From Candidatus Ghiorseimicrobium undicola (lineage in GTDB: Bacteria > Omnitrophota > Gorgyraeia > Ghiorseimicrobiales > Ghiorseimicrobiaceae): DNA of 60,038 nt. The notes beneath the pieces are model-generated. The model searched no databases. It saw nothing but the letters and a program-made list of their open reading frames with translations, and had not been told where the DNA came from. Positions 1-60,038 of the stretch are shown piece after piece. Both the position numbers and the translations under genes were made by a program. Each line of letters opens with the position of its first letter. Positions within the stretch are counted from its first letter, which is position 1. The stretch is from the NCBI GenBank assembly GCA_002796125.1, contig PCWA01000092.1, forward strand, positions 1 through 60,038. Reading direction: 5' to 3'.

Positions 1-107
1 AAGGCGAACCTTGCCCGCTCGGCCTGCGTTACGCCCTGCTCAAAATCAGCCCAAGCCAGCAGGCGAATTTACACAATTTTCCGTATACTACTCCCGCTTC
101 TAGTTGT

Positions 108-136
108 TTGACAAAAACACGTAAATTCTATAGAAT
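108..136 (+). promoter_or_regulatory. sigma70-type promoter (TTGACA-17-TAGAAT)
   Basis: TTGACA at 108-113 and TAGAAT at 131-136, just upstream of ATG 143 (possibly a leaderless transcript). Confidence 0.6.
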
Positions 137-142
137 AGTCGT

Positions 143-1387
143 ATGACAATTAGAAATATTGATAAAAATTTCCGTATTTTTGCTTTAGTTTTTTTTCTGG
201 TTTCCGTAATTATCAGCATTTATTATTTTACGCGCATATATCAGCCGTGGGGTACCTGCTGGACGGATTTTACGGTGTTCCATAGGGCAGGGCAGAGGAT
301 AGCCAAGGCTGAGGCGATATACGATTTGTCCGATACGGCTGAATACGGAATCGATGTGTACAAATATTCTCCCGCCTTCGCTTATTTTATGGTGCCGTTT
401 ACTAAGCTGCATATGCATAAGTCGGTGAGCATATGGTATGCGCTTATTATACTTTTAACCCTGGCTTCACTGTATTTTATCAAGCAGCTGTTGATTTATT
501 ATAACCGAGGAGAAAAATTACCGAAATATTTTTATTTCGTAACATTGTTTTTAATTTTACGTTTTTACCTTAATATGATTTCGCGGGTGCAGGCCGATTT
601 TCTGGTTTTATTTTTTCTTTCGCTTATGTTCTGGCTGCTCCACTCTAAAAAGGAGGTTTTTGCGGGGCTGTCTTTGGCAACAGCCGTAATGATAAAATTA
701 ACGCCGCTTATATTTATACCGTATCTAATTTACCGCAGGTTTTATAAGGCCGCTTTCGCTTCTATCGTATGCGGCGCCGGTTATTTGCTGATTCCCGCTT
801 TTGGGCTTGGATGGAATGAAAATATTGCTTATATAAAAGGTTGGTTTAATATGCTTTCTGTCTCAACGCCTGATTTAATGCTCTGGTATAAAAATCAATC
901 GCTGGCAAGTTGTATTTTTAGGATGTTCTCCAATGATTCCAGGGTGAGTTTGATTGTCTTGCCGCCCCAAGTAATAAATATCATTTTTTTCCTTTTGGCA
1001 TCTCTGATGGTATTTTTTGTTTTGTATTCATGCAGGAAATTAATCATTAAGGAAGGCAAAGATTTCGCCTACGGCCATCTGCTTGAATCATCATTAATTA
1101 TCATATGCATGGTTTTATTTTCGCCTCTTGCCTGGAAACACACATTTCTACATTTAGTCGTACCGGTTATGGTTATTTTTTATTACATGCTTAAGAACAA
1201 AAAAGATCATCTTGCGAAGTATGCGCTGGCGGTATTTTTTATCTTGACCAGCGTGTTAAGCCCGGATATTTTAAAGTCTTATAATGAAATAGTAAGCCTT
1301 TATTCAACTATTACCTGGGCAGTGATTATTTTATTTATTTGCCTTATAAGGGCGGCCTGTAAATTATCCCGTCAGAATGCAGCATAA
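143..1387 (+). CDS. GT87/DUF2029-family polytopic membrane glycosyltransferase (GT-C, lipid-linked sugar donor)
   Basis: Many TM segments; motifs DFTVFHRAG, YKYSPAFA, IKLTP, NQSL and SPLAWKH typical of GT87. Confidence 0.8.
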   Translation: MTIRNIDKNFRIFALVFFLVSVIISIYYFTRIYQPWGTCWTDFTVFHRAGQRIAKAEAIYDLSDTAEYGIDVYKYSPAFAYFMVPFTKLHMHKSVSIWYALIILLTLASLYFIKQLLIYYNRGEKLPKYFYFVTLFLILRFYLNMISRVQADFLVLFFLSLMFWLLHSKKEVFAGLSLATAVMIKLTPLIFIPYLIYRRFYKAAFASIVCGAGYLLIPAFGLGWNENIAYIKGWFNMLSVSTPDLMLWYKNQSLASCIFRMFSNDSRVSLIVLPPQVINIIFFLLASLMVFFVLYSCRKLIIKEGKDFAYGHLLESSLIIICMVLFSPLAWKHTFLHLVVPVMVIFYYMLKNKKDHLAKYALAVFFILTSVLSPDILKSYNEIVSLYSTITWAVIILFICLIRAACKLSRQNAA

Positions 1388-2093
1388 GACATTAATCGTA
1401 ATACCTACTTATAATGAGAGAGACAATATCGGCCCGCTCATTAATGATATCTTTTGTATTTTACCTTATACCGATATTTTAATAGTAGATGATAATTCTC
1501 CGGATGGGACACAGGGCTTGGTTGAATCCCTTGCCAGTGCTAACGCGCGTATAAAGCTGATAAAAAGGCCGTCAAAAGCCGGTTTGGGCAGTGCCTATCT
1601 GCTGGGGTTTAAGCATGGCATAGATAATGGCTACGATTTTATTTTACAGATGGATGCCGATTATTCACATCAGCCAAAATATCTTAAAGAATTTTTAAAC
1701 CAAATTCGTTCTTATGATTTAGTAGTCGGTTCACGCTACATAACCGGCGGGGAAATAACAGGCTGGGGATTTTTTAGAAAGATGCTTAGTTATTGCGGTA
1801 ATTTATACGCCAGGTATTTTTTAGGCATACCGTTAAAAGATTTGACCGGAGGGTATAACTGTTATAGGCGAAAGGCATTGGAAGATATTTTAGGCTATCC
1901 TGGATTTTCAGACGGTTATATATTTCAAGTTGAAATGAAGTTGGTGGCATACAAAAAAGGTTTTCGGATTAAAGAGATACCCATAGTATTCGAAAACAGG
2001 CGGCGCGGCAAGTCAAAGATTTCTAAAAAAATAATTTTTCAGGCATTGGCTAAAGTTCCTTTGATACCCTGGCGCGTCAAAAGGGCTATTTAG
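1377..2093 (+). CDS. Polyprenol-monophosphomannose synthase-like GT2
   Basis: IPTYNE, VDDNSPDGT, QMDADYSH and DLTGG motifs; overlaps the GT87 stop codon. Confidence 0.9.
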   Translation: MQHKTLIVIPTYNERDNIGPLINDIFCILPYTDILIVDDNSPDGTQGLVESLASANARIKLIKRPSKAGLGSAYLLGFKHGIDNGYDFILQMDADYSHQPKYLKEFLNQIRSYDLVVGSRYITGGEITGWGFFRKMLSYCGNLYARYFLGIPLKDLTGGYNCYRRKALEDILGYPGFSDGYIFQVEMKLVAYKKGFRIKEIPIVFENRRRGKSKISKKIIFQALAKVPLIPWRVKRAI

Positions 2094-2127
2094 GAAGCCG
2101 TGTTTTTATTCGGCGGAGCATTCAATC

Positions 2128-2571
2128 ATGAGCCCTAGAGTACATTTGGCCGCTTCATTCACCATAGGCAGCCTGCTCTATTTATATTTTTATTCTTTCC
2201 AATCGGCTCTAATGGCGTTTGCCTGCGGTGTTTTGATAGACCTGGATCATTGCCTGGATTATTTATTGATTTACAGAAACGCGGATATAAAGCGGTTTTT
2301 TGATACTTATGCGCTTATATCATCGGCGCCGCTTGTAAAAAGATGCTATCTTTGGCTGCATTCTATAGAAGGTTTATTTTTATTTTGGTTTTTAATAAAT
2401 GAATTCAGTTTAGGCATTTTATGGGTGTCTGCGGCTATTGGTTTTACGCAACATATCGCACTCGATTATATATTCAATACAAGATATGCTAAACCTCATT
2501 TCTATTTTCTTGTTTTCAGGGCCTTAAACGGATTTGATCGCAGGCGCCTTTTTAAAAACACCCACGCATAA
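2128..2571 (+). CDS. Membrane-bound metal-dependent hydrolase (YdjM-like)
   Basis: Hydrophobic; N-terminal His, DLDH, HSIE and HIALD motifs. Confidence 0.6.
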   Translation: MSPRVHLAASFTIGSLLYLYFYSFQSALMAFACGVLIDLDHCLDYLLIYRNADIKRFFDTYALISSAPLVKRCYLWLHSIEGLFLFWFLINEFSLGILWVSAAIGFTQHIALDYIFNTRYAKPHFYFLVFRALNGFDRRRLFKNTHA

Positions 2572-2722
2572 AAAAATACTTGATTTTTATTTTGTTATAC
2601 ATTAATATAGCATCATGATGGATAAGTTGGCTGGTAAGGAATCAGGCGTAAAGATTAGAAACTCATCCTCTTCAAAGGGAGCATCTTGTATTAAAGTACT
2701 CGCGAGAGAGAAGGAGAATAAC

Positions 2723-3145
2723 GTGCCTTTACTTAAAATTTCCAATGAAACAAATAATTTGGCAAAAGGCAGTCTTGTATTTGGCTATCAGCTTTTATTG
2801 GATTTATATGATTGCAAGCCGGGTGCATGTGATGATATAGATCTTTGCTATAAATTTTTGGATGAAGTAGTAGATTTTTTAGGTATGGAAAAACAGGCGC
2901 CTCCTTATATTTTTAGAAGCGATGGCATAAAATTTCCGGATAAGGCGGGCCTGTCGGGGTGGGCGCCGTTGATAGAAAGCTCTATAGTTATCCATACTCT
3001 TACGCCAAAGAACTTTATATCTATAGATATATATTGCTGCCGCGAATTTGATGTCGAAAAGGCAAAGCAATTTTCACAAAGTTTTTTTATGTCCAAACGC
3101 ATAGACGGCCAGTTTGTTGAAAGAGGCCTGGATTATTATAAGTGA
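2723..3145 (+). CDS. Pyruvoyl-dependent decarboxylase proenzyme, S-adenosylmethionine decarboxylase (SpeD) family
   Basis: FGYQLLLDLYDC, GLSG..LIESSIVIHT (ES self-cleavage site) and DIYCC; likely GTG start at 2723 after AAGGAG (ORF track starts at 2615). Confidence 0.75.
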   Translation: MPLLKISNETNNLAKGSLVFGYQLLLDLYDCKPGACDDIDLCYKFLDEVVDFLGMEKQAPPYIFRSDGIKFPDKAGLSGWAPLIESSIVIHTLTPKNFISIDIYCCREFDVEKAKQFSQSFFMSKRIDGQFVERGLDYYK

Positions 3146-3314
3146 TTCTTGTGGATGAAGTTTTATCCTGCCTGAAAGTTATACCTGGAATCCGGCTTGC
3201 CTTTCCAAAATTAAATAAATAAAAATATTGACTTTTATAAAAATTGTGGTATATTAATATTCTTGTCAGTATTATTTTAGGCAATAATAATATACCTTTT
3301 TTTGGAGTTGTATC

Positions 3315-3746
3315 ATGAGAAAAACATTCATGGCCAAGAGTTGCGATATAAAGCGGGATTTATATCTAGTAGATGCGAAAGGCGAAGTGCTGGGTAGATT
3401 GGCAGCTAGCGTTGCCAGGATTCTACGCGGTAAACATAAGCCAATTTTTACTCCTCATGCGGATTGCGGCGACAGAGTGGTTGTAATTAATGCTAAAGAT
3501 ATAAGGGTAACAGGCAAAAAAGCCAAGGATAAGATTTACTGCCGTTATTCGGGATATCCCGGGGGATTAAGAGAGATGTCTTTTGAGGAGATGCTCATTA
3601 AAAATCCTACTCAGATTATTAAATTAGCGGTAAAGCGCATGCTGCCGATTAACGCTCTTGGCAGGGACATGTTTAAAAAGTTGCGGGTATATAAAGATGA
3701 CAAAACTCCGCAATTCTCACAAAAAATGATTAAATTATCTGTTTGA
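3315..3746 (+). CDS. rplM: 50S ribosomal protein L13
   Basis: LGRLAASVARILRGKHKPIFTPH and YSGYPGGL. Confidence 0.98.
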   Translation: MRKTFMAKSCDIKRDLYLVDAKGEVLGRLAASVARILRGKHKPIFTPHADCGDRVVVINAKDIRVTGKKAKDKIYCRYSGYPGGLREMSFEEMLIKNPTQIIKLAVKRMLPINALGRDMFKKLRVYKDDKTPQFSQKMIKLSV

Positions 3747-3769
3747 TCAGGGTTTAGGGAGGTATAATT

Positions 3770-4165
3770 TTGGATAAGGTTATTGAATACATAGCTACCG
3801 GCAGGCGTAAAGAAGCAGTAGCGAGCGTACGGCTCCTGCCCGGTAAAGGCAATATTTTGGTAAATAATTCTAACTGGAATAAATATTTTGTCCGTGAAAC
3901 AGATAGAATAATTATACGCCAGCCTTTTAAAGCAACGAACAGTTTAGATAAATTTGATTGTGTGGCCAAAGTGACTGGAGGGGGAATATCCGGCCAAGCC
4001 GGAGCTTTACGGCATGCTATTTCCAGGGCCTTAGTCAAAGCAGATGAAAGCGTTAAACCGGTTTTAAGGCAAGGGGGATTTTTAACCCGTGATCCGCGCA
4101 TGAAAGAGCGCAAAAAATTTGGCCGCAAAGGCGCTCGTAAGCGTTTTCAGTGGACGAAGAGGTAA
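3770..4165 (+). CDS. rpsI: 30S ribosomal protein S9
   Basis: TGRRKEAVA, GGGISGQAGA and RMKERKKFGRKGARKRFQWTKR; TTG start after GGAGG. Confidence 0.98.
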   Translation: MDKVIEYIATGRRKEAVASVRLLPGKGNILVNNSNWNKYFVRETDRIIIRQPFKATNSLDKFDCVAKVTGGGISGQAGALRHAISRALVKADESVKPVLRQGGFLTRDPRMKERKKFGRKGARKRFQWTKR

Positions 4166-4208
4166 TATAGATTATACTGATATCAGAAAAGATTTAAAAA
4201 TTTATATG

Positions 4209-4237
4209 AATCCCGCTGAAAAAGCGGGATTTTTTTT
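4209..4237 (+). terminator. Intrinsic terminator after rpsI
   Basis: AATCCCGCT-GAAAA-AGCGGGATT stem-loop followed by a T run. Confidence 0.85.
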
Positions 4238-4263
4238 CGCCGGAATCCAGACGAGAAAAAACC

Positions 4264-4292
4264 TTGCCCCGTTAGAAATTTTATGTTATTAT
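4264..4292 (+). promoter_or_regulatory. Probable promoter of the arg/lys operon
   Basis: TTGCCC-17-TATTAT with an extended TG, between the terminator and argC. Confidence 0.45.
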
Positions 4293-4344
4293 TGGGCATT
4301 GTAGACGAGAAGCTTAACGATGAATTTATAAGCTGGAGAAAATA

Positions 4345-5331
4345 ATGTTAAAGGTAGGTATAGTCGGGGCATCCGGTTACGCCGGAGAAGAACTTAATAA
4401 AATTTTGAGCCGCCATCGGAAGGTAAAAATCGTTTCTTTGTCCGCGACATACGCGCGCAAGGAGGCCGGCATAGAGGCATTTGATTTGAATAGAACTATA
4501 TCTTCCTGCGAGCTTGTTTTTTTCGCCCTCCCTCAGGCGCAATCAATGCGTTTTGTGCCGAAAGTTTTAGAAGCCGGAAAAAAAGTAATAGATTTGGGGG
4601 CTGATTACCGCCTAAAAAATATCCGGGAATATAAATTTTGGTATAATGCCGGGCACATTGATCAAAAAAACTTAAAATATTCCATATATGGTTTACCGGA
4701 AATTTATAAAGATAAAATAAAAAAAGCAAAACTTGTAGCTAATCCCGGCTGCTATCCGACAGCTGCTATTCTTTCGCTCGCGCCGCTCTTAAATAAGAAG
4801 CTAATAAAATCTGCGCCTATTGTTATAGACGCGAAGTCTGGGCTATCCGGAGCAGGGCGTAAAGCTGTAGAAGGCGGTTTGTCTGATGAGTTAAAAAATA
4901 ATTTCCGCCCTTATAAAATAAATTATCACCAGCATATGCCGGAGATAAATCAAGAACTGTCATTTATTTGTAAAAAAAAGGTATCGGTGAATTTTGTGCC
5001 GCATTTGCTGCCTTTATTCCGGGGTTTACTTACTACCACATATGTAAAATTATTACCAAAATCATCTTTATCTCAGGATAAAATCATTAAAATATACCGT
5101 CAATTTTATAAAGATCAGCCGTTTATACGTATCGCCGGCCAAGGGGAGACGCCTCAAGTAACGGATGTAGCAGGTACTAATTTTTGCAAAATCGGTATTT
5201 TTTGGAAAAATAAATCCGGCATGCTTGTTATAGTTAGCGCGATAGACAATTTGCTTAAAGGAGCGGCAGGGCAGGCTGTGCAAAATATGAATTTGATCTA
5301 CGGTTTCGGCGAAACAGAGGGTTTACTATGA
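4345..5331 (+). CDS. argC: N-acetyl-gamma-glutamyl-phosphate reductase
   Basis: GASGYAG, ANPGCYPT, SGLSGAG and DNLLKGAAGQA. Confidence 0.96.
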   Translation: MLKVGIVGASGYAGEELNKILSRHRKVKIVSLSATYARKEAGIEAFDLNRTISSCELVFFALPQAQSMRFVPKVLEAGKKVIDLGADYRLKNIREYKFWYNAGHIDQKNLKYSIYGLPEIYKDKIKKAKLVANPGCYPTAAILSLAPLLNKKLIKSAPIVIDAKSGLSGAGRKAVEGGLSDELKNNFRPYKINYHQHMPEINQELSFICKKKVSVNFVPHLLPLFRGLLTTTYVKLLPKSSLSQDKIIKIYRQFYKDQPFIRIAGQGETPQVTDVAGTNFCKIGIFWKNKSGMLVIVSAIDNLLKGAAGQAVQNMNLIYGFGETEGLL

Positions 5332-5332
5332 G

Positions 5333-5409
5333 CCCCGCCCTTCCTAAGAAAAAGAGAGTATTTTATTGAAGGGAATGGGGTAGCACTCTATAAGAAAGGA
5401 AGGGCGGGG
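5333..5409. repeat. Short element with 13-bp perfect terminal inverted repeats
   Basis: CCCCGCCCTTCCT (5333-5345) and AGGAAGGGCGGGG (5397-5409); fills the argC-argJ gap. Confidence 0.75.
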
Positions 5410-6551
5410 TGAAGTTTATCAATTATGGAGTTTGCGCGCCGTTGGGTTTTTTAGCTTCAGGCATTTCCTGCGGCATAAAAAATAAACGGAATAATAAAGA
5501 CTTGGCGCTTATTTATTCGCAGATTCCTGCCGTAAGCGCCGGCATGTTTACAACCAATACTTTCAAGGCCGCTCCTATCCGCATCAGCAAGAGGAATTTG
5601 TTTAATTCTAAGGCGCAGGCGATTATTGCCAATAGCGGCAATGCTAATTGCTTTACGGGTATTTGCGGTATAAATTATGCCCAAAGGATGAGCCAAGCAT
5701 GCGCCAAAGAATTATCTATAAATGCTAAAGATGTTTTGGTGGCTTCTACCGGAATTATCGCCAAACCCTTGCCGATAATTAAAATAGAAAAGCATGTGCC
5801 TGGTTTGGTAAAGGTATTGAGCAGGCAGGGGGGGCGCTCTGCGGCTGAGGCTATATTAACTACTGATAGCTTTTTAAAACAGGCGGCAGTAGAATTTAAG
5901 ATAGGTAAATCGAAAACACGCATAGGAGCTATTGCTAAGGGGGCAGGCATGATTGCGCCTAATATGTCTACAATGCTTTGTTTTATTACGACCGACGCAA
6001 AAATTAAACCTTTGGCTTTGAAACAGGCATTAAGGGACGCGGTGGGTAATTCTTTTAATAATATAACCATTGACGGCTGCATGAGTACTAACGATACGGT
6101 TTTCATTATGGCAAACGGATTATGCGGCAACAAAGAGATAAACTTTAAAGACAAGAATTTCGCTGTTTTTTCGCAAGCGCTTTCCGTTATATGCGATAAA
6201 ATGTCAAAGGCTATCGTGCGGGATGCTGAAGGGGCGACAAAATTTATCCGAATAAAGATAGAAGGGGCAAGCAGTGATTATATCGCCAGAGAAATAGGGT
6301 TATCAGTGGCGAATTCAAATCTTTTTAAAACAGCCGTATATGGGGAAAATCCTAATTGGGGTAGGATCATAGCTGCCGTAGGCTCATTAGGGCTGAATAT
6401 ACGGGAGAAGGCGATAAAGATAAAATTCAGTTCTTTTAAATCCAGCGATGTGACTATTGATATTGGCTTAAGTATGGGCAGGGGAAGGGCAAAAATTTAC
6501 ACTTCAGACCTTACGCCTAAATATATAAAGATTAACGCGGAATATAACTGA
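5409..6551 (+). CDS. argJ: Ornithine acetyltransferase / N-acetylglutamate synthase
   Basis: NSGNANC, KGAGMIAPNM-STML, DGCMSTNDT, DAEGATK and NWGRI. Confidence 0.96.
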   Translation: MKFINYGVCAPLGFLASGISCGIKNKRNNKDLALIYSQIPAVSAGMFTTNTFKAAPIRISKRNLFNSKAQAIIANSGNANCFTGICGINYAQRMSQACAKELSINAKDVLVASTGIIAKPLPIIKIEKHVPGLVKVLSRQGGRSAAEAILTTDSFLKQAAVEFKIGKSKTRIGAIAKGAGMIAPNMSTMLCFITTDAKIKPLALKQALRDAVGNSFNNITIDGCMSTNDTVFIMANGLCGNKEINFKDKNFAVFSQALSVICDKMSKAIVRDAEGATKFIRIKIEGASSDYIAREIGLSVANSNLFKTAVYGENPNWGRIIAAVGSLGLNIREKAIKIKFSSFKSSDVTIDIGLSMGRGRAKIYTSDLTPKYIKINAEYN

Positions 6552-6556
6552 AGCCG

Positions 6557-6587
6557 CAACTTATGGAGCGTAAGCGAACATAAGTTG
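6557..6587. repeat. Repeat family A, copy 1 (AACTTATG-GAGCGTAAGCGAA-CATAAGTT)
   Basis: Same core as the copies at 9833, 10063, 11362 and about 18167; directly after the argJ stop. Confidence 0.85.
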
Positions 6588-6600
6588 TATGGCTGAAGTT

Positions 6601-6705
6601 ACCCGGCACCCTTTTTAAAGGCAATATTTATCAAGAAAGATAAAAAAACGGATAGGAATTTTTAAGGTATATTTTAAAAACTCCCGGTAAAAAGTGGTGC
6701 GGGGT
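6601..6705. repeat. ACCC(C/G)G...CGGGGT terminal-inverted-repeat element
   Basis: ACCCGGCACCCTTTTT pairs imperfectly with AAAAAGTGGTGCGGGGT. Confidence 0.6.
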
Positions 6706-6718
6706 AGGAGAATTCGAC

Positions 6719-7573
6719 ATGGAGCATATAATCAAAAAGGCCGATGTTTTGATAGAGGCTTTACCTTATATTAAAAGGTTTCATAAGAAGACAACCGTGA
6801 TAAAATACGGCGGTAGTATTCTGGGTGAAGAAAAAATACGTTGCGGTGTTTTGGAGGATATAGTTTTTTTAAGCTATATGGGTTTGCGCCCGGTTTTAGT
6901 GCATGGCGGCGGCCCGAACATAAGCGAAAGGATGAAGTCTTCCGGGAAAAAAACTGATTTTGTCGAAGGCATGCGCGTAACCGATAATGAAACGCTGAAA
7001 ATTGTTTCTGAAGAGCTGGAGTCTTTGAATAAGCTTATTGTGAAAGAGATAGTAGATTTGGGCGCAAGAGCAAAGGGTTTAAACGGCAAGGATAATAATC
7101 TTATAGAGGCAAAGAAGAAAACAGCTAAGGTTGATCTCGGTTTTGTGGGGGATGTTGTCGGAGTCAACGCGGATTTAATTTCCCGCCAGCTAAATCAGGA
7201 TGTTATCCCGGTAATTTGCCCCATGGGAGCCGATAAGGATTCTATTGTTTATAATATTAATGCCGATGAGGCGGCAGCATGTGTTGCCGGCGCACTTTGC
7301 GCAGAGAAATTTGTCCTGCTTACTAATGTAAAAGGCATCATGCGTAATGCCGATGACGTTAATTCTTTTATCGCCGCATTAACTGTCAGGGAAATAGAGG
7401 GTTTGATTAAAGATAAAGTTATCCAGCAGGGAATGATCCCTAAGGTTAGCGCATGCGTTGCCGCGTTAAAGCACGGGGTTAAAAAAACCCATATTATTGA
7501 CGCGCGTATTTTGCACGCCCTTCTTTTAGAAATTTTTACCGACGAAGGGATAGGGACGGAAATTGTAAAATGA
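6719..7573 (+). CDS. argB: Acetylglutamate kinase
   Basis: VIKYGGS, VHGGGP, GMRVTD, NINAD and GMIPKV. Confidence 0.97.
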   Translation: MEHIIKKADVLIEALPYIKRFHKKTTVIKYGGSILGEEKIRCGVLEDIVFLSYMGLRPVLVHGGGPNISERMKSSGKKTDFVEGMRVTDNETLKIVSEELESLNKLIVKEIVDLGARAKGLNGKDNNLIEAKKKTAKVDLGFVGDVVGVNADLISRQLNQDVIPVICPMGADKDSIVYNINADEAAACVAGALCAEKFVLLTNVKGIMRNADDVNSFIAALTVREIEGLIKDKVIQQGMIPKVSACVAALKHGVKKTHIIDARILHALLLEIFTDEGIGTEIVK

Positions 7574-7576
7574 AGA

Positions 7577-7680
7577 ATTTAAAATGCAAAATGCAAAATT
7601 AAAATTGAAAATTTAGAATTCAAAATAATTTTTAATTTTGAATTACGGTTTTGAATTTTTCATTTTAGACTTTAAATTTT
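7577..7680. repeat. AT-rich imperfect long hairpin built from about 7-nt units (AAAATGC/AAAATT)
   Basis: A-rich repeated left arm and T-rich complementary right arm between argB and argD. Confidence 0.6.
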
Positions 7681-7683
7681 AAC

Positions 7684-8868
7684 ATGAATAAACAAGAGAT
7701 ATTTCAGGCTTATAATGATTATATCATGCCTACTTATGCGCGGCTGCCTTATATTTTCGTAAAAGGCAAGGGCGCGAAATTAGTGGATATTGATTCCAAA
7801 GAATACCTGGATTTTTTTCCAGGCTGGGGAGTTTCAAATTTAGGGCACTGCCATCACAAAGTAGTTTCTTCCGTGCGGGAGCAGGCAGGTAAATTAATAC
7901 ATTTACCTAATAATTTTTATTCTCTTCAGCAGGCGCAATTAGCAAAAGAGCTTATATCTGTTGCTTTCGCGGGCAAGGTTTTCTTTTGTAACTCCGGAGC
8001 GGAGGCGAATGAGGCGGCGATAAAACTTTCCCGTGTCTTCGGAGAGGGCAGGCGTTTTGAAATAATAACATTTGAGAATTCTTTTCATGGCAGGACGCTT
8101 GCTTGTGTATCTGCTACCGGGCAGCCGAAATACCAAGAGGGATTCGCGCCTCTGGTGCCGGAATTTAAGATAGTGCCGTTTAATGATATAGAGGCGGTAA
8201 AGAAAGCAATAAGCCCGAAAACTGTTGCTATAATGCTTGAGCTTGTGCAGGGTGAAGGAGGAATAAATGTCGCAGAAAAAGATTTTGTTAGGCAGTTGCG
8301 CCGGATATGCGATACGGACAAGCTTCTTTTAATAGTGGATGAGGTGCAAACCGGAATAGGCAGGACAGCTAAAATGTTTGCCTATCAGCATTATGGCATA
8401 GCCCCCGATATTATGACCCTTGCCAAGGCTTTAGGCGGAGGGATGCCAATAGGGGTGATGATGGCTAAAAAGGAGATAGCGGACTTGTTAAGGCCGGGTA
8501 TGCATGCTTCTACTTTCGGAGGAAGCCCTTTAGTATGTAAGGCGGCGCTTTCCGTACTGCGCGCGATAAGGAAAGAAAAATTATTAAATAAAGCTGAAGA
8601 TTCGGCAGTATATTTAAATAAAAAGTTAGCTTTTTTAAAAGATAGATATAAAACAATCAAAGAAATACGCGGATTAGGCCTGATGCTGGGTTTAGATCTC
8701 AACATAGACGGCTCGGCTATCGCAGGCGCCTGCCTTAAAAAAGGCTTGATTATTAATTGTACTCATCGTACAGTATTAAGGATGATGCCGGCGCTGGATG
8801 TTAGTAAAAAACAAATTGATAAGGCCGTAAAAATCCTTGATGCCGTATTATCGGAAAAGGCGCTTTAG
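7684..8868 (+). CDS. argD: Acetylornithine aminotransferase
   Basis: NSGAEANE, FHGRT, DEVQTGIGRT, AKALGGG and STFGG. Confidence 0.95.
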   Translation: MNKQEIFQAYNDYIMPTYARLPYIFVKGKGAKLVDIDSKEYLDFFPGWGVSNLGHCHHKVVSSVREQAGKLIHLPNNFYSLQQAQLAKELISVAFAGKVFFCNSGAEANEAAIKLSRVFGEGRRFEIITFENSFHGRTLACVSATGQPKYQEGFAPLVPEFKIVPFNDIEAVKKAISPKTVAIMLELVQGEGGINVAEKDFVRQLRRICDTDKLLLIVDEVQTGIGRTAKMFAYQHYGIAPDIMTLAKALGGGMPIGVMMAKKEIADLLRPGMHASTFGGSPLVCKAALSVLRAIRKEKLLNKAEDSAVYLNKKLAFLKDRYKTIKEIRGLGLMLGLDLNIDGSAIAGACLKKGLIINCTHRTVLRMMPALDVSKKQIDKAVKILDAVLSEKAL

Positions 8869-8916
8869 CAAAGCGTATTTTTTTAACCAATAAGAATTAA
8901 TACCCGCTGAAAACTT

Positions 8917-9828
8917 ATGAAACACCTGATATCGATTAAATACTTAAACCTTAAAGAGATCAATAGTATTTTTGCGATCGCCCAAGACGCAAAGAAAAAC
9001 AGGCGTAAGTATTCCGCGCTGCTTGCGGGAAAAAATATCGCCCTCATTTTTCAAAAACCATCGTTACGCACCAGGGTGTCTTTTGAGGTGGGTATAAGGC
9101 AGTTAGGCGGTAACTGTGTTTATCTTGGCTGTAACGAAATAAATTTAGGCGTCAGAGAAGCGGTTTCCGATGTGGCAAAGACACTCTCGCGGTATGTGGA
9201 TGGTATCGTGCTAAGGACTTTTGCCCATGAATACGTAGTTGAGCTGGCAAAATGTTCAAGCATCCCGGTAATAAACGGTTTATCCGATTTATTGCATCCC
9301 TGCCAGGCGCTATCGGATATTTTTACGATAAAGGAAAAGTTCAGGAAGCTGAATAAAGTTGTGCTGTCTTTTGTCGGCGATGGCAATAACGTCTGCAACA
9401 GCCTTTTATATTTATGCGCGAGCTTAGGGATGACATTGAACATTGCCTGCCCTGAGAATTACGCCCCGCAGCACCATGTAGTTGAGGAAGCAAAAGATAT
9501 CGCAAAGGCATCGGGGGCAAAAATAAATATTTCTCATGATGCGGATTTAGCCGTTAAGGACGCCGATGTGGTTTACACTGATGTATGGACCAGCATGGGT
9601 CAGGAGGCTGAGAAGGCGGAGAGATTGAAGGCGTTCAATAAATTCCAGATAAATGAGGCGCTGTTGGCTTTGGCCAATAAAGATTGCCTGGTTATGCATT
9701 GTCTGCCGGCGCATCGGGGAGAAGAAATAACCGATGCCGTATTAGACGGCAAGAATTCCATTGTTTTTGACCAGGCTGAAAACAGGCTGCATGTTCAAAA
9801 AGCGATATTGATTAAATTGTTTAAATGA
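8917..9828 (+). CDS. argF: Ornithine carbamoyltransferase
   Basis: SLRTRVSFE, HPCQ, HCLP and QAENRLH. Confidence 0.97.
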   Translation: MKHLISIKYLNLKEINSIFAIAQDAKKNRRKYSALLAGKNIALIFQKPSLRTRVSFEVGIRQLGGNCVYLGCNEINLGVREAVSDVAKTLSRYVDGIVLRTFAHEYVVELAKCSSIPVINGLSDLLHPCQALSDIFTIKEKFRKLNKVVLSFVGDGNNVCNSLLYLCASLGMTLNIACPENYAPQHHVVEEAKDIAKASGAKINISHDADLAVKDADVVYTDVWTSMGQEAEKAERLKAFNKFQINEALLALANKDCLVMHCLPAHRGEEITDAVLDGKNSIVFDQAENRLHVQKAILIKLFK

Positions 9829-10170
9829 GGACATAACTTATGGAGCGTAAGCGAACATAAGTTATCTGTCCGAATTTATCTCCTTGCTTAAGCAAGGGGT
9901 AAATTCTCTTGCGATAATTTACCCCTTAAGCTTCGGAGTAGATTAGAATTTAGTTTATGATAAATACGGCTTAACTCCGAACCTACCCGCAGCGTGCGCA
10001 GGAAATTTCTCCGAAATTTCCAAGCGTTTACGCAAGGGATATTGGATAACATTGGCGAGGACATAACTTATGGAGCGTAAGCGAACATAGGTTATTCGTC
10101 CGAACTTACCCCGAGAAGCAGCAAGTAGATTTCGAAGAAATATACGCAGCGCTTTGCTTCCGGGGTAGGA
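9826..10170. repeat. Composite cluster of palindromic repeats: family A copies 2 and 3, family B copy 1, and CCCC..GGGG hairpins
   Basis: Family A cores at 9833-9865 and 10063-10095; family B at 9987-10037; ACCCCGAGAAGC...GCTTCCGGGGT at about 10108-10166. Confidence 0.85.
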
Positions 10171-10190
10171 TGATATTGAGGGAGAAGTAG

Positions 10191-11357
10191 ATGAAAAAAG
10201 TTGTGCTTGCTTATTCCGGCGGCTTGGATACCTCTGTCTGCGTCAAATGGCTGAAGGATCGGGGATACGAAGTTGTCTGTTTTATCGCCGACGTAGGCCA
10301 GGGGGATAATTTTTCTTTAGTCAGGAAAAGGGCGCTCAAGACCGGGGCATCGAAAGTTTACGTAAAGGATTTAAAAAAAGAGTTTATTTCAGGCTTTATA
10401 TTTCCCGCCTTATGCGCTAACGCGGTCTACGAAGGTAAATATTTTCTGGCAACGGCATTATCGCGGCCTTTAATCGGCAAATATCTGGTGGATATCGCCA
10501 AAAAAGAGGGGGCAGGATATATCGCTCATGGCTGTACCGGTAAAGGCAATGACCAGGTGCGTATTGAGGTAACCGCGGCAATTTTGGCGCCTAAGCTTAA
10601 GGTTGTCGCTCCTGTGCGGGTTTGGGAGTTTAAATCACGGGAAGAAGAGATGGATTATGCCCGGGAGAAAAAAATCCCCGTGGATATAACCAGGAGGAAA
10701 CCGTATAGTTTGGATAAAAATATATGGGGGGTAAGTATAGAATGCGGCGTCTTGGAGGATCCCTGGAAGGAGCCTCCGGATGATGCCTATCAGATGACCA
10801 AAAGCGTTGCGCGGGCAGCGAGTGCGCCGAAATATATAGAAATTTGCTTTGAGCAGGGGATTCCTTGCTATATCAACGGTAAATATGTTGAGGGCGAGGA
10901 ATTACTTAAGCGGCTAAACAAACTTGGCGGAGATTACGGCGTTGGCCGTTCCGATTTAGTGGAAAGCCGCCTTGTGGGCATAAAATCAAGGGAAGTTTAT
11001 GAGGCGCCGGCAGCAGTAATACTTTCTGAGGCGCATAGGGCGCTTGAAAATTTAGTATTGGACAGAGACCTTTTGCATTTTAAGGAGATGATCAGCTTAA
11101 AGTATTCAGAGCTGATTTATAACGGCCTCTGGTATTCACCGTTGAAGCTCGCGTTGGATAAATTTATTAGCCAGACCCAGAAAAAGGTAACCGGCACGGT
11201 GCGTCTGAAATTACACAAAGGCAATTGTTCCGTGGTCGGACGCCGCTCGGATTATTCGCTGTATAAGAAAGAGCTGGCTACATATTCAAAAGAAGATAAA
11301 TTTGACCAGAGCCTGGCGGAAGGATTTATTAAGATCTGGGCAATGCCTTTTAAATGA
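10191..11357 (+). CDS. argG: Argininosuccinate synthase
   Basis: LAYSGGLDTS, HGCTGKGNDQVR and GIKSREVYEAP. Confidence 0.98.
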   Translation: MKKVVLAYSGGLDTSVCVKWLKDRGYEVVCFIADVGQGDNFSLVRKRALKTGASKVYVKDLKKEFISGFIFPALCANAVYEGKYFLATALSRPLIGKYLVDIAKKEGAGYIAHGCTGKGNDQVRIEVTAAILAPKLKVVAPVRVWEFKSREEEMDYAREKKIPVDITRRKPYSLDKNIWGVSIECGVLEDPWKEPPDDAYQMTKSVARAASAPKYIEICFEQGIPCYINGKYVEGEELLKRLNKLGGDYGVGRSDLVESRLVGIKSREVYEAPAAVILSEAHRALENLVLDRDLLHFKEMISLKYSELIYNGLWYSPLKLALDKFISQTQKKVTGTVRLKLHKGNCSVVGRRSDYSLYKKELATYSKEDKFDQSLAEGFIKIWAMPFK

Positions 11358-11460
11358 GGACATAACTTATGTTCGCTTACGCTCCATAAGTTATCTGTCC
11401 GAATTTATTCCGCAGCGTGCGCAGGAAATTTCTTTGAAATTTCCAAGCGTTTACGCAAGG
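11355..11460. repeat. Family A copy 4 (central 13 nt inverted) plus family B copy 2
   Basis: ATAACTTATG-TTCGCTTACGCTC-CATAAGTTAT at 11362-11394; 11410-11460 matches 9987-10037 with 2 differences in the loop. Confidence 0.9.
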
Positions 11461-11514
11461 AAAGATGACGACAGTTAGAAATAGAAAAGTAAAATCAAAA
11501 TAAAAGAGGAGCTC

Positions 11515-12867
11515 ATGGCAAAGAAACTATGGGGCGGAAGGTTTAGTAAAAAGACAGACCCGTTAGTGGAAGAATTTACTAAATCTATCCAGTATGATTA
11601 TAAGTTGGCTAAATATGACTTGCTTGGCTCTATGGCGCATATAGAAATATTAAAAAAAGCCGAATATTTAACTTCTGCTGAAGCAAATAAGCTTTTAGAA
11701 GGATTGGATTCTATTTATGATGCCGTTGAAGAGAAGAAGTTTAAATTTGACAAAAAATGCGAGGATATACATACTGCTATCCAGAATTCATTACAAAAAA
11801 AAGTTGGTGATCTGGCTTTAAAATTGCATACCGCAAGGTCAAGGAATGATCAAGTAGTGTTTGCCACAAAGATGTATTCTAAGATGGAATTAGCCAAATT
11901 AAATATTGTTATTGCAGAATTAGGCAATGTTTTGATAAAACTTGGAAAAAATAATAGCGAGGTTGTTATTCCCGGATTCACCCATATGCAGCATGCCCAG
12001 CCGGTTTACCTATCGGATTATCTTCATGCCTACTGTGAAATGCTGGATAGGGATATTAAACGGTTGGGTCGCATTGAAAATGATATAAAAATATGTATGG
12101 GTGCCGGCGCTCTTGCCGGAACTCCTATTAATGCCGAAGAATATAAAATAAAAGCCGAAGAATTTATAAAAGAATCAAAAATTGGCGAAGCTTTTAATGT
12201 GCAAGCGGTCTCTAATTCTCTGGATGCGGTCAGCGACCGGGATTTTGTGATTGAGATAATCAGCGCTTTATCAATTTTGAGCATGCATTTATCGCGGCTG
12301 GCGGAGGATTTGATTATCTGGTCAACCAAAGAATTTGATTTTGTGGAGATTGATGAGGCATTTTGCACGGGAAGTTCGCTTATGCCGCAGAAAAAAAATG
12401 CTGATGTTTTGGAATTAGTGAGGGGTTATGCCGGACGGCTTTACGGTAATTTAGTCAGTGTTCTGACAATGATGAAGGGCCTGCCGCTAACCTACAACAG
12501 AGATATGCAGCTGGATAAGGAACCGTTGTTTAATTCTTTTGAGATAGTATCGAGCGAACTAAGGGTTTTAGCCGGTTTGGTTAAAACGTTAAAATTTAAT
12601 AAAGAAAAAATTGCCGAACACCTAAAAGACGAGTCGTTATATGCCACGGACTTAGTGTATTATTTGGTAGATAGAGGTATTGCTTTTAAAAACGCGCATA
12701 CGGCTATCGGAAAATTAATTAAATATTCTCTGGATAATGATATTTTAATAAAAGATATGCCGGAGAGCCTGTTAAAAAAATTCAGTAATAAGATTATTAA
12801 AAAGGAATTCGTTAAATTATTTGATCCCTTAGTCTCAGTCAAGTCAAAAAAGTCTATTAAAAGGTGA
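11515..12867 (+). CDS. argH: Argininosuccinate lyase
   Basis: LWGGRF, HTARSRNDQV, GSSLMPQKKN and YNRDMQLDK. Confidence 0.98.
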   Translation: MAKKLWGGRFSKKTDPLVEEFTKSIQYDYKLAKYDLLGSMAHIEILKKAEYLTSAEANKLLEGLDSIYDAVEEKKFKFDKKCEDIHTAIQNSLQKKVGDLALKLHTARSRNDQVVFATKMYSKMELAKLNIVIAELGNVLIKLGKNNSEVVIPGFTHMQHAQPVYLSDYLHAYCEMLDRDIKRLGRIENDIKICMGAGALAGTPINAEEYKIKAEEFIKESKIGEAFNVQAVSNSLDAVSDRDFVIEIISALSILSMHLSRLAEDLIIWSTKEFDFVEIDEAFCTGSSLMPQKKNADVLELVRGYAGRLYGNLVSVLTMMKGLPLTYNRDMQLDKEPLFNSFEIVSSELRVLAGLVKTLKFNKEKIAEHLKDESLYATDLVYYLVDRGIAFKNAHTAIGKLIKYSLDNDILIKDMPESLLKKFSNKIIKKEFVKLFDPLVSVKSKKSIKR

Positions 12868-12882
12868 TTCAAAGCAGGGCTT

Positions 12883-13112
12883 ATGAAATATGACCATGTA
12901 TTCCAGCTGCTTTCTTATATATCAAAAAAGAAAAACATAACTTTTATATTGATTGGGGGATTTGCGGTTAATTATTACAAGTACGCCCGGATATTATTAA
13001 CTTAGCAAAGATTAACAGTTTTGATATAAAGGGTGATAAATTTCATGAATTGTGTTCAAAATTCGCCACCGAAGAGATTTATCAGAAAATTTTAAAGACT
13101 ATTAATGGATAA
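12883..13112 (+). pseudogene. Internally deleted, frameshifted nucleotidyltransferase-like gene
   Basis: N-terminal MKYDHVF...ILIGGFAVNYYK joined out of frame to a C-terminal-like segment PDIINLAKINSFDI...LCSKFATEEIYQKIL; the DxD-bearing middle is missing. Confidence 0.55.
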
Positions 13113-13278
13113 TCTTAATCTGCCGATAATTAAATTACCCATTTTTAAAACTAAGCCATTATCAATGGATGAGTACCTGCGATTTATTGCCTTTAATTTA
13201 AAATATACGGCGGATATAAAGACAGGGCGGCGTTTGAAAAGGGAAACTTTTGTGAATGCGCCGTTTGTATTAAGGTAA
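13105..13278 (+). CDS. 57-aa hypothetical protein, possible partner of the NTase remnant (not in the ORF track)
   Basis: ATG 13105 to TAA 13278: MDNLNLPIIKLPIFKTKPLSMDEYLRFIAFNL...VNAPFVLR; overlaps the upstream stop and ends 7 nt before lysA. Confidence 0.55.
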   Translation: MDNLNLPIIKLPIFKTKPLSMDEYLRFIAFNLKYTADIKTGRRLKRETFVNAPFVLR

Positions 13279-13285
13279 AAATATT

Positions 13286-14557
13286 ATGCACGAGTTTAAA
13301 TATAAAAATAACCATCTTTACTGCGAGAACATAAAAATAGAGGATTTGGCAAAGAAATTCGGCACACCGCTTTATGTCTATAGCTACCATACTTTAATTG
13401 ACCATTTTTTCAAATTAAAGAATGCTTTTAAACCGGTTGATCCGCTTATTTGCTATTCGGTTAAGGCGAATTCGAACCTTGCGATATTAAAAGCATTGGT
13501 AGATAAGGGCGCCGGACTAGATATCGTATCAGGCGGGGAGCTTTACCGTGCGAAGGCCTCCGGCGTTGATGCGAAAAAAATAGTTTACGCCTCTGTCGGG
13601 AAGACAGAGGAGGAAATAGAAAAAGCCATACGGCACGGTATTTTATTCTTTAACGTTGAGTCTATCCCGGAGCTTGAGCTGATAAATAAAGTCGCCTGCC
13701 GGCTGGGGGCAAAGACAAATGTAGCCATACGCATTAATCCGGATGTTGAGCCGAAAACTCATAAGTATATTACTACAGGAAAACTTACCAATAAATTCGG
13801 CATTGATTTTGAAACCGCGCGGATTATATTTCTCTCAAATAATGAATTGCCGCATCTTGACATATGCGGTATACACATGCATATCGGCTCGCAAATAACT
13901 GACAGTGCTCCTTATATCGCCGCGCTTAAAAAGATTGTTAAGTTTATCGGCGAATTAAAAAAGAGGGGCATAAATTTAAAATATTTAAATATCGGCGGAG
14001 GGCTGGGGATAATTTACAATAAAGAAACGCCGCAGACGGCCAAGGAATTTAGCCGTAAAATTATACCGGTTTTAAAGAGTACGGGACTTAAAATTATCAT
14101 GGAGCCGGGAAGGTTCATCGCTGGAAATTCCGGCGTATTGATTACTAAAGTATTGTATATGAAAAAGACGCCGCTTAAAAATTTTATCATAGTGGATGGC
14201 GCGATGAATGACCTTGTGCGGCCCAGCCTCTATGGCGCCTATCACGAGATACTGCCGCTCTATAATCCTGCCGGCAGCAAGCGCATTAACATTAAGTATG
14301 ATGTAGTCGGGCCTATTTGCGAGTCGGGAGATTTTCTGGCAAAAGACAGGGCGGTGTCGAAAATATCGGCAGGAGAATACCTGGCAGTTATGTCATGCGG
14401 CGCGTATGGATTCACTATGAGCAGTAATTATAATTCAAGGCCGCGGGCATGCGAGGCGCTGGTTATAAAAAATAAGGCATTTATGATCCGTAAAAGGGAA
14501 AGCGATAAGGACTTGATTCGCAACGAACATGTGCCAAATTTCCTTTTAGGTTTCTAG
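13286..14557 (+). CDS. lysA: Diaminopimelate decarboxylase
   Basis: YSVKANSN, HMHIGSQ, EPGRF, GPICESGD and GAYGFTMSSNYNSRPR. Confidence 0.97.
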   Translation: MHEFKYKNNHLYCENIKIEDLAKKFGTPLYVYSYHTLIDHFFKLKNAFKPVDPLICYSVKANSNLAILKALVDKGAGLDIVSGGELYRAKASGVDAKKIVYASVGKTEEEIEKAIRHGILFFNVESIPELELINKVACRLGAKTNVAIRINPDVEPKTHKYITTGKLTNKFGIDFETARIIFLSNNELPHLDICGIHMHIGSQITDSAPYIAALKKIVKFIGELKKRGINLKYLNIGGGLGIIYNKETPQTAKEFSRKIIPVLKSTGLKIIMEPGRFIAGNSGVLITKVLYMKKTPLKNFIIVDGAMNDLVRPSLYGAYHEILPLYNPAGSKRINIKYDVVGPICESGDFLAKDRAVSKISAGEYLAVMSCGAYGFTMSSNYNSRPRACEALVIKNKAFMIRKRESDKDLIRNEHVPNFLLGF

Positions 14558-14559
14558 AG

Positions 14560-15381
14560 ATGAAGAAAATGAGCTTCACAAAGATGGTCGCCAGCGGTAA
14601 TGATTTTTTAATTATAGACCAAAGGCCAAAGGCCAAAGACCAAAGGTTATTTATCTTAGCCAAAAAGATGTGCGACAGGAAATACGGCGCCGGGGCTGAC
14701 GGCCTGCTTATTTTGGAAAAGTCTAAAAAAGCCGATGTTAAAATGCGTATATTTAATGCCGACGGCTCGGAGGCGGAGATGTGCGGCAATGGAGCGCGTT
14801 GCGCGGCGCTCTATAGAGTCATAGAGCCGAAGAGCCAAAGAGTTAAAGCTAAAATTAAGATAGAGACGAAAGCAGGGATTATCGAGGCAGAGATAGGCGG
14901 TGATAGAGTAAGAATTAAGCTGACTGACCCGAAAAACATAAAATTAGGTATTCCGCTTAAGGTTAAAAACCGTCAGGTAAAAGTTAATTTTATCAATACG
15001 GGTGTGCCGCATGCGGTTATTTTTGTCGAGGGCGTGGATAAAATTGCGGTAGAAGATATCGGCAGAGAAATACGCCATCATAAGAAGTTTATGCCCGCGG
15101 GTACAAATGTGAATTTTGTGGAAATACTAAATGATGATTCCATCAAAGTGCGTACCTATGAAAGGGGCGTAGAAGATGAGACGCTTGCCTGCGGAACAGG
15201 CAGTGTCGCCTCTGCCCTATTGTACGCCTTGCGTTATACGCCGAAAGCCGGCAGGATAAATGTATTTACCCGAAGCGGAGAAAAGCTAAAAGTTTATTTT
15301 GATTTCTCCGGCGGGGCGGCCACAAATGTCTGGCTTGAGGGCAGTGCTAAAAAAGTCTATGGAGGTATCTATTATGCTTAA
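14560..15381 (+). CDS. dapF: Diaminopimelate epimerase
   Basis: GNDF, MCGNGARC, GVPHAV and ERGVEDETLACGTG. Confidence 0.97.
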   Translation: MKKMSFTKMVASGNDFLIIDQRPKAKDQRLFILAKKMCDRKYGAGADGLLILEKSKKADVKMRIFNADGSEAEMCGNGARCAALYRVIEPKSQRVKAKIKIETKAGIIEAEIGGDRVRIKLTDPKNIKLGIPLKVKNRQVKVNFINTGVPHAVIFVEGVDKIAVEDIGREIRHHKKFMPAGTNVNFVEILNDDSIKVRTYERGVEDETLACGTGSVASALLYALRYTPKAGRINVFTRSGEKLKVYFDFSGGAATNVWLEGSAKKVYGGIYYA

Positions 15382-16261
15382 AGGCTCGATTGTCGCGCTG
15401 GTGACGCCTTTTACCGACGGCGCCAAGAAAATAGATGAGGAATGCCTAAAAGAGCTTGTTGATTTCCATATTAAGGGCGGCACAGACGCTATCTTGACCT
15501 CCGGCACGACAGGAGAATCGGCAACCCTTGATTATGCCGAGCATGAACGCGTGACTGAAATCTGCGTACGCCACGCAAATGGAAGAATTCCGGTTATTGC
15601 CGGCACCGGCTCTAATTCTACGAGCGAGGCAATAATGCTTACTCAGCATGCCAAAAAAGCGGGAGCGGCGGCGGCGCTTCTTGTTTCTCCTTACTATAAC
15701 AAGCCAACGCAAAAAGGCCTCTACCTGCATTTTAAGGCAATCGCCGATTCCGTAGGGGATTTCCCCATAATACTTTATAATATCGCATCGCGTACCGGAA
15801 TAAATATTGAGCCGGAGACGACGTCAAAGCTGGCAGAGAATTGCAAGAATATAGTGGCGGTTAAGGAGGCCTCCGGCAACTTGGATCAGATGTCGCGTAC
15901 AATAGGCATCTGTCCTAAGGATTTTATTTTGCTCTCAGGAGATGATTCGCTCACTTTGCCTATTCTCAGCATAGGTGGAACAGGTGTTATTTCGGTTGTC
16001 GCAAATATTATTCCCAAGGAAGTGAAGGCGATGATTTCCGCATTTGAGAAAAATGATATAAAAAAGGCGCAAGCCCTGCACCAAAAAATGCTACCTTTGA
16101 TTAAGGCGATGTTTATAGAAACTAACCCTATACCTGTTAAGACCGCAATGGGTTTGATGAAAATGTGTTCGCCTGATTTAAGGCTTCCTATGTGTGAAAT
16201 GGGCGCGGAAAATCTAAAAAAACTAAAAAGAGTCCTGAAAGATTACAGGTTGATAAAATGA
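15374..16261 (+). CDS. dapA: 4-hydroxy-tetrahydrodipicolinate synthase
   Basis: GTTGESATL, PYYNKP, KEASG and ETNPIPVK; start moved to ATG 15374 after GGAGG. Confidence 0.97.
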   Translation: MLKGSIVALVTPFTDGAKKIDEECLKELVDFHIKGGTDAILTSGTTGESATLDYAEHERVTEICVRHANGRIPVIAGTGSNSTSEAIMLTQHAKKAGAAAALLVSPYYNKPTQKGLYLHFKAIADSVGDFPIILYNIASRTGINIEPETTSKLAENCKNIVAVKEASGNLDQMSRTIGICPKDFILLSGDDSLTLPILSIGGTGVISVVANIIPKEVKAMISAFEKNDIKKAQALHQKMLPLIKAMFIETNPIPVKTAMGLMKMCSPDLRLPMCEMGAENLKKLKRVLKDYRLIK

Positions 16262-16974
16262 TTAAACTTGCGGTAAGTGGCGCCTGCGGAAAGATGGGCA
16301 AGAGGATAATTGCTCTTGCCCAGCAGGATAGTGATTTTAAATTAGTTTGCGCTTTGGAGCATAGCGCGCATCTAGAGCTTGGAACTTCTATCTGCGCGGG
16401 TATCAATGTCGCCGCAGATAACGAGGAAATTAAGAATTGCGATGTCTTGATAGAGTTTTCATCGCCCCAGGCGACAATTTCCCATCTGGAGCAGGCGATA
16501 AAATTTGGTAAAAAGGTGGTTATCGGTACAACCGGGCTATTAGACGAGGAGAAGATAAAGATAGAAAAAGCGGCTGAGAAAATAGCCGTTGTTTTTTCTC
16601 CCAATATGTCCATAGGGGTTAATCTATTTTTTGATATTATTAAGCGGCTGTCTTCAAAAATTTCAGGGAATTACGATATAAAAATTACAGAAGCGCACCA
16701 CGTCCATAAAAAAGACGCTCCTTCGGGTACTGCTAAAAGAATTTCCGAAATAATAGAAAATAGCGGTAAAAAGGTATCTGATGTAAAATCAATACGCGAG
16801 GATGAAATTATCGGAGATCATTGCGTTATTTTCTCATCAAGCGTTGACACGATAACACTTACGCACAGCGCCAAGACAAGGGATATCTTCGCCGCAGGCG
16901 CCTTGGTGGCGGCTAAGTGGGTTATTGATAAGAGAAACGGGTTTTACGCTATGGATGATGTATTGGGTTTGTAA
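16258..16974 (+). CDS. dapB: 4-hydroxy-tetrahydrodipicolinate reductase
   Basis: GACGKMG, GTTG and EAHHVHKKDAPSGTA. Confidence 0.97.
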   Translation: MIKLAVSGACGKMGKRIIALAQQDSDFKLVCALEHSAHLELGTSICAGINVAADNEEIKNCDVLIEFSSPQATISHLEQAIKFGKKVVIGTTGLLDEEKIKIEKAAEKIAVVFSPNMSIGVNLFFDIIKRLSSKISGNYDIKITEAHHVHKKDAPSGTAKRISEIIENSGKKVSDVKSIREDEIIGDHCVIFSSSVDTITLTHSAKTRDIFAAGALVAAKWVIDKRNGFYAMDDVLGL

Positions 16975-16991
16975 TAAGGAGGGTTAAGTTA

Positions 16992-18158
16992 GTGAAGGTA
17001 GAATTCTCACAAAGATTAAATAAGCTTCCGCCGTATTTATTCGCTGAAATAGATAAAGCAAAACGAAAAGCGCGCGCCGAAGGCGCTGATATAATTGATT
17101 TAGGTATCGGTGACCCCGATCAGCCTACGCCGAATCACATAATCGAAAAATTAAATGAAGCCTCTCATGACCCGGCAAATCACCGCTATGCGCTGGATCA
17201 GGGGATGGATATTTTAAGGGCAGCGGTAAAGAAATGGTATGAGGCAAGATTCGGAGTTTCCCTTAATCATAGCGATGAAATTCTTCCCTTGATCGGCTCT
17301 AAAGAAGGCATTGCCCATATCCCGCTGGCATTTATAAATAAGGGGGATTATTCTCTTGTGCCTGAGCCTTGTTATCCGCCTTATAAAGGGGGGACGATAC
17401 TGGCCGGAGGGACGCCTTTTATTATGCCGCTATTGGAAGAAAATAATTTTCTGCCCCGCCTGGACAAAATACCAAATCGCGTATTGAAAAAAGCGAAGTT
17501 TTTATTTTTAAACTATCCAAATAACCCTACTTCGGCCTGCGCGGAGCTGTCTTTTTATAACGAAGTGGTGAAATTTGCAAAAAAACACGCCATCATTGTA
17601 TTGCATGATGCCGCCTATTCCGAGATAAATTTCGACGGATATAAGCCTCCGAGTTTTCTTCAGGCAAAAGGCGCCTGCGATGTCGGTATAGAATTCCATT
17701 CGCTATCAAAAACCTATAATATGACCGGCTGGCGCATTGGCTGGGCGTGCGGAAATAAAAAGATAATTGCCGGCCTTGCGAAAGTTAAGGCGAATACTGA
17801 TTCAGGAATATTTTCAGCGATACAGCTGGCAGGAGTCGAAGCGCTTAACGGCCCGCAGGAATACATTGCGGCCATGTGCAGGCTGTATCAGCAGAGGCGG
17901 GACGCGCTGGTGGAAGGTTTAAACCGGATCGGCTGGCAGGCAGCGAAGCCAAAGGCAACTTTTTATGTTTGGGTAAAATTGCCAAAAAGTCATAAGGCAT
18001 CTATAAAGTTTGCTAAGTTTTTACTTGATGAGGCCTCGATTGTAGTAACTCCGGGATGCGGCTTCGGCCAATCAGGGGAGGGATATGTAAGAATGGCCCT
18101 TACTGCTTCGGAAGACAGGATTAAAGAAGCGATAGAGAGATTAAAAAAGGTTCTTTAA
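16992..18158 (+). CDS. dapL: LL-diaminopimelate aminotransferase (class I PLP enzyme)
   Basis: LPPYLFAEID, GSKEG, NYPNNPT and SLSKTYNMTGWRIG; lies in the dap cluster. Confidence 0.88.
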   Translation: MKVEFSQRLNKLPPYLFAEIDKAKRKARAEGADIIDLGIGDPDQPTPNHIIEKLNEASHDPANHRYALDQGMDILRAAVKKWYEARFGVSLNHSDEILPLIGSKEGIAHIPLAFINKGDYSLVPEPCYPPYKGGTILAGGTPFIMPLLEENNFLPRLDKIPNRVLKKAKFLFLNYPNNPTSACAELSFYNEVVKFAKKHAIIVLHDAAYSEINFDGYKPPSFLQAKGACDVGIEFHSLSKTYNMTGWRIGWACGNKKIIAGLAKVKANTDSGIFSAIQLAGVEALNGPQEYIAAMCRLYQQRRDALVEGLNRIGWQAAKPKATFYVWVKLPKSHKASIKFAKFLLDEASIVVTPGCGFGQSGEGYVRMALTASEDRIKEAIERLKKVL

Positions 18159-18159
18159 G

Positions 18160-18201
18160 TGAGGACATAGCTTATGGAGCCATTTACTGAAGATAAGTTA
18201 T
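18160..18201. repeat. Family A copy 5 (degenerate)
   Basis: TGAGGACATAGCTTATGGAGC...GATAAGTTAT directly after the dapL stop. Confidence 0.65.
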
Positions 18202-18208
18202 TAGCTGG

Positions 18209-19474
18209 TTGAATATGGTAACCTGTTTTTTAGGACTAGGCTCAAATCTGGGTAACAGGCGGAAAAATATTAATGAGGCGCTGTTTCGCCTTGGCAAAAC
18301 AAAAGGAATAAAAATAGAAAAAATATCCGATTTTTATCTTACCGCGCCATATGGCTTTAAAAGGCAGAGAGATTTTCTAAATGCCGCGGCGCGTATTTCA
18401 ACTGATTTTACCCCCCATAAACTCCTGCGTAAATTAAAAAACATAGAGATATCTTTAGGCAGGCGTAAAACATTTCGTAACGGCCCCCGCCTGATTGATT
18501 TGGATATTTTGTTATTTAATGGAGAGAAAATAAGTAGAAAAGATTTGATTATACCTCATCCTGAAATGTATAAAAGAGATTTTGTGTTAAAGCCGCTGCG
18601 TGATGTGGCGCCTGAGATGTTCAATGTAAAGATTGTTAAATCTATAGGCGAAATGCGCGTTTTTGTTAAGCAGGCGCGTTCAGAAGGCAAAACCATCGGT
18701 TTTGTACCAACTATGGGATATCTGCATGAGGGGCATTTATCTTTAGTCAGGCAGGCAAAGAAGGAAACAGATAAGGTGGTGGTAAGTATTTTCGTAAATC
18801 CCGCGCAATTTGGCCCAAAAGAAGATTTCTCCCGGTATCCGCGGAATTTTAAAAAAGATAAAAATATGCTTTCTGCCATTGGTACAGACGTTATTTTTTA
18901 TCCCGGGATAAAACAGATGTATTCCAAAGAATATTTGACTTATGTCAACGTAGATAAGATAAGTTCCGGTTTATGCGGGCTATCGCGCCCGGGGCACTTT
19001 AGGGGGGTTGCGACTATAGTCGCCAAATTATTTAATATCATAAGCCCGGATATCGCATATTTCGGCCAAAAAGATTTTCAACAGGCTAGGATTATAGAAA
19101 AGATGGCGCAGGATTTAAATATGCCGGTTAAAGTTAGGCTTATGCCTACCGTGCGCCATGAAGACGGCCTGGCGATGAGTTCGCGTAATAGCTATCTGAA
19201 TAATAAAGAAAGAAAACAAGCGCGTGTTCTTTATTACAGCTTAATGGATGCAAAGGCTTTGATTGAGAAGGGAGAACGCAATAGCAGCCGGATTAAACAG
19301 GCGATTATAAACAAGATAAAAAAAGTTAAACCGGCGCGTATTGATTATGTTGATATAGTGGATAGCAGGAGCCTTGTTAAGGTAGGCAGGATATCCGGCG
19401 AGGTTCTAATTGCTTTAGCTGTTTGGTTCGGTAAGACGAGGCTGATTGATAATATATTAGTAACTAGTAACTAG
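18209..19474 (+). CDS. folK-panC: Fused FolK (HPPK) - PanC (pantoate-beta-alanine ligase)
   Basis: N-terminal LGLGSNLG, FLNAA, GPRLIDLDIL, PHP; C-terminal VPTMGYLHEGH, RPGHFRGV, FGQKD, MSSRN, RLIDN; one continuous frame (start may be ATG 18215). Confidence 0.92.
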   Translation: MNMVTCFLGLGSNLGNRRKNINEALFRLGKTKGIKIEKISDFYLTAPYGFKRQRDFLNAAARISTDFTPHKLLRKLKNIEISLGRRKTFRNGPRLIDLDILLFNGEKISRKDLIIPHPEMYKRDFVLKPLRDVAPEMFNVKIVKSIGEMRVFVKQARSEGKTIGFVPTMGYLHEGHLSLVRQAKKETDKVVVSIFVNPAQFGPKEDFSRYPRNFKKDKNMLSAIGTDVIFYPGIKQMYSKEYLTYVNVDKISSGLCGLSRPGHFRGVATIVAKLFNIISPDIAYFGQKDFQQARIIEKMAQDLNMPVKVRLMPTVRHEDGLAMSSRNSYLNNKERKQARVLYYSLMDAKALIEKGERNSSRIKQAIINKIKKVKPARIDYVDIVDSRSLVKVGRISGEVLIALAVWFGKTRLIDNILVTSN

Positions 19475-19490
19475 TAATTTTTGGTTAAAT

Positions 19491-20276
19491 ATGGAGAAGT
19501 TAAAAATTGGTATTGTTGGCTGTGGCGCGATTGGTGCAAGGATAGCCGCGGCTGTCTGCCGGGATTTTAAGAAGAACGCAAGGCTTGTCGCTTTGTCGGA
19601 CATCAGTCGAACGGCCGCAAAATCGCTAAAGAAAAAATTAAAGGCGGATGTTGTCCTTTGCGGCTTGGATGAGTTGATTGAAAAATCAGATTTTGTAATA
19701 GAAGCGGCATCGGTAAATATTTCCGCTATGGTTGTAAAGAAATCTATATTAAAGAGGCGCAGCGTATTAATTATGAGTGTCGGCGGATTATTAAACAGGA
19801 CGGGGATTTTATCTTTAGCACGCCGCAGAAAAGTTTCTGTATATTTTCCTTCGGGAGCTATATGCGGCTTGGACGGGCTGAAGGCTATGGCCTTGGCAAA
19901 GATTAAAAAAGTTACTTTGATTACCCGTAAGCCGGTTAAGTCATTGCCGGGGCGTTTTGCCGGCATTAAGAAAGAAACGGTTATTTTTAACGGCAACGCC
20001 CGTGATGCCGTCAAAAATTTTCCTCAGAATATTAACGTCGCGGCAATATTAAGCCTAGCGGGCGTAGGGCCGGAAAAAACGCGCGTCTGTATCATTGCCT
20101 CGCCTAAATTTAAGCGTAATGCGCATACAGTAGAAATTGAATCAAACGCGGGAAAGATAATAAGTCAGGCGGAGAATGTGCCTTCGCCGGATAACCCCAG
20201 GACAAGTTATCTAGCTGTGCTTTCGGCTATTGCTACGCTCAGACAGGTGTTTGACAGCGTCAAGATCGGTACATAA
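19491..20276 (+). CDS. nadX: L-aspartate dehydrogenase (NAD biosynthesis)
   Basis: GCGAIG, SGAICGLD, FPQNINVAA and NPRTSYLA. Confidence 0.9.
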   Translation: MEKLKIGIVGCGAIGARIAAAVCRDFKKNARLVALSDISRTAAKSLKKKLKADVVLCGLDELIEKSDFVIEAASVNISAMVVKKSILKRRSVLIMSVGGLLNRTGILSLARRRKVSVYFPSGAICGLDGLKAMALAKIKKVTLITRKPVKSLPGRFAGIKKETVIFNGNARDAVKNFPQNINVAAILSLAGVGPEKTRVCIIASPKFKRNAHTVEIESNAGKIISQAENVPSPDNPRTSYLAVLSAIATLRQVFDSVKIGT

Positions 20277-20278
20277 TA

Positions 20279-20343
20279 TGGTTAATTGGTTAAGTTGTTA
20301 AATGGTTAAACTATTTAACCAGTTACCGGTTACCATTTAACCA
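20279..20343. repeat. Hairpin of tandem 8-nt units (TGGTTAA / TTAACCA)
   Basis: TGGTTAAT TGGTTAAG TTGTTAAA TGGTTAAA followed by complementary TTAACCA-type units. Confidence 0.65.
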
Positions 20344-20366
20344 GAACGGGAGGAGGTGAAAAAAGG

Positions 20367-20612
20367 ATGGCAAAAAAAGTAGCTAAGGTAGGAGTAAAGA
20401 GAGAAGATGGTTATCTTTATTTTGTAGATAAGAAGGGTAACGTCTCAAGAGCAAAGATGGCCAGAGGTAAGAAAAAAGGCGGTAAACCTACTGTCGTCGC
20501 TAAAGTAGGGGTAAAGAAAGAAAAAGGATATCTTTACTTTGTAGACAAGCAGGGTGATATATCTTGTGCCAAGATGGTCAGAGGCGGCAAGAAGAAAAAG
20601 AAGAAGAGATAA
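20367..20612 (+). CDS. Small, very basic two-repeat protein resembling the crenarchaeal chromatin protein CC1
   Basis: Two internal repeats KVGVK(R/K)E.GYLYFVDK.G.(V/I)S.AKM.RG plus Lys tails; strong RBS GGAGGAGG; family recognised from memory. Confidence 0.7.
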   Translation: MAKKVAKVGVKREDGYLYFVDKKGNVSRAKMARGKKKGGKPTVVAKVGVKKEKGYLYFVDKQGDISCAKMVRGGKKKKKKR

Positions 20613-20624
20613 GAAATAGAAAAA

Positions 20625-20670
20625 AGGGACACATCCTATTTTTATTGTCGCATAAATAGGATGTGTCCCT
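20625..20670. repeat. 17-bp perfect inverted repeat (hairpin, possible terminator)
   Basis: AGGGACACATCCTATTT / AAATAGGATGTGTCCCT. Confidence 0.75.
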
Positions 20671-20767
20671 AATTAATTCAAAGAGGCATTTGACAAAGGG
20701 GATGCCGGGAAGGCAATCACGATTAGCAAAAAATATTCACGGCCGTAAAAAAATCCGGATTTAATAA

Positions 20768-20868
20768 GGTCATTTATACTTTGTGGACAAACGAGGCGAT
20801 GTGCCGTGCTGAGATAGCCAGAGGCGGCAAGAAGAAAAAGAAGAAAAGATGAGAAATAGAAAAAAGGG
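20768..20868 (+). pseudogene. Frameshifted duplicate of the 3' half of the CC1-like gene
   Basis: GHLYFVDKRGDV-(frameshift)-RAEIARGGKKKKKKR*; the following GAAATAGAAAAAAGGG matches the 3' flank of the intact gene. Confidence 0.75.
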
Positions 20869-20874
20869 GCGCCT

Positions 20875-22767
20875 GTGAAATTTCAGTTACGGTCAAATGA
20901 GCAGAGCATTAATAGATGCGTATGGTTTTTAATCGCTACTTATATTATTATATTTTGCTATTTCTCTTTTCTCAAGCTGATATCTTTTTCCTACGGCGAT
21001 TTTGATTTAGCGGTTGATGAGCAATTCCTCTGGAATTTAGGCTGGCGTGGTTCTTTTTATAGTTCTATTCTTGGAACTAACTTTTTTGGTAACCACCTGC
21101 ATTTTATTATAATTTTCCTCTTGCCGTTTTATAAGTTATTGCCTTATTCGTTAACATTGCTATGGTTGCAGACTTTTATTTTAGCTCTTGGGGCATGGCC
21201 GTTATATCTTTTGGCAAAGAATGTCTTAAGCCCGTCATGGGGGCTTTTAGCAGTGTTTGCTTATCTGCTTTACCCGCCATTAGCATATACTAATCTTTTT
21301 GAGTTTCATCCAGTAGTTTTTGTTGTGTTTTTTCTTTTATTCACGCTTTATTTTTATCACACGCGGCGTTTTGTCCTATTCGTTGTTTTTCTGGCAATAT
21401 GCTTATTATGCCAAGAGAACGTTTCTTTAGGTATTGCAGTATTAGGTATTTATGCTTGGGCGCAAAGACGTTCTAAAAAATGGATTTTAACGCCTTTAAT
21501 CTTTGGGACAGTATACTTTATTTTCGCGGTAAAAGTTCTTCTGCCGTTTTTTAATAAGAATACCTTGCATTTTTTATTACTTTACAGGCATTTTGGCAGC
21601 AGCTATTCGGAAATTTTTTCAAATATACTTTTACATCCTCTTGGCACATTTTCATATATTCTTCAGGCGGAAAAATTACATTACCTATTTAATCTCTTTG
21701 CTCCCCTTGGGTTAATATCCTTGCTTAGTCCGATATCGCTTCTGCCGGCTATTCCATTTTTCTTGCAGCATTTGCTTTCCAATAGAAGTACTGAAATCAC
21801 GGTTTATTTCCACTATGCCGCCGAATTAATTCCGTTCATTTTTACGGCTTTTATCTTTGGCATTAAACGTGCTTTGTCTTTTGCGGTATTTAAAAAAAAA
21901 TCTTATCTGCTTGCTCTTTGTCTCTCAGGCGCGCTAATTTTAGGAAGTTTACGATTGTGGCCTCATTTTACCCAAGCAGCGGCTAACCAATGGCAGGTAG
22001 ATACCAAAGATAGAATAAAGAAGTTTTTTCTTAAAAAAATTCCTCCGCAAGCACCGGTCATAGCAACTTTTGAGTTTTTGCCATTTTTAGCTCACCGCAG
22101 CGGTCTCTATTCTTTTCATCATGTATATGGAGGATTTCATACGATATCTGCCAAGCCTTACGTATTGCCTTCCGATATTGAATACGCGCTTTTAGATTTT
22201 AGCGACGAATTAACTTTTGGCGCAAGGGGATTTTTTAGCCCCCAAGGCTATGAAAACCTGCGTAATTTTTTAAGCAGCGGTTCGTGGGGCATTGTGAATG
22301 CCGTAGATTCCATAGTCCTTTTTAAAAAAGGAGAGAAAAGAGACATTTTTCTTTATAAAGTAATGGATGTGCCGCCGCAGCCGGAAAATAAAGCCGGTTA
22401 TGTTATTGAAAATGGTATTGAGTTTTTAGGTTATGATGTTTTGGAAGACGAAGGCAGGTTTAAAGTGATTTTTTATTGGCATTGCCTTGAAAAGATAGAT
22501 AAGGATATTACGGTTTTTTTTCATCTTGTTGATTCCGAAGGCAGAATCATTTATGAATCGCTTATTCCGCTCTGCTATCGAATTTATCCAACCACAGCAT
22601 GGGCGGCAGGAGAATATATCCGGGAAGTTAAATTTTTACCGTTTATACAAGAAGTAAAGACTAAAGGTGCGCGATGGAAAATGGGTTTTTATAATTTCTT
22701 AAGTGGCAAGGGTTATCCTGTCATCGAAAAAGATACTTTTGGGAGAATAGAGCTTAATTTAAAATGA
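20875..22767 (+). CDS. DUF2079-family polytopic membrane protein (probable GT-C) with C-terminal extracytoplasmic domain
   Basis: DFDLAV, FFGNHLH, FEFHP and FHYAAEL; many TM helices. Confidence 0.75.
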   Translation: MKFQLRSNEQSINRCVWFLIATYIIIFCYFSFLKLISFSYGDFDLAVDEQFLWNLGWRGSFYSSILGTNFFGNHLHFIIIFLLPFYKLLPYSLTLLWLQTFILALGAWPLYLLAKNVLSPSWGLLAVFAYLLYPPLAYTNLFEFHPVVFVVFFLLFTLYFYHTRRFVLFVVFLAICLLCQENVSLGIAVLGIYAWAQRRSKKWILTPLIFGTVYFIFAVKVLLPFFNKNTLHFLLLYRHFGSSYSEIFSNILLHPLGTFSYILQAEKLHYLFNLFAPLGLISLLSPISLLPAIPFFLQHLLSNRSTEITVYFHYAAELIPFIFTAFIFGIKRALSFAVFKKKSYLLALCLSGALILGSLRLWPHFTQAAANQWQVDTKDRIKKFFLKKIPPQAPVIATFEFLPFLAHRSGLYSFHHVYGGFHTISAKPYVLPSDIEYALLDFSDELTFGARGFFSPQGYENLRNFLSSGSWGIVNAVDSIVLFKKGEKRDIFLYKVMDVPPQPENKAGYVIENGIEFLGYDVLEDEGRFKVIFYWHCLEKIDKDITVFFHLVDSEGRIIYESLIPLCYRIYPTTAWAAGEYIREVKFLPFIQEVKTKGARWKMGFYNFLSGKGYPVIEKDTFGRIELNLK

Positions 22768-24314
22768 CAGAACAGGTTAAAACAATAAAAGTTTTGGTTT
22801 TCATCGTCGCCTATAACGCAGAAACGACGATAGAAAAAGTATTGAGGCGCATTCCGGAAGAAATATACAATGCTTACGATACGCATGTGCTTATTATCGA
22901 TGATTCATCCAGCGATGAAACCTTCAGCGTTGGACTGTCTTTTTCCGGAACCTTTCCGGGGAAAAATATAACGGTTTTACGCAACCCAGAAAATCAAGGT
23001 TACGGCGGTAATCAGAAAATTGGCTATAATTACGCTATTAAATACGGGTATGATATTGTTATACTTTTGCATGGAGATGCGCAATACGCTCCGGAATGTA
23101 TGCTCTCGCTCATTGAGCCCATTGCTAAAGATGAGGCTGAGGCCGTTTTCGGCTCGCGTATGCTGAAAAGCGGCTCGGCTCTCAAAGGAGGCATGCCGCT
23201 TTATAAATACATCGGAAATAAAATTTTATCTGGGTTGCAGAATAAGATAATGGGAAAGATGCTTTCCGAATGGCATTCCGGTTACAGGGCTTATGCGGTA
23301 TCTGTGTTCAAACAAATTCCCTTTGAGCGCAACGACAACGGCTTCCCTTTCGATACAGATATTATCTTGCAGTTGATTCAAGCCGGGGCTCGTATCAGGG
23401 AGGTTCCCATCCCGACATATTATGGGGATGAGATTTGCCGTGTAAATGGCATGCGTTATGCTTTTCAAGTTTTCGTGAACACAATGCGTTGCAGGTTGCA
23501 TAATATGAATTTATTCTACGAGCGTAAATATGACTGTGCTCCCCAAGAGGCGGCCTATCCTCTTAAGCTTGGGTATCTTTCGTCGCATACAATGGTGATT
23601 GATTTGGTAAAGGAGAATTCTTGGGTGCTTGATATAGGCTGTGGCCAGGGTTTAGTCGCAAAAAAACTAGTTAAAAAAGGATGTCATATTGTCGGGATTG
23701 ATTCTTTTAAGCCGGCGGATACTTCTTTTTTTGAAAAATTTATTAAAGCCGCTTTACCAATGGATGAGTGTCCTTGGAATAAAGAATATCGTTTTGATTA
23801 TGTTCTTCTGCTTGATGTTATTGAACATATGGCTGATCCCGAAAAATTTATGGATAAACTGCGCGATTTCCTGCAGGGGCATCCCTGCACGCTTATTATA
23901 ACTTCGGCAAACGTTTCTTTTTACCTGACGCGTTTACAGCTTTTGTTAGGCCGTTTCAACTATGTAAAAAGGGGAATTTTAGATATGACGCATCTGCGGC
24001 TTTTTAATTTTGGCACGTTGAAGCGCTTACTAGTGCAGTGCGGTTATAAGGTCTTAAAAATTAAAGGAATCCCTGCGCCATATCCGGAAGTTATCAAATT
24101 TAGGCGGTTAGCTTTTTTTATGGTTTATCTTAATCAGCTGTTTATTTTTTTATGTAAAAATTTATTTGGGTATCAGGCTTTGATTATAGCCCAGCCTTAC
24201 CCTAATTTAGACTTTCTTTTATCCCGTTCCATGGGACATAGCAGCAAGGAAAAAAATGATACGCCCGAACGAAAAGAAAACGGACAAGGATCAGGCCTCA
24301 ATTTTAAAAATTAA
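22764..24314 (+). CDS. Bifunctional GT2 glycosyltransferase / class I SAM methyltransferase
   Basis: VAYNAE, DDSSSDET, NQGYGGNQK, LHGDAQY; C-terminal VLDIGCGQG, DVIEH, GILDMTHLR. Confidence 0.88.
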   Translation: MTEQVKTIKVLVFIVAYNAETTIEKVLRRIPEEIYNAYDTHVLIIDDSSSDETFSVGLSFSGTFPGKNITVLRNPENQGYGGNQKIGYNYAIKYGYDIVILLHGDAQYAPECMLSLIEPIAKDEAEAVFGSRMLKSGSALKGGMPLYKYIGNKILSGLQNKIMGKMLSEWHSGYRAYAVSVFKQIPFERNDNGFPFDTDIILQLIQAGARIREVPIPTYYGDEICRVNGMRYAFQVFVNTMRCRLHNMNLFYERKYDCAPQEAAYPLKLGYLSSHTMVIDLVKENSWVLDIGCGQGLVAKKLVKKGCHIVGIDSFKPADTSFFEKFIKAALPMDECPWNKEYRFDYVLLLDVIEHMADPEKFMDKLRDFLQGHPCTLIITSANVSFYLTRLQLLLGRFNYVKRGILDMTHLRLFNFGTLKRLLVQCGYKVLKIKGIPAPYPEVIKFRRLAFFMVYLNQLFIFLCKNLFGYQALIIAQPYPNLDFLLSRSMGHSSKEKNDTPERKENGQGSGLNFKN

Positions 24315-24445
24315 CTGACAGGCAATCATCCGATCAGATAATTTCATCTTTAAACGTAGATAAGCATTTTGATTTTCGGACAAACTAATCTTGAATCGAT
24401 ATCGGCATGCCAGAGAAATTAAAAGCTGCCAGAAGGTTTTTGCGC

Positions 24446-27292
24446 ATGCAAAATAGTTATATAGTTATCCGCGGCGCCAAGGTCCACAACCTAAAAAATA
24501 TAGACCTTGAACTCCCGCGAAACAAGTTGATTGTCGTAACCGGCCTTTCCGGCTCGGGAAAATCATCTTTGGCATTTGACACGATATACGCCGAGGGCCA
24601 GCGCCGTTACGTGGAAAGCCTTTCCAGTTACGCCCGCCAGTTTTTAGAGCGCCTTGATAAACCGGATGTAGAATTTATAGACGGTTTATCTCCCGCCATA
24701 TCTATAGAACAAAGAACAGCCGGAGGCAATCCCCGTTCCACAGTAGGCACGCAAACCGAGATTTATGATTACCTGCGGCTTTTATTCGCTAAAATCGGCA
24801 CCCCCTACTGCCATAAATGCGGCAGGCTCATCCGGAGGCAGACATCCGAAGAAATAGTAGCGCAAATTATGAATCTTGGTTTGGCAAAAAAAATACAGAT
24901 ACTCGCTCCGCTCATAAGAGGGAAAAAGGGGGAATACAGGGATATATTTAAATTGCTGCAGAAGGAAGGTTTTGTGCGCGCCCGCGTAGACGGTAAGGTG
25001 TGCGAGTTGGCAGCGCCGCCGAAGCTGGATAAATACAAAATTCACCATATTGATGCTGTTGTTGATACGGTGACCATAGACAGCAAGAATAAACGCAGGA
25101 TCGCCGACTCAGTGGAAACGGCGCTCAAAGCGGGCAAGGGTATGGTAATAGTGCATAGCCGGCAGTCGATAGTCCATAATAAAAAGAAGCTTTCTCTTGA
25201 CCGCGGACGATCGGCTATGGATTTGGTTTTCAGCGAACAATACGCCTGCCCTGATTGCGGTATAAACCTGCTTGAGATAGAGCCGAGGATTTTTTCTTTT
25301 AATTCGCCCTATGGCGCCTGCCCGGTATGCAATGGCCTGGGAACAAGAATGGAGTTTGATGTAGACCTTATTATTCCTGATAAAGATAAGTCGTTGTCAG
25401 AAGGAGCCCTGGCTCCCTGGAAGAAAGGCGGAAAAGGGTATTTAATGTATTATCGTATGCTCCTGAGAGAACTATCCGGGAGAATGGGCTTTAGCATGGA
25501 TACGCCGTTTAAGAAACTAAGTAAAAGAGTTCAGAACGCTATATTATACGGCAGCGATGAGGTAATTTGGGGCAAGCCTTTTGAAGGGCTTATGCCGCAT
25601 TTAGGAAGGCTGTTTAATCAGACTGAAAGCGAGCACTTTAAAGAGCAGATTGCTAAATTTATGTCGGTTTTACCTTGTACTGAGTGCAATGGCGCGCGCC
25701 TTAAAAAAGAGAGTTTGTCGGTGAAAATTAACGGTAAATCTATCCATGATATTTCACTCATGTCTTTAAAGCAGCTAAAAGATTTTTTCTCCGGCTTGAG
25801 GCTTTTGCCAGGCCAGCGGTCTATTGCCAAGGATATATTTAAGGAAATAAGCGAGCGCCTTAATTTTTGTATAAATGTGGGATTAGATTATCTTACTCTG
25901 GAACGTAAAAGCTCTACGCTTTCCGGTGGTGAATTCCAAAGGATAAGGCTGGCGACACAGGTGGGCTCTAGGCTTGTCGGGGTAGTTTATGTTTTGGATG
26001 AGCCGAGTATTGGCCTGCATCAAAAGGATAACCATAAACTGTTAAATACGTTGAAATCCCTTCGCGATTTAGGCAACACATTGATAGTCGTAGAGCATGA
26101 TGAGGCAACAATAAGGGAAAGCGATTACGTTGTTGATTTAGGGCCGGGCGCCGGCAGATTCGGAGGCAGGGTTGTATTTGCCGGCGCGACAAGCGGTTTA
26201 TTAACACATAAAGAATCTCTTACCGCCAGATATCTGCGCGGAGAATTGGTTGTAGGCGTTGGCAATAAGAGAAGAGGTTGGCGTGATAAAAAACATCTCA
26301 AATTTTTCGGCTGCCGCCAGCATAATTTAAAAAGCATAGACGTTAAGATCCCTTTAGGCGTATTCACCTGTATTAGCGGCGTCTCCGGATCAGGCAAATC
26401 TACGCTGATAGAAGAGATTGTATATAAATCCCTGCAGAAAGAAGTTTATAAAACTAAAGTTAAACCGGGTATCTTTGATAGGGTGGAGGGGGCGCAATTG
26501 ATTGACAAGATAATAGAAATAGACCAGTCGCCTATAGGCAGGACGCCCCGTTCTAACCCGGCGACCTATACCGGAGTTTTTAGCCTTATAAGAGATGTTT
26601 TTAGCAGATTGCCGGAGTCGCGCCTGAGAGGGTATAAGCCCGGCAGGTTTAGCTTTAACGTTAAAGGCGGCAGATGCGAGGCATGCGGCGGCGACGGCAT
26701 TAAAAAAATTGAAATGCATTTTTTGCCTGATGTATATGTTGTCTGCGAGGTGTGCCGGGGGGCGCGTTTTAATGAGCAAACCCGGGGTGTTTTATATAAA
26801 GGTAAATCCATATCTGATGTTTTAGAAATGCCCATAGAAGGAGCTTATTTATTGTTTGAGAATATACCTAGGATAAAGGATATTCTTCAAACGCTTATAG
26901 ATGTCGGTTTGGGTTATATACAGCTGGGCCAGCCGGCTACCACGCTTTCGGGCGGAGAGGCGCAAAGGATAAAACTTACTTCAGAATTAGCTAAGCGCGC
27001 TACGGGTAATACGTTCTATATATTAGATGAGCCGACTACCGGATTGCATTTTTCTGATGTGGACAGGTTATTGAAGGTATTAAACAGGCTGGTTGAGCGC
27101 GGTAACACCGTGGTTGTGGTAGAGCATAACCTTGATGTGCTAAAAAGCGCCGATTTTATTATTGATTTAGGCCCCGATGGCGGGGATAATGGCGGTAGAG
27201 TAGTCGCATATGGCTCTCCTGAGGAAATAGCAAGTAGTAAAAATTCTTATACCGGAGAATATCTTAAACCGCTATTGCAAAAACAAGCATAG
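24446..27292 (+). CDS. uvrA: Excinuclease ABC subunit A
   Basis: [23 protein letters not shown], zinc fingers, two LSGGE and a second GVSGSGKS; start likely 24446 (ORF track 24407). Confidence 0.98.
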
Positions 27293-27311
27293 ATGATAAA
27301 ATAAAATAAGA

Positions 27312-29813
27312 ATGCAAAAAATAAAATCCAAAATCAAAATTCCCAAAAGGCAATTCCGGCTAATAATATTTATATTTTTAGCAGCTGTTTTTTGCGCCTT
27401 CTTTTTTAATCCGCCGCTTTTTGCCGGCCAGGAAGATGATGATTTATATGTGGCTGAGAAAGCGTTAAAAGATGGTTTTTGCGAAATATCACTGGGATTG
27501 TTGGAGCGCTTTATTAACGACTATCCGGAAAGCAAGCTAAGGCCTAAAGCTGAGTTGTTGACAGGCCAATGCTTGTTTAATTCCGGGAAATATTTTAAGG
27601 CCCTAAGCACTTTTGAAAAATTGATGAATTCCAGCGATGCCGCTTCCATCATGGACGCTGTATTATACTGGACGGCGGAGGTTCATTTTAAAGGCGGTGA
27701 TTTTTCGCAGGCAAGGCTATATTATCAGAGGCTCGTTGATGAATTTAGCGCCTCTTCCTACGCGCCGTTCGCGCAGTATTATTTAAGCTGGTCTTTTTTT
27801 GAAGAAACTAAATTTGAAGAGGCAAAAAAAGCATTTCTTGAATTAAAGCAGAAATTTCCTTTATCGCACTTGGTGGAAGACGCCGATTTTAAAATCGCGC
27901 TATGCTATTATCATCTTAAAGATTATAAACAGGCAGAAGAAATTCTCGGCGCGTATATAAAAAATTATCCAGAATCAGCGGAATTAAATGAGGCATTGTT
28001 TTATCTGGCAGAAAGTATGTATTATCTCAATGATTTTATCCGGGCTAAAGATACATATGCCAAGATTATAGCTAAATCCCAGAGCCGCAAATTGAACAAC
28101 CTGGCATATGCCGGCCTGGGGTGGTCTTTTTTTAAATTAAAAGACTTTGATGAGGCGCTTAAGTTTTTTGCTAAGGTTGATGAATCAAATACTAAAGCTT
28201 ATGCCGGAGCATTGCTGGGCGAGGCATCCGTATTAAAGGAAATGAAAGATTTCGAATCGGCACTTGATGTTTATGATGAGCTGCTGGGAAAATTTCCTAC
28301 CTATGATTCCGTGCTTTTTGCGTATTTTGGCAAAGCAGAGAGCTTGTATTCTCTTTCGAGATATGAAAAAGCCATATCAATATACGTATATATATTGGAT
28401 GAATCATCAAAGATTGAAGGCATGCCTGAGCTCACTGGATTATTGGATAAAGTGCATTATAATCTCGCCTGGTCATATTTAAAAACGGGTAATTTCACAA
28501 GCGCGATATCACAATTTCAAAAGGTGGCCAAAAGTTCCAGCGATGATATAGTAAAAGTCAGCGCTTTGTGCCAGGTGGCGGATACATATCAGGACTTGGG
28601 AAACTATCAGCAGGCCACCGAAGTCTATGATTCTATATTAAAAGGCTATCCGGATAACATATACCTTGATTATGTGCAATACCGCTTAAGCCTCTGCCTG
28701 CTTAAAATGCAGAAATTTGAAAGTTCTATCATCGGCTTTAAAAGCCTGCGGGTTAATTTTCCTGAAACTAAATTAAAGCCCGATGCGGAATATTATCTTG
28801 GCCTGGCGTATTTTAAAGGCCGGGATTTCATAAAAGCTAAAGAACAATTGGACAGATTTATTTCTTTATTCCCGGATAGTTCTTTGCGGCCCCAGGGTTT
28901 ATATTTAAGCGCTGTTTCTTCTTTTAATATGGGGCGTTATAAAGAAGCAAGCCTGGTTTTTGCGCGTATTATAAAAGAGTATCCTCAAGAATCCGAGCTT
29001 GCCATGAGGTCTGAATTCGAAATGGCCAACTCTTTTTATCAGGCTAAAGAGACGGAAAGAGCCATAAAAAAATTTAAAGAAATATTATCACGCCATCCTA
29101 ATTCCGCGATAGCCGCGGATGTTATTTATTTTCTGGGAGAGCACTATTTTTCAGTAAAGGATGAAGATGTCGCGATCAGGTATTTTAAACGTATTATACA
29201 GGATTACCCTGCCAGCGATCTTGTTTTTGATTCTTATTATTCTTTGGGCTGGATTTACTTAAGCCGTAATAAATATCAGGAAGCTTTAGAGCAGTTTAAT
29301 AATATCATTAAAGCCGATGGCAGCCAGCTTAAGCCCCAGGCGATTTTAGCGCGCGGAGATTCTTATCTTAAAATGAACAGCATAAAAGAAGCGCTGGAGG
29401 CTTATAATCAAGCTCTAGCTGATTACCCTGAATTTTCCAAGAATGCTTACATAAGGATTGCCGATGTTTATAAGGCTCTTCAAGATTGCGATAAAGCTAT
29501 AGAGCATTATCGGCTCGCTTTAGCTGAAAGCAGCTCCGGTGAGGCCGCAGAAGTTCAATTTAAAATTGCTGAAACCTTGCAGGAATGCGGCAGGCTTGAG
29601 GAAGCAAAAGAAATGTATCTTAAAAATGCCTATCTTTATCCTGCCAGCCGGCATTGGGGCCTGCGTAGTTATCTTAGGGTGGCCCGTATTTTAGAAGATA
29701 GCGAGGATTGGAAAGGGGCGGGTAATATCTATAGTAAAATTTCGGTTATGGACGTGGAGGAGGCTAAGTTCGCGCGGGAGAGGCTGGAGGCAATAAGCAA
29801 AAGGATTAAATGA
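27312..29813 (+). CDS. Exported long TPR protein (BamD/CpoB-like repeats)
   Basis: Signal peptide-like N-terminus; many repeats ending in YP.S and starting with A.(Y/F).L(A/G). Confidence 0.85.
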   Translation: MQKIKSKIKIPKRQFRLIIFIFLAAVFCAFFFNPPLFAGQEDDDLYVAEKALKDGFCEISLGLLERFINDYPESKLRPKAELLTGQCLFNSGKYFKALSTFEKLMNSSDAASIMDAVLYWTAEVHFKGGDFSQARLYYQRLVDEFSASSYAPFAQYYLSWSFFEETKFEEAKKAFLELKQKFPLSHLVEDADFKIALCYYHLKDYKQAEEILGAYIKNYPESAELNEALFYLAESMYYLNDFIRAKDTYAKIIAKSQSRKLNNLAYAGLGWSFFKLKDFDEALKFFAKVDESNTKAYAGALLGEASVLKEMKDFESALDVYDELLGKFPTYDSVLFAYFGKAESLYSLSRYEKAISIYVYILDESSKIEGMPELTGLLDKVHYNLAWSYLKTGNFTSAISQFQKVAKSSSDDIVKVSALCQVADTYQDLGNYQQATEVYDSILKGYPDNIYLDYVQYRLSLCLLKMQKFESSIIGFKSLRVNFPETKLKPDAEYYLGLAYFKGRDFIKAKEQLDRFISLFPDSSLRPQGLYLSAVSSFNMGRYKEASLVFARIIKEYPQESELAMRSEFEMANSFYQAKETERAIKKFKEILSRHPNSAIAADVIYFLGEHYFSVKDEDVAIRYFKRIIQDYPASDLVFDSYYSLGWIYLSRNKYQEALEQFNNIIKADGSQLKPQAILARGDSYLKMNSIKEALEAYNQALADYPEFSKNAYIRIADVYKALQDCDKAIEHYRLALAESSSGEAAEVQFKIAETLQECGRLEEAKEMYLKNAYLYPASRHWGLRSYLRVARILEDSEDWKGAGNIYSKISVMDVEEAKFARERLEAISKRIK

Positions 29814-29912
29814 GCTATGGTTTACGGTTGGCCGGTTTGTCTTTATAGGGAATTGAGTTCTTCAGTTAAATTTATCAAAAAGCGTCTCTATAATTAAAAA
29901 AAAGGGGGGGGT

Positions 29913-30542
29913 ATGGAGTTTTGGAAAATGTCGCCTTGGCAGGTATTTTGTGCCGGGGGGCCGTTAATGTGGCCTATATTTATTTGTTCTATCATGTCAT
30001 TAGCAATTATATTAGAAAGGTTTTTTGTCCTTTCGCATTCAAAAATAAACGCCCAGAGTTTATTAAATAAAATTATTGAGTATGTTAAGCATAATAGGAT
30101 AAAGGAAGCTCTGGAGGAATGCGAAAAAAAATCAAGCCCGGTAAGCAGGATACTCAAAGCCGGTATCATCAAATACGACAGAACAAAGGACCAGATGAAA
30201 GAGTCGATAGAAGACGCCTCCTTATATGAAATACCGATTCTGGAAAAACGCATGACGGCTTTAGCTACCATTGCGCATATATCGCCTCTTTTGGGTTTAC
30301 TGGGTACTGTGACCGGTATGGTAGGAGCTTTTCAGGCGATTCATAAAGTAGGCATTAGCGGGCCGGTAAGCCCAGCAGACCTTGCGGCAGGCATCTGGGA
30401 GGCGCTCTTAACCACGGTTTTTGGGCTGATGGTGGCAATCCCGACATATGTATTTTATAATATACTGGTAAGTAAAATTAATTCTATTGTGTTAGATATG
30501 GAGCGGACAGCCACAGAACTGGTTAATTTTTTAAGTGAATAG
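29913..30542 (+). CDS. MotA/TolQ/ExbB proton-channel protein
   Basis: GGPLMWPI, PLLGLLGTVTGM and GIWEALLTTVFGL. Confidence 0.93.
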   Translation: MEFWKMSPWQVFCAGGPLMWPIFICSIMSLAIILERFFVLSHSKINAQSLLNKIIEYVKHNRIKEALEECEKKSSPVSRILKAGIIKYDRTKDQMKESIEDASLYEIPILEKRMTALATIAHISPLLGLLGTVTGMVGAFQAIHKVGISGPVSPADLAAGIWEALLTTVFGLMVAIPTYVFYNILVSKINSIVLDMERTATELVNFLSE

Positions 30543-30580
30543 CATCGCGAGTCCGTATTTCATTTATCGTGGGGGATTTT

Positions 30581-30979
30581 ATGCGTTTTAAACGTCATAT
30601 GGAGTTAGAGCAAGGATTGAGGCAAATTGATATCGCCCCTTTAATCGACATAGTATTTCAGCTTTTAATATTTTTTATGTTGACATCGAATTTTGTCATG
30701 CAGCCGGGGATAAGGGTTAACCTGCCTAAAGCGGTTACCAGCGATGTAATTGCGGAAGAGAGCCTTATTATCTCGGTATCCGCCGAAAATGTTATCTATA
30801 TAGAAGACAAAATCGCGACCCTCTCCGAATTAAAATTACAGCTAAAAGATTCTAAAAACAGGCCGGTATTGATTAAATCTGACCGTAGGTCATCATTGGG
30901 CAGAGTTGTTGAAATCTGGGATATATGCCGTGACCTGGGAATATCAAATGTTAATATCGCCACCAACCAGAAGGAATGA
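30581..30979 (+). CDS. ExbD/TolR-family protein
   Basis: IAPLIDIVFQLLIFFM and VNLPKA. Confidence 0.92.
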   Translation: MRFKRHMELEQGLRQIDIAPLIDIVFQLLIFFMLTSNFVMQPGIRVNLPKAVTSDVIAEESLIISVSAENVIYIEDKIATLSELKLQLKDSKNRPVLIKSDRRSSLGRVVEIWDICRDLGISNVNIATNQKE

Positions 30980-31674
30980 TAAGAAAAAACGCTAAACTGT
31001 TATTTATTATTTTTTTTTCCCTGATATGCCATTTATGTTTTTTTATACCTTCTGAAATAAATTTTGCCAGTTCCAATCATAATTTTAATTATCCGGGAAT
31101 ACATTTTTTAGGCGGAATCATTGACAGCAGTGATTTTTCTGATATGGGTAATCCGGTCAGCAGTTTTTCCGCCGGATACAAAGAAAAGCCGCCCCTTATT
31201 TTGTCTGGACAAAATTTGGAGGATAATATATTATATAAATTATCGAAGCTTAATTTACTGACACAGGATCGATTATATATGGCGGGGGCAGGGAAAAAGA
31301 ATGCGCCATATTCTAAATTGTTTTTTCTAAATATTAAAAAGCCGCAATTTTCTTACGCGGCCAACGTTGATCGCGCGATAAATTTCAGCGGTTTTGAAAT
31401 AACCGATAGCAAAAAATATGGTTACGGATTAACCGCGCCAGAATACAAGCTAAAAAACCCATTTTTTTATAAAGAATTATTTTTATCCGCTATCGAAGCT
31501 GAGTTCTTAATCTTGCCGCAGAGCAGGATTGCCGTCGTTAGAAAAATAGTTTCAAGCGGCGATTTTGAAGCGGATATATTCGCTATTAAGTCTATGAGAC
31601 GAAAACTTTATTTAAGGGGAGGGATGCGTGATTCTTCTTTTGAAAAGGCGCTCATAACTTTTAGCGATGATTGA
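30976..31674 (+). CDS. Membrane-anchored protein, possibly a divergent TonB/TolA energy transducer
   Basis: N-terminal TM with S..H (SLICH), C-terminal VSSGD..AD..A; follows exbBD. Confidence 0.45.
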   Translation: MIRKNAKLLFIIFFSLICHLCFFIPSEINFASSNHNFNYPGIHFLGGIIDSSDFSDMGNPVSSFSAGYKEKPPLILSGQNLEDNILYKLSKLNLLTQDRLYMAGAGKKNAPYSKLFFLNIKKPQFSYAANVDRAINFSGFEITDSKKYGYGLTAPEYKLKNPFFYKELFLSAIEAEFLILPQSRIAVVRKIVSSGDFEADIFAIKSMRRKLYLRGGMRDSSFEKALITFSDD

Positions 31675-31921
31675 AATAGACTTTTATAGCGCGATAAGTA
31701 TATTTTTGTCTGTTTTTCTTCTTGCCAGTTTTTTTTATTTTATTTTTACTGATGGCGCGAAAAGAAAAAACACTTCTCTTGATGCGCGTTATCTCTGGCA
31801 TTGCAGTGTTTGCCTGCATGCTTATTTTGATGCCAGAAGGAGTTCTTTTTCGCATTGTCCCAAATGCGGCAGTATTAATAAAAAAGATATAAATGGTAAA
31901 GCGGGTAAAGATGCGTTATAA
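31667..31921 (+). CDS. Small membrane protein with zinc ribbon
   Basis: TM helix followed by CSVC...CPKC. Confidence 0.65.
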   Translation: MIEIDFYSAISIFLSVFLLASFFYFIFTDGAKRKNTSLDARYLWHCSVCLHAYFDARRSSFSHCPKCGSINKKDINGKAGKDAL

Positions 31922-31986
31922 TAAATAATGTGCATATAAAAAAACCATTAAAGCAACTGTCTTTAATGGTTTTAAGGAGGATTAAT

Positions 31987-32187
31987 ATGATAACAGAAAT
32001 AGGCATAGTTGCCGGAGAGATATGGCATTTTCTTGATCAGAATCAGGAAGTTACGTTGTCTAAAATAATTTCTAATATTGACAGGCCGAGGGATAACATA
32101 TTAATGAGCCTGGGGTGGCTTGCGCGGGAAGGCCATATTCTTCTTTTGCAGGACAAGAAAGATTACAGGATTTCGTTAAGAAAATAA
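31987..32187 (+). CDS. Small winged-helix protein (DUF2582-like)
   Basis: IGIVAGEIWHFL...MSLGWLAREG; ATG 31987 after AGGAGG. Confidence 0.75.
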   Translation: MITEIGIVAGEIWHFLDQNQEVTLSKIISNIDRPRDNILMSLGWLAREGHILLLQDKKDYRISLRK

Positions 32188-32225
32188 AACAGGATTTATT
32201 AATTAATTTATTATAAAATTTAACA

Positions 32226-32711
32226 ATGCTTATCATGCCGCCCATAGCCAGAAAGTTTCAAGCACTATACGCTATAGGCAATACAGCCTGCGCCAAATAC
32301 GGCATAGCTATGGCGACTGTGTTGATATTTATGCTTTTACTTACTATTATTGCCGGAGCATCTCTTTCCGTGATGACAAAGCAAGCAAGGTTGGCGGAGC
32401 ATCAGATACGCAGGACAAAAGCTTTTTTTGCTGCCGAGGCCGCTGTCAATAAAGCATACCAATCATTGCGTTACGTAGACATAGCCGGAGCTCCTGTGGG
32501 TAACTGGAGCGATGCTAATGGCAATGGTGTTTGGGAATGGCAATGGAATGGGCAATTTGAATGGGATGTTAGAAACAACGGGAGTGGGCCGGGAGATTTT
32601 ACAGCCTGGGATATTCGGGTGCTATACAATAGAAACCTTGCCACTACCGTAGAAGGCGGCGTCACTCTGCGCCCTAGAGAGATAAGGGCAATTATTGATT
32701 ACAGCCCGTAA
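32226..32711 (+). CDS. PilX-like minor pilin / pilus assembly protein
   Basis: G-IAMATVLIF hydrophobic helix followed by KAFFAAEAAV. Confidence 0.65.
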   Translation: MLIMPPIARKFQALYAIGNTACAKYGIAMATVLIFMLLLTIIAGASLSVMTKQARLAEHQIRRTKAFFAAEAAVNKAYQSLRYVDIAGAPVGNWSDANGNGVWEWQWNGQFEWDVRNNGSGPGDFTAWDIRVLYNRNLATTVEGGVTLRPREIRAIIDYSP

Positions 32712-32917
32712 TGTCTTATTGAGCTTTGCACAACTAATAATGGTAAAAATTCCGCAAAACATAAGCGAAATATTGACTGCCTTAATGCCATTGGTAAAGC
32801 AAAAGTCAATAGTTTCTTAATATTAATCATGCCTAAGCTATATGTTTGTTTTTAAGATAAGTAATTTTATACCACCTAGTTGTTAATTACTCCGCATCAT
32901 ATCTTACCATTTATCCT

Positions 32918-32945
32918 TAAGTAAACCTAAGTAAATCTAAGTAAA
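32918..32945 (+). promoter_or_regulatory. Three TAAGTAAA direct repeats with exact 10-bp period
   Basis: 32918-25, 32928-35 and 32938-45, upstream of TTGACA (32993-98) and the Xis/BldC-like gene. Confidence 0.6.
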
Positions 32946-33074
32946 ATTTTTATAAACTATCATTAATTTTAGCATTATAATTAAAAAAATACTTGACAAT
33001 ATTAATTCATTATGATGTAATATGTTTTAAATATATGCTTACATGTTACTTGTTGTATCTTATAGAGGACGAAT

Positions 33075-33275
33075 GTGATGAATAGGCTGATGGATATTGA
33101 TGAGTTAGCGCATTATTTAAGGCTAAAACGGCAAACTATTTACAATTGGTTGCATCAACGGAAAATATCCGGCATTAAGGTCGGGGGTGTATGGCGTTTT
33201 GACCGTAGAGAAATAGATTTATGGCTGAAAAGTAATCAGCGTAATTCATTGGCAAGAGAGAAGAAGGACGCTTAA
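33075..33275 (+). CDS. Excisionase/MerR-like HTH (HTH_17, BldC-like) regulator heading the pil operon
   Basis: LMDIDELAHYLRLKRQTIYNW...KVGGVWRF..IDLWL. Confidence 0.85.
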   Translation: MMNRLMDIDELAHYLRLKRQTIYNWLHQRKISGIKVGGVWRFDRREIDLWLKSNQRNSLAREKKDA

Positions 33276-33278
33276 TAT

Positions 33279-34847
33279 ATGGCTAAGAATTCCATGCTTG
33301 GGGTATCTTTCACTTATGACTCCATAAATATTGTGGAGCAGCAGGCAGGCAAGGCTGTGAATTCCATAAAAATACATATTGATAATAAGCCTGAGGTTTC
33401 AGCCGGCCCGAATACAACGAAGGGCGAGGCTGATACCGCAGAGCTTATAAAAAATACCTTGGCTGAACAAAATATTGCGACGCAAGAAGCAGTTTTGGCC
33501 TTACTGAGCAAAGATTTGATTATAAGATTTTTTGAAATACCGCTTGTGCCTCGCAGCGAGATTGCTTCCACCGTAGGTTTTGAGGCGAAAAAATACGTCC
33601 CTTTTAAATTGGAAGAATTAATTTTTGATTTCCAGCCGAACATAGATAGGAAGAATAAAAAAATAGCCATTTTATTTATATCAATAAGAAGAGAGATAAT
33701 AGACAGGTATATGTCTATCCTGGAGCAGGCGGGTTTAAGCATTGTTTCAGTTGAGCCAATGTTTTTTAGCGTCATGAGAGCGGTTAAGCATATCACTAAA
33801 GCTGCAACCAAAGCGCCAATCGCAATTATTGATGTTGATTCAAGCTTTGAACGCGGAGATATAACGGTCATTGAAAGATTTTATCCCCTCTTAAGCCGCG
33901 ACCTTAATTTAAAAATTTACGCAGATAAAGATAAAGACGCTATTGAGAGCATCGCTTTGAAATTGGGCAATGAAATAAGAATTTCCCTTGATTATTATCG
34001 CCGGCAGTTTCCAGGCAGTTTTGTTAATATCGAAGAACTTATTTTACTTGCTCCGAGAGATTCCGGCGCGCTTGGCGAAACGTTGACTAAAGAGTTGGAA
34101 ATGAAGGTTCTGGCACCTGATATAAATGATTCTTTGGCTTTGATAGGCAAAGAATTGGATTTGGAACAGATTAGAGCCTATGGCGCGTCTTTGCTGAACA
34201 AAGTAAGCCTCCCGATAAAGATTAATCTTTTGGCAAAGATGGCGATTAAAGAGGCGGAAGAAAGGCCCCCGGCAAATTTAGAGAATATCCTGACTATTAT
34301 AGCCGAAAATGTGGATAAGAATTTTGTCATTAAAAATGTTGCGGTATTTTTGATTGTTGCTTCGGCAATTTATTTATTGGGCCTAAGGCAGGTCATGGCT
34401 GTAAATACCCGGCTTAAAAGCATAAAAACGGGAAGACAAAAATTATCTATATTAAAAGACATGAAAAAAATAACCTATCCCGCGCTTCAGACATTTGAAA
34501 AAGAATACGAGAAAAAAATTCAAGCTGTTGAAAAATTAGAAACTGAGAGGTCGTATCTTACTCCGAAACTTTCAGCGGTTGCTAAATCCGCTGAAAAGGG
34601 GATTTGGCTTGATCGGATCAGTTTTGACGATAAACAGGATAAGCAAAATTTGATTATTAGAGGCTTTGTATATTTGGCAGACGGGCAGAAAGAATTTGTC
34701 GCGGTGAATCAGTTTTTATCTAATTTGAAAGCGAGCGAAGAATTCTCGAGTTTTAAGGATATATCTCTCGGTGAAGTATCGCGCCTTAAAAAAGGCGAAT
34801 TTGATTTGACGAGTTTTGAAATACAGTGCAGAGATGTTAAGATGTAA
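33279..34847 (+). CDS. Type IV pilus PilM-PilN fusion
   Basis: PilM actin-like domain (FEAKKYVPF..EEL.FDF, EIRISLDYY), then INLL, a TM helix and a PilN-like domain (GIWL..I). Confidence 0.8.
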   Translation: MAKNSMLGVSFTYDSINIVEQQAGKAVNSIKIHIDNKPEVSAGPNTTKGEADTAELIKNTLAEQNIATQEAVLALLSKDLIIRFFEIPLVPRSEIASTVGFEAKKYVPFKLEELIFDFQPNIDRKNKKIAILFISIRREIIDRYMSILEQAGLSIVSVEPMFFSVMRAVKHITKAATKAPIAIIDVDSSFERGDITVIERFYPLLSRDLNLKIYADKDKDAIESIALKLGNEIRISLDYYRRQFPGSFVNIEELILLAPRDSGALGETLTKELEMKVLAPDINDSLALIGKELDLEQIRAYGASLLNKVSLPIKINLLAKMAIKEAEERPPANLENILTIIAENVDKNFVIKNVAVFLIVASAIYLLGLRQVMAVNTRLKSIKTGRQKLSILKDMKKITYPALQTFEKEYEKKIQAVEKLETERSYLTPKLSAVAKSAEKGIWLDRISFDDKQDKQNLIIRGFVYLADGQKEFVAVNQFLSNLKASEEFSSFKDISLGEVSRLKKGEFDLTSFEIQCRDVKM

Positions 34848-34878
34848 GCGCGTCGATACATAGCTGCTTTTCTAAAAT

Positions 34879-35430
34879 ATGCTTACTAATCAAAAGATAG
34901 ACATTTTTGTTTTATTAAAACACTATAAAAAAATATTGCCGGTTATCATTGCTGTCGCTCTTTTGTTTGCATACATCAAAATGCAAGAGGCAGGCGAGAA
35001 AAAAATTGAATTGTTACAAAAGGACATTGAAAAAGAAACAGCCGTTAATGAGCTCATAGATGAAATTAAAGACAAAGAAAAAGCATTTAACCAATACCGG
35101 CAGAAGTTTAGCGAAAAATCATCCGCTTTAATTATGCAGATGATTTCCAGGTTTGCGGCTGAGTCGCAAGTTAAAATAGCATCGCTTAGCCCTTCACGTT
35201 CAAGCAGCGGGGAGGTTTTTAGCCGGATGCCGTTTAACCTTAAGGTTGAAGGCACTTATCATAATTTGGGTTATTTTATCAGCATGATTGAATCATCCGA
35301 AGATATTTTGAAGGTTACTAACTTTAATTTAAGCCACGATATTCCCGGCACTAAAGGCAAAGAAAGCGGGCAGGAAAATTCGCTTATGGCGGTTATCATG
35401 CTTGATGCGATATATCTAATGAAAGATTGA
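34879..35430 (+). CDS. pilO: Type IV pilus assembly protein PilO
   Basis: TM, coiled coil and GTYHNLGYFISMIE. Confidence 0.85.
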   Translation: MLTNQKIDIFVLLKHYKKILPVIIAVALLFAYIKMQEAGEKKIELLQKDIEKETAVNELIDEIKDKEKAFNQYRQKFSEKSSALIMQMISRFAAESQVKIASLSPSRSSSGEVFSRMPFNLKVEGTYHNLGYFISMIESSEDILKVTNFNLSHDIPGTKGKESGQENSLMAVIMLDAIYLMKD

Positions 35431-35861
35431 AATGCTTTATAAAAATAAAATATAGCATGGAGAAAAAAATATCTTTTTTATTTTTATGTTTTTGCTGCAG
35501 TATTTTTAGTTTGGATGCGCATCCTGCTTTTGCCAAGGATACAGCTGATGCGCAGATAGTTTATTCAAGCGGGACTTATCGCGATCCTTTTCTTTCTTGG
35601 CTGCCTAAGCCTAAAGAAATTGAAGAAATTACAGAGATGATGGGTGCTGCGCAGAATAAAAACATACCTCCTTTTGTTGTCAAGGGTGTTGTTTGGGGTG
35701 AGGGATTTACGCAGGCAATTATAAATGACAGCGTAGTAAAAGAAGGAGATTATATTGAGGGAGCTAAGGTTTTGGAAATAAATAAAGATAAAATAAAATT
35801 ATCTTATGAGGATAATATATTTTTTCTCTCTGTCAGCGTAAATGATAAAGATAAGAAATAA
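35427..35861 (+). CDS. PilP/GspC-like pilus protein
   Basis: RDPF, VKGVVW, AIIN and VKEGD.I.GAKV.EI; lies between pilO and the secretin. Confidence 0.7.
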   Translation: MKCFIKIKYSMEKKISFLFLCFCCSIFSLDAHPAFAKDTADAQIVYSSGTYRDPFLSWLPKPKEIEEITEMMGAAQNKNIPPFVVKGVVWGEGFTQAIINDSVVKEGDYIEGAKVLEINKDKIKLSYEDNIFFLSVSVNDKDKK

Positions 35862-35877
35862 TAAAGGAGGTCAGATA

Positions 35878-37434
35878 ATGACTGGCGAAAATAATAGCCG
35901 CGGTTTTATGGTTTTATTATCCATGCTTATATCGTTATGCGTTTTTTCAAATGTTTTTGCCGCCGGTGATATCCCTTATGAAAATCTTTGGAAGCGTATT
36001 TCTATGGATTTCAAAGACGCCGATCTTAAAGACGTGCTGAAAATTTTTTCCCAGCAGTCAGGCCTGAATTTTGTAGCCGCGAGCGATGTGGAAGATAAAA
36101 CGCTCACGCTTTATTTGGATAATATTACGGTAAGAGAGGCCTTAGATAAGCTTTTGTCCGCCAATAATTTAGCATATGAGCTTTCTCCCCAGAGCAATGT
36201 CTTTGTAGTAAAGCCTTTGGCGCTGCCTGATAAAATTAAGACCGTTACTAAAGTATTCTATCTTAAGTTCGCGCGCGTGCCTGGTTCGCGCCTGAGCAAG
36301 GAAATAGAATCCGGTTTAAAGAAAGAAGCCGAGCTTACAGGCGGGGAGAGTCAACAATCAAAGTCAACAGCTGAAGAAGGCGGTATATTGCTAACGCTTA
36401 AAAACGTTATTACTGAGTATGGTAAAATAGATATAGACCCGCGCACAAACAGCCTTATTATAACGGATATCCCTCAGCAGTTCAGCGTGATAGAAGAAGT
36501 AATCGCGAAATTGGACAAATCCCTGCCGCAGTTAATGATAGAGGTAGAGATACTGGATGTTGCCAAAACCAAGATAGATGAGTTGGGAGTTAAATGGCCG
36601 CAAGCTATCGCAAAGCTTGATATTACGGGCTCCAGGATTACGTCTTTCCCATTTACTACCAGCAGATATCATGCGGATATCAGCGGCGCCGCATGGAGCG
36701 AGCTGACAAGCCCGGGCGGTACGGATTTAAGCGGGTGGGATGCGACAAAATTTGCTCCGACTATATTTAAGATAATAAACGCGGAACTCGCCTTGAATTT
36801 TCTTTTAAACGATAAGCACACTAAATTTCTCGCCCGTCCGCGTATTCTTACGACGAGTAATGAGACCGCGGAAATAAAAATTGTTTCCGATGAGGTAATA
36901 GGTTTAAAAAGAGAATATACGACTGAAGAAGGCACGACTAATGTTACCGAGGAGGCAGAGCGCGCCGAAACGGGTATAGCTTTAAGGGTTACGCCGCAGG
37001 TAAACCTTGATAATAACGAGATAACCATGTTTCTTACGCCTATAGTCGCAGAAAGCAAGGATTCAAGCGTTGAATCCGCCATAGGGCAGAAATATAAAGA
37101 CGTAGAAAAAAGAATTACAAAGTCAATAGTTAGAATGAAAGATTCTGAAACATTGATTATAGGCGGGCTTATACGCAAAAAGGATGAAGAAGCAAGATTC
37201 AAGGTTCCTTTTTTATCCAGTATTCCTATTTTAGGGGCGATGTTTAGAAGCAAGAGTAAGACCGCCGAAGACAGGGAATTGGTCCTGTTTCTTACTCCTC
37301 ATATTCTGCGCGATGATGGATGGGGCTATGTCAATCCTGCAGGTTCCCGTGGTTTGGCAATGGGTTTAGACAGGGAGCAATCATTATCAGGCAGGGATAT
37401 GGAAATAGAAAGATTATTGATGCAGTATGAATAA
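35878..37434 (+). CDS. pilQ: Type IV pilus/T2SS secretin (PilQ/GspD)
   Basis: ISMDFKDADL, DPRTNSLII, GIALRVTP, IIGGLI, KVPFLSSIPILG and LFLTPHI; start after AAGGAGG. Confidence 0.9.
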   Translation: MTGENNSRGFMVLLSMLISLCVFSNVFAAGDIPYENLWKRISMDFKDADLKDVLKIFSQQSGLNFVAASDVEDKTLTLYLDNITVREALDKLLSANNLAYELSPQSNVFVVKPLALPDKIKTVTKVFYLKFARVPGSRLSKEIESGLKKEAELTGGESQQSKSTAEEGGILLTLKNVITEYGKIDIDPRTNSLIITDIPQQFSVIEEVIAKLDKSLPQLMIEVEILDVAKTKIDELGVKWPQAIAKLDITGSRITSFPFTTSRYHADISGAAWSELTSPGGTDLSGWDATKFAPTIFKIINAELALNFLLNDKHTKFLARPRILTTSNETAEIKIVSDEVIGLKREYTTEEGTTNVTEEAERAETGIALRVTPQVNLDNNEITMFLTPIVAESKDSSVESAIGQKYKDVEKRITKSIVRMKDSETLIIGGLIRKKDEEARFKVPFLSSIPILGAMFRSKSKTAEDRELVLFLTPHILRDDGWGYVNPAGSRGLAMGLDREQSLSGRDMEIERLLMQYE

Positions 37435-37446
37435 GGGCATAATATT

Positions 37447-39156
37447 ATGGCGCGGGCTTATTTAAAATTAGGCGAGATATTGATAAAAGACGGGCTGATT
37501 ACGGAGGATCAGTTAAATCAGGCTCTTGCCATACAGGCCGAACACGGCGGCAGGATAGGCGAAGTTTTGGTAAATCTCAAGCTTGTTACCGAGCAGAATA
37601 TGATCGCGGCTATTGCCAAACAGTTGTCTATACCTTATGTAAGTTTGGGTACCGGCCATTTAAAGCCTGCCGTAGATCAGGGGTTGGAAGAATTGATCCC
37701 GCGGGATTACGCGGTTAAGCATTTTGTTTTACCTTTGTCGCGCAATCTTAATTCACTTACTTGCGCCATATCGGATCCGTTTGATCTTTTATTGCTGGAT
37801 AACCTTAAGAAGATGACCGGATGCGAAATAAACCCGGTTATAGCCACAAGCACGGATATAGAGACGGCGATTGATAAATTTTATGAAAAAGCGAGTATAT
37901 TTAAACAGGCGATACAGGAATCATATAAGATAAATAAACAGCCCTACATTAAAGATGAATCGGAGGAAGACGGCCTTAGCCTTGATAAACTTATAGAAAA
38001 AGCGGAAGAGGCCCCTGTAGTTAAACTTGTGGATTTAATTATCAGCCAGGCGATTGAAGAAAGGGCTTCTGACATACATATTGAGCCGTTTAAGGACAGG
38101 ATATCGCTGCGTTACCGCATTGACGGCAAGCTCTATGAGATACCGCCGCCTGCCAAACACCTGCATTTACCCATACTTTCCCGCATTAAAATACTTTCAA
38201 ATTTAAACATAGCCGAGAAACGCCTGCCGCAAGGCGGGGCCTTTTTCGTAAAAATTAAGAATCGCAATATAGATTTGAGGGTTTCCACCATCCCTACTAT
38301 ATACGGCGAGAAGATGGTATTAAGAATACTGGATAAGGAAAGCGTTAATCTGGACCTGTCGGCTTTGGGCTTTGATGATAAGCAATTGGCAGATTTTAAA
38401 AAAGGGATAAGCGCTCCTTATGGGCTGGTCTTTCTTACCGGGCCAACCGGCTCAGGCAAGACAACCACGCTTTATGCCGCGATTAACGCGATAAAATCGC
38501 CTCATAAAAATATTGTCACTGTAGAAGATCCGGTAGAATACCGTTTAGACGGCGTTAACCAGGTGCAGATAAAGCCGGATATCGGCCTGACTTTTGCCGA
38601 AGCTTTAAGGACATTTTTGAGGCAGGACCCGGATGTAATGCTGGTGGGTGAGGTCAGAGATTTAGAAACCGCGCAAATATGCGTGAGGAGCGCTTTGACC
38701 GGGCATTTGGTTTTTTCCACCTTGCATACAAATGACGCTACGAGCGCGATTACCCGTCTTATTGATATAGGTATTGAGTCGTATCTATTGCTGCCTTCTT
38801 TAATTATGATTGTTGCGCAACGTCTTGTGCGCAAGCTTTGCCCGCACTGCAAGGAAGCCTATGAGCCGGAGCATAAAAAAATAGGCACTGTTGGAATACG
38901 GTCAGATTTAATTTACCGCGCCAAGGGCTGTGATCAATGCGCTAATATGGGCTATAAGGGGCGTATTTGTATTTCAGAGGTATTGCTTGTTTCTAATGAA
39001 ATACTGGACGCGCTTTCTGAAGGGATTTCTCTGAGGAAAGTTAATGAACTGGCGCGCAGGCAGAATGTTGCTACTTTATTTGAGAGCGGGATAAGAAAAG
39101 TTGAACAGGGGCTTACCACTTTGGAAGAAGTAATGAGCGTCGCCTTAGAGACTTAG
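37447..39156 (+). CDS. pilB: Type IV pilus extension ATPase (PilB/GspE) with MshEN-like N-terminus
   Basis: KLGEILI..GLIT, ASDIHIEP, GPTGSGKTT, LRQDPD, GHLVFSTLH and CxxC pairs. Confidence 0.93.
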   Translation: MARAYLKLGEILIKDGLITEDQLNQALAIQAEHGGRIGEVLVNLKLVTEQNMIAAIAKQLSIPYVSLGTGHLKPAVDQGLEELIPRDYAVKHFVLPLSRNLNSLTCAISDPFDLLLLDNLKKMTGCEINPVIATSTDIETAIDKFYEKASIFKQAIQESYKINKQPYIKDESEEDGLSLDKLIEKAEEAPVVKLVDLIISQAIEERASDIHIEPFKDRISLRYRIDGKLYEIPPPAKHLHLPILSRIKILSNLNIAEKRLPQGGAFFVKIKNRNIDLRVSTIPTIYGEKMVLRILDKESVNLDLSALGFDDKQLADFKKGISAPYGLVFLTGPTGSGKTTTLYAAINAIKSPHKNIVTVEDPVEYRLDGVNQVQIKPDIGLTFAEALRTFLRQDPDVMLVGEVRDLETAQICVRSALTGHLVFSTLHTNDATSAITRLIDIGIESYLLLPSLIMIVAQRLVRKLCPHCKEAYEPEHKKIGTVGIRSDLIYRAKGCDQCANMGYKGRICISEVLLVSNEILDALSEGISLRKVNELARRQNVATLFESGIRKVEQGLTTLEEVMSVALET

Positions 39157-39168
39157 TTTAAGCATACT

Positions 39169-40422
39169 ATGCCGAATTTTTCCTATACAGCCAGAACAAG
39201 AGAAGGCAAGAAAGAAATCGGTACGTCAAACGCGATTTCTAAAGATGCTTTAGCGCAGCGCCTTCAAGAACGCGGGCTTATTGTAACCAAAATTGTTTCC
39301 GTGGAAAAAACTCGCGGTAAGATGATGGGTTTTGATGTAGGCAAGGAAGCCCCTAAGAAATTCACCCATAGCGGAGTAAAATTATACGACCTTGTTTTTT
39401 TTGCCAGGCAGCTCGCTATCCTCGTCGATTCCGGAGTAACGATACATAGAAGTTTGGACGCTCTTTTAAAACAGGTGGATTCTGTTAAGCTGCATAAGAT
39501 TATTCTTCAGGCGAAAAAAGATATTGAGGCGGGCCTGACTCTTAAGGATGCCCTGGCAAAGTACCCAAAGGTTTTTTCCGAGTTGTGGATAAATATTATT
39601 GAGTCAGGCGAGGCGAGCGGAAATTTAGCTTTGGTTTTGGACAGGCTGGCTAAATATATGGAAATGCGCGCCGAGTTTAACCGTAAGATTACATCCGCTT
39701 TGATTTATCCGGTTATATTATTTGCAGTGGCTTTATGCGCCATAATATTTTTTGTGGTAAAAATCGTGCCCACGTTCGCGGAGTTATTTAAGGGTTTAGG
39801 CGCGGAACTGCCGGCTCTTACAAAGGCCTTGGTCAATATTAGCAACGGCGTAAAGGATAATTTTTTTATCGGCATAGCTTTAATCATCGGCCTTTATTTC
39901 GCTTTCAAAACTTTTGTTAAAACAAGCCAGGGCAGGTATATTTTTGACGTGTTTAAGATAAAGCTTCCGCTATTCGGAGATTTTTTCAAGGTTATGGCGG
40001 TTGAAAGGTTTACTTCCGAGATGGCGACTTTAATAGAAGGCGGCGTGCCCATACTTTATGCTTTGGAGATTACCGAACGAAGCTCGGGCAATAAGATCCT
40101 GCAGGCGATAATCAGGGACGTGAAAGTAAACGTGAGAGAAGGGCAGTCTTTGGCGGCATTATTGGGGAAAAACAGTTTTTTCGAGCCTATGGTTATACAG
40201 ATGATTTCCATAGGAGAAGAGGTAGGCGAGCTGGCTAAAATGTTCAGGCGCGTGGCTAATTTTTACGAAGAGTATGTCCAGACCTTTATCGGCAGGTTCG
40301 CCACTATATTTGAACCTATTATGTTGGTGTTTATGGGCGGCGTAATCGGTACTATGCTTATCGCTTTATTTTTGCCTATTTTCAGCATCGCGACTTTAGG
40401 CGGAAAAGCAGCGGGTTTTTAA
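39169..40422 (+). CDS. pilC: Type IV pilus platform protein (PilC/GspF)
   Basis: FARQLA, GEASGNL, ALIYP, GEEVGEL and EPIM. Confidence 0.93.
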   Translation: MPNFSYTARTREGKKEIGTSNAISKDALAQRLQERGLIVTKIVSVEKTRGKMMGFDVGKEAPKKFTHSGVKLYDLVFFARQLAILVDSGVTIHRSLDALLKQVDSVKLHKIILQAKKDIEAGLTLKDALAKYPKVFSELWINIIESGEASGNLALVLDRLAKYMEMRAEFNRKITSALIYPVILFAVALCAIIFFVVKIVPTFAELFKGLGAELPALTKALVNISNGVKDNFFIGIALIIGLYFAFKTFVKTSQGRYIFDVFKIKLPLFGDFFKVMAVERFTSEMATLIEGGVPILYALEITERSSGNKILQAIIRDVKVNVREGQSLAALLGKNSFFEPMVIQMISIGEEVGELAKMFRRVANFYEEYVQTFIGRFATIFEPIMLVFMGGVIGTMLIALFLPIFSIATLGGKAAGF

Positions 40423-40639
40423 CCTTGCTTTTAGTTGAAAATAGATGAAATATATGTTAAGCTTCTATGGAGGGGGGTGATAGGTAAAAACAGCAGGATC
40501 AATAAGCAAGGCCATGATATTTCTGATGCGCAGGATAATTAAAAATACGCCTTGCCTTAAGGTTGCGTGGTAGGCACAATAAAGTGCCAACTGCGCCTTT
40601 GTTGGGCGGGTGTTTCGCTTTCAGCGAAAGGAGGAGGAT

Positions 40640-41047
40640 ATGTTTAGTAGAAGAGGTTTTACCCTTCTAGAACTTATCATTGTGGTAATAATCATTGCTA
40701 TATTGGCCGGAGTGGCGCTCCCTCAATATATAAAATCAGTGGAAAGAGCCAAAGCCGGTAAAGCGGTTAACGCTTTGGGAATAATCAGGCAGGCGGAGAA
40801 TCTGTATCGCGCGGCCAACGATACTTATATTGATATTTCCAGCGGCGGCTATGAGGCGGCCTTAGGTAATTACGTGGAAATGGTAAATGTTGATGCCGAT
40901 ACGGATTGGGCGTATGATGTTACTGGTTCAGGACCGGATACTTTTCTTGCGACCGCTTCAAGAAACACTGGCCCATACGCGGGCGAGAGTATAACAATTG
41001 ACCAGGACGGCGTTATTGACTGGAGCGGTTGGTCGATCGGGCCATAG
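40640..41047 (+). CDS. Type IV (probable major) pilin
   Basis: MFSRRG/FTLLELIIVVIIIAILAGVALPQY; strong RBS GGAGGAGG. Confidence 0.92.
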   Translation: MFSRRGFTLLELIIVVIIIAILAGVALPQYIKSVERAKAGKAVNALGIIRQAENLYRAANDTYIDISSGGYEAALGNYVEMVNVDADTDWAYDVTGSGPDTFLATASRNTGPYAGESITIDQDGVIDWSGWSIGP

Positions 41048-41140
41048 TAGCATAATTTAGTACTTATTGTTTTGTAAAAGCCCGTTAGAAAATTATACTG
41101 CTTTTGGATAGTGGAGTTTGTCCGGTATTAAGAAGCTTAT

Positions 41141-41770
41141 ATGCAAGGGAATAAAATGTCAGAATCTGTATGTTTACCCCGTACGAAGCTAACAGCCGCA
41201 ACTGGCGCGATCTTCGTACGGGGTTTATTTTGCAGGTTTCTGAACTTGTTGGTCCGCAAAAGGCATAAGCGTAATTTTCTAGCAAGCCATGCCCCGTACG
41301 AAGCTAACAGCCATAATCGGCGTAATCTTCGTACGGGGTTTAGCCCGCATGAAGCCAGCAACCTTAACTGGCACGATCTTCATACGGGCTTTACTTTAAT
41401 AGAATTAGTAATCGTCGTAATAATTCTGGCGATATTGGCATCTATGGCTGTGCCCGGTTTTATCAAATCAAAAGAACAGGCATTGGCAAATTCGGCTATT
41501 GTCTGTCTTCGGTTGATACGCGCCGCGGAATTGGCATACTTGAGCGAAACAACCACATTTTATCCGGCAGGAGGTAGTGAGGGCGACATTGCCGTTATTA
41601 ATACCAATCTCAGGCTGGATTTAAACGAGAATGATTGGGATTATACCGTTACAGGCGGGGCCGGCTTCTTTCAAGCTGATGCTGTCAGAATAGACGGCCC
41701 TTTTACGGGGTGTACGTATTTTATAGACGAGACTGCCGCGGATCCGGCTGATAACGGATTATGCCCTTAA
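41141..41770 (+). CDS. Type IV pilin with an abnormally long, repeat-derived leader
   Basis: G/FTLIELVIVVIILAILASMAVP with Phe at 41390; the leader contains three palindromic repeats. Confidence 0.85.
   Translation: MQGNKMSESVCLPRTKLTAATGAIFVRGLFCRFLNLLVRKRHKRNFLASHAPYEANSHNRRNLRTGFSPHEASNLNWHDLHTGFTLIELVIVVIILAILASMAVPGFIKSKEQALANSAIVCLRLIRAAELAYLSETTTFYPAGGSEGDIAVINTNLRLDLNENDWDYTVTGGAGFFQADAVRIDGPFTGCTYFIDETAADPADNGLCP
41176..41389. repeat. Three copies of a 47-49-bp palindromic element CCCGTACGAAG...CTTCGTACGGG
   Basis: 41176-41224, 41291-41339 and 41343-41389 (diverged). Confidence 0.9.
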
Positions 41771-41803
41771 TTTAGCCTGAAACTGTATTTTTAGGCTACA
41801 GCC

Positions 41804-42205
41804 ATGAAAAAAAATAGAAATAAAGGCTTTACGTTAATCGAGATAATAATCGCAAGCATAATTATGGCGCTTACCATAGGCGGGGTATTTGCGGTTTTTT
41901 CTTCGGGGAGTAAATATGTTTTTCGCGCCTCGCGGCGCCTTTCGGCGATCAACCTCGCTCAGAGGGAAATGGAAAATCTCAGAGAGCATGTCAGGTCTGA
42001 TACATGGGATAATTTCGCCAATCAACTTACGGTTTTAGGATGGTCTGTTTGGCAGAATTTTCCTGCCGGCACTACAAATTTACCCAACGCGCAATTCAGA
42101 TTTACGGTAGTCCCGGACAATTTTGGCGCCAGCCCGACTGCCCTTCCGGCCGGTGAGCAATGCCGCGCCGTATATATGCAGGTGCAGTGGGATGAAGTGC
42201 AGTGA
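41804..42205 (+). CDS. Minor pilin (PilV-like)
   Basis: KG/FTLIEIIIA and AINLAQREME. Confidence 0.85.
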   Translation: MKKNRNKGFTLIEIIIASIIMALTIGGVFAVFSSGSKYVFRASRRLSAINLAQREMENLREHVRSDTWDNFANQLTVLGWSVWQNFPAGTTNLPNAQFRFTVVPDNFGASPTALPAGEQCRAVYMQVQWDEVQ

Positions 42206-42792
42206 TGCGAAAATATAAAATTTCCGTTACCTTGATAGAGTTGATGATAGCTGTAGTGCTTTTGAGTGTAATATTGCTGGTAGGGGCGACTATAGATATC
42301 GCCGCGCGCAAATTCTATAATCTTACTGATCGCCAGGCGGGATTACAGAATGAGATTAACCCGGTAATTCTTCGCATAAAAAGGGATGTTAACCGCGCAA
42401 GCGGCCGCGTGGGCGATCAGGGCATAACAGTCCAGTCAGGCAACAGCCGTTTCAGGGTCAGGGTGGATAATAACAATACACCAAGCGATACATCGGATGA
42501 TCAGTGGGTTTCTTATGGTTTAGTCGGAAATGAGGTGTTGTTTTTAGGCCCGCACTCGCCTCCTGCCTGGCCTACAGCTGCGACCGCGGAAGTAATCGCC
42601 GATAGAGTAACGGCATTTGTTCCGACCGCGATAGTAAGTGCTTTGGCCGCTGTTAATAGAGGCGTTGATATAAATATCACCGCCTGTTTTAATCCTGCCG
42701 CGGCCGCCCCCAGCCCATTATGCGGAAGCCGGGAAAACCCGAATCTCAGCGTAACTACCCGCGCTTATTCCCTTTCTTTATCGGCAAATTAA
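42202..42792 (+). CDS. Minor pilin (PilW/GspJ-like)
   Basis: S/VTLIELMIAV and RIKRDVNRA. Confidence 0.8.
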   Translation: MMRKYKISVTLIELMIAVVLLSVILLVGATIDIAARKFYNLTDRQAGLQNEINPVILRIKRDVNRASGRVGDQGITVQSGNSRFRVRVDNNNTPSDTSDDQWVSYGLVGNEVLFLGPHSPPAWPTAATAEVIADRVTAFVPTAIVSALAAVNRGVDINITACFNPAAAAPSPLCGSRENPNLSVTTRAYSLSLSAN

Positions 42793-42805
42793 CCTTAAAA
42801 TTCCA

Positions 42806-42834
42806 TTGCAAATTCATTTTTGTTATGATAGATT
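42806..42834 (+). promoter_or_regulatory. Probable promoter of the tRNA locus
   Basis: TTGCAA-17-TAGATT with an extended TG. Confidence 0.45.
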
Positions 42835-42858
42835 AGGTTCTGTTCTGAGAAAAATTAT

Positions 42859-43103
42859 GGGGTTGCGCAGCCCCGACGTTCACAAAAGACGTGAAGTCGG
42901 GGTCCCGGCCGAGCGAGAAGCGAGCGTCGGGATTGGGAGAGTAGCAGCGTTAGTTAGGAAGTAAGAATTATTGGGGCTGTAGCTTCCGCCAGTGACAAAG
43001 TCACTGGCGAGATCTCGCCCGTCAAAATTTTCTAATTTTGACGAGGTGGGCATTTGGCTTCGGTAAGCCGAATGATTTCGGTTGCCTAGGAGGGGGTTGA
43101 CTC
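42859..43103 (+). pseudogene. Two degenerate tRNA-Ala-like 5' remnants interrupted by palindromic insertions
   Basis: GGGGTTGCGCAG [hairpins 42871-42932] TTGGGAGAG; and GGGGCTGTAGCT (42973-84) [hairpins] CATTTGG...GGGGTTGACTC. Confidence 0.45.
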
Positions 43104-43128
43104 TATAAAATATATAAGGAATGATATT

Positions 43129-43166
43129 GGGGCTGTAGCTCAGTTGGGAGAGCACCTCGTTCGCAA
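43129..43166 (+). tRNA. 5' half of tRNA-Ala(CGC), truncated after the anticodon loop (att junction)
   Basis: GGGGCTG-TA-GCTC-AGTTGGGA-GAGC-A-CCTCG-TT-CGC-AA; the expected CGAGG strand, T-arm and acceptor 3' end are absent. Confidence 0.85.
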
Positions 43167-43214
43167 AGCGTCCTGAACGTTTTTCATAACTCGTTGAAAT
43201 TGTTGTAATTATAT

Positions 43215-43243
43215 ACTCCGTAAACAACTTACGGAGTTTTTTT
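43215..43243 (+). terminator. Intrinsic terminator just inside the element
   Basis: ACTCCGTAA-ACAAC-TTACGGAGT followed by a T run. Confidence 0.75.
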
Positions 43244-43276
43244 ATTTGTGGCAACTAATGTGAATTTGTGTAATTT

Positions 43277-43305
43277 TGGATGCTGAATGGACACTTTTTG
43301 GACAC
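43277..43305 (+). repeat. Putative tyrosine-integrase arm-binding repeats
   Basis: TGGATGC, TGGACAC and TGGACAC at 11-bp period (43277, 43288, 43299), about 110-140 bp from the split site. Confidence 0.6.
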
Positions 43306-43338
43306 CAGATTTCTTTATTTTTTAATACTTAAAAAGAT

Positions 43339-43869
43339 ATGAGAATTAGGAAATCGCTGTATTTACTTTTAGCCTTATTTTTATCCGCTTATTTCCTTAG
43401 CTCTGCGGCCTTTTCGCAAAATCCCGCCGCTTATCATGCGGAAGTTTATTTTTCCCCTGGCGGCTGCATAGAAAGCCGCATAATTAAGGCAATAGATAAT
43501 GCGCGCGTATCAATTGACTTGGCGATATACTCTTTTACATCTAAAGAAATTAAATCGTCGCTTGAATTGGCACATAGGAGAGGAGTAGAGATAAGGATTA
43601 TAGCAGATTCAAAACAGGCAGAAGGCAAATACTCTGTTATCCGGCCGCTTTATGATGCTGGGTTTAGGGTTAAAATAATTCACGGCAAAGGCAGTGGTAT
43701 AATGCATAATAAGTTTGCTCTATTTGATAGAAATCTTCTTTTAACCGGATCATACAACTGGACAAAGAACGCTGAATCTTTTAATTATGAGAACGCGATA
43801 TTCTTATCTGATCCGGAGATAATCAAGCAATACCAGAGCGAATTCGATGATATTTGGTACGCGCATTAA
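43339..43869 (+). CDS. Exported Nuc-like phospholipase D-family endonuclease
   Basis: Signal peptide, FSPGG, IDLAIYSFT, single HNKFALFD (HKD), GSYNWT and NYEN. Confidence 0.88.
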   Translation: MRIRKSLYLLLALFLSAYFLSSAAFSQNPAAYHAEVYFSPGGCIESRIIKAIDNARVSIDLAIYSFTSKEIKSSLELAHRRGVEIRIIADSKQAEGKYSVIRPLYDAGFRVKIIHGKGSGIMHNKFALFDRNLLLTGSYNWTKNAESFNYENAIFLSDPEIIKQYQSEFDDIWYAH

Positions 43870-44739
43870 AAATAATATCCAGTCAGGCGCAGGCTGGCTG
43901 CGGCTCGGCTGGCTTCTTTCGCTATCTTAGCGTGTTACCTAAATTTTTTAAGGAAATTATCCCTTTTACTTCGCTCCCTTGCTATAGTTATTTTTTTCTC
44001 ACGCCGCCTCGCTCTCCGCCCGCCGCATCCACTCACTCGTCGCAAAAACCGCTGCGCAAAACTTTCGCCTTCCGGCTCAAGATTTGCTTCGCTAATAGGC
44101 ACTTTTTAGCGTTCGCCTAAAAAACAGGCGAACCCTAAAACTTTTCTCCTCATCGGAGAAAAGGCGTGCCTCTTTTTTGTTCCTCGTTCGTGCCTGCCTC
44201 TGCATCGCCGCCCGTCAGGCGGCGAAGCAGAGCGCCTGCCTGCCAAAGGGCTTTGCCCTCTGAACTCCCACTGGGGAATTTCAAATTCCCCAGACCCCAA
44301 CGTTTTTTCGTTCTTCGGCTGTGCCCCGCCACAAAGTTGTTTTGTTCTCAAAAACGTATCCAGCTATATCCTCAAATTTATTTTCTTCCGCTTATCTTCC
44401 AAGGATATTTTTGCCCCACGCCTCCCCTCTTTTCGTTTTCTTTTCGCCAATAATGCCTAAAGTTTGACTTTTATCAAGAAAATTATTTATAAAATTCGCC
44501 TCTATCCCGAACTAATTCGGGATACCAATAAAAATTTTATGGGCTGCCTTAAAATTTTTCTTGTCCCTTTGGGGAGTTCTCAATTTTTTAAATCACCCAT
44601 GAATGTCGCTCGCTTGGCGCTCGTTCCTTTCGGGCTTACCAGTTTTCTTGACAAAAGCCGTGATTTCTGTGGTCTGCCTCAAAAATCACTTCAAATCTTT
44701 AGGCAATTCATATTGTCGAAAAACGAAAGGAGGTTCGCC

Positions 44740-45027
44740 ATGCGCCAAAAAAAGTATTTTAGTCAGGCAAAAGAAAAGAAATTTGAGGAGGGTCTGCTTC
44801 GTGTGGATGCCTGCTTTAGCCGGCATTCTTTACCGCGTAAGTTTCAGTATGAGTTTGCTTCGGAGGATATTTCTTCATCCTTTGGGCGTTCTGGTGTCTG
44901 GGAAGAAAGGCGCCTGTTAAACAAGGTGGCAGTTCTGCTTTCCAAGGGGCTAAGGCCTTTGGCTTCGGAGCCGCTGGAGGCGTTTGTTGAGAGAAATAGC
45001 GAGTTCTTCGCGGAGGAGGTATTTTAG
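44740..45027 (+). CDS. Hypothetical protein (95 aa)
   Basis: ATG 44740 after AAGGAGG; first of a run of abutting small ORFs. Confidence 0.6.
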   Translation: MRQKKYFSQAKEKKFEEGLLRVDACFSRHSLPRKFQYEFASEDISSSFGRSGVWEERRLLNKVAVLLSKGLRPLASEPLEAFVERNSEFFAEEVF

Positions 45028-45291
45028 ATGAGGACAAAACCAATATATCTTTTAATCTTTTTCTACATTGGGTTTTATTTATTTCAGTTAATCCGTATTA
45101 CTCCGGAGATGATTAAGGATTTTTCTAACCTTATACCGTTAGTTTCTGCTTATGGCTTGTTTGCTTGTTTGATTTTTATCTTTGGTTCAGCGGTGTTAAA
45201 GCGGCGTAAATGGAGAGGAGGCAGAAGGAAAATGTTGAAGAAAAAAGCCGTTTCATTCGGCAAGAAGGGAGGTGAAAACAATGTGTATTGA
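45028..45291 (+). CDS. Small two-TM membrane protein
   Basis: Two hydrophobic segments and a basic tail; RBS GGAGG, abuts the previous stop. Confidence 0.55.
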   Translation: MRTKPIYLLIFFYIGFYLFQLIRITPEMIKDFSNLIPLVSAYGLFACLIFIFGSAVLKRRKWRGGRRKMLKKKAVSFGKKGGENNVY

Positions 45292-45511
45292 TCCGGATTT
45301 TGTTATTCGGGTTGAGTTAGAGGATGGCGATCCCCGGGTGTGCGATTATTGTAATGCTTTCTTGGTTGGCGAAGACGGCATTGCGGCGGAGGATTGCTTT
45401 TCTACGGATTACGGCCTCGTGTGCAGGAAGTGTTTGGGTGATATTAAGCCGCTTTCTTCGCACAGGCAGGGTGATTATGTTAAAGAAGAGCGTTGGTATA
45501 AAGGACGTTAA
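45281..45511 (+). CDS. Small zinc-finger protein
   Basis: CDYC...C...CRKC; ATG 45281 after GGAGG. Confidence 0.6.
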   Translation: MCIDPDFVIRVELEDGDPRVCDYCNAFLVGEDGIAAEDCFSTDYGLVCRKCLGDIKPLSSHRQGDYVKEERWYKGR

Positions 45512-45533
45512 TCAAATGAGAGGAGAAATTACC

Positions 45534-45947
45534 ATGAGAATCTTAGCTAATTACGGACACAAGAATAACGGAGATACCTATTCAGTCACCTTTGAGACAG
45601 TCGGAGACGTGCCAAAAGAGCAGGCAGACGCTACAGTTGATGAGCTTTTTCGTATGGCGAAGGCGGCAATTGAGCGTCAGGTTAACCCTCTACCTAAGTC
45701 GCAGGAAGTATCTGCACAGGTAAAAGAGGAAATAGTTGTCCATCAGGCAGATGGCGCTGATTCGCCTTTGCCTCCGGTAGGCAATAAGCCGCAGATTAAA
45801 GAGCCTAATGCCCCAGCCACCAAGAAACAAAAGCGCTTTATCGCGCGCCTTGCCAAAGAAAGAGGCCAGTTCATTGAAGGCCTAAATGACCTTACGATGC
45901 AGCAGGCATCGCAAACCATTGATGAATTAATGGCTGTGCCGGTGTAA
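45534..45947 (+). CDS. Mobile-element hypothetical protein with C-terminal ATxKQ helical motif
   Basis: ATG 45534 after AGGAG; ATKKQKRFIARL...LTMQQASQTIDEL. Confidence 0.65.
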   Translation: MRILANYGHKNNGDTYSVTFETVGDVPKEQADATVDELFRMAKAAIERQVNPLPKSQEVSAQVKEEIVVHQADGADSPLPPVGNKPQIKEPNAPATKKQKRFIARLAKERGQFIEGLNDLTMQQASQTIDELMAVPV

Positions 45948-45980
45948 GGATTTCTTTGCCGGTAGGTTATAACAGGCTGC

Positions 45981-46019
45981 ATAAAGGGCGGGTTCTATTC
46001 GTAGCTCGCCCTTTATTTT
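45981..46019. terminator. Probable bidirectional terminator
   Basis: ATAAAGGGCG...CGCCCTTTAT followed by TTT. Confidence 0.7.
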
Positions 46020-46110
46020 GTCCTAGTCGCATCTTTTACAGAGAATACTGCTTGTAAAAAACTTCTCTTTTGATATACTATAGCTAACCGCCAAATTTGG
46101 AAAATTAAAT

Positions 46111-47094
46111 ATGGAAACTCTCTTTAAAGCCCATAAACAAATAGCCAAGAATTTCGATGAAAATGAAAGCATAGTTCTGCATCTCGGAGATACGCTTGAG
46201 TTTTTAAAAACTCTCCCTTCAGAATCTATATCCTTATCTATCAGCTCCCCGCCATATAATATCGGCAAGGTTTATGAAAAAAAGGTGGAGATTGAGGAGT
46301 ATTTGTCAGCTCAGAAGCCGGTAATAAGCGAACTCGTTAGAACATTAAAAAAAGACGGTAGCATTTGTTGGGAAATTGGCAACTATGTTGATAAAGGAGA
46401 GATTTTTCCTTTAGATATTTACTATTATGATATTTTTAAAGAATATGGGCTAAAGCTAAGAAATAGGATAATTTGGCATTTTGGGCATGGGCTTCACGCG
46501 AGCAAAAGGTTTTCAGGCAGGTATGAAACTATTCTCTGGTTTACCAAAACCGATTCCTATAAGTTTAACCTTGATAATGTAAGAATCCCGTCTAAATATC
46601 CGGGCAAACGGCATTTTAAGGGCAAGCAAAAAGGAAGGCCTTCCTGCAATCCCCTCGGAAAAAACCCCTCTGATATTTGGACTGTGATAGAAGACGATTG
46701 GGACAAGGAAATATGGAATATTCCGAATGTTAAAGCAAATCATCCTGAAAAAACTATTCATCCTTGCCAGTTTCCGATAGAGCTTGTAGAACGTTGTGTT
46801 TTAGCGTTGACGGATCAAAATGACTGGGTGTTTGATTCCTATTGCGGGGTCGGCAGCGCGTTGATTGCGGCCCTAAAGAACGATCGAAGGGCTATAGGCT
46901 GTGATAAAGAAGAGGATTATATCAAGATTACGGAAAAAAGAATAAATGATTATTATTCCGGAGCCTTAAAGACACGGCCTATTGGCAAACCTATCTTTAT
47001 GCCTACAGGTAGAGAGAAAGTTTGCCAAATTCCCAAAGAATGGAAAGAAGGATCAGGAGAAAATGAAGATAGCCGGCGTCTACTCTTTCAATAA
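46111..47094 (+). CDS. Beta-class amino-DNA methyltransferase (probably N4-mC)
   Basis: SSPPYN catalytic motif precedes HPCQFP and DSYCGVGS (SAM-binding). Confidence 0.92.
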   Translation: METLFKAHKQIAKNFDENESIVLHLGDTLEFLKTLPSESISLSISSPPYNIGKVYEKKVEIEEYLSAQKPVISELVRTLKKDGSICWEIGNYVDKGEIFPLDIYYYDIFKEYGLKLRNRIIWHFGHGLHASKRFSGRYETILWFTKTDSYKFNLDNVRIPSKYPGKRHFKGKQKGRPSCNPLGKNPSDIWTVIEDDWDKEIWNIPNVKANHPEKTIHPCQFPIELVERCVLALTDQNDWVFDSYCGVGSALIAALKNDRRAIGCDKEEDYIKITEKRINDYYSGALKTRPIGKPIFMPTGREKVCQIPKEWKEGSGENEDSRRLLFQ

Positions 47095-47629
47095 AGGCAA
47101 GGAAATCATAGAGAAAAATTATCCGGAGCTGCTTTCCGAGATCAAAACGATAATTTCTTCTATTGACGCGGGAAAGTATAAGGTTAAAAAGAGCAAAGAG
47201 AAGACGATGAAGGGCAGGCTGCTTTTTAGCCCGATTGAGTTAAACAACGCTTTCAAAACGAAGTTTAAGAAAAACAAATGGAAGACTATCAGGGTAAAGT
47301 GCGCGTATTCCAGTGAGCACTATTTAGACGGACATAAAAGCAAAGAAACCAAAGGAGCCTTTCGCGAAATGGATTTTGTAAAAGATGGGTTGGGTGTTGA
47401 GTTGCAATTCGGTAAGTATGCCTTTATGGTTTATAACGTCTGCGCTAAGATGACCATATTTAATAAGCTGAAATATATTAAATATGGGGTTGAGGTAGTC
47501 CCGATTAAAGAACTTGCAGAATCTATGTCAACCGGCGTATCCTACTTTGAGCAGTTTGTCTGGGATTTGGAACATAGAGGCGTTTCTGATATTGATATTC
47601 CCGTGCTCATATATGGAATAGGGGTATAA
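47063..47629 (+). CDS. Type II restriction endonuclease, BglII/BstYI family
   Basis: REMDFVKDGLGVELQFGK (D...ExQ active site typical of BglII); overlaps the MTase; ATG 47063 after AGGAG. Confidence 0.82.
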   Translation: MKIAGVYSFNKGKEIIEKNYPELLSEIKTIISSIDAGKYKVKKSKEKTMKGRLLFSPIELNNAFKTKFKKNKWKTIRVKCAYSSEHYLDGHKSKETKGAFREMDFVKDGLGVELQFGKYAFMVYNVCAKMTIFNKLKYIKYGVEVVPIKELAESMSTGVSYFEQFVWDLEHRGVSDIDIPVLIYGIGV

Positions 47630-47731
47630 TCTAAAATGTAGCGAGATGGTATTGCCAATTGTATTTAGTCGCTTCAAAGGGATATATGGGCGTTGGTTTA
47701 TTCTAACGCCTTTTTTGTTCAACTGATCCAA

Positions 47732-48619
47732 ATGAAGATTTATCTTAAAAGCCGTTACGTTGTATCGGGAGAGCTTGAATCAAGAATAGCGCAAGAATTA
47801 CAGTTTAGAATACCTATGCAGAATAATGGTGAGGCTATTGTTAAGATATCCCTTGATGGCAAGCAAATTGAATCTTTCTGCGAGGCCGAAATCTCCAATG
47901 ATTTATATAATATTCTAAAGACAGGAATAAAAGAGGTTGATGGCTTATCGAATAGTTTGCAGGTTGAGCTTGCAGGATTAAGATGCCCCTTTAAAGCAGC
48001 TCAAAAAGTATTTTCTCTCATTAAATATTGTTTTAATAATATTAAGTTAGATGAAGGTCTACTAGGTAATAAGGGTAATTATTGGTCCGAAGATAAATTG
48101 GATTGGAAGTATTTACCAGGAAAAATTATATTTAAATTTGATGCTTACTCAACAAGACCTTTAACAGAAGATAATGCTAGGGCTATTCAGGACTATATCG
48201 ATAGTAATTTTGAGCCATTTTTAGCATTTCGGCATTTACACAGAGCGATACGCGAACGGAGCCCCAGATATAAATGGATTGATGCTACTATAGCCGCCGA
48301 ATTAGCTATCAAAGAGTTTTTTATTAGATTAAATAAGGATATTGAACCGTGGGTCTTAGAAGTTCCTTCGCCGCCCTTAGATAAATTATATGGTAAAATC
48401 CTAGAATTTTATACGGGAGAGCGCTCTCCGAAAGTAAACGCTATTCGTGAAGGAGCGAAAATCAGAAATGAGCTTTTACATAAGCCGCAGGATAATAAGA
48501 TCGAATATCAGCGTGCTGTTGAATATGTTAAAGACGTTGAAATAGCTATTTGGCATCTAATAAAATTACTGTATAAAGATAATCGTTTTATCGAAAATAG
48601 TTATATACGCCGTATTTAA
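47732..48619 (+). CDS. Hypothetical protein with C-terminal HEPN-like RxxxxH motif (candidate defence RNase)
   Basis: Helical C-terminal domain with IRNELLH; directly downstream of the R-M pair. Confidence 0.55.
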   Translation: MKIYLKSRYVVSGELESRIAQELQFRIPMQNNGEAIVKISLDGKQIESFCEAEISNDLYNILKTGIKEVDGLSNSLQVELAGLRCPFKAAQKVFSLIKYCFNNIKLDEGLLGNKGNYWSEDKLDWKYLPGKIIFKFDAYSTRPLTEDNARAIQDYIDSNFEPFLAFRHLHRAIRERSPRYKWIDATIAAELAIKEFFIRLNKDIEPWVLEVPSPPLDKLYGKILEFYTGERSPKVNAIREGAKIRNELLHKPQDNKIEYQRAVEYVKDVEIAIWHLIKLLYKDNRFIENSYIRRI

Positions 48620-48777
48620 AAGAGGCGCGAGATGAAGCGGTAAAAAGGTTGCGTATAAGGTAATACAAAAGTAATGCAAAGGTAATGAAAGTAACGTAAA
48701 AATAATGCGATCTTTTAGAAGATAATATCCCGGTTTTAAGTTTGGCGGGTAGTGGAGATTTAATGCTAAGAAGATAG

Positions 48778-48938
48778 AGGAGTGAGAAAGAAGCAAAAGC
48801 AAGAATAAAAATTAATAAAAAACTTGAGGAATCAAGCTGGTGTTTTGAGGCTGACAAGAACGGCTTGGCCAATATCGGGCTTGAGGCTGGTGTGAAATTC
48901 ACCGAATTAGGCAATGATTTTGAAAATGCGATGATATA
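48778..48938 (+). pseudogene. N-terminal fragment of a type I restriction subunit HsdR (EcoEI/EcoAI-like)
   Basis: SEKEAKARIKINKKLEESSWCF...ANIGLEAGVK..LGNDFE, no start codon and an early stop; recognised from memory. Confidence 0.55.
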
Positions 48939-49018
48939 GAAAATAAGCTTGAGGCAAATAAGGGTACATTGTGGTAGTTTTTGGTTAATGTACGAATATT
49001 GCACGTTTAGATACTATA

Positions 49019-49198
49019 ATGAAAACAAAGAAACCGCCGCTGGAGATAGAAATCGAATATAAGCCCATGAGCGAAAAGGACTACGATATATTTATCAAGA
49101 TTCTTACTAAAATGTTTAGTAAATATATGGCAGAAAGAAAGACAAAAATAGAGAGTAATGATAAACCTGTAGATTATGTTAATCCGTTGCACTGTTAA
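49019..49198 (+). CDS. 59-aa hypothetical protein (not in the ORF track)
   Basis: MKTKKPPLEIEIEYKPMSEKDYDIFIKILTKMF...; overlaps the start of the next gene. Confidence 0.4.
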   Translation: MKTKKPPLEIEIEYKPMSEKDYDIFIKILTKMFSKYMAERKTKIESNDKPVDYVNPLHC

Positions 49199-49727
49199 GC
49201 TTTTAAAAGAATTAAATTTAGCCGCGTCTGAACTTACCGATAGCGTGCCTTCTGAATTGAAACTAGGAGAGTGGTTCGCGAACCTCTTTTTCATAGAGCG
49301 TAAAAAATGCCTTATTTTCACCAATACTCGGACGCTGTTTACGTTTATATCATTCGCGGTCAACCGAACGCAGATAAAGAACATCGGAGAGCTTTTCCGC
49401 GCGGGATTGGGCAAGGCTTTATTAGATGAGGATTTTGACGGTGCCGTGATTCAGCGGTTAGTTGACGAGTGTCACGATATGCAATTTTCCAAAACAAATA
49501 ATAAGAGCGTTCTCGGTGCCATGAATGACCATGTAAAGACTGCAAAGTGGATGGTCTGGCGGGATGGCGGATTGGGAAAATGTAATTTCCCCCATCTTAT
49601 AAAAAAACTTAACCGCACGCCATTTTCAACGCGGAGATTTGCCTACGCGATTGAGGAGCTGGGTAAGGTTTTAGGTATCGAGATAGACCCGAGACTAAAC
49701 TTTAAACCAAAATTCGTGTATGGTTAG
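49176..49727 (+). CDS. DUF6933-like protein (related to pRiA4b ORF3 N-terminal domain)
   Basis: MLIRCTVKLL...LGEWFANLF..ERKKC, and KTNNKSVLGAMND...LNRTP. Confidence 0.65.
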   Translation: MLIRCTVKLLKELNLAASELTDSVPSELKLGEWFANLFFIERKKCLIFTNTRTLFTFISFAVNRTQIKNIGELFRAGLGKALLDEDFDGAVIQRLVDECHDMQFSKTNNKSVLGAMNDHVKTAKWMVWRDGGLGKCNFPHLIKKLNRTPFSTRRFAYAIEELGKVLGIEIDPRLNFKPKFVYG

Positions 49728-49768
49728 GCATTTCGCGGATAAAAGATTTAATTCATTTTAATTTCGCC

Positions 49769-49797
49769 TTGACAACTACTGATTAATAAAGAATAAT
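49769..49797 (+). promoter_or_regulatory. Probable promoter of the HTH-REC/KS-ACP-TE-HK operon
   Basis: TTGACA-17-AATAAT. Confidence 0.55.
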
Positions 49798-49821
49798 AAG
49801 ATATCTTGGGAGGTATCTTTG

Positions 49822-49998
49822 GTGAAGTCGGAAGTTTTAACCTTTGATGAGACAAAGAAATATTTAAAAATAAGCGACTCTACGCTTTACCGGCTTGTGC
49901 AGTCTAAAAGAATACCCGCGGCAAAAGTCGGCCGCTCCTGGCGTTTTCGGAAAGAACGCATTGACCAATGGCTCAAAGAGCAGGAGAAAGTTAAATAG
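49822..49998 (+). CDS. Excisionase-family HTH_17 protein (58 aa; not in the ORF track)
   Basis: GTG after GGGAGG: KSEVLTFDETKKYLKISDSTLYRLVQSKRIPAAKVGRSWRFRKERIDQWLKEQEKVK*. Confidence 0.85.
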   Translation: MKSEVLTFDETKKYLKISDSTLYRLVQSKRIPAAKVGRSWRFRKERIDQWLKEQEKVK

Positions 49999-50008
49999 GG
50001 ATATCGGC

Positions 50009-51613
50009 ATGCCAAAGAATATATTAGTTATTGATGATGATCCCCAAGTATTAAATAGCCTTGAGAAGTTATTTAAAAAGGAAAATTATACAGTCGTTAA
50101 GGCTTCAAGTGGTAAGGAAGCTTTTGAAAAAGTTGAGTTTCAATGTTTTGATTTGGTTATTGCGGATATTAGGATGCCGGGTATTGATGGCGTTGAAACG
50201 GCAAAGAAAATAAAGCAGATACAGAAAGAAAAAGGCAGGGGAGATATCCCCGTTTTGTTTATAACCGGCTATGCGGATTTAGCCGCCAATGCCGAAGCAG
50301 AGCAGTTAGGCGAAGTGGTTTTAAAACCTTTTGATGTTGAAAATTTACTAAATCGAGTAAAGGCGCAAAGTGGTAAAAGAAGGGTTGTTATAACAGGTTT
50401 AGGCGTAGTTGCTCCTAATGGTATCGGCAAAGATGAGTTTTGGGAAGCTAATATAAATGGTAAATCAGGGGTAGATAGGATTCTATCTTTTGATGTATCG
50501 CAGTTAAATTCTAAGATTGCCGCTCAAGTAAAAGATTTTGATCCGCTAAAATACATGCCTAAATTATTGGCAAAGAAAGCAGATCGTTTTACTCAATTCG
50601 GCATTGCCGCTTCTAAGCTAGCATTGGAAGATAGCGGCTTAGATTTGGAAAAAGAAGATAGGGGGCACATTGGCGTATCTATCGGAACCGGATTAGGGGG
50701 GATGTTATATCATGAAGAAGTTGTTTTGCAAATGCATAAAGATAAGTTTAGTAAAGTAGATCCGTTAAGCGTTCCTAAGATTACTTCGAACGCCGCATCG
50801 AGTAATGCAGCGATTCTTTTTTCCTTGAGTGGGCCTAATGCTACTATGTCTACCGCATGCGCGGCTGGAGCCCATGGTATAGGCTATGCTTATGATTTAA
50901 TCAAATTAAATAGAGCAGATATAATGTTTGCCGGTGGAGCCGAGGCCCCGATAACACCTTTTACTTTATGTACTTTTGATGCTCTCAGGGTATTATCTAC
51001 GCGCAATGACTCTCCCCATGAAGCCAGCCGTCCCTTTGATAAGGAGAGAGATGGTTTTGTAATGGGAGAGGGGGCAGGCGTAGTGATATTGGAAGAATTA
51101 GAGCATGCCAAAAAGAGAAATGCGCATATATATGCAGAAATTATTGGGTATAGTTTAACTTCAGGTGCGCATCATATGGTTATACCTGCTAGCGAAGGTA
51201 AAGATATCTCCCGAACCATATCCTTAGCCTTAAAAGACGCAAATATTGAGCCGCAAAAAATAGATTATATTAACGCACACGGAACATCCACGCAAGCTAA
51301 TGATAGGGCGGAAACGCGTGCAATAAAAGAAGTGTTTGGGAATTATGCCTATAAAGTTCCTATTTCTTCAACAAAGTCTATGATTGGTCATAGTCTTGGA
51401 GCGTCTGGAGCGATTGGTGTGATTGTCTGTCTTTTGACGATAGAAAACAATATTATCCCACCCACGATAAATTATAAATACAAAGATCCGGAATGTGATC
51501 TTGATTATGTGCCTAATGAGGCAAGAAAAGCAAAAGTGGATTTTGCCCTGACTAATGCTTTTGGCTTTGGTAATAATAATATTTCAATTGTCATAAAAAG
51601 ATTAGGAGAGTAA
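50009..51613 (+). CDS. Receiver (REC) domain fused to a FabF-type beta-ketoacyl-ACP synthase
   Basis: REC: LVIDDD, IADIRMP, ITG, KPF; KS: RRVVITGLG, TACAAG (Cys), AHGTST, KSMIGHSLGA, NAFGFG; true start ATG 50009. Confidence 0.9.
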   Translation: MPKNILVIDDDPQVLNSLEKLFKKENYTVVKASSGKEAFEKVEFQCFDLVIADIRMPGIDGVETAKKIKQIQKEKGRGDIPVLFITGYADLAANAEAEQLGEVVLKPFDVENLLNRVKAQSGKRRVVITGLGVVAPNGIGKDEFWEANINGKSGVDRILSFDVSQLNSKIAAQVKDFDPLKYMPKLLAKKADRFTQFGIAASKLALEDSGLDLEKEDRGHIGVSIGTGLGGMLYHEEVVLQMHKDKFSKVDPLSVPKITSNAASSNAAILFSLSGPNATMSTACAAGAHGIGYAYDLIKLNRADIMFAGGAEAPITPFTLCTFDALRVLSTRNDSPHEASRPFDKERDGFVMGEGAGVVILEELEHAKKRNAHIYAEIIGYSLTSGAHHMVIPASEGKDISRTISLALKDANIEPQKIDYINAHGTSTQANDRAETRAIKEVFGNYAYKVPISSTKSMIGHSLGASGAIGVIVCLLTIENNIIPPTINYKYKDPECDLDYVPNEARKAKVDFALTNAFGFGNNNISIVIKRLGE

Positions 51614-51616
51614 TTT

Positions 51617-51874
51617 ATGAATAAGAAAAATAGAACCGTTGTCGAAGGTAAAATAAGCGAGATTATTTCAGAGAGGTTGGATATCAAGAAAGAAGATATA
51701 AAGCCGGAGTCTAAGCTAAGGGAGGATTTAGGAATTGATTCTTTTGGTTTGGTAGAGTTATCGTTTGAGGTAAAGGATAAGTTTGGGCTAGAGCTAAAGG
51801 ATCAGGATTTTAAATCAATAACAACGGTTAACGATGTGGTGGATTATATTTTTAATAATATGAAAGGGGATTAA
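51617..51874 (+). CDS. Acyl carrier protein
   Basis: LREDLGIDSFGLVEL (phosphopantetheine Ser) and ITTVNDVVDYI. Confidence 0.92.
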   Translation: MNKKNRTVVEGKISEIISERLDIKKEDIKPESKLREDLGIDSFGLVELSFEVKDKFGLELKDQDFKSITTVNDVVDYIFNNMKGD

Positions 51875-51876
51875 TT

Positions 51877-52293
51877 ATGCCGGAGAACGAATTTATTTTC
51901 GAAAAGACAATTTACCTGGGGAATACCAATATGTTTGGTAATGTTTATTTTGCTAGGTATTTTGATTGGCAGGGTGAAGCGAGAGAAGCCTTTTTTTATA
52001 AAACCGTACCAGAAAGTTTAGCCCTTTTTAAAAGCGGCATAAAATTTGTAACCATAGAAGCGTATATTAAATATAACAAAGAAACAGTCGTATTTGATGA
52101 TGTCATGATTAAAGTGCAGGCGGCAAATTTTAAAATCACTACATTCGAGTTAATATTTACGTATCTAAATAAAAAAACTGGTGAGCTTATTGCCACAGGT
52201 AAGCAAAAATTAGGATTTGTTGATTCTAATAATAAGGTTATCCCCGTACCCGAGCAACTTAAAATTGCTTGGGATAAGTTTATAGGAAAATGA
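51877..52293 (+). CDS. Hot-dog-fold thioesterase (4HBT/YbgC superfamily, enediyne-TE-like motif)
   Basis: NTNMFGNVYFARYFDWQGEARE and LIATGKQ. Confidence 0.85.
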   Translation: MPENEFIFEKTIYLGNTNMFGNVYFARYFDWQGEAREAFFYKTVPESLALFKSGIKFVTIEAYIKYNKETVVFDDVMIKVQAANFKITTFELIFTYLNKKTGELIATGKQKLGFVDSNNKVIPVPEQLKIAWDKFIGK

Positions 52294-54416
52294 GTATTTA
52301 TTCTGTCTCGCCGTTAATTTGTTCTCTGCTGGCTCTCTCTTTCGGATTCTTCGTTTACTTCCATAATAGAAAATCGCAGGTAAATATTAGTTTTGGATTA
52401 TTATGCCTAAGTACTTTTTGGTGGCAATTTAGTTGGTTTATTTTATTTAATATTCAGGATAGGTCTTTGGTTTCATGCCTAACCAAAATCGGTTACACGG
52501 GTATTATATGGATACCTTTTACTTTCTATCATTTTGTTATTTATTGGTTAGGCCTGCATAAGGAAAAAATATTACTTTATCTATCGTATATCTTAGGTTT
52601 TGTTTTTCTTGTCATACTTTGGAGCTCGGATCTATTTCTAAAAGGATTCTATGAATATCGCTGGGGTTATTATCCAAAGGCGGGTCTTCTCCACCCGCTA
52701 TATTTGGCTATTTTATCCATAGTCGCGGCAAGAGTTTTTTGGGTTCTAGGATTGTCATTAAAAACAAGAAATTTATCTGCTGTTCAAAGGAATCAATTTA
52801 AATATACCATTACAAGTTTTGCCATTTATACATTAGCGTCCATCGATTTTATTATAAATTATGGTATTGAGTTTTATCCATTTGGATTTAGCTTTGTAAT
52901 ACTTTCTCTTTTCTTAGTTGCTTATGCTATCTTTAAATATCGCTTAATGGACATTAATGTTGTTTTTGCCCGTGCGAGCATATTTATAATAGTGTACGCG
53001 CTGGTTCTTGGTATCCCTTTTAGCTTAGTTAGCTGGGGAAGACTTTGGCTTGTGAATGTTTTCGGTCAGTATTGGTTTCTCGGGCCGATGATTATTCTTC
53101 TTGGTTCGGCCACCGCTGGTCCTTTCATATATCAATATCTAAGAAAAAGAGCCGAAGACCTTATTCTTAAAGACCAACGTCGCTACCAGGGTATCTTGCA
53201 TAATCTCTCTAAGTCTATGATACGCATAAAAGACTTGGACGCGCTCATCGCAACTGTTACTTTGACAATGGTAGATATAGTTAAGGTGGACTTTGCCGCG
53301 ATATACCTGAAGGAAGATGAATACAAAAGTTACCAGCTTAAGCGATATTACCCTAAAGAAGCAAAAGGGAGATTCCAAGAATTTATTCCTTTTGAGCACT
53401 CTCTTGCTAAAATACTCTTTCTTAAAAAAAGTCCTATTTCGGGAGGAGATATTGGCCCTCAAGATAAGGTTGATTTAGACTCCGGTATTATCGTGCCTTA
53501 TCTCGTAGAAGAGAGTTTGTTGGGCTTTTTAGTTTTAGGAGCAAAGTCCAAGGGGCAAATGTATACTACTGATGATATCTTAATCCTGGAGACTATTTCT
53601 TACTCAACAAGCCTTGCCATTGAAAACTGCCGTTTCTGGAAAGAAATTGAAACCAAACAGCGCAAGGCCCGCCTGCAGGAAATGGATGCCTATTCTTACT
53701 CGCTTGCTCATGAGATAGATAACCCTGTGCAGGTGGTTATAGGTCAAACCGACCTTTTAAAGAAATACCTCCTGAAAGATATCCCCGAAGAAAGAAGAAA
53801 AGACACGTTAGAGGCCTATGAATATATCTTAGAGGCGGCCAAGCGTGTCTCCGGCATGGTTAAGGCTATTCGCGACTTTGGCTCCCCTGCTACCGGAGAA
53901 TTAAAGCCATTAAAACTTAACGACGTGGTGGAGAGTTTCTCAAAGCTTTATCTGCCGCAGTTTAAGACTAACACTGTCTATTTCGAAAAGCATCTTCCCG
54001 ATGGGGATATTTGTATAAAAGGCGAAAAGGCCGAACTGATGCAGGTTCTAGTAATCTTAGCCAATAATTCCATTCACGCCCTCTTGGATACCAAAGAAAA
54101 GAAAATCACCCTAAAAGCAGAGCCGCTTAATCAGGATAAGGTAAGAATAATATTCTCTGATAACGGCTACGGCATAAAGAAAGAAGACCTTGAGATTATC
54201 TTTAAGCCCTTTGTCACCACTAAGGCATCTACCGAAGGCACCGGCATGGGCCTTGCCAACGCGATAAAGATAATAGAGAAGCATAAAGGCAGGATTTGGG
54301 CGGAGAGTGAAGGTAAGGGTAAAGGCGCTAGTTTCTATATAGAGTTGCCTGTTGCGCAAGACACCAAAGAGGAAGACTTAGCTTGCGAGACAAACAAAAC
54401 AAAGAGATTATTTTAG
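52290..54416 (+). CDS. Sensor histidine kinase: N-terminal 7TM-type domain, GAF, HisKA, HATPase
   Basis: About 9 TM helices with YAIFKYRLMDI; GAF with LGAK..G..YT..D; AHEIDNP H-box; N-box, DNGYGI, FVTTK and GTGMGL. Confidence 0.92.
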   Translation: MSIYSVSPLICSLLALSFGFFVYFHNRKSQVNISFGLLCLSTFWWQFSWFILFNIQDRSLVSCLTKIGYTGIIWIPFTFYHFVIYWLGLHKEKILLYLSYILGFVFLVILWSSDLFLKGFYEYRWGYYPKAGLLHPLYLAILSIVAARVFWVLGLSLKTRNLSAVQRNQFKYTITSFAIYTLASIDFIINYGIEFYPFGFSFVILSLFLVAYAIFKYRLMDINVVFARASIFIIVYALVLGIPFSLVSWGRLWLVNVFGQYWFLGPMIILLGSATAGPFIYQYLRKRAEDLILKDQRRYQGILHNLSKSMIRIKDLDALIATVTLTMVDIVKVDFAAIYLKEDEYKSYQLKRYYPKEAKGRFQEFIPFEHSLAKILFLKKSPISGGDIGPQDKVDLDSGIIVPYLVEESLLGFLVLGAKSKGQMYTTDDILILETISYSTSLAIENCRFWKEIETKQRKARLQEMDAYSYSLAHEIDNPVQVVIGQTDLLKKYLLKDIPEERRKDTLEAYEYILEAAKRVSGMVKAIRDFGSPATGELKPLKLNDVVESFSKLYLPQFKTNTVYFEKHLPDGDICIKGEKAELMQVLVILANNSIHALLDTKEKKITLKAEPLNQDKVRIIFSDNGYGIKKEDLEIIFKPFVTTKASTEGTGMGLANAIKIIEKHKGRIWAESEGKGKGASFYIELPVAQDTKEEDLACETNKTKRLF

Positions 54417-54431
54417 CCGGAGGTAGATAAA

Positions 54432-54821
54432 ATGCCAGAGACTAAACCCATAAAACTTTTAGTTGTTGATGATGAAGAAGGGATAGTGCATTTTACTAAG
54501 AAAATCTATGAGCATAAAGGTTTTATTGCCTTTGGCGCGACTGACGGGGTTACCGCGGTAGAGATCTTTAAAAAAGAGAGGCCGCAAATTTCGCTTATAG
54601 ACGTGCATATGCCTTATTCGCCCATTGACGGCATTGAAACCCTGCGCCAGATAAAAGAGATAGACAAAAACGCCGTTTGTATAATGGTAACTCGCATTAC
54701 CGAACAAGATAAAGTGGACGCGGCGCGTTCTGCCGGCGCCTTTGCTTATCTTCTAAAGCCGCTAACCGCCGAAGATATAGACAATGTAATTAGTGAAGCA
54801 AGAGAGAAGCTGGGGTTCTAA
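54432..54821 (+). CDS. Single-domain response regulator
   Basis: LVVDDE, LIDVHMP, MVT and LKP. Confidence 0.92.
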   Translation: MPETKPIKLLVVDDEEGIVHFTKKIYEHKGFIAFGATDGVTAVEIFKKERPQISLIDVHMPYSPIDGIETLRQIKEIDKNAVCIMVTRITEQDKVDAARSAGAFAYLLKPLTAEDIDNVISEAREKLGF

Positions 54822-55319
54822 ATGGCTAATCCTCTACAAAACGAAAAAGAACTGTTCGAACAAATAAAAACCGAAAATATCACCATGCCCCCGGTCATAT
54901 GGAATTTTATCTATACTTACATCGGAGACGACGTTACCGCGATAAACCTCATCTGTCAGTATTACTTAGATAAAAGCGAGCCAATGCCGGTGGCAGAGGC
55001 AAAAAGAATAGAGACTTACTCAAGCAATGCCGGAGATGTCATCAAGAGGCTTACCGTAAAAGGCGAAGAAAACCGCCACTTTCCGGACTTTGAGAAAAAC
55101 ATGCCGCTTCATCCGCTAATAATAGAGATGCTCACTCATTATATAGGCAACGATACGCAAGTAATTAACCTAATCGTAGGCGTTCATATCGAGACCGGGG
55201 ACGATTATCCGCTCTCCAAGCAGGAAATTGCCAATGTGTTAAGCCATACCAGTTCTTTAAAGGAATTTATGGAGAAGCTAAGAGAGGCAACTTATAAGGG
55301 CGAAAGGATCAAGCAATGA
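54822..55319 (+). CDS. Two-repeat helical protein, possibly a DHp-like phosphotransfer protein
   Basis: Repeats MPPVIWNFIYTYIGDDVTAINLI and LHPLIIEMLTHYIGNDTQVINLI. Confidence 0.55.
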   Translation: MANPLQNEKELFEQIKTENITMPPVIWNFIYTYIGDDVTAINLICQYYLDKSEPMPVAEAKRIETYSSNAGDVIKRLTVKGEENRHFPDFEKNMPLHPLIIEMLTHYIGNDTQVINLIVGVHIETGDDYPLSKQEIANVLSHTSSLKEFMEKLREATYKGERIKQ

Positions 55320-56062
55320 TAAAGATTTTAGCCGTAGATGATGAGCCGGGAATATGCAATGTCTTAAAGAGGACTTTTGAACCTACAGGTTTTACTGTTT
55401 TAACCGCCGTCAACGGCAAAGACGCCCTTTCTCTGGTAAATAAGGAAAAACCCAAGATTGTATTCTTAGACGTTAAAATGCTGGGGATGTCTGGATTTGA
55501 GGTATTAAAGGAAATCAAGCTCATAGACAAGAATATCAAAGTAATTATGATTACGGTAATGGATGATGAGGCGACGAAAGAAGAGGCAAGGCGTTTAGGC
55601 GCGGACGACTTTGTTATAAAGCCGTTTGTATCCAGCCAATTGGAAGAAATAGTTACGCGCGAGATAGGCGAATTGACTAAGCCGAAGATATTAATTGTAG
55701 ATGATGAGCCGAATATAGTCGAGACCTTTGCCGATTATCTTTCGCGGAACGTTAACTGTGACGTAGAGTTGGCTTATAGCGGTAAAGACGCTTTGGAAAA
55801 GCTCAAAAGCGGCGCTTTTGACGTAGCGCTTTTGGATATTATGATGCCCGGGTTATCTGGTATAGATGTAATAAAGGAGGCGCAGAAATTCAGCCCGCAG
55901 ACTAAAATTCTGGCAATCTCCGGCTATGACAGCTTAGACATAGCAGATAAAGCGCTTAAGGCAGGAGCCGCGGATTTCCTGCATAAGCCCGTACCTCCCA
56001 AGGCGCTTACGTATAAGATAAAGCAGATTCTTGGCGAGATGGGAAAATATTCGCCGAAATAG
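55316..56062 (+). CDS. Tandem double-receiver response regulator (REC-REC)
   Basis: AVDDE..LDVKM..KPF and IVDDE..LDIMMP..KPV; no output domain. Confidence 0.92.
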   Translation: MIKILAVDDEPGICNVLKRTFEPTGFTVLTAVNGKDALSLVNKEKPKIVFLDVKMLGMSGFEVLKEIKLIDKNIKVIMITVMDDEATKEEARRLGADDFVIKPFVSSQLEEIVTREIGELTKPKILIVDDEPNIVETFADYLSRNVNCDVELAYSGKDALEKLKSGAFDVALLDIMMPGLSGIDVIKEAQKFSPQTKILAISGYDSLDIADKALKAGAADFLHKPVPPKALTYKIKQILGEMGKYSPK

Positions 56063-56065
56063 TAA

Positions 56066-56644
56066 TTAAATATGTTTCGGGTTTTGGATAATTATGCAGG
56101 CGGTTTTTTGGCTGGTGTTATTTTCGAAATGATGCGGCAGAGTGCTTTCAAACGCAAGGGTTTCGTCTTTGGCGATTTCATGCTTTTCCTCTCCAACTAC
56201 GCAGGTAACCTTTCCCTTTAAGACATAAACCCACTTTTTAAAACTTCCTAATTCTGGTGGATCCTGTTCAAGCTTAGTTTTTCCGCCCGGTGTAAGCATG
56301 AGCCTTAAACCTAAAAATGGCTGTTTATCGCTGGTTAATATCTGCGCTTGAGCCTTTTCTGAATGGACATATTGGGCAATTTTATCGCGCTTTCTGATTA
56401 CTTCAACTAAAGAAAACTTTTCTTCTTCCGTGCCTTCCTTAACTTCCTTTAAGGAAACACCCAGCCCAATACATATTTGCGAGAGGGAGGCAATGCGCGG
56501 ATCTCTTAATCCCTTTTCAATACGGTAAAGAGTATTGTAGCGTATAGCCTTCTTGCCGAATATACCTATTAATCTTTGCTCTAATTCGGTAAGAGATAAG
56601 CCCTTTTCTTTACGGATTTGTCGTATCTTTTCACCAAGCGTCAT
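56066..56644 (-). CDS. XRE-family HTH + cupin transcriptional regulator
   Basis: LGEKIRQIRKEKGLSL...LYRIEKGLRDP; cupin YVLKGK...FESTLPHHFEN. Confidence 0.9.
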   Translation of the reverse strand: MTLGEKIRQIRKEKGLSLTELEQRLIGIFGKKAIRYNTLYRIEKGLRDPRIASLSQICIGLGVSLKEVKEGTEEEKFSLVEVIRKRDKIAQYVHSEKAQAQILTSDKQPFLGLRLMLTPGGKTKLEQDPPELGSFKKWVYVLKGKVTCVVGEEKHEIAKDETLAFESTLPHHFENNTSQKTACIIIQNPKHI

Positions 56645-56660
56645 TTCTCACCTCATTAAA

Positions 56661-56689
56661 ATTCTATCCTAAAATACTGTTCTTGTCAA
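56661..56689 (-). promoter_or_regulatory. Promoter of the XRE-cupin gene
   Basis: Minus-strand TTGACA (56684-89)-17-TAGAAT (56661-66). Confidence 0.7.
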
Positions 56690-56830
56690 GAAATATTTCT
56701 ACCGATAGTATGGATAAAACAAAAATTTGGTTGTAATATTAAGCATAGCGAATAGTTAAATATCATAACTATTTTATTCCCATAGTGTTATGCTATAAGA
56801 TATTATTCTACCAATATTTTTGATATACCC

Positions 56831-56859
56831 TTGACATCGGTAGAAATGTATGCTATAAT
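56831..56859 (+). promoter_or_regulatory. Consensus sigma70 promoter overlapped by an operator-like motif
   Basis: TTGACA-17-TATAAT with TG extension; contains ATCGGTAGAAAT, the inverse of ATTTCTACCGAT at 56695-56706. Confidence 0.8.
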
Positions 56860-56889
56860 TATGCCATAAGGTTAAGAAAGGATATTGAA

Positions 56890-57264
56890 ATGGTAGAACA
56901 GAAAATAAAGATAATCGTGGTAGATGATGAGGCATCAGTAAGAGACGTAATCGGCTCTTATTTTACAGTGAAGGGTTTCGAAGTATTCACCGCGGAATCC
57001 GGAGAAAAAGCCCTGCCAATTATCATAGAGAAAAAGCCGGAGATAATGCTTCTGGATTTAAACCTGATCGGAATGACCGGTTTAGAACTGCTTAAATTAG
57101 TGCGTGAGTTTAATAAAACCATTAAAACCATAATGATTACTGGATCTGATATAAGTTTTAAAGATGATCCGCGGGTCCAGCAATTAAATATCACCGACTT
57201 TATCCAAAAGCCGGTAACTGTTTCAAAGCTTAAAGAGGCGGTAAAGAAAGCGCTTGAGCCGTAA
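56890..57264 (+). CDS. Single-domain response regulator
   Basis: VVDDE, LLDLNL, ITG and QKP. Confidence 0.9.
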   Translation: MVEQKIKIIVVDDEASVRDVIGSYFTVKGFEVFTAESGEKALPIIIEKKPEIMLLDLNLIGMTGLELLKLVREFNKTIKTIMITGSDISFKDDPRVQQLNITDFIQKPVTVSKLKEAVKKALEP

Positions 57265-57313
57265 AGCATAACACCCACCAGCCATGGATAATTCCAGCTG
57301 GAATTTGAGGGTA

Positions 57314-57341
57314 GGCAGGCTGCCTTAACGGGCGGCCTGCC
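57314..57341. terminator. GC-rich hairpin after the REC gene
   Basis: GGCAGGCTGCC-TTAACG-GGCGGCCTGCC. Confidence 0.5.
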
Positions 57342-57596
57342 AATTAAAAAGGATAAGTGATGGAATATATCGGTAACTGCCTAATCGTTTTGGTAAAATT
57401 TTTGCACCAAGATAAGATTTTAGATTTTTCCAGTGATGATGCTATCGGAGATAATATACCCCATGTCTTTCTAAGTTAATATAGGGCCGTCTTCTTCGCA
57501 GCCGTTACAAATAATTATTTAAAAGAAAGTAGTTTTTGCTATAATATAGGTTAACAACTTAATCAAGCCGCTTTAGCGGCTGTTAGTGGTTCCTAG

Positions 57597-57649
57597 AACC
57601 CACATTGGAACTCCTTTTTAGGAGTGCTCTGGTGTGGGTTTTTTGTTTT
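57597..57649 (+). terminator. Long hairpin with T tail ahead of ORF 57670
   Basis: AACCCACATT...ACTCCT-TTTT-AGGAGT...GGTGTGGGTT followed by TTTT. Confidence 0.55.
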
Positions 57650-57669
57650 CTATCCCTTGGGAGAATTAG

Positions 57670-58104
57670 ATGACTGAAGGAAAAGTAATTTATCAGGAAA
57701 AATGTGTTATTGAGGCCAAAAATAACGAAGGCAAGCTTTATAGCCGTGAAATCTCTTTTACTGTCGGGGAATTATCCCGTAAAGAGGTTAGCGGGAAAAA
57801 GATTATTGCTCTAGAAACAGAATTTAAGAACGGCCTAAAAATTGAGAAAGAAACCTTGGCTGTTTCTGATCTAAAGTATGTACGTGATTATTTCCTAAAG
57901 AAGCTTACTGCCGCGATTGATTTAGTCCATCCGGAGAAAAGAGTTAAAATTACCTTTCCGCAGGGCAATAAATATTTGAAGATGCGCCGCGCTTATTGCC
58001 AGAACTGCCATAAACGTATCAAAGAATTTTACGGCTTCTATGAAGGCAGGGTAGAAAAGTGCCCGCATTGCGCAAGGCCTACCGTTTTAAAACGAACCCA
58101 ATAA
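57670..58104 (+). CDS. Hypothetical protein with C-terminal zinc ribbon
   Basis: CQNC...CPHC; RBS GGGAG. Confidence 0.7.
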   Translation: MTEGKVIYQEKCVIEAKNNEGKLYSREISFTVGELSRKEVSGKKIIALETEFKNGLKIEKETLAVSDLKYVRDYFLKKLTAAIDLVHPEKRVKITFPQGNKYLKMRRAYCQNCHKRIKEFYGFYEGRVEKCPHCARPTVLKRTQ

Positions 58105-58113
58105 AATTAACTG

Positions 58114-58293
58114 ATGGCTGAAAGATTAGAAATAACTTTTGACGAAAAAGAGATTATCGAAGGCTGGCGTATGATAAAAAGGTACCGCAAAGGCCATTTG
58201 CAGGTAACTTTAAGGTCAGACGGCACGCAATACTATCTCGAAATGACCCCGGCTAAAGAAGGCCGGGTAATAAACGACAAAATAAATTCTTAA
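58114..58293 (+). CDS. 59-aa hypothetical protein (not in the ORF track)
   Basis: MAERLEITFDEKEIIEGWRMIKRYRKGHLQVTLRSDG...INS*, 9 nt after the previous stop. Confidence 0.55.
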   Translation: MAERLEITFDEKEIIEGWRMIKRYRKGHLQVTLRSDGTQYYLEMTPAKEGRVINDKINS

Positions 58294-58302
58294 AGAAAAT
58301 TC

Positions 58303-58331
58303 TTGACAGGATTTAATCTTTAAGGTAATCT
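58303..58331 (+). promoter_or_regulatory. Promoter upstream of the replication gene
   Basis: TTGACA-17-TAATCT. Confidence 0.55.
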
Positions 58332-58395
58332 TGTTTTTAACAATTTGATTATTTAAGCAGTCGCTGTCACTCGGTCTAATAGATCAGAGAAAAAC

Positions 58396-58438
58396 AGGGC
58401 TGGTTTTCCGATTCGTTTCGGAGAGCCAGCCCTTTTTT
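58396..58438 (+). terminator. Terminator/attenuator between the promoter and the replication gene
   Basis: AGGGCTGGTTTTCCGA...TCGGAGAGCCAGCCCT followed by a T run. Confidence 0.75.
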
Positions 58439-58453
58439 ATTTTCTTATGTCCA

Positions 58454-58861
58454 ATGAAATATGCCTCGCCGCAGCTTGAAGATGGTTATACAAGGATTGC
58501 TAATGAGCTGTTAGAGGCAATTATAATCTATCCTTTTCGCGCGGTTGAATTAAAAATTGTGCTTTTTATCATCAGAAAAACCTACGGCTGGAAAAAGAAA
58601 ACGGAAATTATCAGTTACGGAGCGATTGCCAGAGAGCTAAAAACCGATATCCGTTACGTAAAAAGACTAATGAATAAACTCGTTTCTGACAGGGTTATTT
58701 TTAAAGTCAAGATAGGCAGGCAGAATCTTATCGGCTTAAACAAAAACTATACAGCTTGGATGTTGTGGCTTTGCTCATCGGAAAGCAAACCACCGCCCTC
58801 TGGCTTGTGGAAAACCGACAATGCCGGTGGCGGGCAGTCCACTGGGGTAGTGGTTAGCTGA
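58454..58861 (+). CDS. Lambda O-type replication initiator, N-terminal domain only
   Basis: SPQLEDGYTRIANELLEAI, IIRKTYGWKKK and GLNKNY. Confidence 0.85.
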   Translation: MKYASPQLEDGYTRIANELLEAIIIYPFRAVELKIVLFIIRKTYGWKKKTEIISYGAIARELKTDIRYVKRLMNKLVSDRVIFKVKIGRQNLIGLNKNYTAWMLWLCSSESKPPPSGLWKTDNAGGGQSTGVVVS

Positions 58862-58912
58862 CCACTATGATAGTGGCGCAGCGGCCACCAAAAGTAGTGG
58901 TTTGCAGGCCAC
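58827..58912. repeat. Four GTGG-N8-CCAC palindromic iteron-like repeats (putative origin)
   Basis: Start at 58827, 58850, 58873 and 58897 (periods 23, 23, 24); followed by an A-rich tract. Confidence 0.75.
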
Positions 58913-59005
58913 CACATATAAAGAAAGAAAGAAAATTAAAAATAGTAGTAAAGAAAGGCCGTTAATTCTGTTGATAAAAAACTGTTTTTAAATTAATTAA
59001 AAATT

Positions 59006-59908
59006 ATGCAGAGAAAAAAACGCGAAATCTCTGAAACAATCTTAGTCGGCCGAGGCGTAGAGCTTGAGAAGCTCAAAGAGAATATTAAGAATAAAAAACA
59101 CACTTCTCTAACCGGAGATATCGGTACCGGCAAAACCCATCTTTTAAAGTATGCGGTCAAAGACATGAAAAAAGTTATTTACGTAGAGCGTATTCACCCT
59201 TTAAAAACAGCAGTTTTAGAAATTGCCTTTTGCCTGCATAAGCAGGGAAAATTAGCCATAGAGGGAGTGCACGCCGAATACCTGGAATGGAGGGATCTCA
59301 AAAGAAAGGTTACTCGCCTTCCCATAGCTGAGCTCCTTAGCTGTATCTTAGATGGCCTATTCAATCAGAACTATATCTTAGTTTTGGACCATCTGGAAGG
59401 CCTTACTCCTTCTATGGCTTTTACAATATCCTGTTTGATGGATAAATGCCTGCTTTTAGGCGCGACTAACGATTTAAAGAAAGCGGGACATCTTTCTAAA
59501 ATCTGGTGGAGGTTTGAACATATAGAAATTAAGAACTTAGATAAAGAAGACGCCAAGGTTTTGCTCTGGCTTTACGCGGATAAAGAAAGAATTAAAGATG
59601 AAGCGATGTTTGAAAATAAAGTATTAACTCACTCTTGCGGTAATCCTCTCGCCATCGTTGAGATGGCGCGGCGCACCGGCCCGGAGAAATTCGACGATCC
59701 GCAGAAAATCCGAGACCTAAGGCATGATGCCGGAGTAAGGTATTTTGACCTTTCACCCTGTTTATTATTTATCGGGGCGATTATTGTGGCAGTACGATTT
59801 ATCTCTTTAGGCTTAAATGATACGGATGGCTATATCTTAGCCGGTTCATTCGGAGCGTTCTTTATATTTTTGAGATTTTTTATCTATAAGTCCATGCGAG
59901 AGGCTTAA
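59006..59908 (+). CDS. P-loop (AAA+-like) ATPase with C-terminal TM hairpin
   Basis: LVGRGVEL, Walker A GDIGTGKT, Walker B LVLDHLE, GNP and two C-terminal hydrophobic helices. Confidence 0.8.
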   Translation: MQRKKREISETILVGRGVELEKLKENIKNKKHTSLTGDIGTGKTHLLKYAVKDMKKVIYVERIHPLKTAVLEIAFCLHKQGKLAIEGVHAEYLEWRDLKRKVTRLPIAELLSCILDGLFNQNYILVLDHLEGLTPSMAFTISCLMDKCLLLGATNDLKKAGHLSKIWWRFEHIEIKNLDKEDAKVLLWLYADKERIKDEAMFENKVLTHSCGNPLAIVEMARRTGPEKFDDPQKIRDLRHDAGVRYFDLSPCLLFIGAIIVAVRFISLGLNDTDGYILAGSFGAFFIFLRFFIYKSMREA

Positions 59909-59965
59909 GGTTGGCAATTTTTGCTATATATAAGAAAAAAACACACAGAGAAAGGACAAAAATCT

Positions 59966-60038
59966 ATGCTGGTAATCGGAGATGATTTAAAAAAGAAAAA
60001 GGTTATTCAGATTGATGCCGCGCGTTCCCGGGCAATTC
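59966..60038 (+). CDS. Partial ORF running off the window, possibly a HerA/DUF87-type ATPase
   Basis: ATG after AAGGA: MLVIGDDLKKKKVIQIDAARSRAI..., resembling the strand that precedes Walker A in HerA-like ATPases. Confidence 0.35.
   Translation, partial: MLVIGDDLKKKKVIQIDAARSRAI

What the first reader, a model, noticed from the sequence alone, without database searches (positions are those of the whole stretch)
49822..57264. Candidate new system: mobile-element acyl-signal synthesis and sensing circuit (REC-KS, ACP, TE, 7TM kinase, phosphorelay, XRE-cupin)
Seen: one tightly coupled same-strand run (gaps of 15 nt or less, or overlaps) of Xis-like HTH, REC-ketosynthase, ACP, hot-dog thioesterase, 7TM-GAF histidine kinase, REC, a DHp-like repeat protein and REC-REC. 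It is followed by a convergent XRE-cupin gene whose divergent promoter drives another REC and then the element's replication genes. Established: KS+ACP+TE is a minimal unit for extending and releasing an acyl chain, and 7TM-type kinases and cupins can bind small ligands. There is no KR, DH, ER, AT or exporter, so this does not look like a full FAS/PKS. Inference: the element makes a diffusible fatty-acid or beta-keto-acid signal, senses it, feeds back on synthesis through the fused REC, and gates excision, replication or transfer. That would be a lipid-based analogue of peptide (arbitrium/Rap-Phr) or AHL control of mobile elements. I do not know of a described system with this architecture.
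Basis: partly seen in the sequence, partly recalled or inferred. Interest (0 to 1): 0.92.

Follow-up and report, generated by a model that had tools for sequence, protein, structure and literature searches.

The report
Phosphorelay-controlled ketosynthase cassette on tRNA island
A groundwater Omnitrophota bacterium carries, inside a genomic island inserted at a tRNA gene, a signalling cassette whose response regulator is fused directly to a fatty-acid chain-extending enzyme, which suggests that acyl-chain synthesis is switched by phosphorylation rather than the island being run by a home-made lipid signal.

Summary
The gene run is real and every domain call holds.

- **REC-FabF.** It belongs to a conserved family: 45 of the 120 best-listed protein clusters carry REC plus KS. 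The REC phospho-acceptor and the KS Cys-His-His residues are conserved.
- **Accessory to core fatty-acid synthesis.** A normal plsX-fabHDG-acpP-fabF operon lies elsewhere in the genome.
- **Thioesterase.** Its closest solved relatives are ACP-polyene thioesterases of the CalE7/DynE7 type.
- **Signalling genes.** The set is 7TM-GAF kinase, REC, a new four-helix-bundle protein, REC-REC, XRE-cupin and REC. It recurs in other Omnitrophota without island genes, often beside other ACP or lipid enzymes.
- **Mobile element.** The cassette does sit in an island. A 41-nt copy of the tRNA-Ala 5' half at 43126-43166 matches the intact tRNA next to an integrase on contig C103. Two relatives lack the insert.

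Best reading: a phosphorelay-switched acyl-product module carried as island cargo. The proposed loop, in which a self-made signal gates the element, is unsupported. A strong terminator-like hairpin separates the module from the RepO-like gene. New variant of a known kind; interest 0.6.

The parts
43126..43166 (+). Left island boundary (attL): 3 nt plus positions 1-38 of tRNA-Ala(CGC). It is a 41-nt perfect direct repeat of C103:4578-4618.
   Evidence: Exact-match search. ARAGORN finds no tRNA in the window but an intact tRNA-Ala(CGC) at C103:4581-4654. Relatives have the intact tRNA at this locus.
43287..43309 (+). 23-nt repeat identical to C103:4486-4508, which lies inside the 3' end of the integrase gene. 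It may be an arm-type site flanking the att core.
   Evidence: The function is inferred.
43339..43869 (+). PLD-like (PLDc_2) protein, the first gene of the island.
   Evidence: Pfam 112 bits; phrog_12711.
46111..47629 (+). Restriction-modification pair: N6_N4 DNA methylase (46111-47094) and a BglII-like endonuclease (ORF listed from 46982).
49176..49727 (+). DUF6933 protein.
49769..49797 (+). Promoter-like site before the cassette (TTGACA, 17 nt, AATAAT; 11/12).
   Evidence: This is a consensus match only.
49819..49998 (+). HTH_17 DNA-binding protein that leads the operon. It is a paralogue of the HTH_17 genes leading the cassettes on C10, C20 (there fused to REC) and C57.
50009..51613 (+). 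REC-FabF: a response-regulator receiver fused through a roughly 5-residue linker to a complete KAS II ketosynthase (P0003, 534 aa).
51617..51874 (+). Dedicated acyl carrier protein. The DS motif serine is present.
51877..52293 (+). Hot-dog thioesterase of the CalE7/DynE7 ACP-polyene thioesterase type.
   Evidence: Pfam 4HBT_2. PDB sequence search gives CalE7 at E 1.2e-15, 4i4j at 3.3e-15 and DynE7 at 3.4e-13.
52290..54416 (+). HisKA_7TM-GAF-HisKA-HATPase sensor histidine kinase (P0002).
   Evidence: Homologues lie next to KS or lipid genes.
54432..54821 (+). Single-domain REC (REC1). The acceptor Asp57 is invariant in 6 of 6 orthologues.
54822..55319 (+). UNK165 (P0001): an internally duplicated four-helix-bundle protein of an unnamed family and a candidate HPt-like phosphotransfer protein. 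The motif is H-Y-I/V-G-N-D.
   Evidence: No Pfam or NCBIfam hit. 87 representative clusters. Fusions. AF2 pLDDT 90.7. VIA Z 11.5 to CheA P1. His106 is present in 26 of 32 sequences.
55316..56062 (+). REC-REC tandem receiver protein.
   Evidence: It occurs fused to UNK165 in P0153.
56066..56644 (-). XRE-HTH plus cupin regulator, convergent on the operon and conserved with the module.
   Evidence: Found adjacent in L229, L230, L232, L233 and L234.
56661..56859 (.). Divergent promoter-like sites: 56689-56661 on the minus strand (11/12) and 56831-56859 on the plus strand (12/12, with an extended -10 TG).
56890..57264 (+). Single-domain REC (REC2), conserved next to XRE-cupin.
57670..58293 (+). Weakly zinc-ribbon-like protein (57670-58104) and a 59-aa ORF (58114-58293).
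58396..58433 (+). Strong terminator-like hairpin (16-bp stem, 9 GC pairs, T-run) between the REC2 unit and the RepO-like gene.
58454..59908 (+). Island maintenance genes: a RepO-like N-terminal domain protein (58454-58861) and an AAA-like protein (59006-59908).
59966..60038 (+). Start of an ORF cut by the contig end. It may be the N-terminus of the HerA/DUF87-like ATPase whose C-terminal part opens contig C103.
   Evidence: The link is an inference.

Best explanation
The run is an accessory acyl-product module wired to a multi-step phosphorelay. In this genome it is carried as cargo on an island of at least 21.5 kb integrated at tRNA-Ala.

**Shown**
- A conserved family of response regulators has a complete FabF-type ketosynthase as its output domain.
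- This KS has its own ACP and an ACP-type (CalE7-like) hot-dog thioesterase.
- A 7TM-GAF histidine kinase, five intact receiver domains and a four-helix-bundle protein are co-transcribed or adjacent.
- The signalling genes form a conserved unit in other Omnitrophota.

**Inferred mechanism**
1. The membrane kinase responds to a membrane-borne or hydrophobic cue.
2. It passes phosphate to REC1.
3. The UNK165 bundle acts as an HPt-like shuttle to REC-REC and/or to the REC of REC-FabF.
4. Phosphorylation of the N-terminal REC, joined to KS strand beta1 by about 5 residues, switches the condensing activity of the KS dimer.
5. The KS extends an acyl primer borrowed from housekeeping FAS II with malonate on the dedicated ACP, which housekeeping FabD would load.
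6. The thioesterase releases the product as a free acid, either a beta-keto acid or one reduced by housekeeping enzymes.
7. HTH_17 and XRE-cupin set transcription of the module.

The island's own life-cycle genes (Xis-like HTH_17 and integrase on C103, RepO-like, AAA, HerA-like ATPase) are separate from this circuit.
For: **REC-FabF family**
- 45 of the 120 best-listed clusters have PF00072 plus both KS domains at 54-92% identity.
- REC D9, D10, D11, D53, T86 and K106 and KS C284 and H461 are invariant across 45 sequences. H424 is conserved in at least 90%.
- The AF2 model has pLDDT 82.5, with REC helix 110-121 running into KS strand 126-135.
- The KS is accessory. The genome's plsX-fabH-fabD-fabG-acpP-fabF operon lies on C62, and its FabF scores 654 bits.
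- On a FastTree of 38 chosen rows, all 13 REC-KS rows fall in a 29-row clade (support 99). The clade also holds PilZ-KS, MTase-KS and plain KS, and it excludes the housekeeping FabF.

**Thioesterase**
- The best solved relatives are CalE7, 4i4j ('ACP-polyene thioesterase') and DynE7. N18, Y28 and R36 align with identical residues in CalE7.
- CalE7 releases an ACP-tethered product by hydrolysis (PMC3107222, passages read).

**Kinase linkage**
- A kinase lies next to the REC-KS, or next to a REC and KS pair split by a stop, in 4 of 5 informative loci: the window, L117, L203 and L018. In the window, L117 and L203 it is a 7TM kinase. In L018 only a C-terminal kinase fragment is visible.
- All 4 HisKA_7TM-like kinases of this genome lie beside lipid enzymes. 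The partners are KS/ACP/TE; a FabK-like NMO with an aldehyde dehydrogenase; and a PlsC with a polyketide-cyclase/dehydrogenase and methyltransferases.
- In G155 the kinase-REC-UNK165 set follows an ACP-FabZ fusion and a CrtI-like oxidoreductase.

**Module conservation**
- REC1-UNK165-REC-REC, convergent XRE-cupin and REC2 occur in the same order in L234, L229 and L233, and in rearranged form in L232 and L230.
- Rosetta-stone fusions exist: UNK165-REC-REC (P0153) and UNK165-ACP (P0124).

**Island**.

**Separation from replication genes**: terminator-like hairpin at 58396-58433. RepO, AAA, the Zn-ribbon protein, TE and integrase homologues were not found next to the module in the 7 other module loci.
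Against: - No biochemical evidence exists for phosphorylation control of the KS, for the product, or for phosphotransfer through UNK165.
- UNK165's histidine is not invariant (26 of 32).
- Its structural match to HPt domains (Z 11.5) lies in the range that helical bundles reach by chance. Foldseek found nothing at E <= 0.001.
- One REC-KS locus with long flanks (L116) has no ACP, TE or kinase nearby.
- REC-KS is not monophyletic inside its KS clade, so fusions were gained or lost repeatedly, or some gene calls are truncated.
- The cassette does lie in a mobile island beside replication-type genes. XRE-cupin is the kind of regulator that mobile elements use. A link to the element's behaviour therefore cannot be excluded.
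- The join between C38 and C103 is inferred from synteny and the repeat. It is not assembled.
Confidence: 0.55

Rival explanations
1. The island makes a diffusible fatty-acid or beta-keto-acid signal with KS-ACP-TE. The 7TM kinase and/or the cupin sense it. The signal feeds back on the fused REC, and the circuit gates excision, replication or transfer of the element.
For: - The cassette is inside a tRNA-Ala-integrated island with Int, Xis, a RepO-like gene and ATPases.
- The thioesterase is an ACP-product-releasing type, so a free acid is a plausible product.
- 7TM and cupin domains could bind hydrophobic ligands (established knowledge).
- Synthase-plus-sensor-kinase gene pairs are how DSF and CAI-1 type systems are built (recalled).
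Against: - The signalling genes, including XRE-cupin and REC2, are conserved in 5 other loci with none of the island's genes. In family f22 they sit between tRNA-Phe and tRNA-Thr in two genera (L232, L233), and directly after tRNA-Phe in a third whose contig ends before the far side (L229).
- Paralogous cassettes in the same genome lie beside AcrB and lipid enzymes, not mobile-element genes.
- The leading HTH_17 is not the integrase-linked one.
- A strong terminator-like hairpin precedes the RepO-like gene.
- No exporter is present, and there is no evidence that the product is sensed.
- No REC-KS was found in viral contigs by exact 8-mer patterns. In phage records, 0 of 108 matching records cover at least 80% of the protein.
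Confidence: 0.1
2. Membrane-homeostasis circuit, like DesK but acting after translation. The 7TM kinase reads a bilayer property, and the phosphorelay tunes a KS whose product changes membrane acyl-chain composition. No signal molecule is involved.
For: Across this genome and others, 7TM-GAF kinases recur next to membrane-lipid enzymes: PlsC acyltransferase, PEMT/ICMT-type membrane methyltransferases (once fused to KS), a fatty-acyl reductase-like NAD_binding_4 protein, a FabK-like enzyme and ACP-FabZ.
Against: - In the window the KS product is handed to a CalE7-type thioesterase that frees it from ACP. No acyltransferase is there to put it into phospholipid.
- The cassette is dispensable cargo, not found in 4 of 4 same-order genomes.
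- What HisKA_7TM senses is not stated in the two papers that mention it.
Confidence: 0.15
3. The cassette is an anti-phage defence system, or part of a defence island, that uses an acyl product or a phosphorelay as effector or sensor.
For: - The island also carries a BglII-type R-M pair, a PLD-like protein and a HerA/DUF87-like ATPase.
- The HTH_17 gives 63 bits to the MADS MAD1 model, below its 80-bit cut-off.
Against: - The module occurs outside islands next to lipid genes.
- No nuclease, NTPase or other typical effector lies inside the operon.
Confidence: 0.05
4. The KS-ACP-TE genes and the signalling genes are merely neighbours on a mosaic island and do not act together.
For: - The enzyme slot upstream of the kinase differs from locus to locus, and TE was seen only here.
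- L116 has REC-KS alone.
Against: - The REC is fused to the KS itself and its phospho-acceptor residues are invariant.
- Gaps of 15 nt or less, or overlaps, run from HTH_17 to REC-REC.
- KS-kinase adjacency holds in 4 of 5 informative loci.
- UNK165-ACP fusions exist.
Confidence: 0.05

Closest known systems
Response regulators with enzymatic output domains (CheB, PleD/REC-GGDEF, RpfG/REC-HD-GYP; REC fused to metabolic enzymes as noted in Galperin's censuses)
   Same: An N-terminal receiver with an intact acidic pocket, acceptor Asp, Thr and Lys is fused to an enzyme, with a cognate kinase encoded alongside. PMC5847659 (passages read) states that bacterial REC domains are found attached to standard metabolic enzymes.
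   Different: The output is a complete FabF-type beta-ketoacyl-ACP synthase with its own ACP and thioesterase. I found no paper describing this fusion. NCBI names the relative P0037 only 'beta-ketoacyl-ACP synthase II'.
FabF / KAS II of type II fatty-acid synthesis
   Same: It scores above the TIGR03150 equivalog cut-off, has the Cys-His-His triad, and is 48% identical to this genome's own FabF.
   Different: It is not in the fab operon. It belongs to a separate accessory KS clade that is often fused to REC, PilZ or methyltransferase domains.
Enediyne-PKS hot-dog thioesterases CalE7, DynE7 and 4i4j ('ACP-polyene thioesterase')
   Same: These are the best solved sequence relatives of the cassette's TE (E 1e-13 to 1e-15). 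The Asn, Tyr and Arg positions are aligned and identical, and there is no acidic residue at the YbgC Asp position. CalE7 releases an ACP-tethered product by hydrolysis (PMC3107222, passages read).
   Different: No iterative type I PKSE lies nearby. The partner is a discrete type II KS and ACP. The role of the three residues is recalled from Kotaka et al. 2009, which I did not read here.
Multi-step His-Asp-His-Asp phosphorelays (Spo0F/Spo0B/Spo0A; HPt-containing relays such as RpfC or CheA P1 to CheY)
   Same: The gene order is kinase, single REC, small helical-bundle protein, then further RECs. The bundle protein occurs fused to REC-REC in P0153. Its model superposes on CheA P1 domains (Z 10-11.5, rmsd 2.2-2.5 A over 105 residues).
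   Different: There is no Hpt or Spo0B Pfam match. The candidate His is present in 26 of 32 sequences. It lies on the third long helix of an internally duplicated bundle. The Z score is within the chance range for helical bundles.
Lipid-signal quorum-sensing loci with an adjacent synthase and sensor kinase (Rpf/DSF, CqsA/CqsS, LqsA/LqsS, PhcB/PhcS). Recalled, not tested.
   Same: An acyl-derived product synthase is encoded next to a polytopic membrane histidine kinase and receivers.
   Different: The synthase families differ: there is no RpfF crotonase, CqsA-type PLP enzyme or PhcB methyltransferase in the window. Here the receiver is fused to the synthase. No evidence shows that the product is a signal.
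tRNA-integrated genomic islands and integrative elements
   Same: A tyrosine integrase and an Xis-like HTH_17 lie next to an intact tRNA. A direct repeat of a tRNA segment marks the far end. The locus is unoccupied in relatives. Cargo includes an R-M system.
   Different: The repeated segment is the 5' half of the tRNA (positions 1-38). As I recall, the 3' part is the usual one. The island is split over two contigs, so its full length and gene set are unknown.

Membership tests
Two-component response regulator (REC superfamily, PF00072) | Receiver fold with acidic pocket, phospho-acceptor Asp, and conserved Thr/Ser and Lys | tested here: met
   PF00072 scores 87.9 bits. D9, D10, D11, D53, T86 and K106 are invariant in 45 family members.
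Two-component response regulator (REC superfamily, PF00072) | Cognate histidine kinase encoded nearby | tested here: met
   The kinase lies in the same operon in the window. A kinase is adjacent in L117, L203 and L018, which makes 4 of 5 informative loci.
Two-component response regulator (REC superfamily, PF00072) | Output activity changes on phosphorylation | not testable with these tools
   This needs enzymology.
FabF / beta-ketoacyl-ACP synthase II (TIGR03150) | Whole-protein score above the curated equivalog cut-off | tested here: met
   555.4 bits against 493.75.
FabF / beta-ketoacyl-ACP synthase II (TIGR03150) | Cys-His-His catalytic triad | tested here: met
   C284 and H461 are invariant and H424 is at least 90% conserved. 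All three are read in the sequence.
FabF / beta-ketoacyl-ACP synthase II (TIGR03150) | Acts as the housekeeping elongation KS in the fab operon next to acpP | tested here: not met
   The housekeeping plsX-fabH-fabD-fabG-acpP-fabF operon is on C62. The window's KS sits in a separate clade.
HPt / Spo0B-type phosphotransfer proteins (for UNK165) | Four-helix-bundle fold | tested here: met
   The AF2 model has pLDDT 90.7 and four long helices.
HPt / Spo0B-type phosphotransfer proteins (for UNK165) | Specific structural or sequence similarity to known HPt domains | tested here: inconclusive
   The top VIA-wide hit is CheA P1 (1tqg) at Z 11.5. Helical bundles reach such Z by chance. Foldseek found nothing at E <= 0.001. 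There is no Pfam or NCBIfam hit.
HPt / Spo0B-type phosphotransfer proteins (for UNK165) | Invariant phospho-accepting histidine | tested here: inconclusive
   His106 is present in 26 of 32 sequences. N110 and D111 are present in 30 and 29 of 32.
tRNA-integrated genomic island | Tyrosine integrase adjacent to an intact tRNA gene | tested here: met
   The integrase is at C103:3376-4557 (PF00589, 130 bits). tRNA-Ala(CGC) is at 4581-4654.
tRNA-integrated genomic island | Direct repeat of part of the tRNA at the other end | tested here: met
   A 41-nt perfect repeat links window 43126-43166 and C103:4578-4618.
tRNA-integrated genomic island | Unoccupied site in relatives | tested here: met
   G422 and G360 have pilin genes, tRNA-Ala, then an AMMECR1-containing gene with flanks syntenic to C103. 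They hold none of the window's genes from 42880 to 59908.
tRNA-integrated genomic island | Physical continuity of the island, and excision (attP/attB forms) | not tested
   C38 and C103 are separate contigs. Contigs laid from public runs break at the repeat.
CalE7/DynE7-type ACP thioesterases | Sequence similarity with the Asn/Tyr/Arg active-site positions and no catalytic Asp | tested here: met
   alignments: N18, Y28 and R36 align with N19, Y29 and R37 of CalE7. The role of these residues is recalled.
CalE7/DynE7-type ACP thioesterases | Partnered with an enediyne iterative type I PKS | tested here: not met
   Only a discrete KS and ACP are present.
Known lipid quorum-sensing systems (DSF/Rpf, CAI-1/Cqs, Lqs, Phc) | Signal synthase of the RpfF, CqsA/LqsA or PhcB family | tested here: not met
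   None of the ten proteins matches such a family.
Known lipid quorum-sensing systems (DSF/Rpf, CAI-1/Cqs, Lqs, Phc) | The product is released and sensed by the adjacent kinase | not testable with these tools
   This needs chemistry and biochemistry.

The most novel reading that the evidence does not exclude
The cassette is a self-contained acyl-signal circuit that travels on mobile islands. REC-FabF, ACP and the CalE7-like thioesterase make a free beta-keto or polyenoic acid, or the methyl ketone derived from it. The 7TM-GAF kinase or the XRE-cupin senses this product. The phosphorelay closes a feedback loop directly on the synthase through its fused receiver. That would be a lipid-based counterpart of peptide or AHL communication, with post-translational rather than transcriptional autoregulation of the synthase.
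Probability: 0.12. Interest if true: 0.9.

Novelty: new variant of a known kind. Interest (0 to 1): 0.6.

Why it matters
Condensing enzymes of type II fatty-acid or polyketide synthesis are normally controlled by transcription, by acyl-ACP feedback or by small-molecule inhibitors.

A conserved family in which a receiver domain is fused to a complete FabF implies direct phospho-switching of carbon-chain elongation. Sister forms with a PilZ domain would add switching by c-di-GMP. This would be a new output class for two-component signalling. It would also offer a compact, portable switch for engineered lipid or oleochemical pathways.

The work also defines two other things:
- An unnamed four-helix-bundle family. 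It stands alone or is fused to REC-REC, PAS-GGDEF-HD-GYP or ACP, and is a candidate new phosphotransfer or adaptor domain.
- A recurring link between HisKA_7TM kinases, whose ligands are unknown, and ACP-dependent lipid enzymes. This gives a testable lead on what these kinases sense.

Finally, it shows such a module moving as cargo of a tRNA-Ala island in an uncultured phylum.

Tried and rejected
- **Genome-contig scan.** The scan with the REC-KS alignment picked generic KS motifs and returned only ordinary FabF genes (80 loci, none covering the REC). The single scan was wasted.
- **Metagenome-contig scan.** It gave only 3 REC-KS loci (L116, L117, L118) among 80.
- **Viral-contig scan.** With exact 8-mers it found no relative. 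This is a weak test.
- **Phage and plasmid records.** In phage records, 0 of 108 matching records cover at least 80% of REC-KS. In plasmid records, 35 of 3829 do so. The listed ones are KS-only matches in chromosome-sized records, and I did not follow them up.
- **UNK165 searches.** Foldseek against PDB found nothing at E <= 0.001. The ESM Atlas returned only 'hypothetical protein' clusters of about 86-89 aa, one with HisKA in 10% of members.
- **Rfam on 42600-43500.** It gave only a chance miRNA match below threshold.
- **Public runs.** No RNA holder is listed for window 43100-53099. Laying Logan contigs of 4 groundwater runs showed the cassette at 99-100% identity in run X1 and also in runs of other samples. 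All contigs break at the tRNA repeat, so neither an empty site nor a circular form could be seen.
- **Possible bridge to C103.** One X1 contig runs 4713 nt past the window's end. That is about the distance needed to reach the tRNA repeat on C103, but its letters are not given, so this is only consistent with the join.
- **Complex prediction.** UNK165 with REC1 could not be run.
- **PADLOC and leftover annotations.** Several neighbours in L228-L233 were annotated only by tblastn against my own panel or by PDB sequence search. The 435-aa protein upstream of the kinase in L230 stays unassigned.
- **Rejected ideas.**
  - The KS is not the housekeeping FabF.
  - The HTH_17 at 49819 is not the island's excisionase.
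  - The cassette is not phage-borne, since no structural phage genes were seen.
- **Paper supplements.** None were consulted.

Full report
**1. Setting**

The window is the whole of contig C38 of a 1.83-Mb metagenome-assembled genome with 115 contigs, 94% complete. Named relatives of its proteins are 'Candidatus Omnitrophota'. Public runs that hold the DNA are groundwater metagenomes.

**2.

Pfam and NCBIfam scans confirm the following genes:

| Coordinates | Gene |
|---|---|
| 49819-49998 | HTH_17 |
| 50009-51613 | REC-ketosynthase; true start fixed |
| 51617-51874 | ACP |
| 51877-52293 | 4HBT_2 thioesterase |
| 52290-54416 | HisKA_7TM-GAF-HisKA-HATPase kinase |
| 54432-54821 | REC |
| 54822-55319 | 165-aa protein with no family |
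| 55316-56062 | REC-REC |
| 56066-56644 (-) | XRE-cupin, convergent |
| 56890-57264 | REC |

Spacing is 15 nt or less, or overlapping.

All five receiver domains keep the acceptor aspartate. I read this in the sequences. REC1 D57 is invariant in 6 of 6 orthologues.

**3. REC-FabF is a real, conserved protein family**

- Among the 120 best-listed clusters of a search of 5.8 billion proteins, 45 have the same REC plus KS architecture. They are about 534 aa long and 54-92% identical to the window's protein. Ten others carry PilZ plus KS.
- In the alignment of 45 sequences, the receiver's D9, D10, D11, D53, T86 and K106 and the synthase's C284 and H461 are invariant. H424 is nearly so.
- The KS half passes the FabF equivalog cut-off (555 against 494 bits).
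- The AF2 model (pLDDT 82.5) runs from the last REC helix (110-121) almost directly into the first KS strand (126-135).
- The family is rare among species representatives. Full-length matches were seen in 2 of 401 genomes sampled from the phylum. Matches spanning REC and the KS N-terminus were seen in 3 of 401 genomes sampled from the class, one of them split by a stop codon. Of the 5 genomes of the window's order, only G000 has it.
- I found no paper on such a fusion. NCBI labels the relative P0037 simply beta-ketoacyl-ACP synthase II.

**4. It is accessory to core lipid synthesis**

- The genome has a canonical plsX-fabH-fabD-fabG-acpP-fabF operon on C62, and a second accessory KS-KS-B12-radical-SAM cluster on C42.
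- I built a quick FastTree of 38 KS rows that I chose: 13 REC-KS, 4 PilZ-KS, 11 plain, and others. All signal-domain-fused KS and many 'plain' ones form one clade (support 99, 29 rows).
- That clade excludes the housekeeping FabF, the C42 pair and the second KS genes of L117 and L203.
- REC-KS rows are interspersed with plain ones. Some plain entries are probably short gene calls of fused genes, since a 410-aa member sits in the same 90% cluster as 570-aa PilZ-KS proteins.
- The missing AT, KR, DH and ER can therefore be supplied by housekeeping FAS II. Their absence does not by itself fix the product.

**5. The thioesterase is an ACP-product-releasing type**

- Its best solved relatives are CalE7 (E 1.2e-15), 4i4j 'ACP-polyene thioesterase' and DynE7. 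Asn18, Tyr28 and Arg36 align with identical residues. No acidic residue stands where YbgC-type enzymes have their Asp.
- CalE7 hydrolytically releases an ACP-tethered polyketide (PMC3107222, passages read). The catalytic role of the three residues is from memory.
- This supports release of a free acid from the dedicated ACP. Whether that acid is a beta-keto acid, which would decarboxylate to a methyl ketone, or a reduced chain is not shown.

**6. The signalling half is a conserved module of its own**

- The 165-aa protein (UNK165) has 87 representative relatives at E <= 0.001.
- Among them are fusions to PAS-GGDEF-HD-GYP (5 of the 10 scanned; 8 of the 10 carry a signalling-domain fusion of some kind), to REC-REC (P0153) and to an ACP (P0124).
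- The family occurs in 16 of 401 class genomes.
- In seven larger loci fetched around it, plus a 1.7-kb contig of a same-family genome, the order seen in the window recurs: REC1, UNK165, REC-REC, convergent XRE-cupin, REC2.
  - L234: identities of 53, 32, 58, 68 and 36%, with a kinase C-terminus in front.
  - L229 and L233: same order.
  - L232 and L230: rearranged.
  - L228: 7TM kinase (43%), REC (69%) and UNK165 (43%).
- None of these loci holds a homologue of the window's TE, Zn-ribbon, RepO-like or AAA proteins, or of the C103 integrase.
- In family f22 the module sits between tRNA-Phe and tRNA-Thr in two genera (L232, L233). In a third (L229) it follows tRNA-Phe directly, and the contig ends before the far side. 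This looks like vertical inheritance.
- XRE-cupin and REC2 thus belong to the module, not to the island's control region.

**7. What UNK165 may be**

- AF2 gives a confident four-helix bundle made of two similar hairpins (pLDDT 90.7).
- An exhaustive structural comparison puts CheA P1 phosphotransfer domains on top (Z 11.5, 10.8 and 10.0; rmsd 2.2-2.5 A over about 105 residues). The tool itself warns that helical bundles reach such scores by chance. Foldseek finds nothing significant.
- The most conserved motif is H-Y-I/V-G-N-D. His is present in 26 of 32 sequences, and Asn and Asp in 30 and 29 of 32.
- Together with its position between REC1 and REC-REC, and the UNK165-REC-REC fusion, an HPt-like shuttle is the best guess. 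It is not established.

**8. 7TM kinases keep company with ACP and lipid enzymes**

- In this genome the other HisKA_7TM-type kinases lie in cassettes of the same build.
  - C10 has a GAF kinase, HTH_17, REC, a FabK-like NMO, an aldehyde dehydrogenase and a 7TM-GAF kinase.
  - C57 has HTH_17, a PlsC acyltransferase, a polyketide-cyclase/dehydrogenase, a 7TM-GAF kinase, REC, PilZ-methyltransferase, REC, REC, a methyltransferase and a further 7TM kinase.
- Elsewhere:
  - L117 has REC-KS, ACP, a PEMT/ICMT methyltransferase, a KS, a 7TM kinase and a REC.
  - G471 has an SDR, PlsC, a cyclase/dehydrogenase, a 7TM kinase, REC and KS separated by a stop, a KS, a methyltransferase, a nitroreductase and a 7TM kinase.
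  - G295 has a fatty-acyl-reductase-like protein, a PEMT-KS fusion, a 7TM kinase and REC-REC.
  - G201 has REC-PilZ-methyltransferase and a 7TM kinase.
  - G155 has a CrtI-like oxidoreductase, an ACP-FabZ fusion, a 7TM kinase, REC and UNK165.
- One REC-KS locus (L116) has none of this.
- HTH_17 genes lead these cassettes. An HTH_17 gene also stands directly upstream of the type IV pilus genes in the window (33075-33242). One is fused to a REC on C20. Here HTH_17 is therefore a common local regulator.

**9. The cassette does lie in a mobile island**

- Same-family genomes share the pilus genes up to about 42.8 kb and then diverge.
- In G422 and G360 the pilin genes are followed by tRNA-Ala(CGC) and by genes whose homologues in G000 lie on contig C103 from about position 4750 onward.
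- On C103 these genes are preceded by an intact tRNA-Ala(CGC) (4581-4654), a tyrosine integrase (3376-4557) and an HTH_17 (3162-3293).
- A perfect 41-nt copy of the segment, from 3 nt before the tRNA through position 38, stands in the window at 43126-43166. ARAGORN sees no tRNA there.
- A further 23-nt repeat flanks the core on both sides.
- Everything from 43167 to the window's end, plus C103:1-4577, is therefore an insertion of at least 21.5 kb. Its genes are:
  - In the window: a PLD-like protein, an R-M pair, DUF6933, the cassette, the RepO-like gene and the AAA-like gene.
  - On C103: a HerA/DUF87-like ATPase, an OEP-like protein, a YdjM-like protein, Xis and Int.
- C38 itself carries no integrase.
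- The C38-C103 join is inferred. The ORF starting at 59966 and the 5'-open ATPase ORF of C103 may be one gene. A public contig runs 4.7 kb beyond the window's end.

**10.

- Its structural premises are largely right. Its functional claim is not supported by anything I could test.
- The module is older and wider than the island (section 6).
- The RepO-like gene sits behind a strong terminator-like hairpin.
- The excision genes are elsewhere (section 9).
- The receiver fused to the KS marks the synthase as an output of signalling, not necessarily the source of the signal.
- The autoinduction loop remains possible at about 0.1.
- My preferred reading (0.55) is a phosphorelay-switched accessory acyl-product module carried as cargo.
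- Other readings: a membrane-homeostasis variant (0.15), a defence reading (0.05) and mere adjacency (0.05).

**11. Verdict**

This is a new variant of a known kind: a response regulator with an enzymatic output, here a ketosynthase, in a modular 7TM-kinase phosphorelay. Interest is 0.6.

Noticed in passing
proteins P0058, P0060, P0064, P0068, P0070, P0071, P0074, P0085, P0086, P0105: PilZ-FabF fusions of about 570 aa, 60-64% identical to the window's KS. This implies c-di-GMP input to the same accessory KS clade. Members are labelled Elusimicrobiota or Aminicenantes in NCBI, some with shortened gene calls.
   Followed up: partly
L205 4276-6129 (-); L204 48-1811; L228 14268-14954 (-); P0089: Other signal- or tailoring-domain fusions on lipid enzymes in Omnitrophota: PEMT/ICMT-KS (617 aa), REC-PilZ-methyltransferase (587 aa), ACP-FabZ (228 aa; best PDB relatives 8ayd and 7qv0) and methyltransferase-KS (731 aa).
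   Followed up: partly
window 33075-33242 and 33279-42792: A small HTH_17 gene stands directly upstream of a type IV pilus / T2SS-like gene run (PilM/N, PilO, secretin, PilB-like ATPase, PilC-like, four prepilins). The genome has 12 HTH_17 matches, 9 over the cut-off.
   Followed up: partly
G000 contig C42 (L115 5528-9495): A second accessory lipid cluster has two tandem KS genes followed by a B12-binding radical SAM protein. That protein gives weak matches to the HpnJ, HpnR and 'lipid biosynthesis B12/rSAM' models, all below cut-off. An ACP lies nearby.
   Followed up: no
G356 contig C50 (L207, 1729 nt): A tiny contig of a same-family, different-genus genome carries UNK165 (60% aa identity) and REC-REC (91% aa, 87% nt). 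That is much closer than the shared pilus gene (72-76% nt). Possible causes are recent transfer of the module, strong constraint, or mis-binning.
   Followed up: partly
window 42970-42984 and 42860-43100: A further 15-nt copy of the tRNA-Ala 5' end and a GC-rich, hairpin-rich stretch lie between the pilin genes and attL. There is no Rfam match. The 124-aa minus-strand ORF 42880-43254 across it is probably not a gene.
   Followed up: partly
L117 235-2081: IS110-family and IS200-like (Y1) transposase genes lie about 2 kb upstream of another REC-KS cassette. This is a second hint that these cassettes sit in mobile contexts.
   Followed up: no
G000 contig C20 (L112 3943-4851 and 6781-12000): An SpvB-domain protein and a very large ORF (over 1740 aa, open at the locus end) lie downstream of the HTH_17-REC fusion gene. 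I did not examine them further.
   Followed up: no
window 46111-47629: A BglII-like restriction endonuclease with an N6/N4 methylase lies inside the island. The listed ORFs overlap by about 110 nt, so the endonuclease probably starts later than 46982.
   Followed up: no

What the first reader, a model, noticed from the sequence alone, without database searches (positions are those of the whole stretch)
50009..51613. Response-regulator receiver fused in frame to an intact FabF-type ketosynthase
Seen: one frame with a complete REC (DDD, phospho-acceptor D in IADIRMP, T, KPF) joined by a short linker (AQSGK) to a KS that retains the Cys-His-His triad. Established: REC outputs are usually DNA-binding, GGDEF/EAL, kinase or phosphatase domains; a condensing enzyme is unusual. 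Inference: phosphorylation may control KS dimerisation or activity, giving phosphorelay control of acyl-chain synthesis.
Basis: partly seen in the sequence, partly recalled or inferred. Interest (0 to 1): 0.8.

Follow-up and report, generated by a model that had tools for sequence, protein, structure and literature searches.

The report
Receiver domain fused to a ketosynthase
An uncultured groundwater bacterium encodes a fatty-acid-type chain-building enzyme fused to a phosphorylation-switch domain, next to its own carrier protein, release enzyme and membrane sensor kinase, which suggests that a signalling relay directly switches synthesis of a small lipid-like product.

Summary
Window 50009-51613 (+) is one intact 534-aa frame. 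It holds a complete receiver (REC, aa 5-118), a 5-residue linker and a FabF-type ketosynthase (KS, aa 124-532) with Cys284/His424/His461.

It is not an artefact. Contigs from two other samples cover the junction without a difference. A further 45 protein clusters (54-92% identical) share the architecture, with the phospho-acceptor residues and Cys284/His461 invariant (His424 in 45 of 46) and a fixed linker length in 45 of 46 sequences.

Split forms also exist. A stand-alone REC gene lies directly upstream of the KS gene in five genomes of other classes, and two loci have the pair separated by an in-frame stop.

The gene is an accessory paralogue; the housekeeping acpP-fabF cluster lies on another contig. 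It sits in a tight operon: HTH_17, REC-KS, own ACP, CalE7-like hotdog thioesterase, 7TM-GAF histidine kinase, REC, unknown protein, REC-REC.

Sister KS genes carry PilZ, PocR or PocR-GGDEF domains instead of REC.

My best reading, which is an inference, is a phosphorylation-controlled condensing enzyme of a small dedicated acyl pathway paired with its sensor kinase. The product may be a lipid signal.

Six literature searches found no description. The scan had earlier noted a split version on other DNA.

The parts
49769..49797 (+). promoter-like site TTGACA-17-AATAAT upstream of the HTH gene; possible operon start
   Evidence: 11 of 12 matches. The number of such sites in the region (20) is not above shuffles (19.8), so this is a hint only.
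49819..49998 (+). small excisionase-family HTH_17 protein (59 aa), ending 10 nt before the REC-KS start
   Evidence: TIGR01764 59.3 bits, cut-off 28.8. An HTH_17 gene also lies directly upstream of the KS in L084 and L206.
50009..51613 (+). REC-KS fusion protein, 534 aa (P0001)
50021..50362 (+). receiver domain (aa 5-118); the phospho-acceptor Asp53 codon is 50165-50167
   Evidence: PF00072, 88.1 bits. D9/D10/D11/D53/T86/K106 are invariant in 46 of 46 rows.
50363..50377 (+). linker AQSGK (aa 119-123), the end of REC helix 5 running into KS strand 1
   Evidence: secondary structure; the KPF-to-RRVV spacing is identical in 45 of 46 rows.
50378..51604 (+). FabF-type ketosynthase domain (aa 124-532); the Cys284 codon is 50858-50860; His424, His461
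   Evidence: TIGR03150 555.7 bits, cut-off 493.75; best solved relative FabF 5sxo, E 2.2e-123
51617..51874 (+). dedicated acyl carrier protein (85 aa, DSF serine motif), 3 nt after REC-KS
   Evidence: (NF002148 75.7 bits, cut-off 71)
51877..52293 (+). hotdog thioesterase (4HBT_2) of the CalE7/DynE7/SgcE10 type
   Evidence: PF13279, 59.2 bits; 2w3x CalE7 E 1.2e-15, 4i4j E 3.3e-15, 2xem E 3.4e-13.
52290..54416 (+). sensor histidine kinase: HisKA_7TM, GAF, HisKA (His in LAHEIDNP), HATPase_c; overlaps the thioesterase gene by 4 nt
54432..54821 (+). single-domain receiver (129 aa)
54822..55319 (+). 165-aa protein of no known family, internally duplicated
   Evidence: (no family)
55316..56062 (+). 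double receiver protein (REC-REC, 248 aa)
   Evidence: The same REC then REC-REC order follows the kinase in L199.
56066..56644 (-). convergent HTH_3-cupin regulator. A cupin gene holds the same place in L199.

Best explanation
P0001 is a response regulator whose output domain is an active FabF-type condensing enzyme. It is the first enzyme of a small self-contained operon: HTH_17, REC-KS, own ACP, CalE7-like hotdog thioesterase, 7TM-GAF histidine kinase, REC, unknown protein, REC-REC.

Proposed mechanism (all steps inferred):
1. The KS condenses an acyl primer from the cell's fatty-acid pool with malonate carried on the dedicated ACP. The housekeeping FabD would load that ACP.
2. The operon has no reductase or dehydratase, so the 3-oxoacyl-ACP is released as it is by the thioesterase. 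The product would be a beta-keto acid, which can lose CO2 to give a methyl ketone.
3. The membrane 7TM-GAF kinase phosphorylates Asp53. The change is passed through the fixed-length helix-5/linker into the KS and switches condensation on or off.

The product is most likely a small hydrophobic molecule rather than bulk membrane lipid. It may be the ligand of the neighbouring 7TM kinase, which would make the operon a synthase-receptor loop with post-translational feedback.
For: Shown:
- The frame is intact and both domains are full length.
- Independent contigs cover the junction.
- 45 further clusters share the architecture, with invariant REC phospho-acceptor residues and invariant KS Cys284/His461 (His424 in 45 of 46). 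The linker length is fixed in 45 of 46 rows.
- Stand-alone REC genes lie directly upstream of the KS in L029, L030, L033, L034 and L035. That is 5 of the 29 best KS loci from other genomes.
- In 4 of 4 of those genomes tested (G028, G100, G026, G196), that REC is the genome's best match to P0001's REC.
- In L198 and L120, REC and KS are in frame, separated by TGA plus 3 nt.
- These KS-linked RECs all keep D9, D10, D53, T86 and K106.
- The operon genes are spaced from -4 to +15 nt.
- A HisKA_7TM kinase lies in 11 of 19 Pfam-annotated accessory-KS loci. The own genome has only 4 such kinases in 1.83 Mb.
- The own-genome RECs most like P0001's REC lie on contigs C57 and C10. The other three HisKA_7TM kinases lie on the same two contigs.
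- The gene is accessory. FabD, AcpP and a FabF scoring 654 bits lie on C62.
- On the KS tree this clade is sister to the canonical FabFs (support 0.998).
- The thioesterase resembles enediyne chain-release thioesterases. Passages seen in PMC9992847 describe hydrolysis, decarboxylation and dehydration as a hypothetical thioesterase-mediated route to the enediyne synthase/thioesterase product.
- Sister KS proteins carry other signalling domains: PilZ with RxxxR and NxSxxG in 10 of 10, PocR, and PocR-GGDEF.
Against: - No experiment, RNA data or structure of the two states exists.
- The fused form is narrow. It has one representative at 50% identity among the best 150 of 1.84 billion. Among the 150 matches listed for 401 phylum genomes, it is fused only in the window's own genome; G201 holds the pair with an in-frame TGA stop.
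- One of the three fused loci with context (L118) has no ACP, thioesterase or kinase beside it. It has a MshEN-PilZ protein instead.
- The tailoring genes next to related KS-ACP pairs differ widely, so the product cannot be carried over from one locus to another.
- Fused and unfused KS domains differ consistently at only 2 weakly discriminating positions. No REC-docking surface is visible in sequence.
- The kinases of the different cassettes are only 18-36% identical.
- REC identity to the split-form RECs (42-48%) is only slightly above that to own-genome paralogues (40-44%).
- One family member (P0045) has Asn in place of His424.
- The catalytic roles of the thioesterase residues are recalled, not read; the paper is not held.
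Confidence: 0.55

Rival explanations
1. Membrane-lipid homeostasis. The REC-KS is a regulated FabF paralogue that changes the chain length of membrane fatty acids when the 7TM kinase senses the state of the membrane, a post-translational analogue of DesK/DesR-type control.
For: The KS part passes the fabF equivalog cut-off and is about 50% identical to solved FabFs. The kinase has a large 7TM membrane module.
Against: The operon brings its own ACP and a chain-release thioesterase but no acyltransferase or reductive enzymes. The housekeeping FabF is present elsewhere. The two same-family genomes lack an orthologue (best E about 1e-128 to 1e-130). Related cassettes carry aminotransferases, methyltransferases, HMG-CoA reductase or reductases, which looks like specialised products.
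Confidence: 0.2
2. The REC does not regulate catalysis. It may be a docking or localisation module that holds the KS at the kinase or membrane, or a phosphate sink that competes with the other three REC domains. In the second case the KS would act as a metabolic input to the relay rather than as its output.
For: There are four REC domains for one kinase in the operon. No fused-specific KS surface was found. Split forms show the REC can be a separate protein.
Against: The strictly fixed linker length in 45 of 46 rows and helix 5 running straight into KS strand 1 suggest mechanical coupling rather than a loose tether. PilZ, PocR and GGDEF domains at the same position in sister proteins fit an input-to-KS direction.
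Confidence: 0.15
3. Artefact: a lost stop codon, a frameshift or a chimeric assembly joined two neighbouring genes.
For: Relatives exist in which REC and KS are separate genes, some divided only by an in-frame stop plus 3 nt.
Against: An identical junction is found in contigs of other samples. 45 further clusters at 54-92% identity share the same frame and spacing.
Confidence: 0.01

Closest known systems
Response regulators with enzymatic output domains (CheB methylesterase, PleD/WspR GGDEF, RpfG HD-GYP); recalled general knowledge
   Same: An N-terminal receiver with full phospho-acceptor chemistry is joined to a C-terminal enzyme, and a histidine kinase is encoded beside it.
   Different: Here the output is a thiolase-fold condensing enzyme that forms C-C bonds on an acyl carrier protein. 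No paper describing this turned up in the searches.
FabF / KAS II (TIGR03150; solved FabFs such as 5sxo, 1j3n, 2gfw)
   Same: Full-length match above the equivalog cut-off, the Cys-His-His triad, Lys456 and the GFG loop.
   Different: It carries an N-terminal REC and lies in the order KS then ACP, with a thioesterase and a kinase, instead of in the acpP-fabF operon. It scores 555.7 bits against 654.3 bits for the housekeeping copy. It belongs to a separate clade.
Ser/Thr-kinase phosphorylation of mycobacterial KasA/KasB (PMC4014462; search listing and start of abstract seen)
   Same: It is a precedent that phosphorylation can regulate a fatty-acid condensing enzyme after translation.
   Different: There the KS itself is phosphorylated on Thr by Hanks-type kinases. 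Here a dedicated receiver domain with an Asp acceptor is fused to the KS and a histidine kinase is the neighbour.
Enediyne hotdog thioesterases CalE7 / DynE7 / SgcE10 (PDB 2w3x, 2xem, 4i4j)
   Same: The operon's thioesterase matches them at E 1e-13 to 1e-15 and shares the TN..GNVY motif. N18, Y28 and R36 align with CalE7 N19, Y29 and R37.
   Different: The partner is a discrete FabF-type KS plus ACP, not an iterative type I enediyne synthase. The residue roles are recalled from Kotaka 2009, which is not held.
Lipid-type quorum-sensing pairs: Ralstonia PhcB/PhcS/PhcR, Vibrio/Legionella CqsA-CqsS and LqsA-LqsS
   Same: A small fatty-acid-derived molecule made by a dedicated enzyme, a multi-pass membrane histidine kinase, and receiver proteins encoded together.
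   Different: The window has no PhcB-type methyltransferase or CqsA-type aminotransferase. The synthase itself carries the receiver. No molecule has been shown. This is a resemblance in how it may work, not membership.

Membership tests
CheY-like receiver domain (PF00072) | Profile match above the curated cut-off | tested here: met
   88.1 bits against a cut-off of 30.2, aa 5-118, profile positions 1-111 of 111.
CheY-like receiver domain (PF00072) | (beta-alpha)5 fold | tested here: met
   strands 4-8, 28-32, 49-53, 82-86 and 102-105 alternate with helices 12-24, 35-44, 61-74, 91-100 and 110-121.
CheY-like receiver domain (PF00072) | Acidic pocket, phospho-acceptor Asp after strand 3, Thr/Ser after strand 4, Lys after strand 5 | tested here: met
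   D9-D11, D53, T86 and K106 are invariant in 46 of 46 rows and are kept in the split-form RECs.
CheY-like receiver domain (PF00072) | Phosphorylated by a cognate histidine kinase | not testable with these tools
   Only adjacency to a HisKA_7TM-GAF kinase in the same operon is shown.
FabF / beta-ketoacyl-ACP synthase II (TIGR03150) | Equivalog profile score above the cut-off | tested here: met
   555.7 bits against a cut-off of 493.75, aa 124-530.
FabF / beta-ketoacyl-ACP synthase II (TIGR03150) | Cys-His-His catalytic triad | tested here: met
   C284 and H461 in 46 of 46 rows, H424 in 45 of 46. They align with the FabF motifs in 5sxo.
FabF / beta-ketoacyl-ACP synthase II (TIGR03150) | Housekeeping role in the fab operon (fabD, acpP and fabF as neighbours) | tested here: not met
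   That set lies on contig C62. The fused gene is a second, accessory copy in a separate clade.
FabF / beta-ketoacyl-ACP synthase II (TIGR03150) | Condenses acyl-ACP with malonyl-ACP | not testable with these tools
   This needs an enzyme assay.
Two-component system with an enzyme-output response regulator | REC plus enzyme in one protein, encoded with a histidine kinase | tested here: met
   The same pairing is seen in L119, and in split form in L199 and L201.
Enediyne-type hotdog thioesterase (CalE7/DynE7/SgcE10), for the downstream gene | Sequence similarity to the solved members, including the Asn/Tyr/Arg positions | tested here: met
   E 1.2e-15, 3.3e-15 and 3.4e-13. N18, Y28 and R36 align with N19, Y29 and R37 of 2w3x.
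Enediyne-type hotdog thioesterase (CalE7/DynE7/SgcE10), for the downstream gene | Works with an iterative type I enediyne polyketide synthase | tested here: not met
   No such synthase lies in the operon. The partner is a discrete KS plus ACP.
Lipid quorum-sensing synthase/sensor pairs (Phc, Cqs/Lqs) | PhcB-type methyltransferase or CqsA-type PLP enzyme as the signal synthase | tested here: not met
   Neither domain is in the window operon. An ICMT/PEMT methyltransferase occurs in L119 and an Aminotran_1_2 enzyme in L206.
Lipid quorum-sensing synthase/sensor pairs (Phc, Cqs/Lqs) | A diffusible product sensed by the neighbouring kinase | not testable with these tools
   No molecule is known.

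The most novel reading that the evidence does not exclude
REC-KS may be one member of an undescribed class in which signalling domains are wired directly onto a FabF-like condensing enzyme. The domains are a receiver, c-di-GMP-binding PilZ, PocR and PocR-GGDEF. Phosphorelay or second-messenger state would then gate, after translation, the committed C-C bond-forming step of a minimal KS-ACP-release pathway. Together with the co-encoded 7TM kinases, these cassettes would be self-made lipid-signal synthase/receptor circuits with built-in feedback in Omnitrophota, a phylum of very small uncultured bacteria.
Probability: 0.35. Interest if true: 0.85.

Novelty: new variant of a known kind. Interest (0 to 1): 0.72.

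Why it matters
Control of fatty-acid and polyketide condensing enzymes is known mostly at the level of transcription. The exception I know of is Ser/Thr phosphorylation of the enzyme itself in mycobacteria. A receiver domain hard-wired to a ketosynthase would be a direct two-component switch on carbon-chain formation. Its sister fusions to PilZ and PocR-GGDEF suggest that the same enzyme also takes c-di-GMP and small-molecule inputs.

The system is simple enough to test. It has one soluble protein, one ACP, one thioesterase and one kinase. It could reveal a new family of lipid signals in a phylum that has no cultured model, and it would give a compact phospho-switchable condensing enzyme for pathway engineering.

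Tried and rejected
- Complex prediction: REC (aa 1-119) against the KS dimer (aa 120-534, two copies), each given as the 46-row alignment. The verdict was no answer (score 0.00, mark 0.32) and the controls were not run. This is not evidence either way.
- Search for a REC-docking surface: I compared 46 fused with 59 unfused KS domains, column by column. Only positions 257 (K vs R) and 296 (D vs R) separate them, and weakly.
- Region-wise identity of 8 cassette kinases: 18-36% in all three regions. There is no sign that the 7TM part diverges faster than the kinase core.
Only L063 and L084 were useful.
- Metagenome-contig scan with the first 175 aa: only 3 of the 80 loci kept span the junction (L118 and L119 fused, L120 split by an in-frame stop).
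- Profile search of 1.84 billion representatives: the best 150 are mostly giant multi-KS synthases. Only one fused representative appears, so more distant fused forms scoring below about 509 bits could be hidden.
- Composition: the cassette is at 37-38% GC against 37-45% elsewhere in the window, so it is not an outlier.
- Promoter and terminator scans: site counts are not above shuffles.
- Atlas search for the 165-aa protein: only unnamed clusters and weak helical-bundle look-alikes.
- Papers on the CalE7 and SgcE10 structures are not held.
- The search of earlier findings by place and by words: nothing.
- Supplementary files were not consulted.
Full report
**Observation**

Window 50009-51613 (+) is a single open frame of 534 aa, kept as P0001.
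- Pfam finds a full-length receiver at aa 5-118 (88.1 bits, cut-off 30.2). It finds both halves of a ketosynthase at aa 124-367 and 375-489.
- NCBIfam places the KS part above the fabF equivalog cut-off (555.7 vs 493.75 bits).
- The nearest solved proteins are FabFs (5sxo, E 2.2e-123, query 123-532). No solved chain covers both domains.
- An AlphaFold2 model built on 46 family members has mean pLDDT 81.2 and pTM 0.78. It shows a (beta-alpha)5 receiver whose helix 5 (110-121) is joined by four residues to the first KS strand (126-135).

**Not an artefact**

Six groundwater metagenome runs hold the stretch.
- In run X2, which is not the probable source sample, one 1629-nt contig covers 49996-51624 with no difference and no gap.
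- A contig of X3 covers 50188-50706 likewise. No insertion or deletion was listed.
- In the protein collection, 45 of the 120 best listed hits are 530-547 aa proteins with Response_reg plus both KS domains, at 54-92% identity.
- In the 46-row alignment D9, D10, D11, D53, T86, K106, C284, K456 and H461 are invariant. H424 is His in 45 of 46; P0045 has Asn.
- The spacing from KPF to RRVV is identical in 45 of 46 rows.

**Distribution and split forms**

The fused form is narrow.
- A profile search of 1.84 billion representatives at 50% identity gave one full-length hit (P0010) among the best 150.
- Among the 150 matches listed for 401 genomes of the phylum, only the window's own genome and G201 have a match over the whole query. 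In G201 the two parts are separated by an in-frame TGA.
- The two genomes of the same family have only canonical-level matches.

Split forms are found more widely across the phylum's classes.
- Of the 29 best KS loci from other genomes, five have a stand-alone REC gene directly upstream of the KS in another frame: L029, L030, L033, L034 and L035, all from other classes. One (L025 = L198) has REC, TGA, 3 nt, then the ATG of the KS.
- A metagenome contig (L120) has the same in-frame stop arrangement.
- In G028, G100, G026 and G196, the REC next to the KS is the genome's best match to P0001's REC (E 1e-30 to 1e-34, next best 1e-22 to 1e-26).
- These RECs keep D9, D10, D53, T86 and K106.
The split forms are independent evidence that this REC and this KS belong together.

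**What the KS is**

The genome (1.83 Mb, 115 contigs, 94% complete) has a housekeeping set on contig C62.
- FabD is at 10535-11356, AcpP at 12379-12582 and a FabF at 12752-13981. That FabF scores 654.3 bits on the fabF model.
- On a FastTree phylogeny of 138 KS domains, the fused proteins lie in an accessory clade that is sister to the canonical FabFs (support 0.998).
- The five split-form KS are basal in that clade. Fused groups of 20, 14 and 4 sequences, plus scattered ones, are interleaved with unfused KS and with a PilZ-KS group.
- The two stop-separated forms fall in a different, deeper clade together with the first KS of L063 and L084.
- The N-terminal module has therefore been gained, lost or exchanged several times.

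**The operon**

The genes from 49819 to 56062 are spaced between -4 and +15 nt. In order they are:
- an excisionase-family HTH_17 protein;
- REC-KS;
- an ACP with the DSF serine motif;
- a 4HBT_2 hotdog thioesterase;
- a HisKA_7TM-GAF-HisKA-HATPase kinase;
- a REC;
- a 165-aa protein of no family;
- a REC-REC protein;
- then a convergent HTH-cupin gene.

The same layout recurs elsewhere.
- In split form in G026 it reads REC, KS, ACP, unknown, 7TM-GAF kinase, REC, REC-REC, cupin.
- G100 has a variant: REC, KS, ACP, DUF4442 hotdog, HpaB-like, 7TM kinase, REC-REC.
- In fused form in L119 it reads REC-KS, ACP, ICMT/PEMT methyltransferase, second KS, 7TM-GAF kinase, REC.
- A HisKA_7TM kinase lies in 11 of the 19 accessory-KS loci that I annotated. 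Some kind of histidine kinase lies in 14 of 19. The own genome has four such 7TM kinases in all.
- The own-genome RECs most like P0001's lie on C57 and C10, the contigs that hold the other three.

One locus goes against a uniform picture. The fused gene of L118 has no ACP, thioesterase or kinase beside it, and is followed by a MshEN-PilZ protein.

**The thioesterase**

- Its nearest solved relatives are CalE7 (E 1.2e-15), SgcE10 (3.3e-15) and DynE7 (3.4e-13). These are the chain-release hotdog thioesterases of enediyne synthases.
- N18, Y28 and R36 align with CalE7 N19, Y29 and R37.
- Passages of PMC9992847 describe thioesterase-mediated hydrolysis, decarboxylation and dehydration as a hypothetical route to the enediyne synthase/thioesterase product.
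- PMC4147253 calls these thioesterases chain-terminating hotdog enzymes.
- The catalytic roles of the three residues are my recollection of Kotaka et al. 2009, which is not held.
- The operon has no ketoreductase, dehydratase or enoyl reductase. The simplest product is therefore a released 3-oxo acid or its decarboxylated methyl ketone. This is inference.

**Mechanism proposed**

- The 7TM-GAF kinase phosphorylates D53.
- The change at the helix 4/strand 5/helix 5 face is passed through the fixed-length helix 5 and linker into the KS, and gates condensation.
- The product may be what the kinase senses.
- The steps that are shown: the architecture, its conservation, the split pairs, the neighbourhood and the accessory status.
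- The steps that are inferred: phosphotransfer, the effect on activity, the primer and product, and the feedback loop.
Thiolase-fold KS enzymes are constitutive dimers (recalled).

**Wider pattern**

The same KS clade, or near relatives, is fused to other signalling or tailoring domains.
- PilZ: 10 of the 120 listed hits, all with RxxxR and NxSxxG. Two further representatives and a double-PilZ form also exist.
- PocR and PocR-GGDEF.
- ICMT (L211), a C-terminal methyltransferase and a C-terminal NUDIX.
- A REC 53% identical to P0001's (51% in the alignment) heads a REC-PilZ-methyltransferase protein next to a 7TM kinase in G201.

**Literature and earlier notes**

- Six full-text searches over Creative Commons PMC and bioRxiv found no description of a REC-KS, PilZ-KS or PocR-KS protein. 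Subscription literature and supplementary files were not seen.
- PMC4014462 (listing and start of abstract only) is a precedent for phospho-regulation of a condensing enzyme, by Ser/Thr kinases.
- Earlier notes of this scan had described a split cassette on other DNA: CheY, KAS and ACP flanked by 7TM kinases (e1-1102837), read as a lipid signal with a matched receptor.
- They had also described the KS-ACP-hydrolase-HAD-aminotransferase set that I see in L205, L212 and L213 (e1-994852, e1-2026174).
- I treated these as leads. My neighbourhood results agree with them.

**Verdict**

This is a new output type for a response regulator, in a conserved operon that can be tested directly. Its function is inferred, not shown.

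Noticed in passing
proteins P0056, P0058, P0062, P0066, P0068, P0069, P0072, P0083, P0084, P0103, P0206, P0210, P0179 (no window coordinates): PilZ-KS fusions of 568-582 aa, plus one of 625 aa (P0210) and a double-PilZ form of 757 aa (P0179), in the same KS clade. The ten aligned ones all keep the c-di-GMP-binding motifs RxxxR and NxSxxG. This suggests a c-di-GMP-gated ketosynthase.
   Followed up: partly
proteins P0150, P0233, P0257 (PocR-KS); P0163, P0197, P0214, P0262 (PocR-GGDEF-KS); P0248 (KS-NUDIX); P0087 (KS-methyltransferase); L211:4276-6129 (ICMT-KS): Further fusions of FabF-like KS to sensory, second-messenger or tailoring domains. None turned up in the literature searches.
   Followed up: partly
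L214:48-1811 (G201 contig C9), followed by L214:1816-2721: A REC 53% identical to P0001's REC heads a REC-PilZ-Methyltransf_31 protein of 587 aa, directly followed by a 7TM kinase. The same REC subfamily is therefore attached to another enzyme.
   Followed up: partly
L198:1040-1160 and L120:2160-2290: REC and KS are in the same frame, separated only by TGA plus 3 nt before the KS ATG. Loss of one stop codon would fuse them.
   Followed up: yes
window 54822-55319: A 165-aa protein with no Pfam or NCBIfam match lies between the REC and the REC-REC gene. It is made of two similar halves of about 75 aa. The Atlas finds only unnamed single-repeat proteins of 86-89 aa and weak helical-bundle look-alikes.
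   Followed up: partly
window 46111-47629, 49176-49727 and 58454-59908: The cassette is flanked by a type II restriction-modification pair (N6_N4 methylase and a BglII-like endonuclease), a DUF6933 protein and, downstream, a Phage_rep_O protein and an AAA ATPase. Integrase or transposase genes lie next to the cassette in L199, L119 and L120. The cassette may be mobile.
   Followed up: no
L206:6836-8035 (G301) and L207:9776-10978 (G259): Unfused KS-ACP pairs next to a 7TM kinase carry a class I/II aminotransferase, which recalls CqsA-type signal synthases (recalled), or an HMG-CoA reductase. The tailoring step differs from cassette to cassette.
   Followed up: no
own genome G000: C42:11527-14011 and C42:15559-15753: A tandem KS pair (462.8 and 380.1 bits on fabF, both below the cut-off) with a third ACP nearby. 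It looks like the type II polyketide KS/CLF operon that earlier notes of this scan describe in this phylum.
   Followed up: no
own genome G000: C10:1878-2519, C57:41566-42216, C57:47256-47891: Three more HisKA_7TM kinases, on the two contigs (C10, C57) that also hold the receivers most like P0001's REC. This kinase-receiver pairing is expanded in the genome.
   Followed up: partly
L210:7052-7459 and 5807-7051 (G171): An ACT-domain ORF ends directly before an unfused KS of the same clade, which is followed by a 4HBT_2 thioesterase. This may be another small-molecule-binding partner for the KS.
   Followed up: no
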